DNA from: Pontiella sp. | GTDB lineage: Bacteria > Verrucomicrobiota > Kiritimatiellia > Kiritimatiellales > Pontiellaceae | NCBI GenBank assembly: GCA_050290185.1 | Contig: JBNKHE010000001.1 | Location: 482,713 to 546,712 of the forward strand | Reading direction: 5' to 3' | Length of the DNA: 64,000 nt | Part shown: positions 1-64,000 of the stretch, in pieces | Numbering within the stretch: position 1 is the stretch's first letter | Layout of the letters: each line of letters begins with the position of its first letter | Program-made: the position numbers and the translations under genes | The notes under the pieces: generated by a model | Database searches by the model: none | What the model was told of the DNA's origin: nothing | What the model saw: only the letters and a program-made list of their open reading frames with translations

Positions 1-408
1 GGTTTTCTTGTGTTCGTAGACGCGTAGCTTGCGACCGTCTTCGGTGGTCTGGACATCGCGCTCGACAAGGATCTTCTTGCGTTCCAGCATGACGGTGAGG
101 ATGAAAATGGCGTTGAGATCCTCCTCGTTTTCCTTGGCCATGAGCTTGCGGAGAAGGGATTCGGCGTTTTCCTTTTTAACGGCCTCCTCGGCGGGAGGCG
201 GAGGAACAATGTAGAGGGTTTGCCACGAACTCAGGCCGGGGTCGTTCTTATCCCAGCATTCCTTGCAGAAATCCTCGCGGACATATTCGCCCTGTTCAAA
301 GGAAAGGCGGGAAAAAATCGTTTCCTTGTCGGCAAATGCCTTTTCGCACTTGTCGCACACCTTGGAGCATTTCCGCACGCTCCAGTTTTCAATGTTTTCC
401 CGTCCCAT
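1..408 (-). CDS. Hypothetical protein with Cys motifs, 3' end truncated by window edge
   Basis: Not in the ORF track. Read manually from ATG at 408: MGRENIENWSVRKCSKVCDKCEKAF...EDFCKECW...; open to position 1; AAGGA upstream; follows pgsA on the same strand. Confidence 0.7.
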   Translation of the reverse strand, partial: MGRENIENWSVRKCSKVCDKCEKAFADKETIFSRLSFEQGEYVREDFCKECWDKNDPGLSSWQTLYIVPPPPAEEAVKKENAESLLRKLMAKENEEDLNAIFILTVMLERKKILVERDVQTTEDGRKLRVYEHKKT

Positions 409-496
409 AATGAAATCCTTCAACGTAGAAGCGCTGCCCCCGCCGCTTATTGCCTTTGCACGGAAAACGCGATGAGGGCGTCGCGTCTACGATACC

Positions 497-1063
497 CTAT
501 TCTTTTTCTTCCCGGTCCCAGATTGTATGGCGCTGCTGCCAAAAGTAGACCACGCCGGTCCAGGCGGTCAGCAAGGCCGTCCCAAATCCCAGCCACCAGG
601 CAAATGCGGAGCGCGGAACAGGAAGCCATGACGTATCCCAGATCAGACCCATGAAATAGAGGCCGATGGCAACCATCTGTACCGTCGTCTTGACCTTACC
701 CCACATACCGGCCGCCATGACAATCCCCTTCTCGATGATCAGCAAGCGCATGCCGGTTACCATAAACTCGCGCGCAATGATCAGGACCACCATCCATGCC
801 CGCAGACTATCGAGTTCGACAAAGCCGATGAAGGCGGCGCAGACGAGCACCTTGTCGGCCAACGGATCCATCAGCTTCCCGAAGGAGGTGACACCGAAAA
901 AGTTACGGGCCAGATAGCCGTCCAGTGCGTCGGTGATACTCGCGAGGATGAAAATGACCAGCGCAATGATCCGGGCATAGGGAAACTCGACACTCATGCA
1001 GATCATCATTACGGCCGTCATCCAGAATCGGCTTATGGTCAGATGGTTGGGGAGACTTTTCAT
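497..1063 (-). CDS. pgsA: CDP-diacylglycerol--glycerol-3-phosphate 3-phosphatidyltransferase
   Basis: LPNHLTISR start and CDP-alcohol phosphotransferase motif DALDGYLAR...FGKLMDPLADK. Confidence 0.93.
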   Translation of the reverse strand: MKSLPNHLTISRFWMTAVMMICMSVEFPYARIIALVIFILASITDALDGYLARNFFGVTSFGKLMDPLADKVLVCAAFIGFVELDSLRAWMVVLIIAREFMVTGMRLLIIEKGIVMAAGMWGKVKTTVQMVAIGLYFMGLIWDTSWLPVPRSAFAWWLGFGTALLTAWTGVVYFWQQRHTIWDREEKE

Positions 1064-1078
1064 ACAATGATTCCGTCT

Positions 1079-1699
1079 TTATCGGTCGACTTCGATTTCG
1101 CCAGGCTTGACCAGATAGGCATCCGGAACCCCGTCGGTTATGGCTTCATACCGGACCGATGCGGTGCCACCGACCGCCGCGGGCTCCTCGGCATCATCCC
1201 CTGCGCACTGCTTCACGCTAAACACAATGATAGCCAGCAATACAACCCCCCCGGCGATGGAGAGGATGGTTTTGGACGAAATCCCGGAACCGGATAGACG
1301 GGCGATCGCTTCGTTTACATTGCTGAATATTGTTTGTCCCACACTCGGTGGAGTGGCCACCGCCGCCCCATTGGAATCCACCGAAACCTGATCCGCCTGA
1401 GCAATCTTCTGGCGCACATCATCGCTCAACTGGTTTTTTGATTTCGGGGCGTACTGGGCAACATATTCGTCGACCAGCGGTTGAGCCTCAATGCCGAGGT
1501 ATTGGGCGTACATCCGGATAAAACTCTTGGCATAAACCGGTGCCGATAGCGCACCAAAGTCGTCGGCCTCCATGGCTTCGATAAACTTGGACAGGATCTT
1601 GGTGGCCGTCCCCGCCTCGGAAACAGTTACGCCTTTCGTGCGGCGGGCTGATTCGAGCTTCTGCCCGATGGTTCCGATATTGAGATTAGCTTGCTCCAT
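1079..1699 (-). CDS. RodZ-like helix-turn-helix membrane protein
   Basis: N-terminal HTH (IGQKLESARR...YAKSFIRMYAQYLG), one TM segment; classic ftsK-rodZ-pgsA neighbourhood. Confidence 0.8.
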   Translation of the reverse strand: MEQANLNIGTIGQKLESARRTKGVTVSEAGTATKILSKFIEAMEADDFGALSAPVYAKSFIRMYAQYLGIEAQPLVDEYVAQYAPKSKNQLSDDVRQKIAQADQVSVDSNGAAVATPPSVGQTIFSNVNEAIARLSGSGISSKTILSIAGGVVLLAIIVFSVKQCAGDDAEEPAAVGGTASVRYEAITDGVPDAYLVKPGEIEVDR

Positions 1700-1734
1700 G
1701 TTGACACTCCTTGTCAGTTGTTGTGTTCACAGGC

Positions 1735-4131
1735 TCAAGCCTCTCTTTCTTCGCTCGAGTCAACTGTTCCTGTGTTCTGGGGAATCTCCCCGTCAAGATC
1801 GATTAGAATTTCGCGCGGGCCTGCCCCATCAGGAGGCCCGATCACACCCCGTTCCTCCAGCAGATCCATCACGCGCGCAGCACGCGTGTAGCCGATCCGC
1901 AGGCGACGCTGCAACGAAGAAGTGGAGGCCCGTTTGGTCTGACGGATCACCTCCATTGCCTGCTCCAGAATTTCATCATCCTCGCCGCTATCCATCTCCG
2001 GCAAATCGGTGGTCGGCTTTTCAATCTTTTCGTGGATCTCGGTGATGAATTCAGGCTGGCTCTGTTCCTTGCAGAAGTTCGTTACGCGATTGATTTCATC
2101 ATCACTGGTGTAAACGCCCTGCAGGCGGATCAACTTATCAGTACCGGGCGGAAGGACCAGCATATCGCCCTTGCCGAGCAGCGTGTCGGCCCCCATGCGG
2201 TCCAGAATGGTGCGGCTATCTACTTTCTGCGATACCTTGAAGGCGATGCGTACGGGGAAGTTGGCCTTGATCGTACCTGTGATTACTTTCACATCCGGGC
2301 GTTGCGTGGCCAGAATCATGTGGATGCCGGCGGCACGCGATTTCGCGGCCAGACGTGCAATGCCGGCCTCGATCTCGGCCTGCGCCACGTGCATCAGATC
2401 GGCCAGCTCGTCGATCACAATAACGATGTAGGGAAGCTTGTCGGGAATCGTATTCTTTTTCGGCTCTGCCGAAGTGGTCTCATCGCCAAACAACTCGGTC
2501 TGCTTCTGGATGACCCGGGCATTGAAGCTCGGCAGGTCGCGCACACCAGCCTGATTAAACCACTTAAAGCGACGCTCCATTTCGTCGATCGCCCACCGCA
2601 ATCCAAGCGCCACCTTCTTCGCGTTGGTGATCACCGGCACCACAAGATGCGGCAGGTTATTGTAGGCGTGGAATTCGACGGTTTTGGGGTCGACGAGGAT
2701 CATGCGCAGATCGTCGGGCGAATGCTTCATGAGCAGGCCGGTCAAAATCGAGTTCATGCAGACCGATTTACCCGCGCCCGTAGCCCCGGCAATCAGCAAG
2801 TGCGGCATCTTGGTCAGGTCGTACATGATACTTTGGCCATTGACATCCTTACCCAACAGCAGAGGCAATGCATGTTTTCCCGACTGGAACGTGCGGCTCT
2901 CCACCATGTCACGGAAGAAAACGGAAGCCCGGGACGTATTCGGGATTTCCACTCCGCAGACCCCTTTGCCGGGAATGGGGGCTTGAATACGAATGCTTTC
3001 GGCATGCATTTTCAGCGCAAGATTGTCGGACAATGCCTTGATGCGTTCTACACGCACGCCGGAGGCGGGAAGGATCTCGTAGCATGTGACCACTGGACCC
3101 TGCTGTACCCCGGTTACCTTGGCTTCAACACCAAACTCTTCGAGAGCGTTCTGCAACACCTCTGCCGTGTTGGCAATTTCGTCGGCCGACATGCCCTTGC
3201 CCTGCGGAACAGAGGGGTCGAGCAGGTCCAGCGAAGGAAGCTTGTAGTCATCATGCCCGCCCGCGTCTACTGAAACAAAAGCAGCAGCTTCCGGCTCTTC
3301 GCCCTTGGCTTTCTCCGTCTTTGGTTTGGTGGCGGTAGCTTTCGGTTCGACCTCGGGTTCCGGCTTGGACTTGACCGGCTGCTCCGTCTTTTTCTGCTGC
3401 TCCGCGACCATTTTTCGAATATCGACTTGCGGAAGCTCCTGTGTCACCTCGGCCATGGCGGGCTCGGCCTTGGGTTTTGGCTTGCGGGGTGCACGTTTGC
3501 GCTTCGGCTTCGGCTTTTCGACCTTTTCCTCGAAAACCTCTTCCACCGATGGTTTTTCCATTTTGAGCGTTTTCGCCCATCCCCAAATCTGCTTTGCCAC
3601 ATCGACGATGTGAAGATCGAGCATGCGCATCAGCGCGATGAGCAACAGCGCGAAAAAAACGATTCCCGCCCCCGTATAACCAATCCAGTGGCCCAGCGAT
3701 CGTTGCGCCAGCATTTCACCCATCAGTCCGCCCGGCGTACCTATGTTCAAGCGCTGTACGGTCCCCATCCAGAACTGGGTATTCATATCCACCAGTCCAG
3801 CCAGACAGAACAGGCCGAGAATCAACCACAACAGCCGGGGATAGATTTTGCGGGACGACCAGATCACCGTGGAAATACCGACCCAAAGGATACTGAACGG
3901 AATGATAAATCCTGCGACGCCAAAATACATGAAGACCACATAGGCCATACGCGCGCCAAACAGCCCGATCCAGTTGCTTTCCCAATCAGGATTGCTGTTG
4001 AACAGCTCGATTTGCGACGGTTTGTAGGAAAGTATGCCCAACAGGAGCATCAGCCCCACCGTGCCCGTCAATATCCCCCCGATTTCGCGCCAACCCGAGC
4101 GAACGGGTTCCTCTGTACGTGTTTTTGCCAT
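1735..4131 (-). CDS. ftsK: DNA translocase FtsK/SpoIIIE
   Basis: N-terminal TM helices, PHLLIAGATGAGKS Walker A, IVIVIDELADLM, gamma domain LQRRLRIGYTRAAR; ATG at 4131 preferred over the upstream TTG at 4167. Confidence 0.96.
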   Translation of the reverse strand: MAKTRTEEPVRSGWREIGGILTGTVGLMLLLGILSYKPSQIELFNSNPDWESNWIGLFGARMAYVVFMYFGVAGFIIPFSILWVGISTVIWSSRKIYPRLLWLILGLFCLAGLVDMNTQFWMGTVQRLNIGTPGGLMGEMLAQRSLGHWIGYTGAGIVFFALLLIALMRMLDLHIVDVAKQIWGWAKTLKMEKPSVEEVFEEKVEKPKPKRKRAPRKPKPKAEPAMAEVTQELPQVDIRKMVAEQQKKTEQPVKSKPEPEVEPKATATKPKTEKAKGEEPEAAAFVSVDAGGHDDYKLPSLDLLDPSVPQGKGMSADEIANTAEVLQNALEEFGVEAKVTGVQQGPVVTCYEILPASGVRVERIKALSDNLALKMHAESIRIQAPIPGKGVCGVEIPNTSRASVFFRDMVESRTFQSGKHALPLLLGKDVNGQSIMYDLTKMPHLLIAGATGAGKSVCMNSILTGLLMKHSPDDLRMILVDPKTVEFHAYNNLPHLVVPVITNAKKVALGLRWAIDEMERRFKWFNQAGVRDLPSFNARVIQKQTELFGDETTSAEPKKNTIPDKLPYIVIVIDELADLMHVAQAEIEAGIARLAAKSRAAGIHMILATQRPDVKVITGTIKANFPVRIAFKVSQKVDSRTILDRMGADTLLGKGDMLVLPPGTDKLIRLQGVYTSDDEINRVTNFCKEQSQPEFITEIHEKIEKPTTDLPEMDSGEDDEILEQAMEVIRQTKRASTSSLQRRLRIGYTRAARVMDLLEERGVIGPPDGAGPREILIDLDGEIPQNTGTVDSSEEREA

Positions 4132-4211
4132 TGGAGGACTATAGAGGAAGCGGCCTTGCCAAATCAACTCAAGTAACCGTCAATGAACGCCTATATCACA
4201 ATAATAAAGGA

Positions 4212-4835
4212 TCAGCCCGAGACGCCCAGTTTTGAGCGATAAAAGGCCAGCTCGGCGATGGAAGCCTTGATGTCGAACAGGGCGTCGTGGGCATTGGCTG
4301 CCGGAATATCACCGCCGGCAAAATACCGGTTCAGGAGTTCGGTGCTTTCCTTATCAAACGGTTCGCCCCCAGCCCAATCCTGCCACTGGATTTTAATGGT
4401 GGATACATCAAGCAACCGGTAATGAAGACGGCTTGCAAAAAGCGGAAGAAAGCGGCGCATCAGATACCAGTCATTATGCACGCTGTTACCTGCTAGCACC
4501 GGGCGTTTTTCCATTTCATCGTACGGCGTCCCGCAATATTGGTCGAGCAGCGCGGCGATTTGGCGATCGGCCTCTTCAACCGAGACAGCCTGGCTCGAAC
4601 GGCATTGTTCAACCAAACCGGCCAGATTTTCGGCGACCCAGGGACTGACCTGCCCGCCCTCCTCCAATCGGATGCATAGATTCAGATCGGCTTTCGCCGG
4701 TGCGATGCGGTTAAGCTCCGTATCCGTTACGATAACCGCTACCTGCAAGAGACGGGCCTCTTCGAGGTTGAGCGAGGTGAACTCGGCATCAAACCATACA
4801 TAGGCCGATGTTTTATTTTGTACCTTATCTGTCAT
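4212..4835 (-). CDS. orn: Oligoribonuclease (DEDDh exonuclease)
   Basis: VWFDAEFTSL, LAGNSVHND, LHYRLLDVSTIK, HDALFDIKASIAELAFYR motifs. Confidence 0.85.
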   Translation of the reverse strand: MTDKVQNKTSAYVWFDAEFTSLNLEEARLLQVAVIVTDTELNRIAPAKADLNLCIRLEEGGQVSPWVAENLAGLVEQCRSSQAVSVEEADRQIAALLDQYCGTPYDEMEKRPVLAGNSVHNDWYLMRRFLPLFASRLHYRLLDVSTIKIQWQDWAGGEPFDKESTELLNRYFAGGDIPAANAHDALFDIKASIAELAFYRSKLGVSG

Positions 4836-4901
4836 GGGAGCCCTTTATTCAAACGAGCCACAGATAAGCACAGATTTCAATGGATTGAAAACATGGGAAT
4901 G

Positions 4902-4931
4902 AAAAAAGGGATGGCACTCAACCATCCCTTT
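4902..4931 (-). terminator. Rho-independent terminator after ackA
   Basis: Inverted repeat AAAGGGATGG...CCATCCCTTT with A-run (U-tail on the minus strand). Confidence 0.7.
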
Positions 4932-4974
4932 ATCCGTTCACCCGAGTGGATCCGTGTTTGTACGCAATCCGATC

Positions 4975-6180
4975 CTAGACCTTCTTAATCAGATTGTAGG
5001 TATCGAGCGCGATGACGAGCTCTTCGTTGGTGTGGATCTTGATCCCGGCCACCTTCGAGTCGTCGGTGGTAATGATCGTCTCGTTGGCGTTGTTGCGGGC
5101 TTCATCGACCTTCAGGCCAATAAAGCCGAAGTTTTCAAGAATCTTGTCGCGCAGCATTGGATTGTTTTCGCCCACGCCAGCGGTAAAGACGATGCCGTCA
5201 ACCCCGTTCATGGCCGCAATATAGCTCCCGATGTATTTCTGAATGCTGTAGCAGAACATTTCGATGGCCAGGATGCTATCCTTGTCACCCGCATCAGCAG
5301 CTTCCACATTATCGCGCATATCGCTCTTGCCGGAAATCGCCAGCAAACCGCCATTCTTGTTCATCATCGTACTCACCTGAGCGGGAGTCATCTCCTGTGA
5401 TTCCATGATATGCAAAGGAATATAGGGATCGAGAGCGCCGGAACGGGTTCCCATAATGATGCCGTCAAGCGGGGTAAACCCCATCGAGGTATCGACCGAC
5501 TTGCCGCCCATGAAAGCTGCCAGCGAACCTCCGTTGCCCAGATGGCAGGTAATCAGCTTCAGGTCTTCCAACGGCTTGCCTAGTTGCTCTGCGGCCTTAT
5601 GGGCCACATACCCATGAGACGTGCCATGGAATCCGTATTTCCGGATCTTGTAGTTGGTGTACTGGGCTCGCGGCAAAGCATATAGATAGGCCTTTTTCGG
5701 CATGCTCTGGTGAATGGCGGTATCGAAAACGGCCACCTGCGGCATGAACGGCAAAAGCGAAGCCATCGCTTTGATACCCATCAGGTTCGGCGGGTTATGG
5801 AGCGGGGCCAGCATGGAGTTGCGCTCAATCGCCTTGACCACATCGCGATCAATCACAACGGAGCCGGTAAAGTCCTCCCCGCCATGAACCACGCGGTGAC
5901 CCACGCCGGAGAGATCTTCAAGACTTTCAAGAACACCTGTTTCGCTATGGGTCAGCAACTTCAGGATTTCATCAATCGCCGTTTTGTGGGTGGCCAGGTC
6001 AATGAACTGCTTCTCCTTGTCTTCGCCATCAAACCTCTGGATGGTCAGTGTGGAGCCGGCGATACCGATGCGGTCGGCCTGCCCTTCGCACATGGCCGAG
6101 AACTGGTCGCTTTCCTGATTGACCTGATAAAGCTTGAACTTGATCGAGGATGAGCCGGAATTAAGTACGAGAATTTTCAT
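4975..6180 (-). CDS. ackA: Acetate kinase
   Basis: ILVLNSGSSSIK, GHRVVHGG, APLHNP, YGFHGTSH, HLGNGGS, FTAGVGEN, TNEEL. Confidence 0.97.
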   Translation of the reverse strand: MKILVLNSGSSSIKFKLYQVNQESDQFSAMCEGQADRIGIAGSTLTIQRFDGEDKEKQFIDLATHKTAIDEILKLLTHSETGVLESLEDLSGVGHRVVHGGEDFTGSVVIDRDVVKAIERNSMLAPLHNPPNLMGIKAMASLLPFMPQVAVFDTAIHQSMPKKAYLYALPRAQYTNYKIRKYGFHGTSHGYVAHKAAEQLGKPLEDLKLITCHLGNGGSLAAFMGGKSVDTSMGFTPLDGIIMGTRSGALDPYIPLHIMESQEMTPAQVSTMMNKNGGLLAISGKSDMRDNVEAADAGDKDSILAIEMFCYSIQKYIGSYIAAMNGVDGIVFTAGVGENNPMLRDKILENFGFIGLKVDEARNNANETIITTDDSKVAGIKIHTNEELVIALDTYNLIKKV

Positions 6181-6197
6181 AGATCAGTTTCCTTGGA

Positions 6198-7202
6198 TTA
6201 GTTTCCGGCCTGGAGCGCGGTCAGAGCAACGGTTCCAACAATGTCTTCTACATAGCAACCGCGGGAGAGATCGTTCACAGGTTTGTTCAATCCCTGAAGG
6301 ACGGGGCCATAAGCGCCAGCGCCAGCCAAGCGTTGCACCAACTTGTAGCCAATGTTGGCGGCGTTAAGGTCAGGGAAGATCAAAACACGGGCATCCCCTC
6401 CAAGCGGACTTTCCGGAGCTTTCTTAGCGGCCACACTCGGAACGATGGCCGAGTCGGTCTGCAGCTCGCCATCAATCACGATGCCCTTGCCGGGGTGCTC
6501 AGCGGCAATCTTGGCCTTGGCGATCTCAAGGGCCTGTTGAACCTTTTCAACCATCGGGCATTTTCCTCCTGATCCGTAGGAGGAAAAGGAAAGCAATGCG
6601 ACCTTCGGCGGAATGTCGTAGGCCATCGCGGAAATGGCACTGTCGACCGCGATATCGGCCAGTTGTTCGGCGGTGGGATCAACCACCAGCGCACAGTCGG
6701 AAAAGATGTAGGTTTTATCGTTCACATCCATTATGAAGAAGCTCGAAACCGTTGCGCCCTTTTTGGCAGCCTTGATGACCTGAAGCGCGGGACGAACCGT
6801 GTCGGCGGTCGAGTGCGCGGCACCGGAAACCATGCCGTCTGCATCACCCGACTGCATGATCATCGTCCCGAAATAACTAACCTGTTTCACGGTTTCAAGC
6901 GCCTGCTCGGGCGTGATGCCTTTGGCTTTGCGCATTTCATAAAACGTATCCGCGTATTCCTGAAGTTTTTCGGAGGTTTCTGGATTGGTCACCGTAATTC
7001 CATCAAGACTCCAACCCTTAGACGAAAAAGCCTCGGTGATTTTCTGTTCGTCTCCGAGCAGGATTACCGAGGCAATGCCTTCCTGATTGATAATATTAGC
7101 GGCTTCAAGTACGCGTTCGTCGTTTCCTTCCGGAAGTACGATATTTCGCTTTGTAACCTTTGCCGCATCAATGATTTGTTGAATAAATGCACTTCTGCTC
7201 AT
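6198..7202 (-). CDS. pta: Phosphate acetyltransferase
   Basis: IVLPEG, DGELQTD, FPDLNAANIGYK, GPVLQGLNKPVNDLSRG; adjacent to ackA. Confidence 0.96.
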   Translation of the reverse strand: MSRSAFIQQIIDAAKVTKRNIVLPEGNDERVLEAANIINQEGIASVILLGDEQKITEAFSSKGWSLDGITVTNPETSEKLQEYADTFYEMRKAKGITPEQALETVKQVSYFGTMIMQSGDADGMVSGAAHSTADTVRPALQVIKAAKKGATVSSFFIMDVNDKTYIFSDCALVVDPTAEQLADIAVDSAISAMAYDIPPKVALLSFSSYGSGGKCPMVEKVQQALEIAKAKIAAEHPGKGIVIDGELQTDSAIVPSVAAKKAPESPLGGDARVLIFPDLNAANIGYKLVQRLAGAGAYGPVLQGLNKPVNDLSRGCYVEDIVGTVALTALQAGN

Positions 7203-7418
7203 TTTCCCCGATTCCCCATGTTGTTTAGTAACAATAACCCCTGTTTTGCAAAAAACTTCGCAAAAAGTATCAGTTCGGAATTTTTGCGCAATCCAATTCT
7301 ACCGAAATATCATACGTTTTGGATTTATGACCATTCCTCCGCGCATCAAAAAACGTAAACATGGCAATATACCTCGTTTTTCAACATTATGAATTAGATG
7401 AAACGATCGTTTTGCGGA

Positions 7419-7453
7419 TAAAAACAAAAACCCGCAGCCCAAAGGCTACGGGT
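7419..7453 (-). terminator. Rho-independent terminator ending the ribosomal superoperon
   Basis: ACCCGCAGCC-CAAA-GGCTACGGGT hairpin with adjacent A-tract just downstream of rplQ. Confidence 0.75.
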
Positions 7454-7478
7454 CCTATCCAATCCATTTGTGCTGGAT

Positions 7479-7883
7479 TTATTCGGCGGCCGCGGGCTCC
7501 GCTACCTCTTCCACAACGGGAGCTTCGATCGCATCCACCCACTCGAGCAGAACCATCTCGGAACTGTCGGAGATACGGCGACCCAGCTTAATGATGCGGG
7601 TGTATCCGCCATTGCGGGATGCAAATACCGGGGCTACGGCATCAAAGAGTTCCTTAACGGACTTTTCGTTTTTCAACGTGGAAATCGCCTGACGGCGAGC
7701 CGCCAAAGTTCCCTTTTTCCCCAGCGTAACCATCTTTTCAGCCAGGCTGCGAGCGGCCTTGGCCTTCGGCAACGTGGTTTTGATGCGTTTATTGTCGATC
7801 AAAGCACATACCAGATTTGCGAGCAACTCGTTGCGGTGCGCACTGGTGCGGCCAAGTTTAACTGTTTTCTTACGATGTCTCAT
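7479..7883 (-). CDS. rplQ: 50S ribosomal protein L17
   Basis: MRHRKK..KLGRTSAHR, TTLPKAK, RNGGYTRIIK. Confidence 0.98.
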   Translation of the reverse strand: MRHRKKTVKLGRTSAHRNELLANLVCALIDNKRIKTTLPKAKAARSLAEKMVTLGKKGTLAARRQAISTLKNEKSVKELFDAVAPVFASRNGGYTRIIKLGRRISDSSEMVLLEWVDAIEAPVVEEVAEPAAAE

Positions 7884-7909
7884 TGTTCCAACCTCTGAAT
7901 AGTTACAAA

Positions 7910-8914
7910 TTAATCGTCGGACGATGAACTCTTGAGCAGGTCTGCATCAAAGGTCATGCCCAGCGATAGACCCATTTCCTGAATCTTCGCCTTGATTTCG
8001 TTCAGCGACTTCTTACCGAAGTTGCGGTACTTGAGCATTTCTGCTTCGGTCTTCTGCGCCAGTTCGCCAACCGTAGTAATGTTGGCATTGTTCAGGCAGT
8101 TGGCCGCACGAACACTCAGTTCGATTTCGTTTACACTGATGTTCAGCTTCTTGCGCAGTTCTTCCTTCTCGAGGTCGATCTGCTTTTCGCTTTCCTCGAA
8201 CTCGATCAGATCCTTGTCATAGCTCACGAATACATCGAGATGGTGACGAAGTATCGCAGCCGACATCGTCAGTGCATCGTCAGGGCTGACGCGGCCATCG
8301 GTCCAGATTTCGATAACCAGTTTATCGTAGTCGGTACGGCGGCCAACACGGGTGTTTTCCGTTGCGTACTTTACGCGGCGAACCGGGGAGAAGAGACAGT
8401 CGATCGGAATAATGCCGATCTCCTGGTTTTCCTTCTTGTTCAGGTCGGCGGGGCAATAGCCGCGTCCTATGCGGACTTCCATATCGGCTTCGAACACGCC
8501 GCCTTCAGCCAGAGTGCAGATGACAAAATCGGGATTCAGAACCTCAATCGTGTCCGGCGCAACAATATCACCAGCGGTCACTTCACCCGGACCTTCAACT
8601 TTGATCTTAACCGTCTGCGCATCGCGCGAGTAGGTTTTGAACAGCAGTTGCTTGATGTTCAGAATGATGTCGGTGACGTCTTCGACAACCCCTTCGAGGC
8701 TGCAGAATTCGTGCGGAGCACCCTTAATCTTGATGGACGAAACCGCAGCACCCTCGAGCGAGGACAGCAACACACGGCGGAGCGAGTTGCCCATGGTGCG
8801 GCCGTAGCCTCCTTCGAATGGTTCTGCATAGAACTTACCGTAGTTTTCGGTTGAAACAGACTCATCCTTGATGACCTGTTTCGGCATTTCAAAACGACCG
8901 AGTCGTGTAGCCAT
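7910..8914 (-). CDS. rpoA: RNA polymerase alpha subunit
   Basis: EPFEGGYGRTMGNSLRRVLLSS, ELSVRAANCL, NFGKKSL. Confidence 0.98.
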   Translation of the reverse strand: MATRLGRFEMPKQVIKDESVSTENYGKFYAEPFEGGYGRTMGNSLRRVLLSSLEGAAVSSIKIKGAPHEFCSLEGVVEDVTDIILNIKQLLFKTYSRDAQTVKIKVEGPGEVTAGDIVAPDTIEVLNPDFVICTLAEGGVFEADMEVRIGRGYCPADLNKKENQEIGIIPIDCLFSPVRRVKYATENTRVGRRTDYDKLVIEIWTDGRVSPDDALTMSAAILRHHLDVFVSYDKDLIEFEESEKQIDLEKEELRKKLNISVNEIELSVRAANCLNNANITTVGELAQKTEAEMLKYRNFGKKSLNEIKAKIQEMGLSLGMTFDADLLKSSSSDD

Positions 8915-8983
8915 AGTATTATCCTCCCAGAACCGGGCATTAACCGGCTCGTATGGTGTTCATTTACGTATTGTTAGATTCAA

Positions 8984-9562
8984 TTAGACGCGACGACGCT
9001 TGGGCGGGCGGCATCCATTGTGCGGAATAGCGGTGGTGTCCTTGATTGCGGTAACAGCGAGACCGGCGGCCTGAATGGCACGGACGGCGGATTCGCGGCC
9101 GGCACCGGGACCCTGCACGCGAACTTCAACTTCGGACATGCCGTGGCTGATTGCGGTACGGGCGGCATCCTGAGCAACCGTGGTGGCTGCGAACGCCGTG
9201 CTCTTGCGCGAACCCTTGAAGTTACAGCGACCGGCACTGCTCCAGGAAATCACATTACCACGCATGTCCGTGATCGAAACGATGGTGTTGTTGAAGGTGG
9301 TCTTAACGAAAGCGATACCGAACGGGACATTCTTGGAACCCTTCTTACGCTTGATCGGCTCGATCTTTTCGTCGGCCAGAAGATCGGCTGCGGTCGGCAG
9401 ACGGCTCTTCTTTTCTTCGGAGGGTTGCTCTGCAGCTGCTTCCGTTTTCGCTTCGGCGGCGGGTTTTTCAGCAGCGGCTTCGGTTTTCACTTCAGCTTCA
9501 GCGGCAACCGGTGCAGCTTGCTCAACCACTTTTTCTTCTACTTCTTTTTGTTCTTCTGCCAT
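8984..9562 (-). CDS. rpsK: 30S ribosomal protein S11 with long acidic N-terminal extension
   Basis: [40 protein letters not shown]. Confidence 0.97.
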
Positions 9563-9590
9563 GGGAATAATCCTTCTTTAAAGCACCTGT

Positions 9591-9992
9591 TTATTTGCCG
9601 GATTTAGCAGCGGCACGGGCTTCCTTGCCGCGAACCACGCCAACGGTGCGCTTTGCACCCTTGCGGGTACGTGCATTGGTCTTGGTCCGCTGTCCACGTA
9701 CCGGAAGTCCGGCGCGATGCCGACGGCCACGGTAGGTGCCGATGGAGATGAGACGACGAATATTGGACGAGATTTCACGCCGAAGGTCACCCTCGATGCG
9801 ATAGTCGTTCTGAAGCACAGCAACCAAATGCTGAATATCTTCGTCGGTCAGGTCGTCCGCTTTTTTGGCGGGATCCAGCTTGGCCTTCTCGCAAACTTCT
9901 TTTGCGGTGGTCGGGCCGATGCCGTAGATGTAGCGAAGCGAGTATTCAAGCTTCTTTCTACCGGGAATGTCTATACCGAGTACACGTGGCAT
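9591..9992 (-). CDS. rpsM: 30S ribosomal protein S13
   Basis: IYGIG, IEGDLRRE, GLPVRGQRTKTNARTRKG. Confidence 0.98.
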   Translation of the reverse strand: MPRVLGIDIPGRKKLEYSLRYIYGIGPTTAKEVCEKAKLDPAKKADDLTDEDIQHLVAVLQNDYRIEGDLRREISSNIRRLISIGTYRGRRHRAGLPVRGQRTKTNARTRKGAKRTVGVVRGKEARAAAKSGK

Positions 9993-10007
9993 TTATAAAC
10001 TCCTTGA

Positions 10008-10121
10008 TTATCCTTGGCGCTGCTTATGACGGGGATTCGTACAAATGATACGCACCACGCCCTTGCGCCGGATTACTTTACACTGTTCACACATTCTTTT
10101 TACTGAAGCTCTTACTTTCAT
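10008..10121 (-). CDS. rpmJ: 50S ribosomal protein L36 (zinc-ribbon C+ form)
   Basis: Below the ORF-track cutoff; manual translation [37 protein letters not shown]. Confidence 0.97.
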
Positions 10122-10122
10122 C

Positions 10123-10341
10123 TTATTGCTCCTGGTCTAGCACCAGACGCCCCTTGGACATATCGTAGGGCGACATCTCAACTGTAACCTGTGCACCGAC
10201 TTGCGGCAGCTTCCTGCCTGTGTCCTGGCGTCCTATAAACGCTACGAAACGGTGTCCATTACGCAGTTCTGCGTCAAAAGCGTTGTTGTCTAGCACAGAT
10301 ATTAAATGAGCGTCTAGTAAAATTGTCTCTTTTTTCTCCAT
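10123..10341 (-). CDS. infA: Divergent translation initiation factor IF-1-like S1-domain protein
   Basis: Canonical map-infA-rpmJ position, 72 aa, ELRNGH and [14 protein letters not shown] retained; central SGKMR-type motif lost. Confidence 0.75.
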
Positions 10342-11099
10342 TACTCGTCAAAATCGGGAATGGTCAGGATCTCAGCCTGATCTTTTCCAACTGCGATCGT
10401 ATGCTCGAAATGAGCCGATGGCAACCGATCCTTGGTTACCACAGTCCATCCATCGTTCAGGGTCTCGGTCTTATGTACCCCTAAATTGATCATCGGTTCA
10501 ATGGCGAAGGTCATACCGGCCTTTAGAACCGGCCCCCTTCCCGGAGGGCCATAATTCGGAATCTGCGGGTCTTCGTGCATCTCCCGTCCGATACCGTGGC
10601 CGACAAAGTCGCGTACCACCGAAAAACCGGCCCCTTCGGCCACCACCTGGACCGCATTGGAAATATCTGAAAGGCGGTTGCCTTCGACAGCCTTGCCAAT
10701 GGCGGCCATCAAAGATTCCTTGGTCGTATCCAGCAGACGCCTTACGTCTGGATCAACATTGCCTACGGGCACAGTGGTCGCCGTGTCGCCGACAAATCCA
10801 CCGTATATCAACCCAAAGTCGATACTGACGACATCGCCGTCACGAATGACACGCCGTCCGGGAACCCCGTGAACGACCTCTTCATTCACCGAGGAACAGA
10901 TATGGCCCGAAAATCCATGATAGCCATAGAACGCGCAGACCCCCTCTTCCTTGCGGGCCAGCTCTGCGGCATATTCATCCAGCTCGCGCGTCGTCACGCC
11001 CGGTGCAACCTTGGCGGCAACCCGGTGAAGGATCGTAGCCGTCTTCCGGGCACTGATGCGCATGGCGTCCAGTTCTTCTGGCTTTTTAACAATAATCAT
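10341..11099 (-). CDS. map: Methionine aminopeptidase type I
   Basis: SVNEEVVHGVP, GHGIGREMHEDP, AIEPM, SAHFEHT. Confidence 0.97.
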   Translation of the reverse strand: MIIVKKPEELDAMRISARKTATILHRVAAKVAPGVTTRELDEYAAELARKEEGVCAFYGYHGFSGHICSSVNEEVVHGVPGRRVIRDGDVVSIDFGLIYGGFVGDTATTVPVGNVDPDVRRLLDTTKESLMAAIGKAVEGNRLSDISNAVQVVAEGAGFSVVRDFVGHGIGREMHEDPQIPNYGPPGRGPVLKAGMTFAIEPMINLGVHKTETLNDGWTVVTKDRLPSAHFEHTIAVGKDQAEILTIPDFDE

Positions 11100-11108
11100 A
11101 TCGTGCGC

Positions 11109-11753
11109 CTAATCCAGACGTTCCAGAACCTCATGCCGAACCGCTTCAATGCTCTGCGCAGCATTCACGCCCTGGATCAGGTTCTTTCCAGTGTAGTAGT
11201 TGATGACCGGAGCAGTCCGGTCCGTATAGACCTGAAGCCGCTTGCGGATGGTATCCGGAGTATCGTCCGGACGCTGGCTCAAACCGCACCCGTCATTATC
11301 GCACTGTTCATCATGCGAAGGGGGATTGAATGCCATGTGATATACGGATCCGCATTTTGCGCAGGTTCTGCGACCGGAAAGACGCTGGACTATAATATCG
11401 TCCGGACATTCAAGGAGTATGACCGATTCAAGATTCCCGTCTATGCCGTCGACCAGTTCGTCGAGTTTTTCCGCCTGAACCAACGTACGAGGGAAGCCGT
11501 CGAGGAGTATCTTAGCCCCGAAAGGTGCTTTTGAAATTAAATCGCGGATCATTCCAACAACAACATCATCACGGACAAACCGGCCATGATCCATCAGCTC
11601 CTTCGCCTCCAAACCCAACGGGGTTCCCTGTTGGATTTGTTCGCGAAGGAGATTTCCTGTCGAGACATGAAGGAATCCCTTTTCCACCAAAGCTTCGGCA
11701 ACAGTGCCCTTTCCGGCACCAGGGGGCCCCAATAAGATGACCATCTTCATCAT
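11109..11753 (-). CDS. adk: Adenylate kinase with zinc-type LID
   Basis: GPPGAGKGT, LDGFPRT, CxxC...CxxD LID; ATGA overlap with the secY stop. Confidence 0.96.
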   Translation of the reverse strand: MMKMVILLGPPGAGKGTVAEALVEKGFLHVSTGNLLREQIQQGTPLGLEAKELMDHGRFVRDDVVVGMIRDLISKAPFGAKILLDGFPRTLVQAEKLDELVDGIDGNLESVILLECPDDIIVQRLSGRRTCAKCGSVYHMAFNPPSHDEQCDNDGCGLSQRPDDTPDTIRKRLQVYTDRTAPVINYYTGKNLIQGVNAAQSIEAVRHEVLERLD

Positions 11754-13096
11754 AGTCTTCCGCGCATCTTGCCTTTTTTCAGGAAGCCATCGTAGTGACG
11801 CATCAACAAATGCGACTCGATCTGGCGCATGGTATCAAGCATGACTCCGACGATGATCAACAGGCTGGTTCCGCCAAAGAATGATGAGACGATAAACGGG
11901 ATGTTGAATTGTCCGGTCATGATGGTCGGCATGACCGCAATGGCCGTAAGGAAAAGCGCGCCGGCCAAAGTCAACCGGGTCATCGCCCGATCAAGGAATT
12001 CGGCGGTAGGACGACCAGGACGAATCCCGGCGATATAGCCTCCGCGGCGCTTCAGGTCATCCGCGATCTGGATCGGATTGAACTGGGTTGCCACCCAAAA
12101 ATAGGAGAAGAACAGGATCATCAAACCAAACCAGAACATATACCAGCCAGATCCGGTAAAGTGCCCTCCCCACTGCTTAGCCCACTCATAAGGCAGGTAG
12201 GCGGCAATGGTAGGGAAAATCTGCAGGATCGCAGATGCAAAGATGATCGGCATAACGCCGGAATAGTTCACACGCAACGGAAGGTGCGAGGTTCCGCCTG
12301 GCTTCATCGAACGGCCCACCATGCGCTTGGCAAACTGTACCGGCACCTTCTGCTGTGCCTGGGTCATGGCAACCACACCAAGAGTTACGCCGAAAATAAG
12401 CGCAACCATGAGCGCCACATGGAAAGGTCCGATTTCCGCAATACCGTCGACGGGGCTCAGTTTGTCAATCAGCACCTTGATGGCAGCTGGAAGACGGCTG
12501 ACAATGTTGACCGTAATGATCAGCGAGATGCCATTGCCGATCCCCCGATCGGTGATCTGTTCACCAATCCACATCAGAAGCAGCGATCCTGTTACCAGCG
12601 CAAGCACCGACAACATCACAAAGCCAAGACCCGGAATGCGCACCACGGAAGCCGGAAGGCCGCTGTTGAGGTAGTTTCCGGCCTGGATCGACAAGGCAAT
12701 GGCTGCACCCTGAAAGGCACAGATGACCACCGTCAGATAACGCGTATACTGGGTAATCTTCTGTCGACCAACATCGCCTTCTCGCGCCAGCTTCTCCAAA
12801 TGCGGAATCACGGCGGTCATCAGCTGGATAATGATCGAAGCGCTGATGTAGGGCATGATCCCAAGCGTACCGATGGTGCACTGAAGCAGCGCCCCCCCGC
12901 TGAAGAGGTTGACCATTCCAAGGAATCCCCCCTGCGATCCTGCATGATTCGCGAAAAAGTCGCGGATCTGTACGGCGTCGACGCCCGGAAGCGGAACGGC
13001 GGCAATCAATCGGCAGATGAAGATGAGACCAAAGGTGAATAGAATCCTTTGGCGGAGCTCGGCAATTTTGAAGGTGTTGGCAAACGCGGAAAACAT
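11750..13096 (-). CDS. secY: Preprotein translocase SecY
   Basis: LGIMPYISASII, GIGNGISLII, GVMPIIFAS, GIRPG, FGGTSLLI. Confidence 0.98.
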   Translation of the reverse strand: MFSAFANTFKIAELRQRILFTFGLIFICRLIAAVPLPGVDAVQIRDFFANHAGSQGGFLGMVNLFSGGALLQCTIGTLGIMPYISASIIIQLMTAVIPHLEKLAREGDVGRQKITQYTRYLTVVICAFQGAAIALSIQAGNYLNSGLPASVVRIPGLGFVMLSVLALVTGSLLLMWIGEQITDRGIGNGISLIITVNIVSRLPAAIKVLIDKLSPVDGIAEIGPFHVALMVALIFGVTLGVVAMTQAQQKVPVQFAKRMVGRSMKPGGTSHLPLRVNYSGVMPIIFASAILQIFPTIAAYLPYEWAKQWGGHFTGSGWYMFWFGLMILFFSYFWVATQFNPIQIADDLKRRGGYIAGIRPGRPTAEFLDRAMTRLTLAGALFLTAIAVMPTIMTGQFNIPFIVSSFFGGTSLLIIVGVMLDTMRQIESHLLMRHYDGFLKKGKMRGRL

Positions 13097-13117
13097 GGCA
13101 ATGTGGCCTTTCGTGGG

Positions 13118-13558
13118 TTAGACGATTTCGCAGGTACCGCCGGCGGCTTCGATCTTTTCCTTGGCCGAGGCAGAGAACGCATTGACCTTAACGGTCAGCT
13201 TCTTTTCCACATTACCATTTCCCAAAATCTTGACCGCGTCGAAACGGCCATTGGCCAGTCCCTTCTCCTGAAGGAGAGCGACCGTTACTTCGCTGCCTTC
13301 TTCGAATACGTTGAGCGCATCCAGGTTAACGCCGATGATTTCCTTGCGAGTGAAATTCTTGAAGCCACGTTTCGGCAGCTTGCGGACGAAGGGCATCTGC
13401 CCCCCTTCGAACAACGGCTTATGGCTGGCGCCCGCACGCGAGAACTGACCCTTGTGACCGCGTCCAGCGGTTTTACCTTTGCCCGAAGCACGGCCGCGAC
13501 CCACACGGATCTTGCGGTGTTTGGAACCTTCTGCCGGTTGCAGTGAATGTAAATCCAT
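13118..13558 (-). CDS. rplO: 50S ribosomal protein L15
   Basis: [28 protein letters not shown]. Confidence 0.98.
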
Positions 13559-13579
13559 GACTAAATCCCTCTTGCTATA

Positions 13580-14131
13580 CTAGCCCTTGCGGATGGCAAG
13601 TGCTTCTTCCTTGGAGCGAAGCTGCCCCAAGGCTTTCAAAGTTGCTTTGGTTACATTGAGGTGGTTGTTGCTGCCCAGCGACTTGGCGAGGACATCACGA
13701 ACCCCTGCAAGCTCGAGCACGGCACGGCACGGACCACCAGCGATAATGCCGGTACCTTCCGAAGCCGGACGGATCAAGACCTGCGCCCCACTGAACTTGC
13801 CAATGGCATCATGTGGAAGCGTCGTGCCGCGCATGGTCACCGTTTGCAGGTTGCGCTTGGCGGATTCACCGGCCTTGCGGATGGCCTCGGCAACTTCAGC
13901 TGCCTTGCCGAGCCCGTAGCCTACGCGACCCTTGCGATCACCGACAACCACCAGTGCACCAAAGCTGAAACGACGTCCACCCTTGACCACTTTAGAGTTG
14001 CGGCTGATGTGAACCACGCGTTCTTCAAACTCCGGCTTTTCCCGGACTTCATTCCTATCGTCACGACGGCCCTTGCGGCCACGGCCGCCACCATCACGGC
14101 GTCCTCTGCGTTCTGTACGTTCTTCTGCCAT
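13580..14131 (-). CDS. rpsE: 30S ribosomal protein S5
   Basis: [23 protein letters not shown]. Confidence 0.98.
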
Positions 14132-14153
14132 TTAGGAAACTCCTTGGATATGC

Positions 14154-14489
14154 CTAGAATTTAAGTCCCGCTTCACGGGCGCTGTCAGCGAGTGTTTTGA
14201 GGTTGTTGCCGAAAGCAAAACCGCCGCGGTCGAATACAACCGTTTCGATCCCCTTGCCCTTGGCCACTTCCGCAGCTTTCGCCCCGAGGGCCTTTGCGGC
14301 TTCGGCGTTCTTGCCGGCGACGGCCGCACCAACAATGGTCAGGCGGGCATCGTCATCAATAAACTGGACTTCCAAACGCTTGTTGGAGCGGAAGACCGCC
14401 ATGCGCGGACGCTCAGCGGTTCCCTGCACCTTGTTGCGCACCCGGAAGTGGCGACGAATTCTCAGATCTCTTTTGCTCTTAGTACTCAT
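14154..14489 (-). CDS. rplR: 50S ribosomal protein L18
   Basis: GTAERPRMAVFRSNK, VVFDRGG, AREAGLKF. Confidence 0.96.
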   Translation of the reverse strand: MSTKSKRDLRIRRHFRVRNKVQGTAERPRMAVFRSNKRLEVQFIDDDARLTIVGAAVAGKNAEAAKALGAKAAEVAKGKGIETVVFDRGGFAFGNNLKTLADSAREAGLKF

Positions 14490-14491
14490 GA

Positions 14492-15028
14492 TTATGCAAC
14501 CGCCTTACCTTCCTTGCGGCGAATCTGCTCACCCACGTAGCGAACGCCCTTGCCCTTGTACGGTTCAGCCGGCGAGTAGTCGCGGATACGGGCCGCAACC
14601 TGTCCGACCAACTGCTTGTCAATGCCTTCGACAGAAACAGTGGTACCGTTCTGTACATCGACCTTGATTCCAGCAGGAATCGAATAGTTGATGTCATGCG
14701 AATACCCCAGCGAAAGTACGATAGACTCCCCCTGCATCTGGGCCTTGTAGCCGACACCTTCGATTGCGAGTTCCTTCTTATAGCCCTGGCTGACACCAAA
14801 GATCATGTTGTTGATCAGGCTCCGGACCGTACCAAACATCGCCTTGCCGTGCTTGGATTCATCCACGCGGGAAACGACGACGCTGTTATCTTCAACGGCA
14901 ATCGCGATGCACGCCGGAGCGGTATAGGCGCATTCGCCCTTGGCTCCCTTGACGGTCACGGTTTGCCCACTTACCTCGACGGTCACGCCGTCGGGAATCA
15001 AAACTGGTTGTTTACCTATTCTTGACAT
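14492..15028 (-). CDS. rplF: 50S ribosomal protein L6
   Basis: MSRIGKQP, GVGYKA, EPYKGKGVRY. Confidence 0.98.
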   Translation of the reverse strand: MSRIGKQPVLIPDGVTVEVSGQTVTVKGAKGECAYTAPACIAIAVEDNSVVVSRVDESKHGKAMFGTVRSLINNMIFGVSQGYKKELAIEGVGYKAQMQGESIVLSLGYSHDINYSIPAGIKVDVQNGTTVSVEGIDKQLVGQVAARIRDYSPAEPYKGKGVRYVGEQIRRKEGKAVA

Positions 15029-15045
15029 AACTAAACTCCGCTTTC

Positions 15046-15444
15046 TTACCAGATGTAGCAGAGGACTTCGCCCCCGATTTTCTTCTGTCTGGCATCGTTG
15101 TCTGTCATTACACCTGACGACGTGCTCAGGATACCCATGCCGATACCGCCCAAAACGCGCGGAACCTCTTCGGCATTGACATACTTGCGGCAGCTGGGCT
15201 TGCTGATGCGGCGAAGCCCCTGGATGACCGGCTCGCGGTCAATCGTGTATTTCAGGAAAATGTTCAGGACGCTCTTGCCGCCGTCGTTTTCCACCGTGTA
15301 ATCCTTGATAAACCCTTCGGCCTTGAGGATACGTGCGATTTCGCTCTTCATCTTCGAATGCGGCATCTGCACAATTTTCTTCTCAGCCATGTTCGCGTTG
15401 CGAATGCGGGTCAACATATCAGCAATTGGATCTGTAAGTACCAT
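15046..15444 (-). CDS. rpsH: 30S ribosomal protein S8
   Basis: DPIADMLTRIRNA, ILSTSSGVMTD, GGEVLCYIW. Confidence 0.98.
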   Translation of the reverse strand: MVLTDPIADMLTRIRNANMAEKKIVQMPHSKMKSEIARILKAEGFIKDYTVENDGGKSVLNIFLKYTIDREPVIQGLRRISKPSCRKYVNAEEVPRVLGGIGMGILSTSSGVMTDNDARQKKIGGEVLCYIW

Positions 15445-15462
15445 TTCTTAAACCCTTCTTCC

Positions 15463-16008
15463 TTAGTTGCCCGTTGAAAACGGCATTCCCATCAGCGTCA
15501 GAAGCTCTTTGGCTTCCGTATCGGTCTTGGCCGACGTAACAAACGTGATGTCCATACCGTGCGTCTTCTTGACCTTGTCCGGATCGATTTCCGGGAACAC
15601 AGTCTGTTCCTGCAGGCCCATCGAATAGTTGCCCTGTCCATCGAACGAATTGCCCGGGATGCCGCGGAAGTCGCGGATACGCGGCAGCGTAACGTTGACG
15701 AGGCGGTCCATGAATTCATACATCCGATTGCCGCGCAGAGTAACCCGTGCGCCGATCGGCATACCTTCACGCAACTTAAAGTTCGATACGCTCTTCTTGG
15801 CCTTCGTAATAACAGCCTTCTGACCGGTAATTTTGCCGAGGTCATCGGCAAGCGCGGTCAGAGTATCGCGGTCATTCGACAGCGATACACAAAGATTGAG
15901 CACAATCTTCTTCATTGCGGGAACCTGCATTTTGCTCGAGTAGCCCTGGCTTTCCATCAGCTTGGGAGCTACCGCGTCTTGATATTTTGTTTTCAGTGTT
16001 GGGGCCAT
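15463..16008 (-). CDS. rplE: 50S ribosomal protein L5
   Basis: FKLREGMPIGARVTLR, LPRIRDFRG, FDGQGNY. Confidence 0.98.
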   Translation of the reverse strand: MAPTLKTKYQDAVAPKLMESQGYSSKMQVPAMKKIVLNLCVSLSNDRDTLTALADDLGKITGQKAVITKAKKSVSNFKLREGMPIGARVTLRGNRMYEFMDRLVNVTLPRIRDFRGIPGNSFDGQGNYSMGLQEQTVFPEIDPDKVKKTHGMDITFVTSAKTDTEAKELLTLMGMPFSTGN

Positions 16009-16051
16009 TGCACCCTTCCTCCAAAATTACGGTTCCATTCCTTGGAACGGT

Positions 16052-16279
16052 TTAGTTAGACACCTTCAAGTTTGAGATCGCGATAGGAGCTTCCTTCTCG
16101 ATGATCCCGCCCTGCGGGTTGTCTTGCGTCTTCTGCATGTGTTTCTTAACGATATTGACACCTTCAACAAATGCGCGTCCGGTCTGGGGGACAACCTCCA
16201 GAACCTTGCCGGTCTTGCCCTTGTCGTCGCCAGCGATAACCTTCACGGTGTCGCCTTTTTTGATGTGACATTTAATCAT
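16052..16279 (-). CDS. rplX: 50S ribosomal protein L24 (short form)
   Basis: KOW motif [31 protein letters not shown]. Confidence 0.95.
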
Positions 16280-16296
16280 GATAAATCTCCTCTGCG

Positions 16297-16662
16297 CTAC
16301 AGGACTTCGGGCGCCAGCGAAACAACCTTCATGAAGTCATTGTCGCGGAGCTCACGGGCAACCGGTCCGAAGATGCGGGTGCCGCGCGGGTTCTTGTTGT
16401 CGTCAATAATTACGGCAGCATTGCTGTCGAACCGAAGGCAGGAGCCGTCGGCACGACGGATGGTGCTTTTGGTGCGAACCACAACCGCTTTACACAGGTC
16501 GCCCTTCTTCACCACACCATTCGGCTGTGCTTCCTTAACGGTAACGCGGATAATGTCGCCAACACGGGCGACCGAGCTCTTGGTGCCGAGTACGCGGATG
16601 CACATCACACTGCGTGCACCCGAGTTGTCCGCTACTTTCAAACGTGTTTGTTCCTGAATCAT
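16297..16662 (-). CDS. rplN: 50S ribosomal protein L14
   Basis: [26 protein letters not shown]. Confidence 0.98.
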
Positions 16663-16674
16663 CGCTATCTACCC

Positions 16675-16941
16675 CTATTTGGCCGATTCCGCAACGACAT
16701 CCACCAGACGCCAGCGTTTCATGCGGCTGATCGGGCGGGTTTCCATCACGCGGACAACGTCGCCAACCTTGGCGCGGTTTTCTTCGTCGTGGGCGTGAAC
16801 CTTCTTTGAGACGCGGATTTCCTTGCCGTACAGCGGATGGCGGATACGACGCTCGATCAGTACAACGATCGTCTTATCGCCGCTTACGCTGGAGACACGG
16901 CCTTCGCGGGTCTTTCTGAGATGTCTTTTTGTCTCTTCCAT
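16675..16941 (-). CDS. rpsQ: 30S ribosomal protein S17
   Basis: [23 protein letters not shown]. Confidence 0.97.
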
Positions 16942-16946
16942 GACCT

Positions 16947-17141
16947 CTACCCTTCAACTTTCTTTGCATTTTGGATGGTCTTGATGCGGGCAACCGTACG
17001 GCGCAATTCCTTGATGCGCGCCGGGTTTTCCAGCTGACCTGAAACCTGCTGGAGCTTCAGATTGAACCGCTCCTTCTTGATTTCATCCAGCTGCTGGTCC
17101 AGCTCCTCCACCGTCATTTCTTTTAATTCCTTAACCTTCAT
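16947..17141 (-). CDS. rpmC: 50S ribosomal protein L29
   Basis: Position after rpl[22 protein letters not shown]. Confidence 0.96.
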
Positions 17142-17156
17142 GGCCCATCCCTATCT

Positions 17157-17576
17157 TTAATCGTGAGCATGCCGCTGTACGAACCGGGCGCGGATCGGCA
17201 GCTTGGTAGCTGCAAGGCGGAGACATTCCTTCGCCAGCGATTCCGGAATCCCGTCCATTTCAAAAAGCATGGTTCCAGGTTTTACCACGGCGACCCAGGT
17301 GTCGACACCGCCTTTACCCTTACCCATACGAACTTCCAACGGCTTCTTCGTAATCGGTTTGTCGGGGAATATGCGAATCCACAGCTTCCCTTTACGTTTC
17401 ATGGCACGGTTTGCGGCAATACGGCACGCTTCGATCTGGATATTGGTAATCCATCCGCGTTCCAAGGCCTGAAGACCGTACTCCCCATAGGCCAGCTGGT
17501 TGCCGGATTGCGCGAGACCGCGACGGGAACCACGCTGGACCTTCCTGTGTTTAACTCTCTTTGGCATCAAAGGCAT
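17157..17576 (-). CDS. rplP: 50S ribosomal protein L16
   Basis: [24 protein letters not shown]. Confidence 0.98.
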
Positions 17577-17587
17577 GGTTCAAACTC

Positions 17588-18232
17588 CTAGGCTTTCTTT
17601 TCCGCTTTCTTTTCCGCTTCCTTGCAGATCCACACCTTGATGCCGATGATACCGGCAACGGTGTTGGCTTCCGCCGTACCGTAATCGATATTGGCGCGCA
17701 GGGTGTGCAGCGGGATCTTGCCTTCCTTATAGCTTTCCGAACGCGCAATTTCAGCACCGTTCAAGCGACCGGCCGCGAGAATCTTGATGCCAAGGGCACC
17801 ATTATCCATCGCCATCTGAATCGCACGCTTCATGGCGCGGCGGTGAGACACACGGCGTTCGAGCTGCATGGCCACGTTAGCGGCAACCAAGGTGGCGTCG
17901 GTATCGGGCGATTTCACTTCGGCAATCTCGATGTAGACTTCCTTCTTGGTCATCTTGGCGAGCAATTCACGAAGCTTATCGATATCTTCGCCCTTGCGGC
18001 CAATGACCAGTCCCGGACGTGCACTCTTGATGGTCACGCGGATACGGTTTGCATAACGCTCAATGTAGATATCCGACACAGCCGCGTCCTTGAGGCGTTC
18101 GGCAACCAGTTTACGGATGTCGGTGTCTTCCTTGAGCATGGTGCCGAAGTCACGCTTTTCCGCGTACCAGCGCGAACGCCAGTCCTTGGTCAATGCGAGT
18201 CTTAGCCCAATAGGATTTACTTTCTGACCCAA
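17588..18232 (-). CDS. rpsC: 30S ribosomal protein S3
   Basis: GQKVNPIGLRL (TTG start), RPGLVIGRKG, GRLNGAEIARSE, PLHTLRA. Confidence 0.98.
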   Translation of the reverse strand: MGQKVNPIGLRLALTKDWRSRWYAEKRDFGTMLKEDTDIRKLVAERLKDAAVSDIYIERYANRIRVTIKSARPGLVIGRKGEDIDKLRELLAKMTKKEVYIEIAEVKSPDTDATLVAANVAMQLERRVSHRRAMKRAIQMAMDNGALGIKILAAGRLNGAEIARSESYKEGKIPLHTLRANIDYGTAEANTVAGIIGIKVWICKEAEKKAEKKA

Positions 18233-18251
18233 AATGGTCTCCTTTCGTCAA

Positions 18252-18587
18252 CTACGCGTTGTCGGTTAATATAATGGTTACGTGGCTGGTCTTCTTCTGA
18301 ATCGGACTGGCCATGCCACGGGCACGCGGACGGAATCTCTTCATCATCGGTCCGCCATCCACAATGGCGTTCTTTACAAACAGGCTCTCCACAGACAAAC
18401 CCTCGTTGTTTTCGGCATTTGCAATCGCCGACTTCAGGGTTTTGCCAATCTGGACAGCAGCCTTGCGGGCGTTGAACTCGGTAATGCGCAATGCATCCGC
18501 AACCGGCAAACCTTTGATCTCGTTTGCCAGGTCACGCGCCTTGGTAGGCGACATTCTCACATATTTAGTTGTTGCTGACACTTCCAT
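18252..18587 (-). CDS. rplV: 50S ribosomal protein L22
   Basis: SAIANAENN, KRFRPRARG. Confidence 0.98.
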   Translation of the reverse strand: MEVSATTKYVRMSPTKARDLANEIKGLPVADALRITEFNARKAAVQIGKTLKSAIANAENNEGLSVESLFVKNAIVDGGPMMKRFRPRARGMASPIQKKTSHVTIILTDNA

Positions 18588-18674
18588 GGTGTTTTCACTC
18601 TCATTTTGTCCACGGTGTAAAGGGCGGACAGTTTATGTAATTGTTTTTTGAAATCCAGCGATTTCAGCAAAAAA

Positions 18675-18944
18675 CTACTTCTCCGTAGCCATACCGTGGG
18701 TTCTGAAGGCGCGGGTAGGCGAAAATTCGCCCAGTTTGTGCCCGACCATGTTTTCCGTAACAAACACCGGAACGAAAACTTTGCCGTTGTGAACATTGAA
18801 CGTGTGTCCCACGAACTCCGGAACAATCATCGATCCGCGCGCCCAGGTTTTGATCGGAGCCTTGCGTCCCGAATCTTCCAGCTTGCGAACCTTCTTGACC
18901 AGTTTCAAATCTACGTATGGGCCTTTTTTCAGTGAACGTGCCAT
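18675..18944 (-). CDS. rpsS: 30S ribosomal protein S19
   Basis: [20 protein letters not shown]. Confidence 0.98.
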
Positions 18945-18946
18945 AA

Positions 18947-19774
18947 CTATTTCTTCCTCCGTTCAACAATATACTTGTTGCTCTGCTTGGCCTTGTTGCG
19001 CGTACGCTTACCCTTGGCAAGCAAGCCCCAGGGCGACTTCGGATGGCCACCACCGGAGGTGCGGCCTTCACCACCACCCATCGGATGGTCAACCGGGTTC
19101 ATGGCAACACCGCGTACGGTCGGACGAATGCCCAACCAGCGCTTACGGCCGGCCTTGCCCATTACGATGCTGTCGTGCTCAACGTTTCCAACGCGGCCGA
19201 TCGTGGCCAGGCAGTTGGTGCGGACGAGCCGGATTTCGCCGGACGGCATCTTGATGTGTGCGAATTCCGATTCACGGGACATCAGCTGCGCCGAAGTACC
19301 GGCGGAACGGACCAGCTGGCCGCCCTTTCCGGCAACGAGCTCAATGTTGTGCACAGACATCCCCACCGGAATCTTGCTCAGCGGCAGAGCGTTACCCACT
19401 GCAGGCTCGGCATCCGGACCGGACATCAGGGTGGTGCCTACCTTCAAACCGGCGGGAGCGATAATGTAACGCTTTTCACCATCGGCATAGTTCAGCAGGG
19501 CAATACGTGCGGAGCGGTTCGGATCGTACTCAACCGAGGCAACCTTGGCAGGGATGCCAAACTTGTCGCGCTTGAAATCGATCAGGCGGTAGCGGCGCTT
19601 GTGCCCGCCCCCGCGATGGCGCACGGAAATACGTCCCGCGCTGTTGCGGCCGGCATTACTCTTCTTCGCCTTCACCAGCGAACGCTCGGGCGTCGACTTG
19701 GTGATATCGGCGAAATCGGACAACACCATGTGCCGGCGACTTGGTGTGTACGGTTTGTGTGCTTTTAAACCCAT
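18947..19774 (-). CDS. rplB: 50S ribosomal protein L2
   Basis: [37 protein letters not shown]. Confidence 0.99.
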
Positions 19775-19786
19775 TGCAACAAACTC

Positions 19787-20071
19787 CTAGATCAGGTTAA
19801 TGCTGTCTTCAGCATGCAATGTAACCACGGCACGCTTCCATGCGGCGGTCGTTCCGAATTGAGCCGTGCGTTGACGCTTCTTCTTGCCTTTTCGGCTCAT
19901 CGTATTGACGGCCATAACACGGACATTGAAGAGCTCTTCCACAGCTCGCTTGATTTCTACCTTGTTGGCATCCCGGGAAACGCGGAACACATACTTGTTC
20001 TGCTCCTCGGTGAGGCGCGTTCCCTTTTCGGTCAACAAAACTTCTTTAATGACATCGGCTGAATTTCTCAT
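19787..20071 (-). CDS. rplW: 50S ribosomal protein L23
   Basis: TEK, ANKVEIKRAVE, WKRAVVTL; operon position. Confidence 0.96.
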   Translation of the reverse strand: MRNSADVIKEVLLTEKGTRLTEEQNKYVFRVSRDANKVEIKRAVEELFNVRVMAVNTMSRKGKKKRQRTAQFGTTAAWKRAVVTLHAEDSINLI

Positions 20072-20084
20072 CTCGTAGACTCCT

Positions 20085-20708
20085 TTATCCGATGCGCTGT
20101 TCCAGCGCTTCCATGCCTGCCTTGGTCACGATGACGTTCTTGTAGCGCAGGATCTGATACGTGTTGACCAGCTTGGCAGTGGCCACTTCAACACGCGAAA
20201 TATTGCGGGCGGCCAGCAGCAGGTTATCGGAGGTTTCATCCACAATGAACAGCGCGCCGCGGTCGAGACCGAGGTTCTTCATCACGGAGAAAAATTCCTT
20301 GGTCTTCGGAGCGGACAGGGTCAGCTCGTCGATCACGGTAATATCGCCCTGGTCGATCTTGGCGCTCAGCGCACGACGGAAAGCCAGTTTGGCAGCCTTC
20401 TTCGTGAGCGACTTGCTGTAATCACGCGGACGCGGACCGTGCGCAGCATGACCACCGCGCCATACATTGGACTGCTTGTAACCGGCACGTGCACGGCCCA
20501 GGCCCTTCTGCTTCCACGGCTTCTTGCCGCTGCCATTAACTTCCGCCTTGTTCAGGGTGCTGGCGGTACCGGCACGCTGGTTGGCCTGGTAGGCAACAAT
20601 CGCTTCGTGAACCGTCGCTTCGCCCTTGTCGAGGACGAGGAGATTATCCGCAACTTCATAGTCGCCGACGCTCTCTCCTTTTACATTTTTCAAAGGTATT
20701 TTGCTCAT
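20085..20708 (-). CDS. rplD: 50S ribosomal protein L4
   Basis: KKPWKQKGLGRARAG, HGPRPRDY. Confidence 0.97.
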   Translation of the reverse strand: MSKIPLKNVKGESVGDYEVADNLLVLDKGEATVHEAIVAYQANQRAGTASTLNKAEVNGSGKKPWKQKGLGRARAGYKQSNVWRGGHAAHGPRPRDYSKSLTKKAAKLAFRRALSAKIDQGDITVIDELTLSAPKTKEFFSVMKNLGLDRGALFIVDETSDNLLLAARNISRVEVATAKLVNTYQILRYKNVIVTKAGMEALEQRIG

Positions 20709-20720
20709 GATCTTCCTCGC

Positions 20721-21350
20721 TTACTTCTTTTTGAGGGCTTCCTTGATCGTAACGATGCCGCCGTTGGCGCCAGGTACGGAACCCTTCACCAGAATCAGAT
20801 TTTCTTCAGGGCGAACCTGTACGATCTTGAGATTCTGCGTGGTGACACGCTTGTTACCCATCTGACCCGGCATCTTCTTGCCCTTGAAAACGCGGGCAGG
20901 ATGTTCGCACATGCCGATCGAACCCGGACGACGGATCCAGCCGCCACCATGGGAGGCGCGACCGCCGCCAAAGTCGTAGCGTTTAACTACGCCCTGGAAA
21001 CCACGGCCCTTACCGGTTGCAACGATATCGACGAAGTTGACTTCGGCAAACGCGTTGGCGTCAATCACATCACCGACATTGACTTCGGCGCTTTCATCGA
21101 TACGGAATTCCTTGAGTATGCGCTTGGCATCAACTCCGGCCTTTTTGAAGTGTCCGAGCGCCGGCTTGTTGAGGCGCTGTTCCTTCTGGTCTTCAAAACC
21201 AAGCTGTACGGCGGAATAACCTTCCTTGTCGTTCGCTTTCAGCTGAACAACGACGCATGGACCGGCTTCGATTACCGTGACCGGTACGGCAACGCCGTCC
21301 TCGTCATAAATAGAGGTCATCCCCAGTTTCTTTCCAATCAAACCTTTCAC
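20721..21350 (-). CDS. rplC: 50S ribosomal protein L3
   Basis: GKKLGMT, PVTVIEAGP, KGRGFQGVVKR, KMPGQMG (GTG start). Confidence 0.98.
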   Translation of the reverse strand: MKGLIGKKLGMTSIYDEDGVAVPVTVIEAGPCVVVQLKANDKEGYSAVQLGFEDQKEQRLNKPALGHFKKAGVDAKRILKEFRIDESAEVNVGDVIDANAFAEVNFVDIVATGKGRGFQGVVKRYDFGGGRASHGGGWIRRPGSIGMCEHPARVFKGKKMPGQMGNKRVTTQNLKIVQVRPEENLILVKGSVPGANGGIVTIKEALKKK

Positions 21351-21364
21351 GATGCCCCTCCTTC

Positions 21365-21673
21365 CTAGATCTTAATAGTGATATCGACACCCGCCGGCAG
21401 GTTGAGCTTCTTCAGCTCGTCAACCGTCTTGATGGTCGGATCAATGATGTCCAGCAAACGCTTGTGCGTGCGGATTTCAAACTGTTCCATCGACTTCTTG
21501 TTCACGTGCGGACTGCGGTTCACCGTGAAGCGTTCGATACGGGTCGGCAACGGAATAGGTCCCGCAACGCGGGCACCGGTACGACGTGCCGTTTCGACAA
21601 TTTCCGTGGCCGAGATATCGAGGACACGATGGTCGAACGACTTCAGCCTTATTCTGATACGTTGATTTGTCAT
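21365..21673 (-). CDS. rpsJ: 30S ribosomal protein S10
   Basis: [33 protein letters not shown]. Confidence 0.98.
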
Positions 21674-21685
21674 TTTTTCTCTCTC

Positions 21686-23821
21686 TTAGCGGTTAAGGAT
21701 AGAATCTTCCATGGACGCCGGAACCGGTTCAAACGCTTGCGGTTCCATCGTATAGCTCGCCCTACCCTTTGTTAAGGAACGCAACGATGTTGAGTATCCA
21801 AAAACTTCGGCAAGCGGTACATCCGCCTGCACGACCTGCAAATCATTTGTAGCCTTGATGTCACGGACACTGCCGCGGCGGCTGTTGAGGTCGCCCAGGA
21901 CGTCGCCCAGGTGCTCCTCGGGGGTTTCGATTTCCAGCTTCATGACCGGTTCAAGCAGAACCGGACTGGAGGCGGAAATCGCGGCGCGCAAGGCCATCAC
22001 GGCGGCCGAGCGGAAGGCCATTTCGGAGGTGTCGGTGGGATGGGTTTGGCCGCCCACGACCTTGACCGCGACATCGATAATCGCGAAGTTTCCGAGCACA
22101 CCCGTTAAAAGTGCGTCGGAAAGCCCCTCTTCAATCGCCTTGCGGTATTCGTTCGGCACTATGTTGGCCGAAACATCAAAATCGATGCTGTTTCCCGTGC
22201 CGGCGGACCTTGGTGAAACTTCCAGGGAAAGGCCGGCAAAATGGGTGTCATTGCCGATTTCACGATCAAAGGTATAACTCGCGGAGCCCTTCTTCGAAAC
22301 GCTTTCACGGTATGAGACCATCGGCTTACCGGCATTGGCGCTGACCTTGTACTCCCGCAGAATTCTGTCGCGGATGATTTCGAGGTGCAGCTCTCCCATG
22401 CCGTGAATGATGGTCTGGCCGGTTTCCTCGTTGATGGAGGTGTGGAACGTGGGGTCTTCGTCGGCCATATCCTTGAGCGCATCGACCAGCGAATCCTTGT
22501 CGGCAGTCGTCTTCGGCTCGATAGCCATGGAAATAACGGGTTCAGGAAATTCGATGTTTTCGAGCAGGATCGGATCGTTTTCCATGCAGACGGTATCGCC
22601 GGTGGTGAACAATTTCTGTCCGACCATGCCGCCAATCTCGCCGGCATAGAGTACATCGACGTCTTCGCGGTGGTTGGCATGCAAGCGCAGCAGACGGCCG
22701 ATGCGTTCGCGCTTGCGGGTGCGCGGGTTGAAAATGTTCTGCCCTTTTTTCAGCTGTCCGGCATAGATGCGAACAAAGGCCAGCTTGCCGACAAACTTAT
22801 CCGTGGCCATCTTGAATACGAGTCCGGTCAGCGGCTCGAAATCGGAAGCTTCCCGGCGAATTTCGTCCTCGGACTTCGGCGAAATGCCATGTACGGAAGG
22901 CACATCAACCGGGGAAGGAAGATAGGACACCACCGCATCAAGAAGCGGTTGAACTCCCTTGTTCTTCAGCGAGGAACCGCACAGAACGGGCACAATGTGG
23001 TTTGCGATGGTTGCACGGCGAATCGCATCAATCAGGGCCTGTTCGGAAACATCGGTATTTTCCATATAGGCTTCAAGCAGCTCTTCGTCCACCTCGGCAA
23101 CTTTTTCTATCAGCTCGGCGCGGGCCTCTTCGGCCCGGGCGGCAAGGTCAGCCGGAATATCAATGTATTCAACCTTGGAGCCGTAGTCTGTTTCGGAGAA
23201 ATTGATACCGCGCATCTTGATCAGATCCACGACACCCGTAAAGGTGTCGGAAGCGCCAATCGGCAGCTGGATAGCAACCACCGGAGCGGAGAGCTTGCTG
23301 CGCAACTCGCCGAGCACCTTGTCGAAGTCGGCACCGATGCGGTCCATCTTATTGACGAACGCAAGACGCGGGACGCTGTACCGGTTCGCCTGACGCCATA
23401 CGGTCTCGGACTGCGGCTGCACCCCTCCTACTGCGCAAAAAACGCCCACTGCGCCATCCAGTACGCGCAACGAGCGTTCAACCTCCACGGTAAAATCCAC
23501 GTGGCCGGGGGTGTCGATAATATTGATTTGATGGTTCTGCCAGAAACAGGTGGTGGCGGCACTCGTAATGGTGATGCCGCGCTCCTGCTCCTGGATCATC
23601 CAGTCCATGGTTGCGGTTCCATCGTGCACTTCGCCGATTTTGTGAACCTTTCCGCTGTAGAAGAGAATGCGTTCGGAAGTGGTCGTTTTGCCCGCATCAA
23701 TATGGGCGACGATACCGATGTTGCGAACGGTAGACAAAGCATAACCACGGCCATCGGCTTCCCGCTTGGAAACCGAGTCCTTCCCTGCTTTGTCATTCTG
23801 ATGTTTCACAACGTTTGTCAT
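21686..23821 (-). CDS. fusA: Elongation factor G (domain IV divergent)
   Basis: [43 protein letters not shown]; str operon position. Confidence 0.95.
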
Positions 23822-23924
23822 TTCTTTTTCAACAATCGGAAGGCTCCAATGAGTTTGGAACCTTCCTGTCTATCGGCGATCCCCGTCCTACGGAGATTTC
23901 CTATATCAGCGGCACGGAGCCGTA

Positions 23925-24398
23925 TTACCAGCGGTAATGGGCAAAGGCCTTATTGGCCTGGGCCATCTTGTGCGTGTCGTCACGCTTCTTGATGGCATTT
24001 CCCTGTCCGCGGTATGCATCCATCAGCTCGATAGCCAACGCGCGCTGCATGGGAACACCCTTGCGGTTTCCGGCAAACTGGATCAACCAGCGGGTTGCGA
24101 GAGCCAGCTGACGCTTGGGCTTCACCTCCAGCGGAACCTGATAGGTCGCACCACCCACACGGCGGGACTTTACTTCCAGACGTGGGGATACGTTTTCAAG
24201 CGCAATGGTGAACACTTCAACCGGATCCTCGTCCTTGATCTGTGCCTGGATATCCTCAAGGGCTCCATAAACGATCTTGGCAGCGACCGATTTCTTGCCG
24301 CGTTCCATCACGCAGTTGATCATGTACGCCACGAGTTGATTATTGTAGCGCGGATCAGGAATCAGCTCGCGCTTTTCTGCTCTATGTCTTCTGGCCAT
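23925..24398 (-). CDS. rpsG: 30S ribosomal protein S7
   Basis: EVKSRRVGGATYQVP, HKMAQANKAFAHYRW. Confidence 0.98.
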   Translation of the reverse strand: MARRHRAEKRELIPDPRYNNQLVAYMINCVMERGKKSVAAKIVYGALEDIQAQIKDEDPVEVFTIALENVSPRLEVKSRRVGGATYQVPLEVKPKRQLALATRWLIQFAGNRKGVPMQRALAIELMDAYRGQGNAIKKRDDTHKMAQANKAFAHYRW

Positions 24399-24484
24399 AT
24401 CTCAATTTCCAGTTTTTCTTAACACTAAGATCGCAAAGGTTCGAATCCTGCCTTGCCCAGCGCTCTCAGCGTCTTTCTGTTAAA

Positions 24485-24859
24485 TTAGGCTTTCGGGCGC
24501 TTCGCACCATACTTCGAACGACCGCGCTTGCGGCCATCTACACCCAAACAGTCGAGTGCACCACGAACAATGTGATAGCGAACACCCGGCAAGTCCTTTA
24601 CACGGCCGCCGCGCACCAGCACCATGCTGTGTTCCTGCAGGTTGTGCCCCTCACCACCAATGTAGGCGTTGACTTCACGGCCGTTGGTCAAACGGACACG
24701 GGCCACCTTACGCAAAGCCGAGTTCGGTTTCTTCGGGGTCTGGGTTTTAACAAGCAGACAAACACCACGACGCTGCGGGCAATTTGCCAGTGCGGGCGAT
24801 TTGCTTTTCTTCTTAGCAACCGCACGCGGCTTTCTAACCAGTTGATTAATTGTAGGCAT
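24485..24859 (-). CDS. rpsL: 30S ribosomal protein S12
   Basis: [29 protein letters not shown]. Confidence 0.99.
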
Positions 24860-25498
24860 ATCGTTTTCCTTACTCTAGTTGCGCCGCAGACTCGAAAATC
24901 AGCAACCGCAAATCTAAAACCAAAAGTCCGCCGCAAAGCAGCACTGGTCTCTTCCGTAAAAAGACAAGCGCAGGACAGTAGTTGCCTCCTACACGTATCA
25001 CAAGCGAAAGATTCCACTTTTTATTCAGTTTATTCCGGTTTCCATCCTTCTCGCGGCGGTTCAATGCTTGCGCCACACTCCAGACAGAACTATCGGAAAA
25101 GGCACGTACAATAGAGAGTTAGCCGAAAGATTCCAGACAAAAATCCGGTTATTTTAACCCGCATTACCGCCGGAATTTATTACAGGAAAAGAGAAAATCG
25201 GTCTAATTTCCCCTCCCGCACTTGCGGTTTCCCACGAATACTCAACGAACGGCCACGATATCCGGCAGCAAAGCCCGAAATAACCAGGGGGTCATATGGA
25301 CCGCGAATTCCAGATTAAGCGCCTTCTGATCGTGATGGCAAACGCAGCGCAGATCATTAATAGAAGTGAATTAACGAGAAAAACGAGAAGTTCAAAACCA
25401 ATCCACCGACGGCGAAGGTTATGAAGGACCAGATCGTTTTCATACCCGACAGTTATATCCGCCCCCCAGCCCGACCATTGGGATACTGCTCCGGCCTA

Positions 25499-26704
25499 TC
25501 AGCTAACAAAGATCGTTCGCTGGAGGAACCAGTAGAGGCCGATTAGGGCAATGATTACGGATAGGATGGGTTTCAACCATCGACGTGCATGTGCGCTGGC
25601 GTGCTGCAGCCATAACAGTCCCGGGAAGACGAGCGCCACAATCGATAATTGCCCGGCTTCGATACCGACGTTGAAGGCCAAGAGCGGAGCCACGATACTG
25701 CGCCCGTCCTGTCCCAGCCCGACATCGCGCAATACACTGGCAAAACCGAAGCCGTGGATCAGGCCAAAGGCAAACGTCAGTAAAACGCGACCTTTGCCGA
25801 TCTCGCTCCTCAGAATGTTTTCAACACCCACATAAACAATCGATGCGGCGATGGCGGGTTCTACGATACTGGAAGGCGGTGCCCACAGGTCCAGCGCCGC
25901 CACGGAAAGTGTGACCGAGTGGGCCAGCGTAAAGCTGGTAACGATGGCAAATATATCCCGGGGCCGGCGGCAGGCCACAAGCAACCCGCCGAGAAACAGC
26001 AAGTGGTCGAAACCAAAGGCAATGTGCTCGATTCCGATCTTAAAAAAGGCAGGTGGAAACAAACATCGGGACGAACGAACCCCGGATTGCGGGTGAACCG
26101 CATCCCTGCCCCCTTCACCGACCACAGCCGAGGTTATGGAGGACGTCGCAGGCACGGCTCCGGGAAGTGATACGGTTGCACGGGGCTCGGTGGCGGTAAA
26201 CACGATGGTTTTATCCACACTTCCATCCGCAAGGATGACGTCAAGCAACATCTTGTATCCCTCGCGCATCCGGTCGAGAAATTCATTGGTCAGGGTAATC
26301 TGCCCGTCACCCGCCCGCGGATAGCGTATGGTGTAGATGCAGTCGTCCTGTTCAACCCGAAAGTCCGTACCGAGCGGATCGTACTGCTTTCCACCGACTT
26401 CCGCCTTGAAGAAGGTTTGGGCCTCCTTGGATAAAATGGACCTCGATTGTTCGAAATTAGCGTGATCAAGCCAGTTGCCTGCATTTTCAAGCTCATCTGA
26501 AACGAACGATTCGGTCACATAGGGATCAAGAATCACCTCGATGATCCAGGCATCCGGAGCCGCTCGGATTTGGGCATAGTTCAGCAGCACGTCGTGCGCG
26601 GATGCCCCCGTTGCAGCGAAGCCCAGTAATCCCATCGCACTGGTCAGGATGCTACGGAGGAGTCGGAACTTGAAAGGTTCTGGTTTTTTCATCGCCCGAT
26701 ACAT
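25499..26704 (-). CDS. HupE/UreJ-family membrane protein with N-terminal extracytoplasmic domain
   Basis: Signal peptide ending ASA-H, C-terminal TM domain with GIEHIAFGFDHLLF, FTLAHSVTL, FGLIHGFGFA, FNVGIEAGQ; start could be a nearby downstream ATG. Confidence 0.8.
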   Translation of the reverse strand: MYRAMKKPEPFKFRLLRSILTSAMGLLGFAATGASAHDVLLNYAQIRAAPDAWIIEVILDPYVTESFVSDELENAGNWLDHANFEQSRSILSKEAQTFFKAEVGGKQYDPLGTDFRVEQDDCIYTIRYPRAGDGQITLTNEFLDRMREGYKMLLDVILADGSVDKTIVFTATEPRATVSLPGAVPATSSITSAVVGEGGRDAVHPQSGVRSSRCLFPPAFFKIGIEHIAFGFDHLLFLGGLLVACRRPRDIFAIVTSFTLAHSVTLSVAALDLWAPPSSIVEPAIAASIVYVGVENILRSEIGKGRVLLTFAFGLIHGFGFASVLRDVGLGQDGRSIVAPLLAFNVGIEAGQLSIVALVFPGLLWLQHASAHARRWLKPILSVIIALIGLYWFLQRTIFVS

Positions 26705-26775
26705 ATGCCAGAGAACGGATCAGTCTCTAGAAAAAACAGGCATCAAGAAGCTATCCCCCATGAAGACGAGAAAGA

Positions 26776-29172
26776 CTAAATCTTCTCAAGCGCATGCTCC
26801 CATTTGCTGTCGAGAGCCTTTGCCACGGCGTTTTCCTGAAGCCGGTCATACAGGTTGTGACTGGTGACGATATTTTTCATCGCCTCGAACATTTCATCCG
26901 GCGTACGGGCGCCAACCACTATGCCCGATCCGTGCGACTCGACGATTTCCTGCGGGCCTCCTTCGTTCGATACGATCGCCGGCAGGCCGCAGGCATGGGC
27001 TTCGAGCACCACGTTTCCGAACGTGTCGGTCAAGCTCGGGAAAACAAACATATCGGCGCTGGCATAGGCCTTGGCCAGTTCCTCGCCGTAGAGATAGCCG
27101 GTAAAAACAATCTGCGGATCATTGTATTTCAACTGCATCTCATCGCGCTGCGGGCCATCGCCCACGAGAATCAAATCGGCATTGCATCCGGATTCGATCA
27201 AGCGCGCAAACGCCTTGAGCATGACCTCGATATTCTTTTCCTTTGAGATGCGTCCGGCATAGATGAACTTGAAGCTGCCGTTCAGCCCGTATTCGTTCCA
27301 GAGTTCGCGGTTGCGGAAGGAGGGATTGAACTTGTCGCGGTTAATGCCGCGCGGCATGACTTCGATGTTTGCGCCATCAAAGCCACCATCCATCAACAAC
27401 CGCTTGTACTGCTTCGTTGGAACCAGAACCTGATCCACCTTGCCGTAGAACCAGCGCATGAAACGCCATGCCGTTTCACCGAGTTTTTCGTCCTCGGTGA
27501 TGTCGGCGAAGAAGCGCGGAAAATCGGTGTGGTAGATCCCCTTGGTCGACAGGCCCAGCATTTTGGCAGCCCCCAGCGCGCAGATGCCGAGGGGACCCGG
27601 TGTGGAGATGATGACCTCGTCAAATTCCTCCTGTTCGAAGTAGGCCAGCAGTTCCATGAAGGGCGGATAGCTGATGAGGAGCGATTCATATTCCGGCAGC
27701 TTGAACGAGCCAACCGGCTTGAAGTTCTTTATGGGAAAGTCGGCTACAGGATCTTCGTCCTGGCTAGTAATGACAGTGATGTCCTTTTCAACCCCCTTGG
27801 CCATGCCGGCCAGTGTACGGATGGTTTTCGTGACCCCGTTGACGTCGGAAAACGTATCGGTGACCCATGCCTTTTTCCCACTCTTCTGCCGCAACCCGGA
27901 CGAACCGGCGAAATGCTCCGTCACCTCGCGCAGAAACTTCTCATCCTTGTGCTGGGTCGAGAATGCCGTCAGGTACGGCGCAATGCCGAGCGCGACGGGT
28001 CCGAGCGAGGAGATCGCCTGCAACGAACCGATCAGCTCGCCGGAACGGATCTTCTTCGACGCCTTTTTCAGAAAGACAAAGCTCAACTCCTGGCTGAGTC
28101 GGCAAGCCGCCTTGAAGTTTACCGAATCCGTTTCGTCCTTAGGCACGGTGTCGTCAGATTCTTCGAGTACCCGGGAAAATTCTTCGATGATCATCTGTTC
28201 GATCTCGTTCATCTGCTTCTTGACGTAGGCCTGCTTGACCTTCTTCCGAAACGCCGCGCGCACGCTGGCGCGGAAGCCGGTGGCCTCGGGCTCTTTCTCG
28301 TTCGGCTGTTCCGCGAGGTTTTTCAAGACGGCACCCATCACCGAACGGTCCGGGGTGCCGGGTGCCAGAAAGCGGTCCTTATAGTAGCAGTAGGCAATCC
28401 GGTAGAGACTATTTGCCAGCCGCACGCTGGTTCCGCCGGTGCCGCCGGGTTCATGCTGTCCCTCCCGTACATATTCCAGAAAATCAATCACGCTCGGCGC
28501 ATGGGGAGTCACCGTGTAGGCACTGGCCACGTAAAGACCGCCGTGGTCGTCCGACCCGCCGGTCAATGTCTTGTTCCACGGCTCCAGACCAACCGGTTGG
28601 ATATCGTGGCGGTCGGCCATCTCGTTGATCATCTCCGGCGTCAGGCTCTTGAACACCACATTGCCGATATCGCAGGCACGCGGCACGCGCGAACCATTAA
28701 TACCCTCGAAGCGATTGAACATCAGGATCAGCTTTTCAAACTGGGCGATAGTCAACTTGTCATTGATGCGGAAGAGCGGATGGGCAATCGTATGGATAAC
28801 CCGGTTTTCATTCATGTACTGCTGCAGGTCATGGATGTTTTCCCGTAGACTCTGCATCTCATGGAACTGCTTTTCCGTGATGCCGGTCACGAGGCAGTGG
28901 ATCTTGCAGCCGTTTTCCGGGAAGTAGGTGGTCAGTTCGCTCGAAAGAAAAGTACCCGGCAGATGGGCGATCTCGCACGCGCCACGGATGCAGTTGTGGT
29001 CGGAGATGGTGACGTAGTCCATACCTGCCGCCTTGCAGGAATCATAGACGTCCAACGGCTCCATGAAACTTTCCGGCGCACCGATCCGGCGCAGGAACCA
29101 TTCGCTCGGGCGGTTGGAATATTTGCTATGAACATGTAGATCGGCCCTGGATATGCGCGTATTCGTTTTCAT
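26776..29172 (-). CDS. PHP phosphoesterase domain fused to GT4 glycosyltransferase
   Basis: N-term DLHVHS, ISDHN, AHP, GGSDDH (PHP metal ligands); C-term TDTFSDVNGV, YHTDFP, GRISKEKN, DTFGNVVLEA (GT-B/GT4). Confidence 0.85.
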   Translation of the reverse strand: MKTNTRISRADLHVHSKYSNRPSEWFLRRIGAPESFMEPLDVYDSCKAAGMDYVTISDHNCIRGACEIAHLPGTFLSSELTTYFPENGCKIHCLVTGITEKQFHEMQSLRENIHDLQQYMNENRVIHTIAHPLFRINDKLTIAQFEKLILMFNRFEGINGSRVPRACDIGNVVFKSLTPEMINEMADRHDIQPVGLEPWNKTLTGGSDDHGGLYVASAYTVTPHAPSVIDFLEYVREGQHEPGGTGGTSVRLANSLYRIAYCYYKDRFLAPGTPDRSVMGAVLKNLAEQPNEKEPEATGFRASVRAAFRKKVKQAYVKKQMNEIEQMIIEEFSRVLEESDDTVPKDETDSVNFKAACRLSQELSFVFLKKASKKIRSGELIGSLQAISSLGPVALGIAPYLTAFSTQHKDEKFLREVTEHFAGSSGLRQKSGKKAWVTDTFSDVNGVTKTIRTLAGMAKGVEKDITVITSQDEDPVADFPIKNFKPVGSFKLPEYESLLISYPPFMELLAYFEQEEFDEVIISTPGPLGICALGAAKMLGLSTKGIYHTDFPRFFADITEDEKLGETAWRFMRWFYGKVDQVLVPTKQYKRLLMDGGFDGANIEVMPRGINRDKFNPSFRNRELWNEYGLNGSFKFIYAGRISKEKNIEVMLKAFARLIESGCNADLILVGDGPQRDEMQLKYNDPQIVFTGYLYGEELAKAYASADMFVFPSLTDTFGNVVLEAHACGLPAIVSNEGGPQEIVESHGSGIVVGARTPDEMFEAMKNIVTSHNLYDRLQENAVAKALDSKWEHALEKI

Positions 29173-29194
29173 GCCCGCAATATCGCTCCAACCC

Positions 29195-29221
29195 GTTAAT
29201 TACAGATTTGCCGACCGTTAG
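29195..29221 (-). promoter_or_regulatory. Candidate Pho box (11-bp periodic pentamers) upstream of the PHP-GT4 gene
   Basis: Plus-strand GTTAA 29195, ATTTG 29206, GTTAG 29217 = minus-strand CTAAC/CAAAT/TTAAC at 11-bp spacing. Confidence 0.5.
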
Positions 29222-29275
29222 AATTGCGCAAGCACATAGCACCGTTCGAGCTGCTACGCAGACGGGACGATACGG

Positions 29276-30514
29276 CTAGGGATTTGTCCCTGCCGGATCG
29301 GGAACGGGCTTTTCATCTCCAGTACGTGGTCCGGGACAGCGTCCAACGATTTCCGGAACCGTGCCGCCGGCGCGGATGACCTGAATGCGGTCGCCGATCA
29401 TCAAATCCAGTGCGCGCAGATGATCGAGACTGTGCAAGCTGGCGCGCTCCAGGGTTGCTCCATTGAGGTCAACCGGTTCGAACAGGGCCACAGGCGTAAG
29501 ACGCCCCGTATCTCCGCGCGTCCACTCCACACCAATCAAGCGGGTCTCCACCGGTACGGACTTGTACTTTCTGGCCAACGCACCATTCGGATAGCGCGCA
29601 GTCATACCCATGCGTTGGAAGGCGGCACAATCATTCAACCTGATTACAATGCCGTCCGTCGGAAAAGGAAGACCGGCTCGTTTCAGATTCAGCTCGTTTA
29701 CCTGCTCCACAACTTCACAACCGGAAACGGCATGGCATTCAACCACCGGAAATCCCCATCCCAATGCCAAGGTCAGGCCGTTGATCTGGGTTTGGGGCAT
29801 GAAATCGATTTCGACGACATCAAAAATACAGCATGCAAGACCTCGCTGTGCCACCTCGGATAGATCTTTCATCCGCAAGGTTCCTGCCGCGCTGTTTCGT
29901 GGACTCTTAAGGGGATTTTGACCGGCCTGTCTGCGGCGCACATTCAAGGTCTCAAAAGCATCGAAGGGCATGAACACCTCGCCGCGCACTTCCAATACAG
30001 CAGGTGCATTCGTCAACACCAGCGGAACGCATCCCGTCGCCATGATCTGCGGCGTAACATCCATACCGGAAAGGCCATCTCCACGCGTCAACGCACGAAC
30101 CAGCTTTCCCTCCCGATAACGCAACACGACCGTTAATCCATCAATCTTCGGTTCCACACAATAGGTTTCATTGGTGCCGCATTTCTTCAGAAAATCCGCT
30201 ACGGCCTGATCGGAATAGGCTTTTTTCAGACTTAGCATCGGACGGGTATGCGGCACAGGAGAGTCCATGTCGGGCACATCCGCCCCAACACTGAACAGAT
30301 CGGGAAGATCTGGATAGTCGCCCCGTAGCTCTTCATATTGCTCGCGCAACGCGTCATACGCCGCATCACTCATGATCGGGTCGCCGGCATTATAGTAGGC
30401 CTCATCGGCCTGCTGCAAAACCGACCGAAGTGCCGCCGCCTGCCGCGCCACCTGCTCCGGCGTCGCGAAACAGGAGAGGCAGACCAGACTAAGAATCAAG
30501 AGTTGGATGCGCAT
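29276..30514 (-). CDS. Minimal NAD+-dependent DNA ligase (Ia + adenylation + OB domains only) with signal-peptide-like N-terminus
   Basis: DEAYY/DAAYD (Ia), HTRPMLSL, EPKIDG, TRGDG, EVRGEVFM, PRNSAAGTLR, TGRLTPVA, RAGGTVPEI; ends before the Zn finger/HhH/BRCT; start MRIQLLILSLVCLSCFA at 30514. Confidence 0.85.
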   Translation of the reverse strand: MRIQLLILSLVCLSCFATPEQVARQAAALRSVLQQADEAYYNAGDPIMSDAAYDALREQYEELRGDYPDLPDLFSVGADVPDMDSPVPHTRPMLSLKKAYSDQAVADFLKKCGTNETYCVEPKIDGLTVVLRYREGKLVRALTRGDGLSGMDVTPQIMATGCVPLVLTNAPAVLEVRGEVFMPFDAFETLNVRRRQAGQNPLKSPRNSAAGTLRMKDLSEVAQRGLACCIFDVVEIDFMPQTQINGLTLALGWGFPVVECHAVSGCEVVEQVNELNLKRAGLPFPTDGIVIRLNDCAAFQRMGMTARYPNGALARKYKSVPVETRLIGVEWTRGDTGRLTPVALFEPVDLNGATLERASLHSLDHLRALDLMIGDRIQVIRAGGTVPEIVGRCPGPRTGDEKPVPDPAGTNP

Positions 30515-30617
30515 GCGTGCATGCTGGCACAATCAGACCGGCAGTCCAGCAAACATATAAGATAACTTTCTCTAGTCATCTCTTTCTTGCAAACAACTCC
30601 TTCGTGCGCGCGCGATA

Positions 30618-31592
30618 TCAACCGTTGGGCACGTTGATCTGGTCAATGTCGTACGGCGTAGCCTCGTAGATAATCATGATCCAATTCGCGTAGATGAACC
30701 CGATATGCCGCCACAGATTCAGCGGTTTTTGCGAAGGATCGTCGTGGGGAAAATAGTGTTCCGGCACGGGCTGGTCGGGATTGGCTGCGGCATCGCGGGT
30801 GTATTCCCGGTTCAACGTATCGGCATCGTATTCCGGATGGTTGAGAATATACACCCGAAGCGGAAAACGGCCCGTCCCCGTTACGCCGGGAGCGGATTCG
30901 ACGATAATGTTGGGACCCACGTCCGGCGCATGCGCCACCACTTCGAGCCGGTCGCATTCTGCCACCGCCTGGGGATCCGGCGATTTCCAGCGCGACACCG
31001 GCGTCGGGAAACGGTCGGGCAACCCGAACGCGATCCCCGTCGTATCGGAGCGGAGTTCATGATCATACACACCGAAGATCTTGGGATCCCCGGGAACGCT
31101 GTCGATGTCGTAGAAATATTTCAGCGCCGCCTTCGCCCCCCAGCACAGGAAAAGCGAGGAGAGCACATGCGTTTCGGACCAGTGCAAAACCTCCTCCACC
31201 TCCGGCCAAAAGACCTCCTCCTCGACACGGGGCTTGAGGGCGTTAACGCCGGTGATGATCATGCCGTCAAACTTCCGATCCTTGAGCGAACTCCAGCTTT
31301 GGTAGAAATCGGTGATATGTTCGGTGCTGGTATTCCTGGTTTTCCGTCCTTTGGAGATGGCTTCCATATAGGAATCCGTCGCGGCAAAGGTCAGATGAAC
31401 CTGCAACGGTGTGTGACCCAGCCAGTGCGCCAACTGCCGTTCCGTGGTCTGCTTGTCAGCCATCAGATTGAGAATCAGGATTTCCAGCGGGCGGATATCC
31501 TGACGATTGGCCCGTTCCTGATCGATCGCATTGGGAGAGCCCAACGACGGCAAAAATGGGTGGACGGCATCGCTTCTAACAATAACAGGCAT
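30618..31592 (-). CDS. metA: Homoserine O-acyltransferase (MetA family)
   Basis: QDIRPLEILILNLM, TERQL, FDGMIITG, LFLCWGA (catalytic Cys), HPEYD; ATG at 31592 (MPVIV) preferred. Confidence 0.9.
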   Translation of the reverse strand: MPVIVRSDAVHPFLPSLGSPNAIDQERANRQDIRPLEILILNLMADKQTTERQLAHWLGHTPLQVHLTFAATDSYMEAISKGRKTRNTSTEHITDFYQSWSSLKDRKFDGMIITGVNALKPRVEEEVFWPEVEEVLHWSETHVLSSLFLCWGAKAALKYFYDIDSVPGDPKIFGVYDHELRSDTTGIAFGLPDRFPTPVSRWKSPDPQAVAECDRLEVVAHAPDVGPNIIVESAPGVTGTGRFPLRVYILNHPEYDADTLNREYTRDAAANPDQPVPEHYFPHDDPSQKPLNLWRHIGFIYANWIMIIYEATPYDIDQINVPNG

Positions 31593-31787
31593 AATCTTAT
31601 CCTTGCTCTCAAAACTCCGGGTGAGCTGCACCGCACCCTGTTCCTCGCCAGGGCATCGGTGGAAATTCGTCGGATTATTGCACGAATCGAAAAAAGCTCA
31701 AGACCCGCTTTGCCCCGATCCTAGGTAGGGACAGCTGTCCCAGACGTCCATCCGGTGGCCCGCTCTACCGCTTTGCTTCCTATTCTA

Positions 31788-33500
31788 TCACTTAAAGATG
31801 GAATCGAAGCCCATGGCGGATTCGGAGGCGAAGTCGGGAACGGCCTTTTTGCCGAAGCGCTTCAGAAGCGGATAGAGCAAGGAGAGCATGTTGAGGGTGA
31901 CGATGCGGTCAACCAAGCGGTAACCGTGCTTGCCGCGGAACAGGATCCGGATCATCAGGCGCAGGTGCGCGCGGCGCAGCTTGAAGCGCGAAAAGTCGAG
32001 CATGACGGTGTAGCGCGGTTCTGCATATTTTATTTCATAGTCGACCTTCAGTTTTTCGAGGCGCGTAATCATTTCATCGTTAAAATCGCAGAAATAATAT
32101 TCGCGGACGGCGGCGATGATTTCGAAGGTGTCGTACTGGAACTTCAGGTCCTCGGAGGGCAAACCGAGCATGTTGACCAGATCCTGCATCCAGCGGATTT
32201 TTTCCAGCGCCATGTATCCCTGCTGCACGGTTTTTTCGCCGTTGGAGACGTAGCAACGCATAAACTTGCGCATGAAATGGTTGGCGACGATGTGCCGCCA
32301 GTAGACGGTGACCAGCGGCGGAACGCGCAGCCGGCGGAAATAGATCCGGCTCGAGGCGAAGTCCTCGATGTAGAGCAGTTCCTTGATGACCTCGTCGGAA
32401 AGCCGGAGCAGTTCCTGCAACGGTCGCCAATTCGGGTCGGGCCAGTGCGCGCGGTAGTATTGCTGGATGGCCTGGTCCGCGGAGATGCCGTCACGAAACA
32501 GGCGGACGGTGACATAGGCATTGATCTCGTTCCAAACTGCGTTTTCATCGAGCCAGGTGAGCCGTCGGAAACCGCTCCACCCCCCGGTCTGGCACCAGAC
32601 GGAGATGCCGGCAATGTTCTGGCCGACCAGCTTGTTGCGGATTTTTTCGTAGTCCCAGCCGATGAAGGAGGGATATTCGCCGAAGCCTTCGTATTCGCGC
32701 CGCGCCTGGAACTCGATCAACTTGCGGTGGCGGCCGCGGAAAAAGAGCCGGTTGAGCGGAAGGTAGCGGAAGAAGTCAGACGGGCCATGTTTCATGGAAA
32801 TGATGAGGTGGTCGCTTTCCACCCCCCGGAACACCTTGTCGAAGGTCTCAGAGTTCCAGATGAGGTCCCCCACTCCGCCGACGCCGACGCTCCATGTGCG
32901 GAAAATGAGCAGTTTGTCGAATTCCTCGAAGACCGGCAGCAGCGCCTGAAGCATCTTTCTGGCTTGCGACGGCCGGTGGATCATGATCCGGCTATGGAAG
33001 TCGCCCTCCACATCCACACCGTCGGCTTCGCCGATGCGGAAGACGATGCCCGCCACATCGGGGAACACCTCGAAAAGCTGGCGGCAGGCGTGGGCGGCGA
33101 AACGGCGAAGGGCCGGATCGCGCGAGGCAATGCTTCGCTCGATCTCCTCGTTGAAGAACAGCAGATCGGTGGTGACGAAAACCCGCATGCCGTATTCCGC
33201 CGCCGTATCGAAGAGGTCCCGAAACAACAGACGGTATTCCGCGATCTTGTTTTTCAGGCCGTCGGAATAGAATGGAAAGATGCAGCAATGCGCCAGATCG
33301 TCGAGCGTGATGGCGTTGTAGCCGGTTTCCGATGCCTTGCGGCAAAAGGTTTTAAAATCGGATTTGATTTGGGCGCAGCGTTCGGGATCGAGTCCACCGT
33401 CCCGCTCCAGATGCGAAAACGGGGCCTTTGACCAGTTGATGACCTTCTGATCACAGCCCCGGAAAAACGGCGCAATGCCGTCGATGATAAACAGGTTCAT
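31788..33500 (-). CDS. Hypothetical 570 aa protein, possibly a glycoside-hydrolase-like TIM barrel
   Basis: Long ORF 10 bp after the PhoB paralog; GYNAITLDD, FRIGEADG, IFRTW, KHGPSDFF, EFQARREYEG resemble alpha/beta barrel GH-type segments; family not certain. Confidence 0.6.
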   Translation of the reverse strand: MNLFIIDGIAPFFRGCDQKVINWSKAPFSHLERDGGLDPERCAQIKSDFKTFCRKASETGYNAITLDDLAHCCIFPFYSDGLKNKIAEYRLLFRDLFDTAAEYGMRVFVTTDLLFFNEEIERSIASRDPALRRFAAHACRQLFEVFPDVAGIVFRIGEADGVDVEGDFHSRIMIHRPSQARKMLQALLPVFEEFDKLLIFRTWSVGVGGVGDLIWNSETFDKVFRGVESDHLIISMKHGPSDFFRYLPLNRLFFRGRHRKLIEFQARREYEGFGEYPSFIGWDYEKIRNKLVGQNIAGISVWCQTGGWSGFRRLTWLDENAVWNEINAYVTVRLFRDGISADQAIQQYYRAHWPDPNWRPLQELLRLSDEVIKELLYIEDFASSRIYFRRLRVPPLVTVYWRHIVANHFMRKFMRCYVSNGEKTVQQGYMALEKIRWMQDLVNMLGLPSEDLKFQYDTFEIIAAVREYYFCDFNDEMITRLEKLKVDYEIKYAEPRYTVMLDFSRFKLRRAHLRLMIRILFRGKHGYRLVDRIVTLNMLSLLYPLLKRFGKKAVPDFASESAMGFDSIFK

Positions 33501-33510
33501 GGAATCCCGC

Positions 33511-34209
33511 TCAAATTTCCTTCATGCGGTAGCCGACGCCCCGGACGGTTTCGATATACCGTCCGGCGGAACCGATCTTGCGGCGGAGCCCGACAATCTG
33601 GACATCCACCGAACGCTCGGAAATTCCAACATCCCGGTCGTGGGCGGCATCGATGATCTGCCGGCGCGTGAACACCCGCCCCGGCTCGCCCGCCAGCAGC
33701 TGGAGGATCAAAAAGTCGGTATGGGTTAACTCCACGGATTTGCCATCGACCTTCACCGTAAAGCGCAACGGATCGATATCGAGGTTGTGTATGGAAATCG
33801 GTGTCGGCCCCTCGTCGGCCGACTGGACATCGCAACGGCGCAGCACGGCATCGATCCGGGCCCGCAGCACATCCGGACTGAAAGGTTTCGCGACATAATC
33901 ATCGGCCCCCATCTCCAGCCCCGCCACCACATCCTTGTCCTGGCCCATGGCCGAAATCATGATGATGGGAATGGTGCTGGTTTTGGGATAGCGCCGCACC
34001 TGCTGGCAGACCTGTTTCCCGTCCACGCCGGGCAACATGAGATCCAGGATAATCATGTCGGGCAGCAGATCCACCACGTTCAACAAGGCGGTTTCCCCCG
34101 AATCCGCAAGGGTGACCTCCCATCCATCCTTCTCGAGGTTGAACAGAAGCAACTCCTGCAGTGCGAGGTCGTCCTCGACTACGAGTATTCTACGCAACTG
34201 TTCCGTCAT
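33511..34209 (-). CDS. PhoB/OmpR-family response regulator (second copy)
   Basis: Receiver VVEDD, ILDLMLPG, GADDYVAKPFS; winged HTH RSVDVQIVGLR, IETVRGVGY; AAGGAG RBS favours the ATG at 34209 over 34215. Confidence 0.9.
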   Translation of the reverse strand: MTEQLRRILVVEDDLALQELLLFNLEKDGWEVTLADSGETALLNVVDLLPDMIILDLMLPGVDGKQVCQQVRRYPKTSTIPIIMISAMGQDKDVVAGLEMGADDYVAKPFSPDVLRARIDAVLRRCDVQSADEGPTPISIHNLDIDPLRFTVKVDGKSVELTHTDFLILQLLAGEPGRVFTRRQIIDAAHDRDVGISERSVDVQIVGLRRKIGSAGRYIETVRGVGYRMKEI

Positions 34210-34220
34210 AATCATTCTCC

Positions 34221-35690
34221 TTATCCCCGTGTCTTGGCGATGCGTTCGACCTGCTTGAGGTAATCGTTGATGTCATCGCGCGGCTTCAGCTCGTAAGCGC
34301 GGCGCAACAACGGAAGTGCATCCTGGTACTTGGCCTGACCCACCAGCAGCTGCCCTTCATAGAGCTTGGCCTCGGCCTCGTATTTTTCGATGTTGGCGGC
34401 GCGCTCGTAGTAGAACATCGCCTTTTCCGGAAGGTTGCGTCCATAGTGCTGGGCGAGCAGGATCAGGGCCTCGCCGTCGAGCGGGTCGACCTCCACCACC
34501 TGTTCGAGAATCTTCACCACATCCTCGCCGCCGCCTTCGGAAACGGCAATGCGCGCCTGCAGCTTAAGCAGTTCCTTGAGGTTGGTTTCGTCGAGCGCGC
34601 TCTTGTGTTCGGCCACGCGGTTCAGCATGCGCTTGGACTCCTCCAATGCGCCGCGCGAGGCGAGGATCTTGGCCGCGCGCAAGGCCTTGGAAGGATCGTT
34701 TCCGTTGTCGAGCTCGTAGGCGCGCAGATAGGCGTCGGCCGCCATGTCCCAGCGCGACTCGTTGACGTAGATGTCGGCCAGCATGGTCATGCTATCTGCC
34801 GAGGCTTTGCCCAGCGTGTTTACATATTCATAGTTTTCGGCGGCGCGCATCGGCTGCTTTAGGCCGAGATAGGCATTGGCCTGCAACAACCAGAAATCGG
34901 CATTGTCCGGCTGTTTCCGGATCAACGCGTCGCAAAGGCTGGCGGCATCGCCGTACTTCTGTTGCTTGAACAAGCTACGGGCAAGGCCGAGCTGCCAATC
35001 GAGCGTTTCCGGATCGAGCAGGATGGCCTGGCGGTAGGCGGATTCCGCGCACAGGTTGTTCTCGGTGGAGGCGTAGGCGAAGCCGAGCAGACCGTAGGCC
35101 GTGCTGGTGTTCCCGCCGAGCTCGATGGTCTTCGTCAGGTATGGCAGGGCCTTTTCAAAATCGCCGTTGCGGACCAGGATGAGACCGGCGTTCTTGTAGG
35201 CGCGGCGGAAGGTCCCGAACTTTCCGATCGCCTTGTCGTACCACGCCAGCGCGTCCTCGAGTTTTTCCTGCTGGAAGTAGAGGTTGCCGATGGTGAAGTC
35301 GAAGATGGCGGACGAGGAATCCTTCGTCATCTTCAGCAGTTGCTGCATGGCCTTGTCCATGTCGTCCTCCTTGGAGAGGATATCCATGACCTTCTGCATC
35401 TGCTCGCGCTCGACGGCGGTCACGCGCGGCTCGATATCCGCGTTCACGCCGTAGCTGCCGAGGAATTCCTGCTGGAACTTCTTGCTGTCCCAAATGGAAA
35501 GATCGGCCGCCGGGTTTGCTGTTTCGGCCGGCTTCTTGATCCGCCCCATGTCCGGTTCGGCCAATACCTGATTCTGGGCCGCCGTCCCTCCACTGGACAT
35601 GGCCGTCAGCAAGGCATCCATGTCGTCGGCCAAGGCCACGCCGCTGGCCAGCAGGCCAAGGATAATTAGTGATCGTTGCTTATTCATCAT
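34221..35690 (-). CDS. Secreted tetratricopeptide-repeat protein
   Basis: Signal peptide (ALA-DD), repeated TPR-like helices; usual last gene of DUF3450-ExbBD-TonB clusters. Confidence 0.85.
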   Translation of the reverse strand: MMNKQRSLIILGLLASGVALADDMDALLTAMSSGGTAAQNQVLAEPDMGRIKKPAETANPAADLSIWDSKKFQQEFLGSYGVNADIEPRVTAVEREQMQKVMDILSKEDDMDKAMQQLLKMTKDSSSAIFDFTIGNLYFQQEKLEDALAWYDKAIGKFGTFRRAYKNAGLILVRNGDFEKALPYLTKTIELGGNTSTAYGLLGFAYASTENNLCAESAYRQAILLDPETLDWQLGLARSLFKQQKYGDAASLCDALIRKQPDNADFWLLQANAYLGLKQPMRAAENYEYVNTLGKASADSMTMLADIYVNESRWDMAADAYLRAYELDNGNDPSKALRAAKILASRGALEESKRMLNRVAEHKSALDETNLKELLKLQARIAVSEGGGEDVVKILEQVVEVDPLDGEALILLAQHYGRNLPEKAMFYYERAANIEKYEAEAKLYEGQLLVGQAKYQDALPLLRRAYELKPRDDINDYLKQVERIAKTRG

Positions 35691-35699
35691 GTTGCATTC

Positions 35700-36356
35700 C
35701 TATTTTTGAAAGGTGATGGGCACACGCATCCGGAACTGGACGGGCTGGCCCTTGCGCTTGCCCGGTTCGAACTTCCACTGCTTCACGGCCTTGAGTGCCG
35801 GTTCGTTGAACGCCGGATGGGTTGTCTTTTGGACCTTCAGATCGCGGGTGCGGCCGGTCTTGTCGACCACGAACAGGACATAGACCGTACCCTGCATGTT
35901 CTTTTTCGCCAGCTCGCGTGGATAGATCGGCGCGGGCTGGTAGACCACGCGCGGCTTCTGGTCGAGATCGGAGAGCGAGAAGATGGCATCCACCGCTTCG
36001 CCGCCGCCGGTCACGCCACCGAGATCAATCTTGAAGTCGCCGCCGCCAAAGCCGCCGTCGCCCGGATTGAGCGCCAGTTCCAGCTGGGAGAGATCCAGCG
36101 GTTGCGCATCGATTGCCGGCGGAGGCGGAGGCTCCTCTTCCGGCTCGGGCTCTTCCTCCTCCATCGGAGGAGGCGGCGGAGGCGGCTCGAGGTTGGCTAC
36201 ATCCACGGTGCGGATGGTCAGATCCTTCGTCACCGGCTTGGTGATGACCTGCAAGACCGGCAGGATCATGAAGAGCGCCAGCGACACGACCAGCGCGAGC
36301 CCTAAATAGAACGCGTGGTTGGCCAGGGATTTTAAAAATTTAAGCAGGCTGTTCAC
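35700..36356 (-). CDS. tonB: Energy transducer TonB
   Basis: N-terminal TM, Pro/Glu-rich spacer, C-term PIYP...AVKQWKFEPG...VPITF. Confidence 0.92.
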   Translation of the reverse strand: MNSLLKFLKSLANHAFYLGLALVVSLALFMILPVLQVITKPVTKDLTIRTVDVANLEPPPPPPPMEEEEPEPEEEPPPPPAIDAQPLDLSQLELALNPGDGGFGGGDFKIDLGGVTGGGEAVDAIFSLSDLDQKPRVVYQPAPIYPRELAKKNMQGTVYVLFVVDKTGRTRDLKVQKTTHPAFNEPALKAVKQWKFEPGKRKGQPVQFRMRVPITFQK

Positions 36357-36362
36357 TATGGA

Positions 36363-36773
36363 TTATCCCTGTTTCTTGAGGGTCGCGATGCTGACCTTTT
36401 CGGCGCCGGCAAGCTTGGCTTCGTCGATCACGCGGACCAACAGGCCGGACTTGACGTTCTGGTCGGCCTGTACGATGACTGGCACCTCTTCCTTCTGCAT
36501 CATGCGCTTCACCAGCGGCTGCACACCGGCGATGCCGATTTCGCGGCCGCCGTAGACGACTTCACCCTTGTCAGTGATCGCCAGCAGAATACTGGTCTTT
36601 TCCAGATTCACCGACGAGGCCGCCTGCGGCTTGTCAACTTCCACGCCGGTTTCCTCCACGAAGGTGGTGGTTACGATGAAGAAAATGAGCAGGATGAATA
36701 CGCAGTCGATGAGCGGGGAAATATCCACGCCTGCTTCTGAATTGTCGTCGGTGTTGCTTCTAAATCGTGCCAT
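36363..36773 (-). CDS. exbD: Biopolymer transport protein ExbD
   Basis: DISPLIDCVFILLIFFIVTTTF, VIVQAD. Confidence 0.93.
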   Translation of the reverse strand: MARFRSNTDDNSEAGVDISPLIDCVFILLIFFIVTTTFVEETGVEVDKPQAASSVNLEKTSILLAITDKGEVVYGGREIGIAGVQPLVKRMMQKEEVPVIVQADQNVKSGLLVRVIDEAKLAGAEKVSIATLKKQG

Positions 36774-36812
36774 GTTGAACTCCGTGATGAGTGATACGTG
36801 AGGCGTGACTGA

Positions 36813-37436
36813 TCATGCCGCCTCAGATTTTTTCTGCTGTTTGTAAAGTCGCTGCGTGCAGACGGTCTGCAAGTGGGCGAGGAAGGCCTTGTATTGTTCG
36901 TGCTCGCGCGCCAGCTTGTACTGAAAGACGATGCCGGGAAGCGCGATGAGCAGGCCGGTTTCGGTGGTGATCAACGCTTCGGAAATACCGCTGGCCACCA
37001 TGCCCATGGTTTTGTCGCCGCCCGAGCCCGAAGCCAGCGCGGCGAACGTGGAGAGCATGCCGGTCACGGTGCCCAGCAGCCCAAGCAACGGCGCCACGCT
37101 CACGCAGGTCTGCATGACCTTCAGGTCACGGTCGAACGGGGCGATCTCGGTCTGGTGGAGTTCGTCGAAAAAGATTCCGATCTCCTTCAGCGAGGTCGCC
37201 CCCATCACAAACTGGATCATCCGGCCAACCGGACCGCGGCCCTTTTCCGGGTTCTTGGTCCATTGCTTCATTTTCTTTTCCGTGACGTAGAGATACCCTT
37301 TGCCCCGGATGCGGAAAAAGATGCTGTGTCCGAGGTAGAAGATGACCACGGCGTCGAACGCCAGGGCGATCATCCCCCACCCGCCTGAAGACCAGATCTC
37401 CAGGGCCTGCTGCCAAATTGACGTTGTTTCTTCCAT
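36813..37436 (-). CDS. exbB: MotA/TolQ/ExbB proton channel protein
   Basis: APLLGLLGTVTGM, GISEALITTETGL. Confidence 0.92.
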   Translation of the reverse strand: MEETTSIWQQALEIWSSGGWGMIALAFDAVVIFYLGHSIFFRIRGKGYLYVTEKKMKQWTKNPEKGRGPVGRMIQFVMGATSLKEIGIFFDELHQTEIAPFDRDLKVMQTCVSVAPLLGLLGTVTGMLSTFAALASGSGGDKTMGMVASGISEALITTETGLLIALPGIVFQYKLAREHEQYKAFLAHLQTVCTQRLYKQQKKSEAA

Positions 37437-37513
37437 TATGCGTGATCCGTGACGATTGAGACGTGATTCATTCTGCGTAGAGCATGTCTATGTTCAGTGT
37501 TCATCCGTGGCCG

Positions 37514-38893
37514 CTACGCTTCTTGAGGTGCGGTGCGCGTGGCGCGGTTCATGAACAGGATGGCGACCTGCTCCATGCGGTCGGTTATGCTCCGGGCCTT
37601 GCGCGAGAGAAAGGCATGGAGCACCAGCGCGAAGATCGCCACAACCAGTCCCAGTTCGGTGGTGATCAACGCTTCGGAGATCCCGCCGGAGAGCGTCTTC
37701 ACATCGCCTGAACCAAACACCGTGATCAGCTTGAAGGTGTTGATGATGCCGGTCACGGTACCCAGCAGACCCAGCAACGGAGCAGACGACGCACAGACCG
37801 CGATGAACGAGGTCCACTTGTTCACGCTCAGGCGCGTCGTGAGCATTTCCTCGTACATCACTTCTTCGACCAGATCCTTCGGCTCGTCGATATGCTCGAT
37901 GCCCGCCTTCAACATCGCGGCGGTCGGGCCCTTGATTTTGGCAACCTTCTCCAGCGCCTGGGCATGGTTGTTGTGCAGCATGGCCTTGAGCAGCGGCTGG
38001 ATCTCCTTTTCGGGCGGCATCGGAATCAGGGAAAGCTGGATCCACTTTCCGCAGGCAACGATTACGGCAAGGATGAACATGCCGACGATGGGATAGACCA
38101 CAAAACCGCCTTTTTTCAGATGCTCGCCGAGCGTTTCATGGGTTTCCTCGATCTTGCGCGCATTGCCCAGGCTCGGATCGAACGGAAAGATGCCCGACTT
38201 GTTTTTGACAGTGTCGCGTACCAGCTGCGCATTCGCGCCGTCGGAAAACGGCATCACGGTCGGCTCAAGCGAACCCAGGCGTTGCTCGGCGATGCCGGCC
38301 ATCGAACCGTCATCGGAAGCAAACAAGGCCACCGGACCAACGAGGGCGAAGTTCCCCTGCTTGACCAAGCCATCCTCGCCCGCCGCACTGCCGGCAAAGG
38401 CGGTCCCGCCGACCGCGTCCCGAAGACGCTTGATGGACGCTTCGACCAACGAGGTTTGCTTGATGAAGATTTCCTCGTCGGACAGGTTGGTATTGTCGGG
38501 GGCCAACACAGCGGTATCGATGACCTCCTTGTACTGGTCCAGTTCGGCAATGTGCAGGCGCGTCTGGAAGTTGCGGATGTATTCGCCGAGCAGGTTCGAG
38601 ATGTAGCTCTTTTCCCCCTGGCGCGACTTGATCTCGGAGCGCAGGTTGTTGAGATCGAGGTTGCGGCTGTCGAGCTGGCGCTGCACCCTCTGGTTCTCGA
38701 GGCGCACTTCCATGACCTCGTCTTCAAGGGCGTTGAGGCCTTTCACCATCGGCAGCTTTTCCTTGGCGATGTCCGCGCGGACCTTCGAAAGCTCCTGCAG
38801 GCTGTTTTCCAGTTTGGTCTCCATGTCGGCCGATTGCGCAAACGCACCTCCGGCACACAGCAATAGTAAAGTGATCGTATGCTTCATTTTCAT
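37514..38893 (-). CDS. Long ExbB-family (TtpC-like) protein with periplasmic coiled coil
   Basis: Signal peptide, coiled coil, FDPSLG, APLLGLLGTVTGIINTF, GGISEALITTELGL. Confidence 0.88.
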   Translation of the reverse strand: MKMKHTITLLLLCAGGAFAQSADMETKLENSLQELSKVRADIAKEKLPMVKGLNALEDEVMEVRLENQRVQRQLDSRNLDLNNLRSEIKSRQGEKSYISNLLGEYIRNFQTRLHIAELDQYKEVIDTAVLAPDNTNLSDEEIFIKQTSLVEASIKRLRDAVGGTAFAGSAAGEDGLVKQGNFALVGPVALFASDDGSMAGIAEQRLGSLEPTVMPFSDGANAQLVRDTVKNKSGIFPFDPSLGNARKIEETHETLGEHLKKGGFVVYPIVGMFILAVIVACGKWIQLSLIPMPPEKEIQPLLKAMLHNNHAQALEKVAKIKGPTAAMLKAGIEHIDEPKDLVEEVMYEEMLTTRLSVNKWTSFIAVCASSAPLLGLLGTVTGIINTFKLITVFGSGDVKTLSGGISEALITTELGLVVAIFALVLHAFLSRKARSITDRMEQVAILFMNRATRTAPQEA

Positions 38894-38897
38894 TTCC

Positions 38898-39647
38898 TCA
38901 GTTCACGCTGACGGGGAGCGGGATGAATTCCGCGACCTTTTCGTTTTTCAAAACGGCGATGGCGTCGGCCACCTTGGGGGCGATGGTGTTGTCGGCTTCC
39001 CACTTCCAGCCATCGGCGTCCGGGTAGCCGTAGCCGGCGATATCGCCCTTGTTGGTGCAGTAGTAGGCGCGGGCATATCCGATGTAGAGGGTCTGGACCT
39101 CAGCCTGGCTTCCGTCGGGCAGCTCCTTCGTTTCGCTCACGACCGTGATTTCGTTGGCGCCCTTGTTCAGCTCGTTGATGATGCCGATCACGTTCTGGTA
39201 GCGTTCGGAGAGCGACAGGTCGGTTTCCTCCGTCTTGGGAATGCGCTGGCTCAGCGGCTTGATGCGGTCCTGTACCGGCGACGGCAACGTCGGGAGCAGC
39301 GCGAGCACATTCCGTTCAAGAGTGAAGATCCGGTTGACCAACGTGGCAGATGCGTTCTTAAGCGAATCGTTTTCCTCTACCAGATCCTCGCGCTTCTTGT
39401 CCGCGCCGGTAATCAGCGACTGCGTCTCGTGGATCTTCTGCGAAAGCGTGTCCCGCTCGGAGCGGACGAGATCGATGCGGTCGCCGAGCATTTCGCGCTC
39501 CAGTTCCCACGTCTGCTTCTCCTCGGAGATCAGCTTGCGGGTTTCCACCCACTTCGAAAGCATCTCCTTGGTGCGATCCAGCTCCTGCGCCTGCACACAG
39601 GCCGCCGCGCCGGAAATGGCCAAAATCATCAGTAATTGTCTTTTCAT
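38898..39647 (-). CDS. DUF3450-like periplasmic coiled-coil protein
   Basis: Signal peptide, coiled coil, SLSERY, TLYIG...YY, W.W, ends PLPV; position between the TBDR and ExbB genes. Confidence 0.75.
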   Translation of the reverse strand: MKRQLLMILAISGAAACVQAQELDRTKEMLSKWVETRKLISEEKQTWELEREMLGDRIDLVRSERDTLSQKIHETQSLITGADKKREDLVEENDSLKNASATLVNRIFTLERNVLALLPTLPSPVQDRIKPLSQRIPKTEETDLSLSERYQNVIGIINELNKGANEITVVSETKELPDGSQAEVQTLYIGYARAYYCTNKGDIAGYGYPDADGWKWEADNTIAPKVADAIAVLKNEKVAEFIPLPVSVN

Positions 39648-39680
39648 GTTTACCTCGGGCTAGAGTTCTATTTTCAGATT

Positions 39681-39718
39681 GTTGGTTACGAGTGAGCGGT
39701 TTGTTAGCTGGCTGTTAC
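39681..39718 (-). promoter_or_regulatory. Candidate internal Pho box upstream of the DUF3450-ExbBD-TonB genes
   Basis: Plus-strand GTTGG 39681, GTGAG 39692, GTTAG 39703, GTTAC 39714: four units exactly 11 bp apart. Confidence 0.6.
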
Positions 39719-42700
39719 CATGTCCCTTTCACCCCCAGGCTGTACTCGATCCCTTTCGTGTAGGACGACTTGACGGTGTCTCCGGACAGGTGCTTGCTCC
39801 GGTAGACCTGCTGGATCTCCGGATCGGTCAGGTTCTTGGCCTTGAACGATAGCGAGAAGTGATCGGTCAGTTTCTGGGAGAGGGTAAAATTGAGTGTTGC
39901 GTGTTCCTTGGCATAGACATCGGGGAAGTATCCTTCGGATATGTTTGCCCCGGCCAGCAGGGCGTCGCCGTTGACGATGTAGAACAAACCCAGTTTGGTG
40001 CCCGAGCTGGCAATCCCGTAGGTGACGTTTGCGTTGTAGAGATATTCGGGAGCCCCCATCATGGCGCGCTTCGGCTCCGGATATCCGGCGCTCGCAAGCT
40101 CAACCGCATCGGCGTCTGAAAGCGTCACCTCCGAATCGATAAAGGTGGCGTTGGCACCGATGGCGAGCCCCTCGAGCGCATCCCAGAATTGTCCCAGCTG
40201 CTGGCGGCACTCGATCTCGTAGCCGGACAGCTTGCCTTCCGGATAATTAACCGCGGTAATATAGTCTTCAATGTTGGCTACATAGCCCTGAGTATATTCG
40301 ATCGGCTGGTCGACCTGCTTCTGAAACCAGGACATCGATACCAGACCGCCCGGATACGGCGCATAATCCACTCGCACGTCCTGATTTTTCAACGAACTCA
40401 TTTGGAGGAAGGGATTCCCCACGAACACATCGCCCCCGAGATATTCAACCTGCTGGATCGGCGTCAATTCCTTGAACGTCTGCCGGGCAACGGTTTCGCT
40501 GTAGGAAGCCCGCAAGGTCACGGTGTCGAGCGGCTTTAATTGCAACCCGTACGAAGGAAGGACATCGGTCTGGTGAAAATCCACATCCGCATCGCCTGCA
40601 TGAAGCTGCGATGCGCCGGACTCGCCCGGCTTGACCCACAGGACATCCTTCTCGGGATTGATCAGGGTGATGGCCAGATCGGTCGATTCAAACCGCGCCC
40701 CCCCGATCAGGGTCAGGTACGGGGTAACCGGCAGCTCGGCCATGTAGTACCAGGCCGAAAGGTCCTGCGAGCCTTCATAGTCCACATCGATGGTTGCGGC
40801 ATACAGGATATCGTTCGGGCCTGGATACTGATCGGTCCAGTATTCGGACCAGGGCAGTTTCGGCCCCGAGTAGGGATTGATGCTGTTATCGGCCGGGTTG
40901 CCGAAGTTGCTGTATGATTCCTGGTCATAGGTGCGTTCAACCGAGTCGCTGAACAAGCCGGTCTTCAGACTTCCTTCCTCACCCGACCACTGCTCGAACG
41001 GAATCTTCAGATTCAGGAAGTATTGATCGCTCTCCTCGGAAACGTCCTTCCACACCCGCTGCAGGTTCCCCAGCGTGGCCGATCCCGGCTTGTCCTGGTA
41101 GTATCCGGCATCCACCGTGTTGGTTGTAGGCGGTGCGCCGCGATAGCCCGGAATCACTTCCCGGTAACCGGGATTCCACAGCGATCCAAACAATCGCTTG
41201 TCGGGTTGCTTCAAAGCAGAGGTACTGTGCGCCAGCGTCCAATCCAGCTCCGGCTTGCCGAAGGAAAACCAATCCCCAGCTTCCCACTCCGGCACGGGCA
41301 AAACATGGTCGCCGCCCAACTGCAAGGTGGAGGTGTCGCGCTCGGTATAATTCAAGGTTTGGCTGCGGCGATAGGGCGCGGCGTTTGCATAGTCGGGGCT
41401 ATCATCCATGGCCATGGGATCGTACCCCGGAACCCGGGAGGTCACATAATAGTCCTTGCCGCGCGTATCCTCCGCCACAATCGCCTTGTCCTCGGCCACA
41501 TGCGTGGTCATGTACAACAGCGACAACGTTTGGTCATCCACTTCAAGTCCAACGGCTGCCAGCCCGCCCCATTGAACCTCGCTGGAACCCTGTTTAATAT
41601 CATAGAGACTGGTTTTGTAGTCGCTCGCAACATTGTTCAACGGATTGTCGCTTCCGGAAAAGAACGGCACCATTTGCCCGTTGCGTACCCACCACTTGTC
41701 GCTCCGCTTGTCATCGGTGTACGAGGCATCGGTTTTGTAGTAGAAGTTGGCCAGGCTCGCCACCTTTACGCCGTCGAAGAACGCCTTCTTGCCGCCGGCC
41801 GTCAACGACCAGTCGTACACGTCGGGCCGCTCACCGCGCGAAGTTCCAACCGCCCCCTTCCAGGTGGTGCCGGCGACTTGCTCATCGCGCCGCCCGTCAT
41901 TCAGCCCCCAGGTGCCAACCCCTCCGCCGGCATACGACAGAAACTCCCCATCGTCCGGCCATGAGTTTTTGTATTTCGATCCGATCGAAAATTTCAGGAG
42001 CCCATCCTCCGGCATGCTCTTGAGCACCACGTTGACCGACCCTCCGGAAGCATCGCCCTGCTGATCGGGCACGAAGGTCTTCGTAACCTGCACGCTTTCA
42101 ATCAGGGCACTGGGAAACTGGTCGAGCTGGACGGCGCGCTTGTCGGGATCGGCCGATGGCAGACGTACCCCATTCATCAGCGACACCACATAGCGGTCCG
42201 GCAAGCCGCGCACCACCGCATACTTGCCATCCTGCACAGTCGTGCCCGACACGAGGCTCAATGCCTGCGCCGCATCGGATACGCCGGCCTGGCCCATCAT
42301 ATCGGCACCGACCGAATCCATCAAAGCCGAGCTTTCCAAGCGCAGGTTGAGCAAGCCGATTTCCGACGCCCCCCCGAGCTGGATGTCGCGTACGACCAGT
42401 TCGTCCATATCCTCGTATTCGCCCGCCATTAGCGCATCGATTTCGGCCAGTTGCCCGGCACTGACCACGACTTGCGGCTTGGTCAGCCGCGTGTAGCCCG
42501 ACTTGCTGAAAAGCAGCGTATAGGCACCCGGCTCCACCCCTTCGAAGTAAAAGCTTCCGGCATCACCGGTTTGCGTCTCCTGCCCAGTTTCCGAAACACG
42601 GATCTTCACGCCGGGGAGCGGCACCTCAAAATCCGAATCGGTGACCGTGCCGCGTATACCGCCCAGTTGGGCATAGCTCCCTGCAGCAACCAGCCACAGA

Positions 42701-42738
42701 GCCGTGGGAAGCAACCATTTAAAAGCTCGTGTTACCAT
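39715..42738 (-). CDS. TonB-dependent receptor
   Basis: Signal peptide, N-terminal carboxypeptidase-regulatory-like domain, plug (VVRGLPDRY...VQLDQFPSALIESVQVTKT), beta-barrel with KNLTD and terminal aromatic W. Confidence 0.93.
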   Translation of the reverse strand: MVTRAFKWLLPTALWLVAAGSYAQLGGIRGTVTDSDFEVPLPGVKIRVSETGQETQTGDAGSFYFEGVEPGAYTLLFSKSGYTRLTKPQVVVSAGQLAEIDALMAGEYEDMDELVVRDIQLGGASEIGLLNLRLESSALMDSVGADMMGQAGVSDAAQALSLVSGTTVQDGKYAVVRGLPDRYVVSLMNGVRLPSADPDKRAVQLDQFPSALIESVQVTKTFVPDQQGDASGGSVNVVLKSMPEDGLLKFSIGSKYKNSWPDDGEFLSYAGGGVGTWGLNDGRRDEQVAGTTWKGAVGTSRGERPDVYDWSLTAGGKKAFFDGVKVASLANFYYKTDASYTDDKRSDKWWVRNGQMVPFFSGSDNPLNNVASDYKTSLYDIKQGSSEVQWGGLAAVGLEVDDQTLSLLYMTTHVAEDKAIVAEDTRGKDYYVTSRVPGYDPMAMDDSPDYANAAPYRRSQTLNYTERDTSTLQLGGDHVLPVPEWEAGDWFSFGKPELDWTLAHSTSALKQPDKRLFGSLWNPGYREVIPGYRGAPPTTNTVDAGYYQDKPGSATLGNLQRVWKDVSEESDQYFLNLKIPFEQWSGEEGSLKTGLFSDSVERTYDQESYSNFGNPADNSINPYSGPKLPWSEYWTDQYPGPNDILYAATIDVDYEGSQDLSAWYYMAELPVTPYLTLIGGARFESTDLAITLINPEKDVLWVKPGESGASQLHAGDADVDFHQTDVLPSYGLQLKPLDTVTLRASYSETVARQTFKELTPIQQVEYLGGDVFVGNPFLQMSSLKNQDVRVDYAPYPGGLVSMSWFQKQVDQPIEYTQGYVANIEDYITAVNYPEGKLSGYEIECRQQLGQFWDALEGLAIGANATFIDSEVTLSDADAVELASAGYPEPKRAMMGAPEYLYNANVTYGIASSGTKLGLFYIVNGDALLAGANISEGYFPDVYAKEHATLNFTLSQKLTDHFSLSFKAKNLTDPEIQQVYRSKHLSGDTVKSSYTKGIEYSLGVKGTW

Positions 42739-43934
42739 GGATCTCCCAAACCGCTCTTGATTTCATTTATGCGCTTCCAGAGCACCGCATCGGGCTGCAT
42801 GCCGTGCGTAGCCATGGAAAGTAGAATCTGGCAAAGGTCTTCCGCCCGCGGGCGGGAGTTCGTGTTGACGACCGCCTGCTCGACGGCCTGCGCGTAGATT
42901 TTTTGGGCATTCGCTGCGTCGCCGGCAAGGGCATACGCTTCGGCCACGGGAAGGAGCGCTTCCGTTCGGTAGATATTGATGATATCGGCCTTCTTGGCAT
43001 TGAAGATTTCCTGCGCCTCCAGCAACTCGCGCAGAGCCGCTTCCCGTTGGCCGCACTTGATTTCAAGATTGGCAATCCGGGCCAGCACCTTAATGTGGTA
43101 TTCCGCAGGCCATTCCAAACTGTTGACGATCCCGCGGGCTTTCCCGGCCAACCGCGCAGCCTCTGCACCATTATCGTGCTTCAACGCCGAATCGATCAGG
43201 GAACCCAGCAAATCAATGCGGTTGAAGTAAGGGATCTTGTCCCAACCCGATTCAATTTTTTCTTCAATCAATGCACGTCGGGACGCGTTGTCGTAGAACT
43301 GGTCGTAGAGTGCCGCATAGGCGTACAACGCGCTGTCCTTCAGATCGAGGTCGCCGGTGTCCAGTTGCAGATCGAGCTTCCGGCTGTATTCGTCGAATTC
43401 GGCCTCCGTGCAGCGCATCGACTTTTGCAGGGCCGCCGAGCCGGACTCCGTTTGTTTCAGAGAGTTTCCATATTGGGCCGCTTTTTCCATATCGCCCATG
43501 GCCCGCCAGGTCTGGGCCACCCGGACCAAAACCCGTTCGCGGCGCCAATCCTGCGTTGCGCCGCGGGCGGCGATGTCCGCCTTCTCCAGCAACGAGGCCA
43601 CTTCATTGGTATATCCTAGCCCGACGCAGTAGAAGGCATAGTCGGCATACGCCCTGCCCCGGCGCCAGTTGGGAATTTGTCCGGCATATTTCAATGCGCG
43701 AGAGGGCTGATCCAGCTCCAGGGCGCTGTCCACCACCAATTCCTGATAGTGGGCGCGGTCCTTGATGTGCGGCTCCAACGGAATGGCTGTCGCGAATGCA
43801 AAGGCTTCGTCCAACAGCTCGGCCTGGAACGCAGCTATGGGCTGGTCGCGGAGACGTTCCGTTTGCGTTTCGACACAGCCGCTTGCCACGATCAAGAGCA
43901 AGCCCATCCAACATACTTTGTTCAATACATACAT
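42732..43934 (-). CDS. Putative helical-repeat lipoprotein
   Basis: Lipobox LIVASG-C after a hydrophobic stretch; Ala/Leu-rich helical repeats; overlaps the TBDR start by 7 bp. Confidence 0.75.
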   Translation of the reverse strand: MYVLNKVCWMGLLLIVASGCVETQTERLRDQPIAAFQAELLDEAFAFATAIPLEPHIKDRAHYQELVVDSALELDQPSRALKYAGQIPNWRRGRAYADYAFYCVGLGYTNEVASLLEKADIAARGATQDWRRERVLVRVAQTWRAMGDMEKAAQYGNSLKQTESGSAALQKSMRCTEAEFDEYSRKLDLQLDTGDLDLKDSALYAYAALYDQFYDNASRRALIEEKIESGWDKIPYFNRIDLLGSLIDSALKHDNGAEAARLAGKARGIVNSLEWPAEYHIKVLARIANLEIKCGQREAALRELLEAQEIFNAKKADIINIYRTEALLPVAEAYALAGDAANAQKIYAQAVEQAVVNTNSRPRAEDLCQILLSMATHGMQPDAVLWKRINEIKSGLGDPW

Positions 43935-43977
43935 TGATTCCACACTGTTTTCTTACCGCACACACACATTTATTTTT

Positions 43978-44013
43978 GGCAAAAGAGTGGTGGCAGGGAC
44001 GGTCCCTGCCACC
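43978..44013 (-). terminator. Intra-operon hairpin (partial terminator or mRNA stabiliser)
   Basis: Perfect inverted repeat GGTGGCAGGGAC-G-GTCCCTGCCACC followed on the minus strand by ACTCTTTT. Confidence 0.65.
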
Positions 44014-44041
44014 GGGGTTTCCAGAATCACCGGGATTCGAA

Positions 44042-45778
44042 CTACTTCAGAACCACGCGGTAGAATCCGGAGGCCTGCAGATCGGCGTCGCCATAGTTCT
44101 TGTAGGAACCATCACCAACAACGCTAGCCACGTAGGACCACGGTCCGCCGGGATTGTCGGAACCTTCGATCACGTATTCCACGCCGTCCTCCGACTGGAA
44201 TGAAACGACGACACCGTTGGCGATGGACGCAGCCGGAGTATCGCTGTTCATGCTGGTATCGGTCATGCCGTAGGCATCAACGGCGGTCCAGCCGGCGAGC
44301 CAGTTGTAGTGGGGCGAGAATCCACCGCGGTACGGAGCCGCAACATAGAAGCCGTCGGCCGTTTCCGGGTTGGCCACACTGGCAGCGGCATTCTGCGCAC
44401 AGGGATTGATGTTGGTCACCAGTGCAACGCTCTTGCCACCGCGGGTCACGACCGGTCCGCGGGTGAAACTGACGATCGGATCGTCGGTGGTCACGATGTT
44501 GTCCAGCGCCGGATTGCTGGCATAAGCGCCTGCAGTTCCGTTCAGGATGCCGAGCGCAAGCACCTGGTCGCCGGAATCATTTTCATTGACGTAGTTGAAG
44601 AGGCAACCCTTCATTTCAGCCAGGTAGCCGGACGTCTGCACCGGATACATGTCGGCGGCATCGGCATAAACCGAGTTCGTCCAGTTGACGGCCGGGTAGT
44701 TCGAGTAGGCCGTGGTCCACAGGTCCGCGAAAGCGAGCGTACCATTGTAGCCGTAGCCCTGGGCGCCGTCGCCGTCATCGCCATCCAAACGGATAATTTC
44801 TTCGCCGATGTCCATGAAGATGCAGTTGTGGTACTGAACACGGGCACCATCGCGCCACGTGGTAGCGCCATCGCCGGAGAACGGGTTTCCGATTACGGTG
44901 AAGTTGGCGATCTTGGTGGAGGTGCAGGGTTGTGCGTCGGAATCCTCGGCACCGTCATGCTCGAAGCAGTTGTCGCCAAGACCGGAACCCTGGGAGTCAT
45001 CCTTGGAATAGCCCTGAACGATCAGGCCGAACTGGGCCTTGCCGCGCCAGCCCTGGTCGATGTCCATGCTGTCGTCGCCGACATTCCAAATGCTGATGTG
45101 CTTGTAGTTGACCGTTCCGCCCCAGGTTTCAATCCCGTCGTCGACGTTGTTCATGATTTCAACATAGTCTACGTCGGTTTCACGACCGATGCCGCCCATG
45201 GAAAGACCGTTCAGCTCGTTGGCCAGACCAACCACCTTGCCGCCGTAGCGCAAGGAGAGGTATTTGATCGAGCCGCTGTCGTCGTTGTCGTCGTTACCAC
45301 CGTAGAAGGTATCGTTGGTTCCGTCGGCAGTCAGACCTTCCATCTGAACCGTGTTCAGACCGGTTGGTGTCGGCGTGTTGCCCGGACGGCTGCGTACGGT
45401 GTCGGAGTAAGCGCCGATCAGCGCACGGCCCATCAGCGTCAGGTTGCCCCATTCGTTACAACCTTCATGCCAGCTGGTCAGATTGTCGGACGTGGAGGTC
45501 ATGATGACCGGCGCATCCTTGGTGCCGTTGACATAGATCTTGGCCCCGCGGGACACCGCAAGCGATCCACCAACACCAGTCGTGCTTTGCACCAGCGTAC
45601 CCGGCTGGATCGTCAGCGTGGCACCGGCGCGCACATAGATTTGCTTGGTCAGGTTGTATACGTTGTCGGATGTCCAGGTTACCGAATTGGTGATGTCGCC
45701 CGTGACATCCACATTGGCCGCCTGCGCACCCAAACCGGCGGACAGCATGGCTGCCGCTATTATGAATTGCTTCTTCAT
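44042..45778 (-). CDS. Secreted beta-helix-like (Asp/Gly/Asn-rich) protein with C-terminal FYRV-type domain
   Basis: AAGGAG RBS, signal peptide AQA-A, LTIQPGT, FYGGNDDNDDSGSIKYLSLRYGG, NELNGLSMGGIG, DDGIETWGGTVN, GDDSMDIDQGW. Confidence 0.8.
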   Translation of the reverse strand: MKKQFIIAAAMLSAGLGAQAANVDVTGDITNSVTWTSDNVYNLTKQIYVRAGATLTIQPGTLVQSTTGVGGSLAVSRGAKIYVNGTKDAPVIMTSTSDNLTSWHEGCNEWGNLTLMGRALIGAYSDTVRSRPGNTPTPTGLNTVQMEGLTADGTNDTFYGGNDDNDDSGSIKYLSLRYGGKVVGLANELNGLSMGGIGRETDVDYVEIMNNVDDGIETWGGTVNYKHISIWNVGDDSMDIDQGWRGKAQFGLIVQGYSKDDSQGSGLGDNCFEHDGAEDSDAQPCTSTKIANFTVIGNPFSGDGATTWRDGARVQYHNCIFMDIGEEIIRLDGDDGDGAQGYGYNGTLAFADLWTTAYSNYPAVNWTNSVYADAADMYPVQTSGYLAEMKGCLFNYVNENDSGDQVLALGILNGTAGAYASNPALDNIVTTDDPIVSFTRGPVVTRGGKSVALVTNINPCAQNAAASVANPETADGFYVAAPYRGGFSPHYNWLAGWTAVDAYGMTDTSMNSDTPAASIANGVVVSFQSEDGVEYVIEGSDNPGGPWSYVASVVGDGSYKNYGDADLQASGFYRVVLK

Positions 45779-45988
45779 GTAATCATCTCCTTTGTTTTTA
45801 AAACCGTTACGGTCACCCGCAGATTGATTCGTGGTTTGCCAAAGGGCCGGAGACGGCGGCATCTTCTGTTTCTAGCCCGTCCGGCTCCGGTCAAATCCGC
45901 TGAAACGTCAAAGTGGTTGGGTTCGTTTCAATTTAATTCGCCCCAGCGGATTTATTCCCTTTGACGCGGCCCATTTGGCGGGTTTCGT

Positions 45989-46037
45989 GTTTGGAAATGA
46001 TTAGAAGGCGTTATGGATGCCGTTGGGTTTGTGCGAG
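45989..46037 (-). promoter_or_regulatory. Candidate Pho box array upstream of the TonB-system operon
   Basis: Plus-strand GTTTG 45989, ATTAG 46000, GTTAT 46010, GTTGG 46022, GCGAG 46033 (about 11-bp period). Confidence 0.5.
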
Positions 46038-46074
46038 CAAACAGCAAGCGTAATATTATGATTGTATGAGCAAC

Positions 46075-46103
46075 AAAAACGCCCCGTCCGGAAACGAGGC
46101 GTT
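46075..46103 (-). terminator. Rho-independent terminator after the HMG-CoA reductase gene
   Basis: AACGCC..CGT/ACG..GGCGTT imperfect hairpin with A-tract (U-tail on the minus strand). Confidence 0.6.
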
Positions 46104-46130
46104 AACAGTATCTTATGTAGACCAGTTGGA

Positions 46131-47162
46131 TTATTTACCGCGTTCGATGCGGCGATGGGCGTCCATGAGTTCGCCGGGGTTGGTCTGGGCAGCGAGGAGG
46201 GAAAGTTCGCCGCAAAGGACGGTGGCGGCGCACAGGCAGGCGAGACGGCGGGAGTTTTCGCCGGGTTCGCGGGCTTCAACGAGTCCCATCCGCTTCATGT
46301 TTTCCAAAACAAAATCGAGTCCCTTGCCGTTGCCGACGGTGCCGACGATGAGATTGGGCAGCGTGACAGAAAAATAGAGATCCCCGCCCCGCTCTTCAGC
46401 CATGGTGAGCCCCTGCGAGCCTTCGACAATGTTGGCGGCATCCTGTCCGGTGGCGAGATAGAAGCCCAGCAGCATGTTGGCGAAGTGGGCGTTGGCGCTG
46501 CGCAATCCGCCGGCGAGCATGGTTCCAATGAGGTTCTTGCGGATATTGAGCTGGACGATCTGCTCCGGCGTGGTCTTGAGGTAGCGCTTGCAGAGCTTTT
46601 TCGGGATGGTCAGCTCGGCGACAACGTATTTTCCGCGCCCGAGGATGCCGTTGACGGCGGTAGCTTTCTTGTCGGAGCAATAGTTGCCGGAAATCGAGCC
46701 GTATTTGAGTTCGGAATGGTATTCGAGAATATGGTTCATCAGCGCTTCGGCCGCCTGGGTGCACATGTTGTGGCCGGAGGCATCGCCGGTGGTAAATTCG
46801 AAACGGATGAAAAGGAGGTTGCCGGCAATCTGGCTATGCAGGTCAATCAGCTTGGCAAAGCGGCTGGTTCCTTCGACAATTTCCTGCAGCTTCGGCATTC
46901 CGCTCTTGATGCTCTGCAACGCCAGCACAGCGGCGGTGGCATCGGGGGCCTCGAATAGCACGGAGCGGGTCATACGTTCGTCGACGACCGTGCATTGAAT
47001 CCCCTTTTCGCAATTCATCGAAACGCGTGCTCCGCGGTTGACCGATGGCCACAGCGGCGTCTCATAGGTCGCCAACGGCACCTCGTAGTCGCCTTCGATG
47101 ACGGGACCGGAAATCTTCAGCGGGCCGACAAACTGCATGGGGATCTGCGCATATTCGCTCAT
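46131..47162 (-). CDS. hmgA: Hydroxymethylglutaryl-CoA reductase (class I-like, soluble catalytic domain)
   Basis: VPLATYETPLWPSVNRG, TGDASGHNM, SGNYCSDKK, GQDAAN, VGTVGNG, C-terminal His; ATG at 47162 with GGAG RBS. Confidence 0.9.
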   Translation of the reverse strand: MSEYAQIPMQFVGPLKISGPVIEGDYEVPLATYETPLWPSVNRGARVSMNCEKGIQCTVVDERMTRSVLFEAPDATAAVLALQSIKSGMPKLQEIVEGTSRFAKLIDLHSQIAGNLLFIRFEFTTGDASGHNMCTQAAEALMNHILEYHSELKYGSISGNYCSDKKATAVNGILGRGKYVVAELTIPKKLCKRYLKTTPEQIVQLNIRKNLIGTMLAGGLRSANAHFANMLLGFYLATGQDAANIVEGSQGLTMAEERGGDLYFSVTLPNLIVGTVGNGKGLDFVLENMKRMGLVEAREPGENSRRLACLCAATVLCGELSLLAAQTNPGELMDAHRRIERGK

Positions 47163-47386
47163 GTTCAACTCCTTGGGAATGCAACAGAATAGGTGCGGCA
47201 CACGATGGTTGTCAAATGCTCGACGTTCCTTTATCCGGCACCAGATGACCGACAACCTCACCTGTGCAGCCATGGAATTCCCAAGTGATAATCCTTTATC
47301 GTTGCCCTCGGTCCATCCTAGAATCCGGGCCCTCAATCAAGACAAGTCGACTATGTACGACGATGAAGCAGAAGGTTGGTTGCACA

Positions 47387-48112
47387 ATGAGTGAAGATAG
47401 GCTTTTTTCGGGAAAGCGCGATTTGATCCAGAATTTTGATTTTGGTGAAGCAACCGCGAGCGTATTCGATGACATGCTCGACCGGTCGGTTCCCTTCTAT
47501 CATGAAATACAGCGGATGATCGGGGATCTTTGCGCCGATTTTGCCGTACCGGGAACAAACATCTACGACGTCGGGTGCTCCACCTGCAACACCTTTCTGG
47601 CGATCGAGCAATACATCCCCGACGATTGTACCTGCATTGGACTCGACTCTTCCCAGGACATGCTCGACAAGGCACGGGAAAAACTGAACGCCCGCTCATT
47701 TTCCAATCCCATCCAGCTGGATTGCGTCGACCTCAACAATGGCGTAACGGTTTCGAACGCGTCGGTCGTGATACTCAATCTAACCCTCCAGTTCGTACGA
47801 CCGCTCTTTCGCGAAAAGGTAATCGACTGCATTGCCGCCGGAATAAATCCCGGCGGATGCCTGATCCTGGTGGAAAAAGTGCTGTCCGCAGACTCAACGA
47901 TCAACCGGCTTTTCATTAAGCACTACTATGAGATGAAGAAACGCAACGGCTATACCGAGATGGAAATCTCGCAGAAGCGCGAGGCTCTGGAAAACATCCT
48001 TATCCCCTACCATTATGATGAGAACCGCAAGCTGTTGCTCGACCATGGCTTCAAATCCTGCGACAGCTTTTTCCGGTGGTACAACTTCTGCGGGATGGTG
48101 GCGATAAAATGA
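47387..48112 (+). CDS. cmoA: Carboxy-S-adenosyl-L-methionine synthase
   Basis: FDF...VFDDMLDRSVPFY, YDVGCS, LNLTLQF, EISQKREALENILIP, FRWYNF. Confidence 0.88.
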   Translation: MSEDRLFSGKRDLIQNFDFGEATASVFDDMLDRSVPFYHEIQRMIGDLCADFAVPGTNIYDVGCSTCNTFLAIEQYIPDDCTCIGLDSSQDMLDKAREKLNARSFSNPIQLDCVDLNNGVTVSNASVVILNLTLQFVRPLFREKVIDCIAAGINPGGCLILVEKVLSADSTINRLFIKHYYEMKKRNGYTEMEISQKREALENILIPYHYDENRKLLLDHGFKSCDSFFRWYNFCGMVAIK

Positions 48113-48378
48113 GCGATGACACAACGAATCCATCCGACGATATAACTCCCCTGATCCATCCAAAGTGAATGATCGCCATAGGCCTTTCCATTTTCTACGG
48201 ATCGCTCTGGATGTACGTACTTGTCATCCCGTTCTTCATCTAGGTCTATCATCATAGAAGAAAACCGGCCGTTTGAAGAACCCCCGGGTAACGGCGTAGC
48301 TCCGCCAGAGCCTTTAGCTTACCAAATAATCATCTTTACGGCATTGAAGCAGGAACCCGTTAACGGCATATTTGTTTG

Positions 48379-50088
48379 ATGCACGTTAAATCATCCCCGA
48401 TAAAGAAGACAGGTCTTGGTCTGGTGCTTCTTTTCATGTTGTTGTATCTCCTACCGCTCAACGTGCGGCAACTGGGAATCCCCGACGAAATGCGCTATGG
48501 TGAGATCGCCCGCGAAATGGTGACCTCCGGCGACTATGTATCGCCCCGACTTAATGGCCTGCGCTATTTTGAAAAACCGGCAGGGGGCCATGTACTCAAC
48601 GCGGTCGCCATGGAACTGTTCGGTGAAACCAACTTTGCGGTGCGCCTGATGCCGGCCCTCTTTGCCGGTCTGGCCGCCTGGGGGCTGTACTGGCTCATGC
48701 GGCGGAAATATTCCGTTGAAATCGCGGCCATGGGTGCCCTGATCCTGTTGACCTGCGGCGAATTCATGGCGGTAGGCACCTACAGTGCGCTCGACAGCAT
48801 TGTCACCGGTTTCATCACGCTGACGCTCTGCTGCTTCTACCCTGCCCTGGAATCCCGCGGCCTGAAGCGGGCCGGATGGCTGGCATTGACCGGCATATGT
48901 GCCGGCGGCGCGTTTCTGATCAAAGGCTTCATCGCCTTCGCCGTACCGGTGGTAGTGATCGTTCCCTTCCTGCTGATCCAAAGGCGATGGAAGGATCTTT
49001 TCATTCTGCCGTGGATTCCGTTGGTGGCTGCCATCGCCGTATCCCTGCCGTGGAGCCTGGCCATCGCCGCCCGCGAATCCGATTTCTGGCACTATTTCTT
49101 CTGGGAAGAGCACATCAACCGGTTTTTCTCGACGGAACACGCCCAGCATGAAAATCCATTCTGGTATTTCATCCCGGTCCTCATTCTGGGAGCGATACCG
49201 TGGACCTTCGTCGCCCCCCTGCCGTTGCGCGACCTGCTGCGCCGCCGCATCGGCGATCCCATGATCCGCTACGGGCTATGCTGGATGATCATGCCCTTTC
49301 TCTTCTTCTCCGCGTCCTCCGGCAAGCTGGGCACCTACATTCTCCCCTGTTTCCCTCCCTTTGCCCTGCTCCTGTCGGTAGCACTGGCCGACCGTTTTGA
49401 ACAAAAAAACGAACAGCGGTCGTTCACCGCCGGCCTCTATGTTTTCGGCAGTATTTTGGCTGTTGCACTGGTAGCCCTGCCGGTTGTTGCAGTCCTGAAT
49501 GCCCAGCACAAACTACCGGAACTCGACGCCCACATCGGGGTCAAACTTGCCGTAGTCTTCGCCGGATTATCATTCGCCCTCGCTTTCTTGATCGTGGCCC
49601 TGCGTTCCGGAAACCTTTACCGCAAGGCGGCATTGCTGGGCATCTCGACAGCGGTGTTCTTTGTCTCCATGACCAGCTGCGCACCGACCGAAATCTCCCC
49701 TACGCTCGGCTTCCAGGGATTTCTTGAATCGCAACGCGCGAATGTCGGTCCGGATACCATCCTCATCGGCGACCCCAAGACCACCCATGCGATGTGCTAC
49801 GTATACAAACGGGACGACATCTATCTTTTCCACCGAATGGGCGAATTTGATTACGGTCTATCCTATCCCGAAGCCCGGAACCGGTTCCTTGATACCGACG
49901 GATTGGTAGACTTTATCCGCAACCGGGGTGACAAGCGGGTGGTCATGGCCATCAAGGCAGGGCGCGGCAAATCCACCAAGGCCCGGCTGCCCCGTCCCTC
50001 GCACCAGCAGGAATGGCTCAACATCTGGTTTGCCGTATATGAACCCCAGACTGTACCATCCCCCGCGTTGAACAAAGAAAGACTATAG
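48379..50088 (+). CDS. arnT: Lipid A 4-amino-4-deoxy-L-arabinose transferase (GT83)
   Basis: [46 protein letters not shown]; many TM helices. Confidence 0.9.
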
Positions 50089-50089
50089 C

Positions 50090-51244
50090 ATGAGAGACCG
50101 TTTCCTGCCGTTTTCAACGCCCTCGATTTCCGAAGAGGAAATTGCGGCCGTTGCCGATGTGCTCCGTTCCGGCTGGATTACCACCGGACCCAACTGCGCC
50201 AAATTCGAGGACGCCTTTTCCGAATACACCGGCGCGGCCGGATCCGTGGCCGTCTGCTCCGCCACCGGCGGCATGCACTGCGTCCTTCAGGCGCTCGGAA
50301 TCGGTGATGGAGACGAAGTCATTACGCCCTCCATGACCTGGGTTTCCACTGTCAATATAACCTGCCTGCTGGGAGCAACGCCCGTCTTTGCAGACGTCGA
50401 CCGCGACACGCTGATGATTTCGCGCGAAACCGTTGAACCACTCATCACCGAAAAGACCAAGGCCATCATCCCCGTCCACTATGCCGGTGCGCCGGCCGAT
50501 CTAGATCCGCTCCGCCAGCTGGCCGCCGAACGCGGCATTGCACTGATCGAGGACGCCGCCCATGCCGCCGGAACTGAATACAAAGGCGAGCGCATCGGTA
50601 AAACCGGCACCATCATCTTTTCCTTCCACCCCATCAAGAACATGACCACCGGCGAAGGCGGTATGGTCTGCTCCGATGACGAGGAGCTGCTCGCCAAGGT
50701 GAAGTCGCTCAAGTTCCACGGGCTGGGCGTCGACGCCTTCGACCGCCAGACTCACGGTCGCGCACCGCAGGCGCAGGTACTCCAGCCGGGCTACAAATAC
50801 AACCTGACCGATATTGCCGCCGTGCTTGGCCTCGGCCAGCTGGCCCGCCTCGACGAATTCAACGCCCGCCGCACGGAACTCGCAAAACGCTACCACGAAC
50901 AGCTGGCCGATATTCCGGAAATCATGCCGCTCGGCCAGCCGGACTATGCGCATGCGCATGCATGGCACCTGTTTATTGTCCGTCTCGATATCGAAGCGGC
51001 CGGCATGGACCGCGACGCCTTCATGGCGGCGCTCAAGGAGCAGAACATTGGCACCGGCCTGCATTTCCGGGCCGTCCATCTCCAGAAATACTATACCGAC
51101 CACCTCAGTATGCAGCGCGGCATGCTGCCCGACACAGAATGGAATTCCGACCGCATCCTGTCCCTGCCGCTCTGCCCATCGATGTCGGACGCCGATGTGG
51201 TCGACGTGATCGAAGCCATCAAAACGGTTCTGAAAAAAGGATAA
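50090..51244 (+). CDS. arnB: UDP-4-amino-4-deoxy-L-arabinose aminotransferase
   Basis: [49 protein letters not shown]. Confidence 0.95.
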
Positions 51245-51247
51245 CCC

Positions 51248-52183
51248 ATGCAAACCTCCGTCGTCATCCCGGTCTACAATGAACAGGAAAATCTCCCCGA
51301 ACTCATCCGCCGCTCGCTGGAAGCCTGCGAAAAACTGGAATCCACCTACGAAATCATTCTCATCGACGACGGCAGCCGCGACCAATCCGCCCAAATGATT
51401 TCCGATGCCGCCGAGGAGCACGAAGGTAAGATCATCGGCGTCCTGCTCAACCGCAACTATGGCCAGCACGCCGCCGTCATGGCCGGCTTTTCCCATGCGC
51501 GCGGCGACTATGTCATCACGCTCGACGCCGACCTGCAGAACCCGCCGGAGGAAATCCCGAACGTCGTGGCCAAGATGCGCGAAGGCTATGACGTCGTCGG
51601 AACCATCCGCCAAAACCGCCAGGATTCGTTCCTGCGCACCCTGCCCTCCAAGATGGTCAACAAGGTGGTGCAAAAATCGACCGGCGTGCTGATGCACGAC
51701 TATGGCTGCATGCTGCGCGGCTATACCCGCGAGATTGTTGAGACGATGTGCCAATGCCGTGAACGCAGCACCTTCATTCCGGTGCTGGCCAACACCTTCG
51801 CCCACAAGGTGACCGAAATTCCCGTTGGCCACAACGAACGGACGGACGGCGACTCGAAATACAGTTTCTGGAAACTGATCAACCTGCAGTTCGATCTGCT
51901 CACGAGCATTACGACCTTCCCGCTGCGTGTGCTGAGCGTTATTGGCGGTATCGTCTCCGCCTTCGGCATCGGACTGGGCCTGCTCATTCTCGTCATGCGC
52001 CTCATCCGGGGTTCCGATTGGGCAGCCGAAGGCGTGTTCACGCTGTTTGCCATTCTGTTTGTGTTTGTCGGAGCGCAGTTTATCGGCCTCGGTCTGCTCG
52101 GGGAGTACATCGGACGCATCTACCACGATGTCCGGGACCGCCCCCGCTATTTCGTCCGCAAGGTGGTCGGACGCGAAATTTAA
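51248..52183 (+). CDS. arnC: Undecaprenyl-phosphate 4-deoxy-4-formamido-L-arabinose transferase
   Basis: [41 protein letters not shown], two C-terminal TMs. Confidence 0.94.
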
Positions 52184-52204
52184 CTCGTAACGTAAGGAAG
52201 CATT

Positions 52205-54208
52205 ATGAAAGCAGTTGTATTGGCCTATCATTCGATCGGATGCGAAGGCATCAAAGCCCTGATGGGGAGCGGCTATGAAATTGCCGCCATTTTTACCCAC
52301 ACCGATAATCCGAACGAAAACATCTGGTTCGACTCGGTATCCGAGCTCGCAGCAAAAAATGGGATTCCGGTTTATGCCCCGGAAGATATCAACCACGCGG
52401 TTTGGGAAAAGCGCATCCGCAGTATGGCGCCCGATATTATCTTTTCGTTCTACTATCGCGACATGGTCAAGGCGGCCATCCTGGACATTCCGCCGAAAGG
52501 CTGCATCAACCTGCACGGGTCCCTGCTTCCGGCCTACCGCGGGCGCTGCCCGGTCAACTGGGCCATCGTCAATGGCGAAACCGAAACCGGCGTGACCTTG
52601 CACTACATGACCCCGAAGGCCGACGACGGCGACATCATCGCGCAGCGGAAAATCGAAATCAGCTATGACGACTCGGCAAAATCGCTGTTTGAAAAAACGA
52701 TCACCGAAGCCGAAATCCTGCTGGCGGAAACGTTGCCGATCATCAAGGACGGCACCGCTCCACGCACCGAACAGGACGAATCCAAGGCGTCCTATTATGG
52801 AGGACGGAAACCCGCCGACGGGGAAATCGACTGGACGCAGGATGCCGAGACCGTTCGTAATCTAATCCGCGCGGTCACCAAACCCTACCCCGGGGCCTTC
52901 ACCTATATCGGCGACCGCAAGTGCCTGATCTGGCAGGTTTCCACCGATAACGCCAAAGCAGATTCCGCGCCCGGCACCATTCTTTCCATTGAGCCGCTCA
53001 CCGTGGCCTGCGGCACCGGCTGTGTGGTTGTGGAATCGGCCCAGCTCGAAGCCGGCGTCATGTGCTCGGGATCGCAGTTTGCCCAGGATTCGCTGTTGCA
53101 GCCCAACATGAAATTCGGCCCGAACCTGTCGGCCAAGTTCGAAGCGGATCGAAAGAAGAGCATCCTGATTCTGGGTGTGAACGGATTTATCGGCAGCCAT
53201 ATCAGCGACAAACTGACCGCCAGCGGAAAATATGATGTGTACGGCCTCGATCTGCGGTCCAACTATATCGACCACCTGCTGGATCACCCCAACTTTAACT
53301 TCCGCGAAGGCGACATCTCCATTCACAACGAATGGATCGAATACCATATTCGCAAGTGCGACGTGGTCCTGCCGCTGGTGGCCATTGCCACGCCGATCGA
53401 ATACACCCGCAATCCGCTGCGCGTCTTCGAACTCGACTTCGAGGAAAACCTGCGGACGGTTCGCTCCTGCGTAAAATATGGAAAGCGCATCATCTTCCCG
53501 TCGACGTCCGAAGTCTACGGCATGTGCCCGGACGAAAATTTCGACGAAGAATCTTCGCCGCTCGTAACCGGACCGATCAAAAACCAACGCTGGATCTATT
53601 CCTGCGCGAAGCAGATGCTCGACCGCGTCATCTGGGCCTACGGTTCCAGAGGCGAACTTCAGTTCACGCTGTTCCGCCCCTTCAACTGGATCGGGCCACG
53701 GCTCGACACCCTCAAATCCGCGCGTGTCGGATCGTCCCGCGCCATTACCCAGCTGATCCTGAACCTTTGCCAGGGATCGCCCATCCAGCTGGTTGACGGC
53801 GGTGAGCAGAAGCGTGCATTCGTCGATTATGAAGATGCGATCGAAGCGCTCTTCCGCATCATCGAAAACAAGGACGGCCTGTGCGACAGCCAGATCATCA
53901 ACATCGGATATCCGGAAAACGAAGCCAGCGTCCGCGAGCTCGCCGACATTCTGGTTAAGCGGTTCGATGCCCACCCGCTGCGCAGCAAGTTCCCGCCCTT
54001 TGCCGGATGTGTCGAGGTCGAAAGCGGAACATTCTACGGCAAAGGATACCAGGATATGCAGCGCCGGGTTCCGAGCATCAAGAATGCGAAGAAATTCCTC
54101 GATTGGGAGCCGGGAATTTCATTCGAGGAATCCATCGATAAAACCCTCGATTTCTTCCTGCAGCAGGCCGTCGATTCAAACCTGTTCGGCGACGAAGACT
54201 ACAGCTAA
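52205..54208 (+). CDS. arnA: Bifunctional UDP-glucuronate oxidase/decarboxylase and UDP-Ara4N formyltransferase
   Basis: Formyltransferase [59 protein letters not shown]. Confidence 0.96.
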
Positions 54209-54219
54209 CCGGCGACTCC

Positions 54220-55113
54220 ATGAAACTCGGCCTCCGTATCGATGTAGACACCTATCGGGGAACCCGGCTGGGGGTTCCGGCCCTTTGCGATGTGCTGGCC
54301 AGGCATGGCGTAAAGGGCTCGTTCTTCTTTTCGGTCGGACCGGACAACATGGGACGGCACCTGTGGCGGCTGCTCAAGCCGGCGTTTCTCATAAAGATGA
54401 TGCGGAGCAATGCGGCCAGCCTCTACGGCTGGGACATCCTGTTGCGCGGCACCTTCTTTCCCGGCCCCGTCATCGGAAAAAAATGGGCGGCGGAAATCCG
54501 GTGTCCATCTGATGAGGGGCACGAAATAGGCCTGCACGCCTGGGACCACCATGCCTGGCAGGCAAAGATTGATCGCATGAATCCTGCCGCGCAGTTCCGG
54601 CATCTGGACCAAGGCTTCCAGATGCTGCAGGAAATCTGCGGAAAAGCACCGACCTGCTCCGCCGCACCGGGATGGAAGGCCAACGAGGAAACACTGCTCC
54701 AGAAGGAATTGTTTCCTTTCCAGTACAACAGCGATTGCCGCGGCGACTCCATTTTCATGCCGCAAGTCGACGAACGACGGCTCACCCAGCCGCAGATTCC
54801 AGTCACCCTGCCCACCTACGACGAGATCATCGGACGCGACGGAATCACGAATGACAACTTCAACGGCCACATCCTATCGTTGATCAAGCACGGTCAGCTC
54901 AACGTCCTAACCATCCACGCCGAGGTCGAAGGTATCGTATGCCACGACCTGTTCGACGATTTTCTTTCGCAAGCCGCTGAACGAGGCATCGAAGTGGTCC
55001 CCTGCGGTAGCCTGATCGATTCTGGAGCCGAGCAGCCCGCTGACCGCGTCGTTCCGCGGGAGCTGCCCGGACGCGAGGGATGGATCGCATTCCAAAATTC
55101 CACCCAAGTCTAA
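54220..55113 (+). CDS. arnD: 4-deoxy-4-formamido-L-arabinose-phosphoundecaprenol deformylase
   Basis: LRIDVDTYRGTRLGVP, FSVGPDNMGRHLWR, GLHAWDH, TLPTYDE, TIHAEVEG. Confidence 0.94.
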   Translation: MKLGLRIDVDTYRGTRLGVPALCDVLARHGVKGSFFFSVGPDNMGRHLWRLLKPAFLIKMMRSNAASLYGWDILLRGTFFPGPVIGKKWAAEIRCPSDEGHEIGLHAWDHHAWQAKIDRMNPAAQFRHLDQGFQMLQEICGKAPTCSAAPGWKANEETLLQKELFPFQYNSDCRGDSIFMPQVDERRLTQPQIPVTLPTYDEIIGRDGITNDNFNGHILSLIKHGQLNVLTIHAEVEGIVCHDLFDDFLSQAAERGIEVVPCGSLIDSGAEQPADRVVPRELPGREGWIAFQNSTQV

Positions 55114-55175
55114 ACCCTTTCAAAACAAGCTGATAACCAGATTCTAACATTTTAGGGATTGTTAGCGTTCGGTAA
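55111..55175 (+). promoter_or_regulatory. Candidate Pho box array upstream of phoB
   Basis: TAAAC 55111, AAAAC 55122, ATAAC 55133, CTAAC 55144 (11-bp period), then inverted TTTAG 55151 and GTTAG 55161. Confidence 0.6.
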
Positions 55176-55193
55176 ATGGGGAACATTGTCGGC

Positions 55194-55892
55194 ATGGAAA
55201 AGATCAAGATTCTGGTTGTCGAAGATGAAGCACCGATTCAGGAGCTATTGCAGTTTAATCTAGAACGGAGCAAGTATCGTGTAACGGTAGTGGACTCCGG
55301 CGAGGAAGCGCTGGAAGAGGCGGCCAGGCTCCAGCCCAACCTGATCCTGCTCGATATCATGCTTCCGGGCGCCGACGGGCTGGAGGTGTGCAAGCAACTG
55401 AAGGTCAATTCCAGAACCCGGAACATTCCGATCATCATGCTGACGGCCCTTTGCGAGGAGGCCGACATTGTGACCGGTCTGGAGCTGGGTGCGGACGACT
55501 ACATCACCAAGCCCTTCAGCCCGCGGGTACTGCTGGCACGCGTTAAAGCCGCCCTGCGCCGCATCGAGTCGGCCAAACCGGTTGAAACCGACGGGGAACT
55601 GATCAATATCCACGACATCTCAATTGATGTCGGCCGCCACAAAGTGGAAGCGGACGGCGAAGCCATAACGCTGACCTTCACCGAGTTCAAGGTCCTGCAG
55701 CTCCTCGCCAGCCAGCCGGGCCGGGTGTTCACCCGCTACCAGATCGTCGACGCCGTCCACGGCGACGACTATCCCGTAACCGACCGTTCGGTGGACGTGC
55801 AGATTGTGGGCCTCCGCAAAAAGCTGGGCGATGCGGGACAATACATTGAGACCGTGCGAGGCATCGGTTACCGCTTCAAAGAAGATGATTAG
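55194..55892 (+). CDS. phoB: Phosphate regulon response regulator PhoB
   Basis: VVEDEAPIQEL, LLDIMLPG, GADDYITKPFSPR, winged HTH; precedes a PhoR-like kinase, Na/Pi transporters and pstS. Confidence 0.88.
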   Translation: MEKIKILVVEDEAPIQELLQFNLERSKYRVTVVDSGEEALEEAARLQPNLILLDIMLPGADGLEVCKQLKVNSRTRNIPIIMLTALCEEADIVTGLELGADDYITKPFSPRVLLARVKAALRRIESAKPVETDGELINIHDISIDVGRHKVEADGEAITLTFTEFKVLQLLASQPGRVFTRYQIVDAVHGDDYPVTDRSVDVQIVGLRKKLGDAGQYIETVRGIGYRFKEDD

Positions 55893-55910
55893 CATCTGGA
55901 ACGGCGGAAC

Positions 55911-57701
55911 GTGAAAAAAAGGCATTTATTCTGGTTGCTGCTTCCCTCCTACTGGGTGCTGACTGCTATTGCGATCCTGGTGGTGGCTCTGTATGCCTTC
56001 CATTCGATGAAAAGCCTGTATTTCCAAACTCTGGAAACCGGCATACTCACCCGCGCCACCCTGCTGGCCGAACAGGTCACCCCGCTCGTAGCAAGCGGGG
56101 ATATGGATGCCATCGACCGATTGTGCAAGAAGCTGGGCAAATCCGTCGACACCCGCTTTACCGTGATTCTTCCGGACGGCAAGGTCGCGGGAGACTCCGA
56201 TGAAAACCCCGGCGAGATGGAATATCACGGGAACCGCCCCGAAATCCGGCAGGCACTGGGCGGTGAAACCGGCATGGACCAACGCTATAGCCGGACGGTA
56301 AAACAGGATATGATGTATCTGGCCGTTCCCCTCAGGGATGCCAACAAGGAAATCTGCTGTGCTGTGCGCGCATCCCTGCCGATGACGGCGATCCAGGGCG
56401 AACTGAATACGATGACAAGCCGCGTGGTTGCAGCCTCCCTGCTTACAGGGATCCTGGCGATGGTGGTCTGCATTGTCATGGTGCGCCGAATCACCTTTCC
56501 CCTGCGCGGCATGGGGGCCGCCGCCCGCAGCTTTGCCGAAGGCGACTTCCACCATCGTATCCCCGCCCAGCAGGCCTTCGAACTGGACCAGCTGGCCGAA
56601 TCCTTGAATTCCATGTCCGACCAGCTCAACAAAACCCTGTCCACCTTGAGCGCACAGCGCAATGAACAGGCGGCCGTGCTGACGAGCATGAACGAAGGCG
56701 TGCTGGCCATCGACAAGAAGGAACGGGTTATCCACATGAACCGCGTCGCTGGGGAAATCCTGAATGTAAACCACCAGGAAGCCAAGCGCTCCCTGGTTCA
56801 ACAGACCGTTCGCTTCGCCAATCTTCAGGAATTCATCAAGACGGTGCTGGGTGCGCAAAAACCGCGGTCGCGCGACCTCACGCTGCGCGGAAAAACAGAA
56901 AAACAGATCCAAGCCAGCGGCACGGTATTGAAGAATGCGGCCGGCGATTCCATCGGGGCACTCATCGTCCTGCGCGACGTCACCCAGTTACGCCACCTGG
57001 AAACCGTACGCTCCGATTTCGTGGCCAATGTCTCCCATGAATTGAAGACCCCGATCACCTCTATCAAAGGCTTTGTGGAAACCCTCCTCTCCGACGGATG
57101 GAATCACGATGCAGAAACGCTGCGGTTTCTGGAAATCATCAACCAGCAGGCCGGACGCCTTAACGCCATCATTGACGATCTACTGACCCTTTCCCGCCTC
57201 GAACAGAAAGAGGGTCATGTGATGACCGAGCAGTGCAACCTGGCCTCCACCATCGAATCGGCCATCTATCTCTGCCAGTTGCAGGCCGGCAAGAAAAACA
57301 TACAGATCGAGATGACCTGCCCTCCCGATCTCACCCTTTCCATCAACGGTCCGTTGCTGGAACAGGCCCTCGTAAACCTGATCATCAATGCGATCAAGTA
57401 TTCCGAACCCAATAAGAAAGTGCTCCTGCTGGCTGAACAACAGACCGAAAAGGTAGCGATCTACGTTAAAGACGAAGGATTCGGCATTGAGCACAAACAC
57501 CTCGACCGGCTTTTCGAACGGTTTTACAGGGTCGACACAGCCCGCAGCCGCAAACTGGGCGGAACGGGGCTCGGACTATCGATTGTAAAACATATCATAC
57601 AGGCCCATAATGGACATATCCGGGTCGAGAGCAAGGTCGGCGCCGGAAGCACGTTCATCATCACCCTCCCATTCGTCATTCCACCGGTAGAAAACCGCTA
57701 A
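55911..57701 (+). CDS. phoR: Phosphate sensor histidine kinase PhoR (TM-HAMP-PAS-HisKA-HATPase)
   Basis: HGNRPE sensor segment, DFVANVSHELKTPITSIKGFVETL, NAIKYS, FERFYRVD, GGTGLGLSIVKH. Confidence 0.9.
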   Translation: MKKRHLFWLLLPSYWVLTAIAILVVALYAFHSMKSLYFQTLETGILTRATLLAEQVTPLVASGDMDAIDRLCKKLGKSVDTRFTVILPDGKVAGDSDENPGEMEYHGNRPEIRQALGGETGMDQRYSRTVKQDMMYLAVPLRDANKEICCAVRASLPMTAIQGELNTMTSRVVAASLLTGILAMVVCIVMVRRITFPLRGMGAAARSFAEGDFHHRIPAQQAFELDQLAESLNSMSDQLNKTLSTLSAQRNEQAAVLTSMNEGVLAIDKKERVIHMNRVAGEILNVNHQEAKRSLVQQTVRFANLQEFIKTVLGAQKPRSRDLTLRGKTEKQIQASGTVLKNAAGDSIGALIVLRDVTQLRHLETVRSDFVANVSHELKTPITSIKGFVETLLSDGWNHDAETLRFLEIINQQAGRLNAIIDDLLTLSRLEQKEGHVMTEQCNLASTIESAIYLCQLQAGKKNIQIEMTCPPDLTLSINGPLLEQALVNLIINAIKYSEPNKKVLLLAEQQTEKVAIYVKDEGFGIEHKHLDRLFERFYRVDTARSRKLGGTGLGLSIVKHIIQAHNGHIRVESKVGAGSTFIITLPFVIPPVENR

Positions 57702-57748
57702 CAAATTGCTAACATTTAAAGGTTAGCTTCCTGTTAGGTTTTTGCTAG
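57698..57748 (+). promoter_or_regulatory. Candidate Pho box array (convergent direct repeats) upstream of the first Na/Pi cotransporter
   Basis: CTAAC 57698, CTAAC 57709, then GTTAG 57722, GTTAG 57733, GCTAG 57744. Confidence 0.7.
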
Positions 57749-57787
57749 TTTTCGCGCGCATTTATTAACCGAACCGGGGGAGAGAGA

Positions 57788-59488
57788 ATGGACGTTGACT
57801 TGTTTTTCAAGATTGCCTTCGAGGTGGTCGGCGGGTTGGGCATATTCCTGCTGGGCATGAAATTCATGTCGGAAGGACTGCAGGCTGTGTCGGGTGATCG
57901 TTTGCGCAAGATGATCGGTGCGGTCACCAACAACCGCATCATGGGCGTGCTTGTTGGCTTGGCCGTAACCTGCCTCGTGCAGTCAAGTTCGGTGACCACC
58001 GTCATGGTGGTCGGATTCGTGAACTCCGGCATCATGACCCTGATGCAAGCCATAGGGGTTGTTTTCGGCGCCAACATCGGCACTACCATCACTGGATGGA
58101 TCCTCGTGCTTCATATTGGGAAATACGGTCTTCCCATTCTGGGCATTGCTGCCTTCCTGTTCTTGTTCTCCAAGAATGAACGGGCCCGGTATATCGGCAT
58201 GACGATCATGGGAATCGGGATGGTCTTCTTCGGGCTGGAACTGATGAAAAACGGCTTCAAGCCCCTACGTTCGCACGAAGAATTCAATGCGTGGTTCCAC
58301 GCGTTTCAGGCCACCTCCTACCTAGGCATCATTAAATGCGCCTCCGTCGGCATGATCCTGACCATGATCGTCCAGTCCTCCTCCGCCACACTGGGGATCA
58401 CGATCGGCCTCGCGGCGACCGGCGTCATCGAGTTCCAGACGGCCGCGGCTCTGGTAATGGGAGAAAACATCGGCACCACCATTACCGCCTGGCTGGCTTC
58501 GCTCGGGACCACCACGACCGCCAAGCGCGCAGCCTATGCGCACGTCCTGTTCAACGTACTGGGTACGGCTTGGTTCATTGCCCTGTTCCCCGTGGCGATT
58601 AAAGGCCTCTCCTCTCTGATAGAGACGAAAACGGGCTACAATCCTCTTGAAGTCAAAGTTGCCGATATGGATGAAGCAGAATTCGGACAGATTATCACGG
58701 CAGGTATCGCGTTGACCCACACTTCATTCAACGTGGCCAACGTCATTATTTTCCTTCCATTCGCCGGTCTGCTGGGCAAGCTGGTGACGAAACTCGTTCC
58801 AGAGAAGGAAACCAAGGAAGTCAGCCACCTCACCTATCTCGACGTCCGTATGCTGGATACCCCGTCACTGGGCATTGTTCAGTCGCAGGGACAGCTGAAT
58901 TTCATGGCCGAAAGCGTTGAAGGCATGATGGAGCAACTGCGCACCTGCCTGGAAGAAGGAATCAGTGACGGTAAGCTGGTGACCAGGATATTCCACCGCG
59001 AAGAAATCCTCGATAATGTCCAAAAGGAAATCTTTCTGTACCTCAGCAACATGGTATCCGGCCAGGTTCCGCACGATATTACCAGCAAGGCCCACAGGCA
59101 GATGCGTATTGCCGATGAATATGAATCGCTTAGCGACTACATCACCAACGTGCTCAAGGGTCTCCGTAAAATGGAACAAAATGGACTAGCGCTCGATGGC
59201 CCCGCACGAGAAAAACTGCTGACGTTGCATGATCGGGCAACGGCATATATTAAGCGCGTGAACCAGAGCATGAAGGCGGAAAGCAAGGATGATCTCACGT
59301 GGGCCACCTCCGAAGGCGCCGCTATTGGTGAACTGATGAAGGAATTCCGCCGCCAGCATCTTGAACGCCTGCAGAAGGAAGAGGTTTCTCCGTTCTTCAG
59401 CCTGGCCTTCACCGACATGCTTAATTTCTATCGCCGAATGAAGGACCACTCGCTGAATATTGCCGAAGTGGTGGCTGGCGAGAAATAG
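57788..59488 (+). CDS. Na+/phosphate cotransporter family protein with C-terminal PhoU-like domain (copy 1)
   Basis: GGLGIFLLGM, two QSSS repeats, GANIGTT/GENIGTT, helical C-terminus ending DHSLNIAE. Confidence 0.92.
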   Translation: MDVDLFFKIAFEVVGGLGIFLLGMKFMSEGLQAVSGDRLRKMIGAVTNNRIMGVLVGLAVTCLVQSSSVTTVMVVGFVNSGIMTLMQAIGVVFGANIGTTITGWILVLHIGKYGLPILGIAAFLFLFSKNERARYIGMTIMGIGMVFFGLELMKNGFKPLRSHEEFNAWFHAFQATSYLGIIKCASVGMILTMIVQSSSATLGITIGLAATGVIEFQTAAALVMGENIGTTITAWLASLGTTTTAKRAAYAHVLFNVLGTAWFIALFPVAIKGLSSLIETKTGYNPLEVKVADMDEAEFGQIITAGIALTHTSFNVANVIIFLPFAGLLGKLVTKLVPEKETKEVSHLTYLDVRMLDTPSLGIVQSQGQLNFMAESVEGMMEQLRTCLEEGISDGKLVTRIFHREEILDNVQKEIFLYLSNMVSGQVPHDITSKAHRQMRIADEYESLSDYITNVLKGLRKMEQNGLALDGPAREKLLTLHDRATAYIKRVNQSMKAESKDDLTWATSEGAAIGELMKEFRRQHLERLQKEEVSPFFSLAFTDMLNFYRRMKDHSLNIAEVVAGEK

Positions 59489-59510
59489 CACAACAAAACC
59501 CTTGTTTCCG

Positions 59511-59542
59511 AAAGGCTCTTCCTCGACAGGAAGGGCCTTTTT
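59511..59542 (+). terminator. Rho-independent terminator between the two Na/Pi genes
   Basis: AAAGGCTCTTCCT-CGAC-AGGAAGGGCCTTT followed by T residues. Confidence 0.75.
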
Positions 59543-59639
59543 CCTTTGTTAGGAGCCCTTGGCGCCAAGCAATACCCCATTATTATGTAGTTTATTCCGG
59601 AGATTTTGATAGCTTGTCGCTCTGAATTTTTAACAGGGG

Positions 59640-61325
59640 GTGCTGGCGGTGGAGTGGCATACGGTTCAGGATATCATTTTCAAGGTTCTCGGTGGGTTGG
59701 GTATTTTTCTTCTGGGCATGAAGCACATGTCCGAAGGGATGCAGGCCGTGGCAGGCCACCGCCTGCGGAAAATGATCAGCGCGGTAACGGACAACCGCAT
59801 CATGGCCTGCACCATCGGCACGCTGATAACCGGCATCGTCCAATCCAGCTCGGTCACGACCGTCATGGTCGTCGGATTTGTCAACAGCGGCTTCATGACC
59901 CTCATGCAGGCGATCGGCGTCATTCTCGGCGCCAACATCGGCACCACGGTCACTGCCTGGATTATTGCACTCAAGATCAGTAAGTTCGGCCTTCCCATTC
60001 TGGGTCTCGCCGCCTTCTTTTTTCTCTTTTCCAAGAAGGAACGCGTGCGCTATACGGCCATGGCCCTGCTCGGCGTCGGCATGGTGTTTTTTGGACTCCA
60101 GACCATGGGAAGCGCGTTCAAGACGCCGGAAGTCAACGACTATCTCAGAACCGTCTTCGCGGTCATGGATGCCGGCACCTACTGGGGTGTTCTAAAATGC
60201 GCATTTTTCGGCATGCTGGCCACCATGATTGTCCAATCCTCCTCGGCGACCATCGGGATCACGATCGTCCTGGCGCAGGGAGGAATCATTGGTTTCGGCA
60301 CAGCAGCGGCGCTGGTGCTCGGCCTCAACATTGGCACGACCATTACCGCCTTTCTCGCCTCGATCGGCACCTCTACCAATGCCAAACGCGCGGCCTATGC
60401 CCATATCATTTTCAACGTGATCGGCACCCTCTGGCTGATTCCCTTCTTCTTCGCCTACGTCAAGGGCATCGAAGCCATCTTTGTCCTGTTGCAGGATTTC
60501 TTTGCCAAAACCCAAGGGGATTGGGACGACATCACTGCCAAAATCGCCATGGTCCATACCGGCTTCAACCTGATCAACACCATCATCTTCCTACCCTTGA
60601 TGAAGCCGCTGGCAAACCTGGTTGAAAAACTGGTTCCCGAAAAGAAGGTCGAGGAGATCCACCATCTAACCTACTTCGATGTCCGGATGCTCGACACCCC
60701 ATCATTGGCCATCGTCCAGTCGAAGGAACAGGTGCTGTTCATGTGCGAGAGCGTCGAAAAGATGACGGATTGGCTCAAGGAGGTGATGAGCAGCGATGAA
60801 CCACTCGAAGAACTGGAAAACAAGATATTCCACTACGAAGGCATCATGGACAACGTGCAGAAGGAAATCGTGGTATTTCTCAGCGAGATGGTCACCGGGC
60901 AGGTCCCGCACGAAGTCATGGAGGAGGCACGCCGGCAAATGCGCATGGCCGACGAATATGAAAGTCTCTCCGACTACATCGTGAACGTCCTGAAAGGACA
61001 TGTTAAGGTGCGAAGCAACAAGCTGGTGATACACGAAGATGGCCGCAATGAACTCATTGCGTTGCACGAAAAGGTCTCGGACTACATCAAGATGATCAAC
61101 GATGCGGAACGGAATGAAAACATGGACATCCTCGGCAAGGCCCAGACCGATGGTGAAGCCATTACACGACAGATGAAGACATCTCGGCGTCAACATCTCC
61201 AGCGGCTTTCAGAAAGCAAGACCTCACCCCTGAACAGCCTCGTCTTTACCGACATGCTCAACAACTACCGCCGCATGAAGGACCATGCCTTGAACATTGC
61301 CGAAGTGATCGCGGGCGAAAAATAG
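59640..61325 (+). CDS. Na+/phosphate cotransporter family protein with PhoU-like domain (copy 2)
   Basis: Same motifs as copy 1 (VQSSSVTTVMVVGFVNSG, GANIGTT, DHALNIAEVIAGEK); GTG start. Confidence 0.92.
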   Translation: MLAVEWHTVQDIIFKVLGGLGIFLLGMKHMSEGMQAVAGHRLRKMISAVTDNRIMACTIGTLITGIVQSSSVTTVMVVGFVNSGFMTLMQAIGVILGANIGTTVTAWIIALKISKFGLPILGLAAFFFLFSKKERVRYTAMALLGVGMVFFGLQTMGSAFKTPEVNDYLRTVFAVMDAGTYWGVLKCAFFGMLATMIVQSSSATIGITIVLAQGGIIGFGTAAALVLGLNIGTTITAFLASIGTSTNAKRAAYAHIIFNVIGTLWLIPFFFAYVKGIEAIFVLLQDFFAKTQGDWDDITAKIAMVHTGFNLINTIIFLPLMKPLANLVEKLVPEKKVEEIHHLTYFDVRMLDTPSLAIVQSKEQVLFMCESVEKMTDWLKEVMSSDEPLEELENKIFHYEGIMDNVQKEIVVFLSEMVTGQVPHEVMEEARRQMRMADEYESLSDYIVNVLKGHVKVRSNKLVIHEDGRNELIALHEKVSDYIKMINDAERNENMDILGKAQTDGEAITRQMKTSRRQHLQRLSESKTSPLNSLVFTDMLNNYRRMKDHALNIAEVIAGEK

Positions 61326-61422
61326 GAGCCACCGCCAACCAACCGGGATATCCACCGCGGATGCGCTGGGTCTTTCTTTGTGCAAATCCAAGCCAAATCC
61401 TGCACTCATCCATTACTAATAT

Positions 61423-61449
61423 TTAACCCCACCCTCATACTTTCCTAAC
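61423..61449 (+). promoter_or_regulatory. Candidate Pho box upstream of the porin gene
   Basis: TTAAC 61423, CTCAT 61434, CTAAC 61445 (11-bp period). Confidence 0.5.
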
Positions 61450-61626
61450 ACATATTCCCCAAACATTTTCCCATGTTTTGGAAGAGAAGCCCGCGCATTG
61501 AAAACCCCATGGAAATCATTGGACAGTAACGTGCGTGTATTCTTAAGTTCTTCCGATATGCAGTCGGGTGTTTCCCGGGAACAGGAGACATCGTTAGCTA
61601 ACAAACCCCAAATGGAGGATGAATAG

Positions 61627-62778
61627 ATGAACAGCAAACTCATAAACGGTATCGTACTCGGTCTCGCTATGACTTCGACCGCGGCATTTGCCGCTGAAGC
61701 AGTGACCACCAGCACATCCACAGCTTCAACCATATCCAAAGAAGAAGTCGAACAACTGCCCGCAGTTGACAGAAACGATATTCTTGCTCGCCTCTCAGCG
61801 CTGGAAGCCCATTCCAAGAAATCCGAGTGGACGCAGAATGTCAAGATCAAGGCCGACCTGCGCTACCGCTATGAAAACATCAGCGTAGATGGAGACACCG
61901 CCGAAAACCGTCAGCGTATTCGCGTCCGGCTCGGCGCCTATGCCGACGTGAACGACTTCACCACAGCTGGCATCCGTATTCGCACCGGCGGCGGCGCCAA
62001 CTCGGGAAACCAGACTATCGGCGATAGCTTCGACAACAAGAACGTATATTTCGATCTGGCCTACATGACGATGCTGCTCAACGGCGGAGACTGCGGAGCC
62101 GTGACCCTCGGAAAAATGAAGTATCCGTGGAAGACGACGACCGACCTCATATGGGACAGTGACGTCAACCCCGAAGGCTTGGCCTATACCTACTCCACCC
62201 AACTAGACAACACCGGCCTCTTCGGTAGCGTTGGCGGATTCAAGGTGGTTGAAACCGGAGGCGCACACGACCTGAACCTCCTCAGCGCACAGATTGGCGG
62301 TACCCGGCCGCTGAACGACGACCTCAAGCTTACCGCGGGCGGATCGCTCTTTTACTACGGAAATGCCGATGATTTTGCCCCTGGAATCATTGATTACAAG
62401 ATTATCGAACTTTTCTCCGAAATTTCCTTCAAGGATGTGCTTCCGGTTCCGTTCAAGGTGTATGGCGATTACGTCAACAACGTGTTTGAAAGCGACGACA
62501 ATAACGGCATCTGCGTAGGGGTGAAATTCGGCGACACCAAGAAGGGCAAATGGGAAACCAAGCTCGGCTACCGTCGTTTGGAAGCCAATGCGGCTCCGGC
62601 CGATTTTGCTGATTCCGACTATGCCGGCGGCGGAACCGACGTAAAAGGATTCCGCGTGAAGGCGGCCTATAACATCGCCAAGCACCTGCAAGTGGGCGTC
62701 ACGGGAATTTCGGGCAAGGAAATCAGCACCGATACAGATGTAGACACCCTGCATCTCGACCTCATTGCCAAGTTCTGA
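61627..62778 (+). CDS. Putative outer-membrane porin, probably for phosphate or anions
   Basis: Signal peptide, short coiled coil, ADLRYRYE, RQRIRVRL, LIWDSDVNPEG, DSDYAGGGTD, terminal F; sits directly before pstS. Confidence 0.8.
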   Translation: MNSKLINGIVLGLAMTSTAAFAAEAVTTSTSTASTISKEEVEQLPAVDRNDILARLSALEAHSKKSEWTQNVKIKADLRYRYENISVDGDTAENRQRIRVRLGAYADVNDFTTAGIRIRTGGGANSGNQTIGDSFDNKNVYFDLAYMTMLLNGGDCGAVTLGKMKYPWKTTTDLIWDSDVNPEGLAYTYSTQLDNTGLFGSVGGFKVVETGGAHDLNLLSAQIGGTRPLNDDLKLTAGGSLFYYGNADDFAPGIIDYKIIELFSEISFKDVLPVPFKVYGDYVNNVFESDDNNGICVGVKFGDTKKGKWETKLGYRRLEANAAPADFADSDYAGGGTDVKGFRVKAAYNIAKHLQVGVTGISGKEISTDTDVDTLHLDLIAKF

Positions 62779-62798
62779 TCAACCTATGCAACGGCTTG

Positions 62799-62829
62799 AA
62801 AAAAGGCACCCTTCCGGGTGCCTTTTTTT
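62799..62829 (+). terminator. Rho-independent terminator after the porin gene
   Basis: AAAAAAGGCACCC-TTCC-GGGTGCCTTTTTTT. Confidence 0.9.
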
Positions 62830-62847
62830 ATTCTCCCGGCCCGTTTT

Positions 62848-62929
62848 CTAACCGCTTCCTAATAATTCAAACACAATCAGCTAACGGTTATGTTTCAGAT
62901 TCATTAGCGATTTAAGAAACCACTGTTAG
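62848..62929 (+). promoter_or_regulatory. Candidate Pho box array upstream of pstS
   Basis: CTAAC 62848, CTAAT 62859, CTAAC 62881 (multiples of 11), inverted ATTAG 62903 and GTTAG 62925 (22 apart). Confidence 0.65.
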
Positions 62930-62957
62930 CAAACCACACAACCAAGGAGAACACATT

Positions 62958-63773
62958 ATGAAGAAGATCATTGCCATTGCAGCAGTAGCTGCCGCCGTAG
63001 GAACTGCCTCGGCCCAACAGGAAATTGTCATTGACGGCTCGACCACCGTGGGCCCGATCGCCAAGGCCTTTGCCGAATACTTCAAAGCGGCCCATCCGGA
63101 AGTAAATGTAACCGTGTCCGAATCCGGTAGCGGCAATGGTGCCAAGAGCATCATGAACGGCACCTGCGACATCGCCGACATGTCCCGCCCCATGAAAGAA
63201 GGCGAATTCAAGGCCTGCGCCGAAAAGGGTATCACGCCGGTTGCCCACGTCGTCGCCCTCGACGGACTGCCGGTTCTGGTCCACCCCTCCAACCCCGTAC
63301 AGGATCTGACCGTCGAACAGGTACGCAAGATCTACATGGGTGAAATTACCAACTGGAAGGAAGTTGGCGGGCCCGACCTGGCGATCGTGGCAGTCTCGCG
63401 CGACACCAACAGTGGAACGTTCGAAACTTTTGAACATATGGTCATGAACTCGAAAAAGATGGCCAATACCGTCGAAACCGTAGGCTCCAACGGCGCAATC
63501 CGCCAGAAGATACAAAGCACTCCGGCGGCCATTGGCTACGCTGGACTCGGCTTTGTCGACAAGACCGTAAAGGCCCTGAAGGTCAACGGCATTTATCCCT
63601 CCGCCGAAACCGTACAGTCTGGCGAATATCCGATCGCCCGCCCGTTGTTCATGTACACGAACGGTTATCCTAAGCTGGGAACCCCCCTCTACCAGTTCAT
63701 AACCATCTATCTTTCTGAAGATGGCCAGGAAATGGTCGAGGAAATCGGTTTCGTCCCGGTTACCGCATACTAA
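62958..63773 (+). CDS. pstS: Phosphate ABC transporter substrate-binding protein
   Basis: Signal peptide, DGSTTVGP, SGSGNG, DIADMSR, SRDTNSGTFETF, YPIARPLFMYT. Confidence 0.95.
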   Translation: MKKIIAIAAVAAAVGTASAQQEIVIDGSTTVGPIAKAFAEYFKAAHPEVNVTVSESGSGNGAKSIMNGTCDIADMSRPMKEGEFKACAEKGITPVAHVVALDGLPVLVHPSNPVQDLTVEQVRKIYMGEITNWKEVGGPDLAIVAVSRDTNSGTFETFEHMVMNSKKMANTVETVGSNGAIRQKIQSTPAAIGYAGLGFVDKTVKALKVNGIYPSAETVQSGEYPIARPLFMYTNGYPKLGTPLYQFITIYLSEDGQEMVEEIGFVPVTAY

Positions 63774-63792
63774 CCGTATGCGACGATTGACG

Positions 63793-63825
63793 ATAAAGGC
63801 GCGACCCCCGTGGTCGCGCCTTTAT
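63793..63825 (+). terminator. Hairpin after pstS (terminator or mRNA stabiliser)
   Basis: ATAAAGGCGCGACC-CCCGT-GGTCGCGCCTTTAT inverted repeat. Confidence 0.75.
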
Positions 63826-63880
63826 GGTTTGCAGCTCCGTCTTCAGACGGCCGGGGAATAGCCACTAAAAGACGAAACAA

Positions 63881-63918
63881 CGAACCCTTTCTTAACCTCG
63901 TGCTAATCCTATCCTAAC
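63881..63918 (+). promoter_or_regulatory. Candidate Pho box between pstS and the next gene
   Basis: CGAAC 63881, TTAAC 63892, CTAAT 63903, CTAAC 63914 (11-bp period). Confidence 0.6.
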
Positions 63919-63964
63919 AATTACAACTCACTATCCAGCCCGTCTTTAAGAGGTTTTTGTGCCT

Positions 63965-64000
63965 ATGAATGGAAAATCCAGCAGCAGTCTGATCATGAGT
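63965..64000 (+). CDS. Start of the next gene, possibly the Pst permease; truncated by window edge
   Basis: ATG at 63965 after AAGAGG; only MNGKSSSSLIMS is visible, so identity is inferred from position after pstS. Confidence 0.4.
   Translation, partial: MNGKSSSSLIMS

Follow-up and report, generated by a model that had tools for sequence, protein, structure and literature searches.

A conserved family of minimal NAD+-dependent DNA ligase paralogues with a predicted export signal in the order Kiritimatiellales

We identified in Pontiella sp. a gene for a minimal NAD+-dependent DNA ligase paralogue belonging to a conserved and apparently undescribed family, whose members carry a leader predicted to direct export, have no DNA clamp and, judging from their sequences, would act as accessory NAD+-ligase cores beside a full-length ligA. 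The gene lies in the 64,000-nucleotide stretch of contig JBNKHE010000001.1 analysed here (hereafter the window). The open reading frame that the initial annotation had placed at positions 29276..30514 is real and runs on the minus strand (30514..29276), with the ATG at 30514 and the TAG at 29278-29276, encoding 412 aa (P0001); the plus strand of this interval is interrupted by stops. The features of the gene are as follows.

29276..30514, minus strand: minimal NAD+-dependent ligase paralogue, 412 aa, consisting of leader, domain Ia, nucleotidyltransferase domain and OB domain
30464..30514, minus strand: predicted Sec/SPase I signal peptide, residues 1-17, with a basic n-region, a short hydrophobic core, C at -3 and A at -1; found in 111/120 homologues
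30260..30463, minus strand: domain Ia (NAD+/NMN-binding), with Y40, D50, Y53 and D54 corresponding to E. coli LigA Y22, D32, Y35 and D36; weak match to Pfam PF22745
30221..30223, minus strand: Lys98, replacing LigA Asn84, common to the leader-bearing ligases examined and LigB
29561..30259, minus strand: nucleotidyltransferase domain (Pfam PF01653, E 9e-60), with the K123 codon at 30146-30148
29315..29548, minus strand: OB domain (Pfam PF03120, E 4e-21)
29276..29326, minus strand: conserved C-terminal tail (R397, G399, E401, P407) and stop codon, ending just ahead of the position of the first Zn-finger Cys of LigA

Pfam models matched the 412-aa protein at residues 86-318 (adenylation) and 323-400 (OB), and weakly at 29-69 (Ia, E 9e-4, below the cut-off); none of the Zn finger, HhH and BRCT models did, in agreement with the earlier claim that HhH and BRCT are absent and that the protein ends at the Zn-finger boundary of LigA. 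The next gene downstream starts at 29172, leaving an intergenic gap of 103 bp, where about 100 bp had been stated. GC3 is 0.60 in the minimal-ligase gene versus 0.67-0.78 in its neighbours. All of the motifs listed in the initial annotation, EPKIDG (K123), EVRGEV (E179), DGIVIR, ALARKY and RAGGTVP, were found.

The nucleotidyltransferase domain holds the KxDG motif together with motifs III, IIIa, IV and V, as expected for an NAD+-ligase core. Seven residues, K123, D125, R144, E179, R206, D287 and K316 (K115, D117, R136, E173, R200, D285 and K314 in E. coli LigA), are invariant in the top 120 homologues, as is F231, a Phe that replaces Y225 of E. coli LigA in all of them, and R144, R206, R224 and R381 are retained in the family. 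Although the Pfam match of domain Ia is weak, its NMN-binding Tyr and Asp residues are present in 109-119 of the 120 sequences (Y40 in 117, D50 in 109 with Asn in 10, Y53 in 119 and D54 in 118). The accessible text of PMC7470946 assigns these motifs to cofactor binding. The Arg in motif IV (DGIVIR) is present as described, but it is not an oddity of this gene, since the family has Lys in 76 and Arg in 41 of 120 sequences at the position of LigA K290. By alignment, the family keeps the catalytic and NAD+-binding residues of LigA, and activity is predicted.

The short form was found in 21 of the 41 related genomes searched, including the source genome, and its carriers fall in three families of one order; among the high-quality genomes it occurs in 15 of 23. 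A longer second LigA match is present in 19 of the 21 carriers. The full-length ligA whose presence elsewhere in the source genome the initial annotation had asked to confirm does exist, as a separate 683-aa gene on contig C9, and the minimal ligase shares 37% identity with it. When a 50-row profile was run on a sample of the phylum, family-level scores were obtained in 10 of 15 genomes of the order versus 0 of 236 elsewhere. Named homologues come from Pontiella, Tichowtungia and other Kiritimatiellales; Tichowtungia aerotolerans and Pontiella sulfatireligans each have a member (P0064, P0070), and a divergent protein of 415 aa in the family bears the label Puniceicoccaceae. The top 120 homologues include 114 with lengths of 402-438 aa; family members end on the conserved tail just before the first Cys of LigA, and none of the 120 has a Zn, HhH or BRCT match. 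The median dN/dS is 0.20 (range 0.12-0.32) over the 129 pairs, out of 351, whose pS is under 0.70, as estimated by a simple counting method and with many pairs near saturation; for the two closest pairs it is 0.22 and 0.15. The search for homologues of the same architecture and the dN/dS analysis, both proposed earlier, thus gave a leader in 111 of the top 120 homologues and a ratio near 0.2, and full-length genes at this locus, which would have pointed to a recent truncation, were not seen, the relatives being short as well. In the copy at locus L013 (G014:C79) the protein ends at 379 aa, and a separate OB fragment lies at G014:C40:11696-11935.

The initial annotation had also raised the caveat of a decaying duplicate, noting that the frame beyond the TAG reads PYRPVC, weakly like an eroded CPVC Zn knuckle. 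We attribute this resemblance to chance: a knuckle-like pattern past the stop occurs at 1 of 26 loci, namely this gene, and the Zn finger of the genome's own LigA, searched against the 3' gap, gave no match (best E 0.94). In several relatives the next gene begins within a few bases of the stop of the short form. The caveat is rejected, since the relatives are also short, dN/dS is low and the leader is conserved; the short form is a conserved family under purifying selection and not a decaying duplicate.

The Sec-like leader described earlier exceeds what chance would give. By our own feature-count rule it is kept in 111 of 120 homologues (the other 9 were dropped for cut or miscalled N-termini, or for lack of the aligned Pro) versus 0 of 213 ordinary LigA, although the homologues are kin, so that these counts measure conservation rather than independent trials. 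Applied to the proteins as called, this crude rule passes 107 of 120 family members and 0 of 213 full-length LigA. The leader is 17-18 residues long in 104 of the 111, with an early Lys or Arg in 110, a hydrophobic core in 111, and small residues at -3 (Cys/Val/Ser/Gly) and -1 (Ala/Gly/Ser/Thr) in 111, mostly Cys at -3 (100) and Ala at -1 (104); acidic residues beyond position 6 are found in only 4. By our rule this is a Sec/SPase I pattern, with a basic n-region, a hydrophobic h-region and small residues at -3/-1, and neither a lipobox (2/111) nor a twin-Arg-like motif (13/111) is conserved. Ribosome-binding motifs precede the leader Met at 16 of 26 loci, against a background of 8%, which fixes the start codon; the gene for P0001 is one of the 10 loci without such a motif. 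A 9-mer at 30521-30529 (minus strand) recurs 6-7 bases ahead of the start codon in three motif-less loci (this gene, L003 and L034), with no positional peak genome-wide. We therefore take the leader to be a predicted Sec-type export signal that is conserved across the family.

The OB domain and the tail conserve W331, G337, P341, P387 and R397, plus the near-invariant R381 (LigA R379; 119/120). In contrast, the equivalent of LigA R333 has been lost (A in 41, E in 39 and D in 13 of 120), the position of D382 is Gly in 118 of 120, and that of V383 is Ser, Thr or Ala. In LigA, R333 and V383 presumably contact DNA, and D382 is likewise taken here as a DNA-contact position. Four fixed basic residues are absent from the LigA of the order, namely K98 (120/120), K203 (115/120), R315 (120/120) and K/R338 (120/120), and the median net charge over the shared span is -2 in the family versus -8 to -17 in 11 LigA, though P0001 itself, at -9, is LigA-like. 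The gained basic residues and the less acidic span might compensate for the lost clamp. According to the accessible text of PMC7470946, HhH provides essential DNA binding in NAD+ ligases and is positioned by the Zn finger, and the available part of a Prochlorococcus preprint (10.1101/2020.05.11.089284) terms the OB, Zn finger and DNA-binding domains essential.

When 1.84 billion representatives were searched with a profile, the family came first, followed by ordinary LigA, among them 9 longer proteins with hydrophobic leaders. Among the longer leader-bearing LigA, P0124, P0126, P0137, P0144 and P0211 form a graded series of C-terminal loss, in which P0126 (three members, 501 aa) ends inside the HhH region. 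In family f30, which we took as Opitutaceae by its clustering with the named P0203 and P0260, 12 of 20 genomes have two or more LigA matches, and the 11 extra copies examined all carry a leader (by eye), some with and some without BRCT. The Opitutaceae-type second LigA with a leader comprise L116, L118, L122, L124, L130, L131, L132, L137, L138, L141, L142 and L144, and further leader-bearing LigA of this type are P0203, P0230, P0250 and P0260. The leaders of these separately derived paralogues differ, yet share their layout. In a quick IQ-TREE tree of the core (81 rows, omitting LigB and loci L123, L125, L128, L134-136 and L145), the minimal family forms one group (support 99) whose neighbour is a 501-aa leader-bearing protein with a Zn finger and part of HhH (93), and both are nested in a leader-bearing group mostly without BRCT (96/93), whereas the Opitutaceae leader-bearing paralogues group with the LigA of their own hosts (100). 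With 39-40 rows, the approximately unbiased test rejected a clade of the minimal family with the order's LigA (p-AU 0.0014) and a single clade of all leader-bearing rows (p-AU 0.014). Leader-bearing LigA thus arose at least two times, or once with a reversal in Opitutaceae. The simplest reading of the minimal form, with the root uncertain, would be stepwise C-terminal loss from a longer leader-bearing LigA. Across the phylum, the best LigA score of many genomes (f25, f32, f36 and others) reaches only about 1e-35, 5 of 251 have none at 1e-30, and L134 and L135 match profile positions 260-395 only; the weak scores suggest a divergent or split replicative ligase in that lineage.

At the position of LigA Asn84, all 34 leader-bearing rows and E. 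coli LigB carry Lys, as against 0 of 47 cytoplasmic rows, although the column was picked by scanning these same rows and some of them were retrieved with a Lys-bearing profile. That retrieval bias does not affect the three LigB, nor the 12 paralogues taken from genomes together with 9 cytoplasmic partners. In a wider set, Lys occurs at this position in 9 of 10 proteins with a hydrophobic leader versus 8 of 350 without, and in 0 of 74 further loci, so Lys84 is strongly linked to the leader without being exclusive to it. Three of three enterobacterial LigB (L031:1989-3671, L147:101-1771 and L148:80-1756) have both a signal-peptide-like start and Lys84. Like the minimal family, LigB (NF005987) is a second NAD+ ligase beside LigA that begins with a leader-like segment and has Lys in place of Asn84, and it agrees with many family members in replacing Tyr225 by Phe and Lys290 by Arg and in having Lys at 336; unlike them it keeps HhH and has 560 aa, with 25% identity to the minimal ligase, which scores 157 bits on the LigB family model NF005987 against a cut-off of 498. 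The tree search placed LigB beside the minimal family on a very long branch, and a grouping of LigB with E. coli LigA was not rejected either (p-AU 0.46). In its accessible text, PMC5507437 puts LigB activity under 1% of that of LigA and interprets the DNA-damage phenotypes of LigB as cytoplasmic, and that text holds no mention of signal, membrane or periplasm.

Housekeeping genes neighbour the short form; their set is stable within one family and varies in the other, and no DNA-uptake gene was found as a conserved neighbour. In the window, the gene is flanked at 26776-29172 (minus strand) by the gene for a 798-aa fusion of an N-terminal PHP-like part, recognised by motif, with a GT4 glycosyltransferase; 31788-33500 (minus strand) encodes a protein of 570 aa whose sole match, a weak one, is to the GH67 middle domain (E 8e-4, below the cut-off); and 34221-42738 (minus strand) holds, by sequence, a TonB-dependent receptor, ExbB/ExbD-like, TonB and TPR genes and then a response regulator. 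ComEC is found in the source genome and in 39 of 43 relatives, carriers or not; it is near-universal in the order and does not track the short form. Only 3 of 22 carriers have a short HhH frame resembling ComEA, and the source genome has five strong matches to secretion/pilus ATPases. When a LigA profile was run over the six frames of this genome (95.5% complete) for a second HhH, BRCT or Zn gene, only ligA and ordinary repair proteins (UvrC-, RecD2-, RadC-, DprA- and PolA-like by sequence, none with a leader) were found; one HHH_3 match is in a 772-aa frame. No HhH gene appeared among the 52 of 76 neighbour ORFs scanned. PF01068 has no match in the source genome, nor was PnuC found there, and the ATP-dependent ligase family occurs in 1 of 76 genomes of the order, so no LigE fills the role there.

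The minimal ligase departs from replicative LigA (E. coli 2OWO/5TT5, T. filiformis 1V9P; TIGR00575) in its predicted export signal, in the absence of Zn finger, HhH and BRCT, in the Lys that replaces Asn84, in an altered OB loop and in an accessory role, and it falls below the NCBIfam cut-offs (333 vs 369 for TIGR00575; 332 vs 444 for NF005932). LigE is alike in consisting of a leader and the catalytic core only, in being accessory and in having no conserved gene context, and its proposed role is on extracellular or incoming DNA; the accessible parts of PMC7470946 and PMC10799422 describe it as sealing nicks with nucleotidyltransferase and OB domains only and as carrying a leader. LigE differs in being ATP-dependent (PF01068), without Ia and nearly confined to Proteobacteria, whereas the minimal ligase has PF01653 and Ia. 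LigE is thus a putative functional analogue and not a family relative. The PR1 phage ligase (PDB 9HU3, 9I5I) shares the three domains in one of its subunits but is viral and, by its entry title, has a second subunit, for which no partner gene was found in the source genome. In ESM Atlas, these domains also occur together in phage clusters of 330-430 aa and in one cluster from Pseudomonadota (403 aa). ND-Lig tr of Prochlorococcus is, according to the available part of 10.1101/2020.05.11.089284, another short LigA-derived clade beside another ligase, but it has under 260 aa, lacks OB, lies in genomic islands, has no reported leader and is presumed inactive.

We give about an even chance to the reading that the minimal ligase is a periplasmic NAD+-dependent counterpart of LigE, exported by Sec and sealing nicks in incoming, extracellular or matrix DNA without a clamp. 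The protein would be cleaved after Ala17 and released into the periplasm, where NAD+ would form lysyl-AMP on K123 with release of NMN; the nucleotidyltransferase and OB domains alone, aided by the new basic residues K98, K203, R315 and K/R338, would bind the nick much as LigE does, and the nicks sealed would be those of DNA that enters through ComEC or resides in the extracellular matrix. As a guess, lysed neighbours might supply the periplasmic NAD+ along with the DNA. The weakest links of this reading are activity without HhH and the NAD+ supply.

Three other accounts of a functional enzyme have to be weighed. An exported protein might self-adenylate from NAD+ without finishing a ligation, passing AMP to DNA or RNA 5' ends (for capping, protection or marking) or to another acceptor, or serving as an NAD+/NMN binder. 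The intact first-step residues, the missing clamp, the changed OB positions R333, D382 and V383 and the lack of association with uptake genes are consistent with this, as are the very poor ligation by LigB, the nearest described analogue, given in the accessible text of PMC5507437, and the NAD+ binding of isolated LigA adenylation domains, used as a sensor (by the titles of PDB 1TAE and 8JYD). But the conserved OB and tail residues and the gained basic residues suit a nucleic-acid substrate, and longer leader-bearing paralogues keep the Zn finger and HhH, implying that the exported lineage began as DNA-encircling ligases; we hold this account unlikely, though deserving attention. A two-chain exported ligase, in which the short form is the catalytic subunit and needs a separate DNA-binding partner like the PR1 phage heterodimer, is suggested by the 339-aa chain of PDB 9HU3/9I5I, which matches profile positions 28-392 and is titled a heterodimeric ligase on nicked DNA, and by the phage clusters of similar length and domains. 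The six-frame search, which found no second LigA-like HhH, BRCT or Zn gene and none with a leader, and the neighbour scan argue against it, a partner of another fold lying outside that search, and we consider it improbable. Slightly less improbable, in our judgement, is that the leader does not direct export in the living cell and that the protein works as a weak accessory repair ligase in the cytoplasm or on an inner-membrane tether: the leader has just 17-18 residues with a short hydrophobic core, and NAD+ and chromosomal DNA are cytoplasmic. The textbook SPase I pattern, a leader too short for a membrane anchor, a charge orientation that places the enzyme outside, and the dissimilar leaders of equal layout in separately derived paralogues speak for export instead. 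LigB, with a similar leader, has damage phenotypes read as cytoplasmic in the available portion of PMC5507437, which favours the non-exported account.

A recently truncated, decaying ligA duplicate seems to us exceedingly improbable. The patchy presence in high-quality genomes, the 379-aa L013 copy and the lower GC3 would fit decay, but the uniform length and domain content of 114 of 120 homologues, the dN/dS of 0.12-0.32, the distance from the genome's own ligA, the rejected clade with the order's LigA and the relatives without a knuckle remnant are against it.

In the accessible parts of the literature searched, including PMC7470946, PMC5507437, PMC10799422, PMC10140301, PMC8455567, PMC12133292, PMC6212786 and bioRxiv 2020.05.11.089284, we found no description of an exported NAD+ ligase or of this family, although subscription papers or supplements could mention the LigB leader or list such proteins. 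In reviews, NAD+ ligases are presented as a uniform group whose appended domains are highly conserved, and minimal or periplasmic enzymes are attributed to the ATP class alone; the family breaks both rules. More broadly, and tentatively, with the odds in our view somewhat against it, exported NAD+ ligases may be an unrecognised, repeatedly evolved class marked by Lys84 and comprising the minimal Kiritimatiellales enzyme, the Opitutaceae leader-bearing LigA paralogues and E. coli LigB, in which the minimal form seals DNA and NAD+ is usable in the periplasm. The Lys84 signature predicts that E. coli LigB may be exported, which bears on a 25-year-old puzzle. If such a class exists, no single-chain NAD+ ligase before the minimal form would have been seen to seal DNA while lacking Zn finger, HhH and BRCT, and the periplasm would be a place where NAD+ can serve as cofactor. 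The family would offer a natural test of whether the LigA core alone can seal DNA, and it would add an independent second case to the question of what exported ligases do and from where they draw their cofactor.

Follow-up and report, generated by a model that had tools for sequence, protein, structure and literature searches.

A probable phosphate-starvation outer-membrane importer of the ElpS-receptor kind, with its own TonB motor, in Pontiella sp.

Introduction

What is imported by a TonB-dependent receptor that is encoded together with a TonB motor, a PhoB-like regulator and a secreted beta-helix protein? The question is raised by 11 genes in a 64,000-nucleotide stretch of DNA from Pontiella sp. 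(the window). A sequence-only reading of the window had described these genes as co-oriented and mostly tightly spaced, which was borne out (all 11 lie on the minus strand, with spacings of -7 to about 110 bp), and had proposed that they form a self-contained, apparently Pho-controlled uptake system. The genes are as follows.

44042..45778, minus strand, ElpS-family right-handed beta-helix protein of 578 aa; the start is an ATG behind a ribosome-binding site
42732..43943, minus strand, TPR-like alpha-helical lipoprotein with lipobox ASGC; probable start 43934
39715..42738, minus strand, TonB-dependent receptor extended at its N terminus; a homolog of the receptor encoded next to elpS
38898..39647, minus strand, DUF3450 protein, TtpB-like; the only copy in the genome above the Pfam cut-off
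37514..38893, minus strand, long ExbB, TtpC-like
36813..37436, minus strand, ExbB
36363..36773, minus strand, ExbD
35700..36356, minus strand, TonB
34221..35690, minus strand, TPR protein in the TtpD position, assigned by position only
33511..34215, minus strand, orphan PhoB paralog (PhoB2)
31788..33500, minus strand, 570-aa protein with no signal peptide and a fold like that of GH67 alpha-glucuronidases

In the openly readable literature searched, we found nothing on this cluster, on the lipoprotein as an adaptor or on a pho box of Kiritimatiellia. The main text of a 2026 Kiritimatiellia synteny preprint makes no mention of TonB, phosphate, DUF3450, ExbD, GH67 or helix, and the accessible part of a paper on verrucomicrobial phosphate (PMC12872454) contains no proteomics and does not discuss ElpS.

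Results

The beta-helix protein belongs to the ElpS family

A link to Caulobacter ElpS had been raised, but left unverified, in the sequence-only reading. Direct comparison showed 33% identity over 287 aa (E 8e-27), and a profile match of 132 bits. The Caulobacter protein was identified by a published promoter primer, its lipobox LAGC at residues 17-20 and the gene order elpS-receptor-gspD. The model of the Pontiella protein was a confident right-handed beta-helix of the pectin-lyase-like type (pLDDT 90.6), with Z scores of 15-21.5 to beta-helices, and nine acidic residues (E188, D213, D214, E217, D235, D236, D239, E273 and D275) were kept in 53-54 of 54 sequences, ElpS included. Neither the beta-helix nor the lipoprotein fell into a Pfam or NCBIfam family, no mention of the precomputed label PF28492 was found in the literature searched, and no sequence relative of the beta-helix with a solved structure was found; Foldseek returned weak matches only. 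The signal is of the cleaved type and contains neither a cysteine nor a lipobox, and just one of 120 close homologs and one of 41 copies from metagenomes showed a lipobox-like pattern. The protein is a member of the ElpS family by homology, but it is not an ElpS-like lipoprotein. A C-terminal beta-sandwich tail is common to other secreted proteins of the genome and varies between loci.

In Caulobacter, ElpS (CC0170/CCNA_00169) is a homologous beta-helix with the same acidic ladder, adjoins a homologous receptor (CC0171/CCNA_00170) and is itself a lipoprotein, encoded beside a type II secretion cluster. Both elpS and the receptor gene are reported as direct PhoB targets, and raw counts for elpS were 383-1,317 in the wild type and 291,467-320,586 in a pstS mutant. 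Expression was repressed by phosphate, with no effect of iron or ammonium. ElpS was released from the cell; its deletion left phosphatase activity unchanged and the purified protein had none, but overproduction increased phosphatase activity, and in the parts of these sources that were accessible uptake by the receptor is not demonstrated (PMC2996285, PMC11208175, PMC5172544). Phosphate-regulon control was thus measured for the Caulobacter pair; here we infer it. The Bacteroides BT4056/BT4055 'lid' pair and the Flavobacterium FI, FII and FIII lipoproteins have been placed in the ElpS family, the ElpS/BT4056 family is receptor-adjacent in 621 genera, and Fjoh_0545/0546 lie in a phoBR cluster, with Fjoh_0546 and its receptor induced by phosphate depletion (bioRxiv 10.1101/2023.03.17.533168, PMC8115612). 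The Bacteroides and Flavobacterium proteins are lipoproteins without a reported TtpB/TtpC motor or adaptor, and their link to the Pontiella locus runs through ElpS.

Unlike the ElpS locus, the Pontiella cluster combines a beta-helix that lacks a lipobox and bears a C-terminal tail with an additional lipoprotein as predicted adaptor, six motor genes encoded alongside and an orphan PhoB.

A lipoprotein is predicted to hold the beta-helix

In 43 of 45 informative metagenome loci the lipoprotein gene immediately follows that of the beta-helix, and it holds a constant place between this gene and the one for the receptor. The predicted complex of the two proteins had an ipSAE of 0.83 versus 0.36 for the best control, an unrelated 574-aa protein that still reached that value. 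Of 157 solved complexes 116 reach this mark, as do 2 of 215 mismatched pairs, a rough calibration for which our own alignments were used. At least 63% of the contacts agreed between runs (partner pLDDT at least 83), and the interface was enriched in the conserved residues of the lipoprotein (0.73 vs 0.59, p about 2e-4), with weak conservation on the beta-helix side (p about 0.06). These models predict that the lipoprotein is a dedicated adaptor gripping the first rungs of the beta-helix. A profile search with the lipoprotein matched solely designed TPR proteins and weak natural ones.

Elsewhere, unlipidated beta-helices occurred without the adaptor (in all 21 loci examined in other classes of the phylum, and in one of eight in other orders of the class), and the adaptor is therefore not required for the unlipidated form. 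A loose lipobox pattern was present in 53 of 92 adaptor homologs, and some lack the lipobox cysteine. Such homologs, together with the release of ElpS and a tail that other secreted proteins share, would be expected if the lipoprotein of a Pho-controlled system were a periplasmic export chaperone, or did not bind at all, and the beta-helix acted away from the cell. The lipoprotein gene, however, keeps its place while the tail varies, and the interface is conserved; we regard this alternative as very improbable.

A TtpB/TtpC-type TonB motor is encoded with the receptor

In a 160-aa stretch of the plug region the receptor is 36% identical to its Caulobacter counterpart, and over 307 aa of the barrel 25%; the invariant plug arginines were left aside, as the sequences had been selected on that motif. 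The six genes that follow run in the order ttpB(DUF3450)-ttpC-exbB-exbD-tonB-ttpD, supporting the earlier assignment of a dedicated TonB motor. The gene order is identical to that of the six-protein TonB2 and TonB3 systems of Vibrio (TtpB-TtpC-ExbB-ExbD-TonB-TtpD), in which TtpB is the DUF3450 protein and of which the TonB3 operons are likewise headed by a receptor (PMC6957404). Compared with a Pseudoalteromonas cluster, the motor proteins showed 22-43% identity, with no BLAST match for the TPR gene; the likeness to Vibrio is one of layout.

The same pair with a TtpB/TtpC motor in Pseudoalteromonas, and the published ElpS/BT4056-receptor pair, mean that the core is a known kind of system. The new features of this variant are the predicted adaptor, the candidate pho box, the orphan phoB, the leader RNA and the GH67-fold gene.

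Could the cluster then be an ordinary iron or siderophore uptake system, with any Pho-like sites incidental? In Vibrio, siderophore uptake depends on TonB2, which shares the six-gene layout and is regulated by iron, but TonB3, also headed by a receptor, does not transport iron (PMC6957404). The characterised homologs respond to phosphate and not to iron, and the repeat arrays described below, the core of which also occurs in the pst and phoB promoters, are conserved. Iron uptake is thus a highly improbable explanation. A scan with a Fur consensus was uninformative, with 8 and 10 mismatches in 19 positions here versus 7 and 8 at the two other receptors of the genome.

Repeat arrays and gene neighbourhood point to Pho control

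Outside the gene cluster itself, the window holds a reference pho cluster, the promoters of which define an 11-bp motif. The features considered for regulation are listed here.

55108..64000, plus strand, reference pho cluster: phoB, phoR, two Na/Pi symporters, a porin, pstS and the start of pstC
46078..46103, minus strand, intrinsic-terminator-like hairpin closing the upstream HMG-CoA reductase gene
45986..46073, minus strand, head array of about eight 11-bp units with core CTAAC/CTAAT/CAAAC, candidate PhoB boxes
45779..45970, minus strand, conserved, covarying structured leader with four helices
43989..44013, minus strand, hairpin of 11 bp behind the beta-helix gene; the 96-nt region around it gives z -2.8
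39678..39721, minus strand, internal array of four units overlapping the receptor stop codon, a candidate PhoB-dependent promoter for the motor genes

The operon needs a promoter of its own, because the terminator-like hairpin ends the upstream gene; a sigma-70 scan found no site. The motif had been placed earlier at the operon head (45989-46037) and internally (39681-39718). It is present at both positions, but the head array is longer than was claimed, running from 46073 to 45986. A matrix was trained solely on ten 11-bp units taken from the promoters of phoB, Na/Pi, pstS and pstC. Among the 25 arrays of the genome scoring above 12, the internal array (39721-39678) ranked 7th and the head array (46029-45986) 11th, five of the higher-ranked arrays being training sites or their reverse-strand overlap. 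Locally shuffled genomes yielded 6-11 arrays at the score of the head array; the genome-wide score is not significant and, lying within the chance range, was dropped as proof of binding.

In place, the head and internal arrays each beat all 1000 dinucleotide shuffles of their own region (p=0.001), and one of 13 other upstream regions of the window fell below 0.05. The head array was significant (p<=0.012) in 13 of 14 rows of the genus, the sole miss having just 112 bp of sequence, and in two of seven rows from other families; the internal array was significant in eight of nine genus rows and two of six others. Conservation across 12 aligned promoters showed an 11-bp periodicity (permutation p=1e-4). 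With a core that recurs in the promoters of pst and phoB, the arrays are a candidate Kiritimatiellales pho box. A canonical pho-box scan found no site before Caulobacter elpS, although elpS is PhoB-dependent; the tandem sites that it found upstream of the homologs in Pseudoalteromonas and Sphingomonas are a lead only.

Gene neighbourhoods were surveyed in 46 genomes. A receptor lay within 3 kb of the beta-helix gene in 42 of them, ttpB or ttpD was nearby in 35, and a pho gene was found within 12 kb in 25 (none in the fetched DNA of the other 21), counts to which related genomes contribute non-independently. In one genome (G003) pstS immediately precedes the operon and pstC follows it. Conserved arrays, this linkage and the fact that the homologs in Caulobacter depend on PhoB support the earlier claim of Pho control, and suggest that the importer is probably controlled by phosphate starvation.

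PhoB2 is 55% identical to the main PhoB, with the same recognition helix and acceptor aspartate, an intact receiver and a changed transactivation loop. TIGR02154 was the best model for both (226 bits for PhoB2 and 254.5 for the main phoR-linked PhoB, cut-off 296.2), and PhoB2 grouped with phoR-linked regulators (99/96), apart from the seven other OmpR-type proteins of the genome. It may act as an accessory modulator on the same boxes as PhoB. In five genus relatives with a complete core, phoB2 was missing from its position, and orphan copies have apparently joined the cluster twice independently. Because of this absence, and because the 570-aa gene moves independently, the 11 genes are not the single self-contained unit that had been proposed; PhoB2 and the 570-aa protein are accessory and lie outside the core.

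In the leader, two helices cross (45966-45960 with 45912-45906, and 45954-45942 with 45904-45892), making a pseudoknot or a switch a candidate interpretation. An Rfam search found no family at the gathering score, the sole match (E 0.29) lying on the opposite strand, over the terminator. The hairpin after the beta-helix gene is probably an mRNA stabiliser or an attenuator, which would give a surplus of the first protein.

The 570-aa protein has a GH67-like fold

All 11 best Foldseek matches of the 570-aa protein were GH67 enzymes (TM-score 0.50-0.55, E 7.7e-15). The fold is that of the GH67 alpha-glucuronidases (PDB 1gql, 1l8n) at 12-14% identity, and the match to PF07488 was below the Pfam cut-off (18.9 bits vs 23.5); its profile aligned to no GH67 chain, and catalytic residues could not be matched. 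Other profile matches, mostly to nuclear receptors, were weak (E 0.016 or worse) and were taken as noise. P. desulfatans encodes a homolog of the 570-aa protein, PDESU_00232.

This fold raises the prospect of a glycan system, with the beta-helix cutting an acidic or phosphorylated polysaccharide as a lyase or hydrolase, the receptor importing the fragments and the GH67-like protein trimming them. The nearest folds of the beta-helix are pectate and alginate lyases, epimerases and tailspikes, but at 6-14% identity, and its acidic ladder includes no invariant basic catalytic residue. Glycan binding or hydrolysis was also proposed in the Flavobacterium paper. Against a role in trimming, the 570-aa protein lacks a signal peptide, and its gene was within 12 kb of the beta-helix gene in just 8 of 46 genomes, whereas in 10 of 24 loci a glycosyltransferase, metallophosphoesterase or ppk gene stood next to it. 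We therefore consider a glycan system decidedly unlikely.

The gene is probably Pho-controlled, and it lies more often beside genes that are probably for lipid remodelling. These neighbours encode GT4 glycosyltransferases and calcineurin-like phosphoesterases. In PlcP/Agt lipid remodelling, genes of these types produce glucuronic-acid lipids when phosphorus is scarce (PMC4796936); the identity of the neighbours as PlcP and Agt is putative. The enzyme would belong to the same regulon and probably serve glycolipid turnover rather than uptake.

Discussion

Taken together, we think it likely that the locus encodes a phosphate-starvation outer-membrane importer of the ElpS-receptor kind, with a metal-bridging beta-helix held by an adaptor and a TonB motor of its own. 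When phosphate is short, PhoR-activated PhoB would bind the head and internal arrays, as their conservation suggests, and turn on the capture and motor genes. Its signal and tail suggest that the beta-helix would be exported without a lipid anchor. The TPR-like lipoprotein, by the predicted complex and gene linkage, would grip its first rungs as an outer-membrane tether replacing the lipid anchor of ElpS and leaving the acidic face free. The Asp/Glu ladder may bind a divalent metal, probably Ca2+, and bridge through it to the phosphate groups of organic or condensed phosphate. The cargo would be too large for a porin, possibly a phosphodiester, a nucleic-acid fragment, an inositol phosphate or polyphosphate, with the beta-helix working as a lid on the receptor. 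From what is known of these families, the TtpB/TtpC-type motor would open the receptor, periplasmic PhoA/PhoX would free phosphate, and Pst or Na/Pi carriers would import it. Both phoA and a phoX-like gene are present in this 95.5% complete genome, whereas Pfam models detected neither PhoD nor phytase.

A point against phosphate capture is that the acidic ladder repels phosphate unless it is loaded with metal. The metal could itself be the cargo, the ladder binding Ca2+, Fe3+ or another cation in a Pho-controlled import that loads metal-dependent phosphatases such as PhoX. That the invariant ladder residues are acidic fits this idea, as do the rise in phosphatase activity on overproduction of the inactive ElpS, the service of TtpB/TtpC motors in Vibrio iron uptake and a weak array (score 8.2) 76 bp upstream of the phoX-like gene. 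Yet deletion of elpS did not diminish phosphatase activity, elpS does not respond to iron supply, and phoX is unlinked to the cluster in this genome; we judge metal import unlikely. Returning to phosphate import, a bolder version is doubtful but worth stating: in Kiritimatiellia and some other lineages, receptor, TPR-like lipoprotein clamp and unlipidated metal-loaded beta-helix lid might form a three-part importer of organic or condensed phosphate, with three layers of control, namely a lineage-specific CTAAC pho box, an orphan PhoB recruited twice as a feedback modulator with an altered activation loop, and a pseudoknotted leader as a new ligand-sensing switch.

In two model bacteria, few surface systems respond as strongly to phosphate starvation as the ElpS-receptor pair, which has been reported from hundreds of genera. 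The Pontiella locus offers the nine invariant acidic residues and a predicted partner with a defined interface to work from, and loss of the dedicated motor should yield a cleaner phenotype than in Caulobacter. For Kiritimatiellales it also yields a first candidate for a pho box and its regulon, together with a possible new regulatory RNA and a pointer to an enzyme with a possible role in the turnover of phosphorus-free glucuronic-acid lipids.

The operon and its genomic setting

All eleven genes described in the sequence-only reading were present, and the principal features (window positions) are as follows.

45778-31788 (minus strand): operon encoding a beta-helix protein, a lipoprotein, a TonB-dependent receptor, DUF3450 (ttpB), a long ExbB (ttpC), ExbB, ExbD, TonB, a TPR protein, PhoB2 and a 570-aa protein
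46073-45986: head array of 11-bp CTAAC-type units before the beta-helix gene
45779-45970 (minus strand): leader RNA
42732-43943 (minus strand): predicted adaptor lipoprotein
39721-39678: internal array at the receptor stop codon, before ttpB
33511-34215 (minus strand): PhoB2, an orphan PhoB paralog

The closest named homologs came from Pontiella and Pontiellaceae, placing the host within Kiritimatiellia as a Pontiella-like bacterium. The TonB-receptor barrel is matched three times in the genome, alongside two clear TonB genes and a single DUF3450 gene above the cut-off, indicating that much of the cell's energised outer-membrane uptake resides in this operon. Another cluster, receptor-exbB-exbD-tonB together with ABC-transporter-like genes, lies 11 kb before the window (G000:C1:471081-478291 in the source genome), and no pho array was found there.

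A full pho cluster begins ~9 kb from the operon and runs on beyond the window end. Directly before phoB lies a cluster (48376-55113, plus strand) encoding a PMT-family transferase, an aminotransferase, a GT2 protein, a formyltransferase-epimerase fusion and a deacetylase, which we take from this domain set to be arn-type. In many genus relatives phoBR and the beta-helix gene are separated by the HMG-CoA reductase gene (46131-47336, minus strand), before which no pho array was found. Immediately upstream of the head array, a terminator-like hairpin sets the operon apart from this gene. Elsewhere in the genome, phoA has a phoX-like gene nearby (G000:C8:132835-138398), the latter with a weak array 76 bp upstream. 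In the window, a short, 418-aa NAD-dependent DNA ligase (29276-30532, minus strand) ends after the OB fold.

The beta-helix protein is a homolog of ElpS

Matches to the beta-helix protein in a plasmid collection (26-38% identity) included elpS-receptor-gsp gene orders in Sphingomonas and Indioceanicola, and a Pseudoalteromonas cluster ordered ttpB-ttpC-exbB-exbD-tonB-TPR-beta-helix-receptor. We located the Caulobacter vibrioides elpS locus via the published elpS promoter primer; its 512-aa product carries LAGC at residues 17-20, as the ElpS paper states (PMC2996285). Direct comparison with this protein (33% over 287 aa, E 8e-27) confirmed the ElpS link raised in the sequence-only reading, and the adjoining receptors also matched. 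Caulobacter elpS and its neighboring receptor gene are reported as strongly induced, direct PhoB targets (PMC11208175), and phosphate depletion induces a Flavobacterium relative located in a phoBR cluster (PMC8115612). The beta-helix/receptor pair has been described in 621 genera, with a proposed role as a lid (bioRxiv 10.1101/2023.03.17.533168).

At E<=0.001 the family comprised 8,773 representatives, falling to 2,730 at 1e-30, and no solved sequence relative was found. The protein is predicted to fold as a right-handed beta-helix ending in a C-terminal beta-sandwich. Nine acidic residues, located on successive repeats, are conserved in 53-54 of the 54 sequences, ElpS among them. Calcium-binding pectate lyases offer an analogy, on which the acidic set may form a metal site. 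Six further ORFs in the genome share the C-terminal tail (44042-44220, minus strand), located at the C-terminus in five; it is possibly an export or anchoring tag. Many family members carry tandem repeats of the module (three in Pseudoalteromonas, L059:9109-13197), and some proteins, in which many stretches match, reach 2,403 aa.

Distribution and linkage to pho genes

The beta-helix protein was present in 22 of 41 relatives searched and in 39 of the 301 phylum genomes sampled. Among 46 genomes with fetched DNA (five whose contigs were short were left out, as was one second copy), a receptor lay within 3 kb of the beta-helix gene in 42, and 35 had ttpB or ttpD no more than 12 kb away. A pho gene lay within 12 kb in 25, a count that includes the operon's own phoB2, draws on extra flank fetched where a nearby phoB was already known, and comes from kin that are not independent. 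Linkage nevertheless arises in a variety of ways: through divergent phoBR, an orphan phoB upstream, pstS on one side or the other, or insertion within the pst operon. In two relatives the promoter and leader run directly into the 3' part of the 570-aa gene (L148, G246:C72) or adjoin a TPR C-terminal fragment (L151, G004:C88); the operon was probably lost there through internal deletion.

A lipoprotein predicted to bind the beta-helix protein

The lipoprotein belongs to a small, TPR-like family (92 matches), and comparison with solved structures gave only generic TPR matches. Its alignment retrieved 80 metagenome loci. Where there was enough sequence to judge, 43 of 45 place the beta-helix gene directly upstream, and 41 of 54 have a receptor no more than 1.5 kb downstream. 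The beta-helices at these loci lack a lipobox (one of 41 shows the pattern), with C-terminal tails that are variable or missing; some lipoprotein homologs themselves miss the lipobox cysteine. Complex prediction for the two proteins, whose best control stayed at 0.36, scored 0.83. This mark was attained by 116 of the 157 solved pairs and by 2 of the 215 mismatched ones, a rough guide as our own alignments were used. Runs shared at least 63% of contacts, with partner pLDDT of at least 83. The model supports binding of the lipoprotein to the N-terminal part of the beta-helix, through an interface that includes five of ten invariant lipoprotein residues (P58, W133, P238, N360 and N362) and none of the nine acidic residues. 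The lipoprotein gene was absent from all 21 beta-helix loci in other classes of the phylum (L077-L092 among them); in 13 of these, a secreted 220-300-aa protein with an AxWDF motif, possibly an alternative anchor, follows the beta-helix gene.

Candidate pho arrays and the leader RNA

In a scan with a matrix trained on pho-cluster units only, the internal and head arrays ranked 7 and 11 of 25 arrays genome-wide. In shuffled genomes 6-11 arrays score as high, which makes the ranking by itself weak evidence. Footprinting in place established as real the arrays that the sequence-only reading had noted: the head array reached significance in 13 of the 14 rows from the genus and the internal array, usually placed 74-80 bp before ttpB, in 8 of 9, against 1 of 13 control regions. 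In other families the figures were 2 of 7 and 2 of 6. Conservation over 46075-45985 has an 11-bp period (p=1e-4), extending the head array to about eight units. We infer that PhoB would bind both arrays, because such sites precede phoB, pstS and pstC in the source and related genomes. At the Na/Pi (57695-57765) and pstS (62845-62943) promoters, arrays lie on both strands with inverted units, which may reflect activation plus repression.

The leader (~200 nt) is conserved within the genus, was found in 24 further loci retrieved, mostly before a beta-helix gene, and had no Rfam match. Four helices, two of which cross, are paired in 95% of cells; nine pairs have changed at both positions, a level that none of 500 shuffles reached; these controls overstate support, as the structure was derived from the same 12 related sequences.

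The orphan PhoB paralog

PhoB2 is 55% identical to the main PhoB and retains the acceptor aspartate (D58) and recognition helix, and its transactivation loop is unlike all phoR-linked copies in the order. Changes in this loop left E. coli PhoB unable to activate and raised activation in PmrA (PMC10570014), so the effect in PhoB2 could go either way. The paralog is not a fixed part of the operon: six genomes of the genus have phoB2 after the TPR gene, whereas five others with a complete core lack it at this position. In a sister family, an orphan phoB upstream of the beta-helix gene nests among that family's own PhoBs. A single clade of all cluster-linked orphan PhoBs was rejected (AU p=0.00046; 25 rows, leaving out seven outgroups and three distant rows, with the group designated only once a first tree had been built). 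On the simple reading of these sequences, two independent duplications would have produced the orphan copies; gene conversion could mimic this pattern.

The 570-aa protein and probable lipid-remodelling genes

The 570-aa protein has a GH67 alpha-glucuronidase fold without a signal peptide, and occurs in 29 of 301 phylum genomes, several of which have no beta-helix protein. In 10 of 24 loci its gene is flanked by a GT4-type glycosyltransferase, a calcineurin-like phosphoesterase or ppk, the first two being gene types of phosphorus-free lipid synthesis (PMC4796936). Four relocated copies within the order have their own array (scores 12.8-23.4), and seven others have none. The protein would be a Pho-regulon glycolipid-turnover enzyme appended to the operon. 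A 798-aa glycosyltransferase (26776-29172, minus strand) with a GT4 C-terminus and an N-terminal HxH motif, presumably PHP-like although Pfam assigns no such label, is a probable Pho-controlled lipid-remodelling gene; its candidate array scored 10.3, and those of homologs in four relatives 20-23 (G028, G035, G286) and 5.1 (G135).

Taken together, the proposed Pho-regulated TonB uptake system is real and probably Pho-controlled, but its core is of a known kind: the operon is a variant of the ElpS-receptor system, powered by a TtpB/TtpC-type motor. The lipoprotein is probably a new adaptor, and there are several regulatory leads besides. Our best guess is that the system captures an organic or condensed phosphate through a metal bridge.
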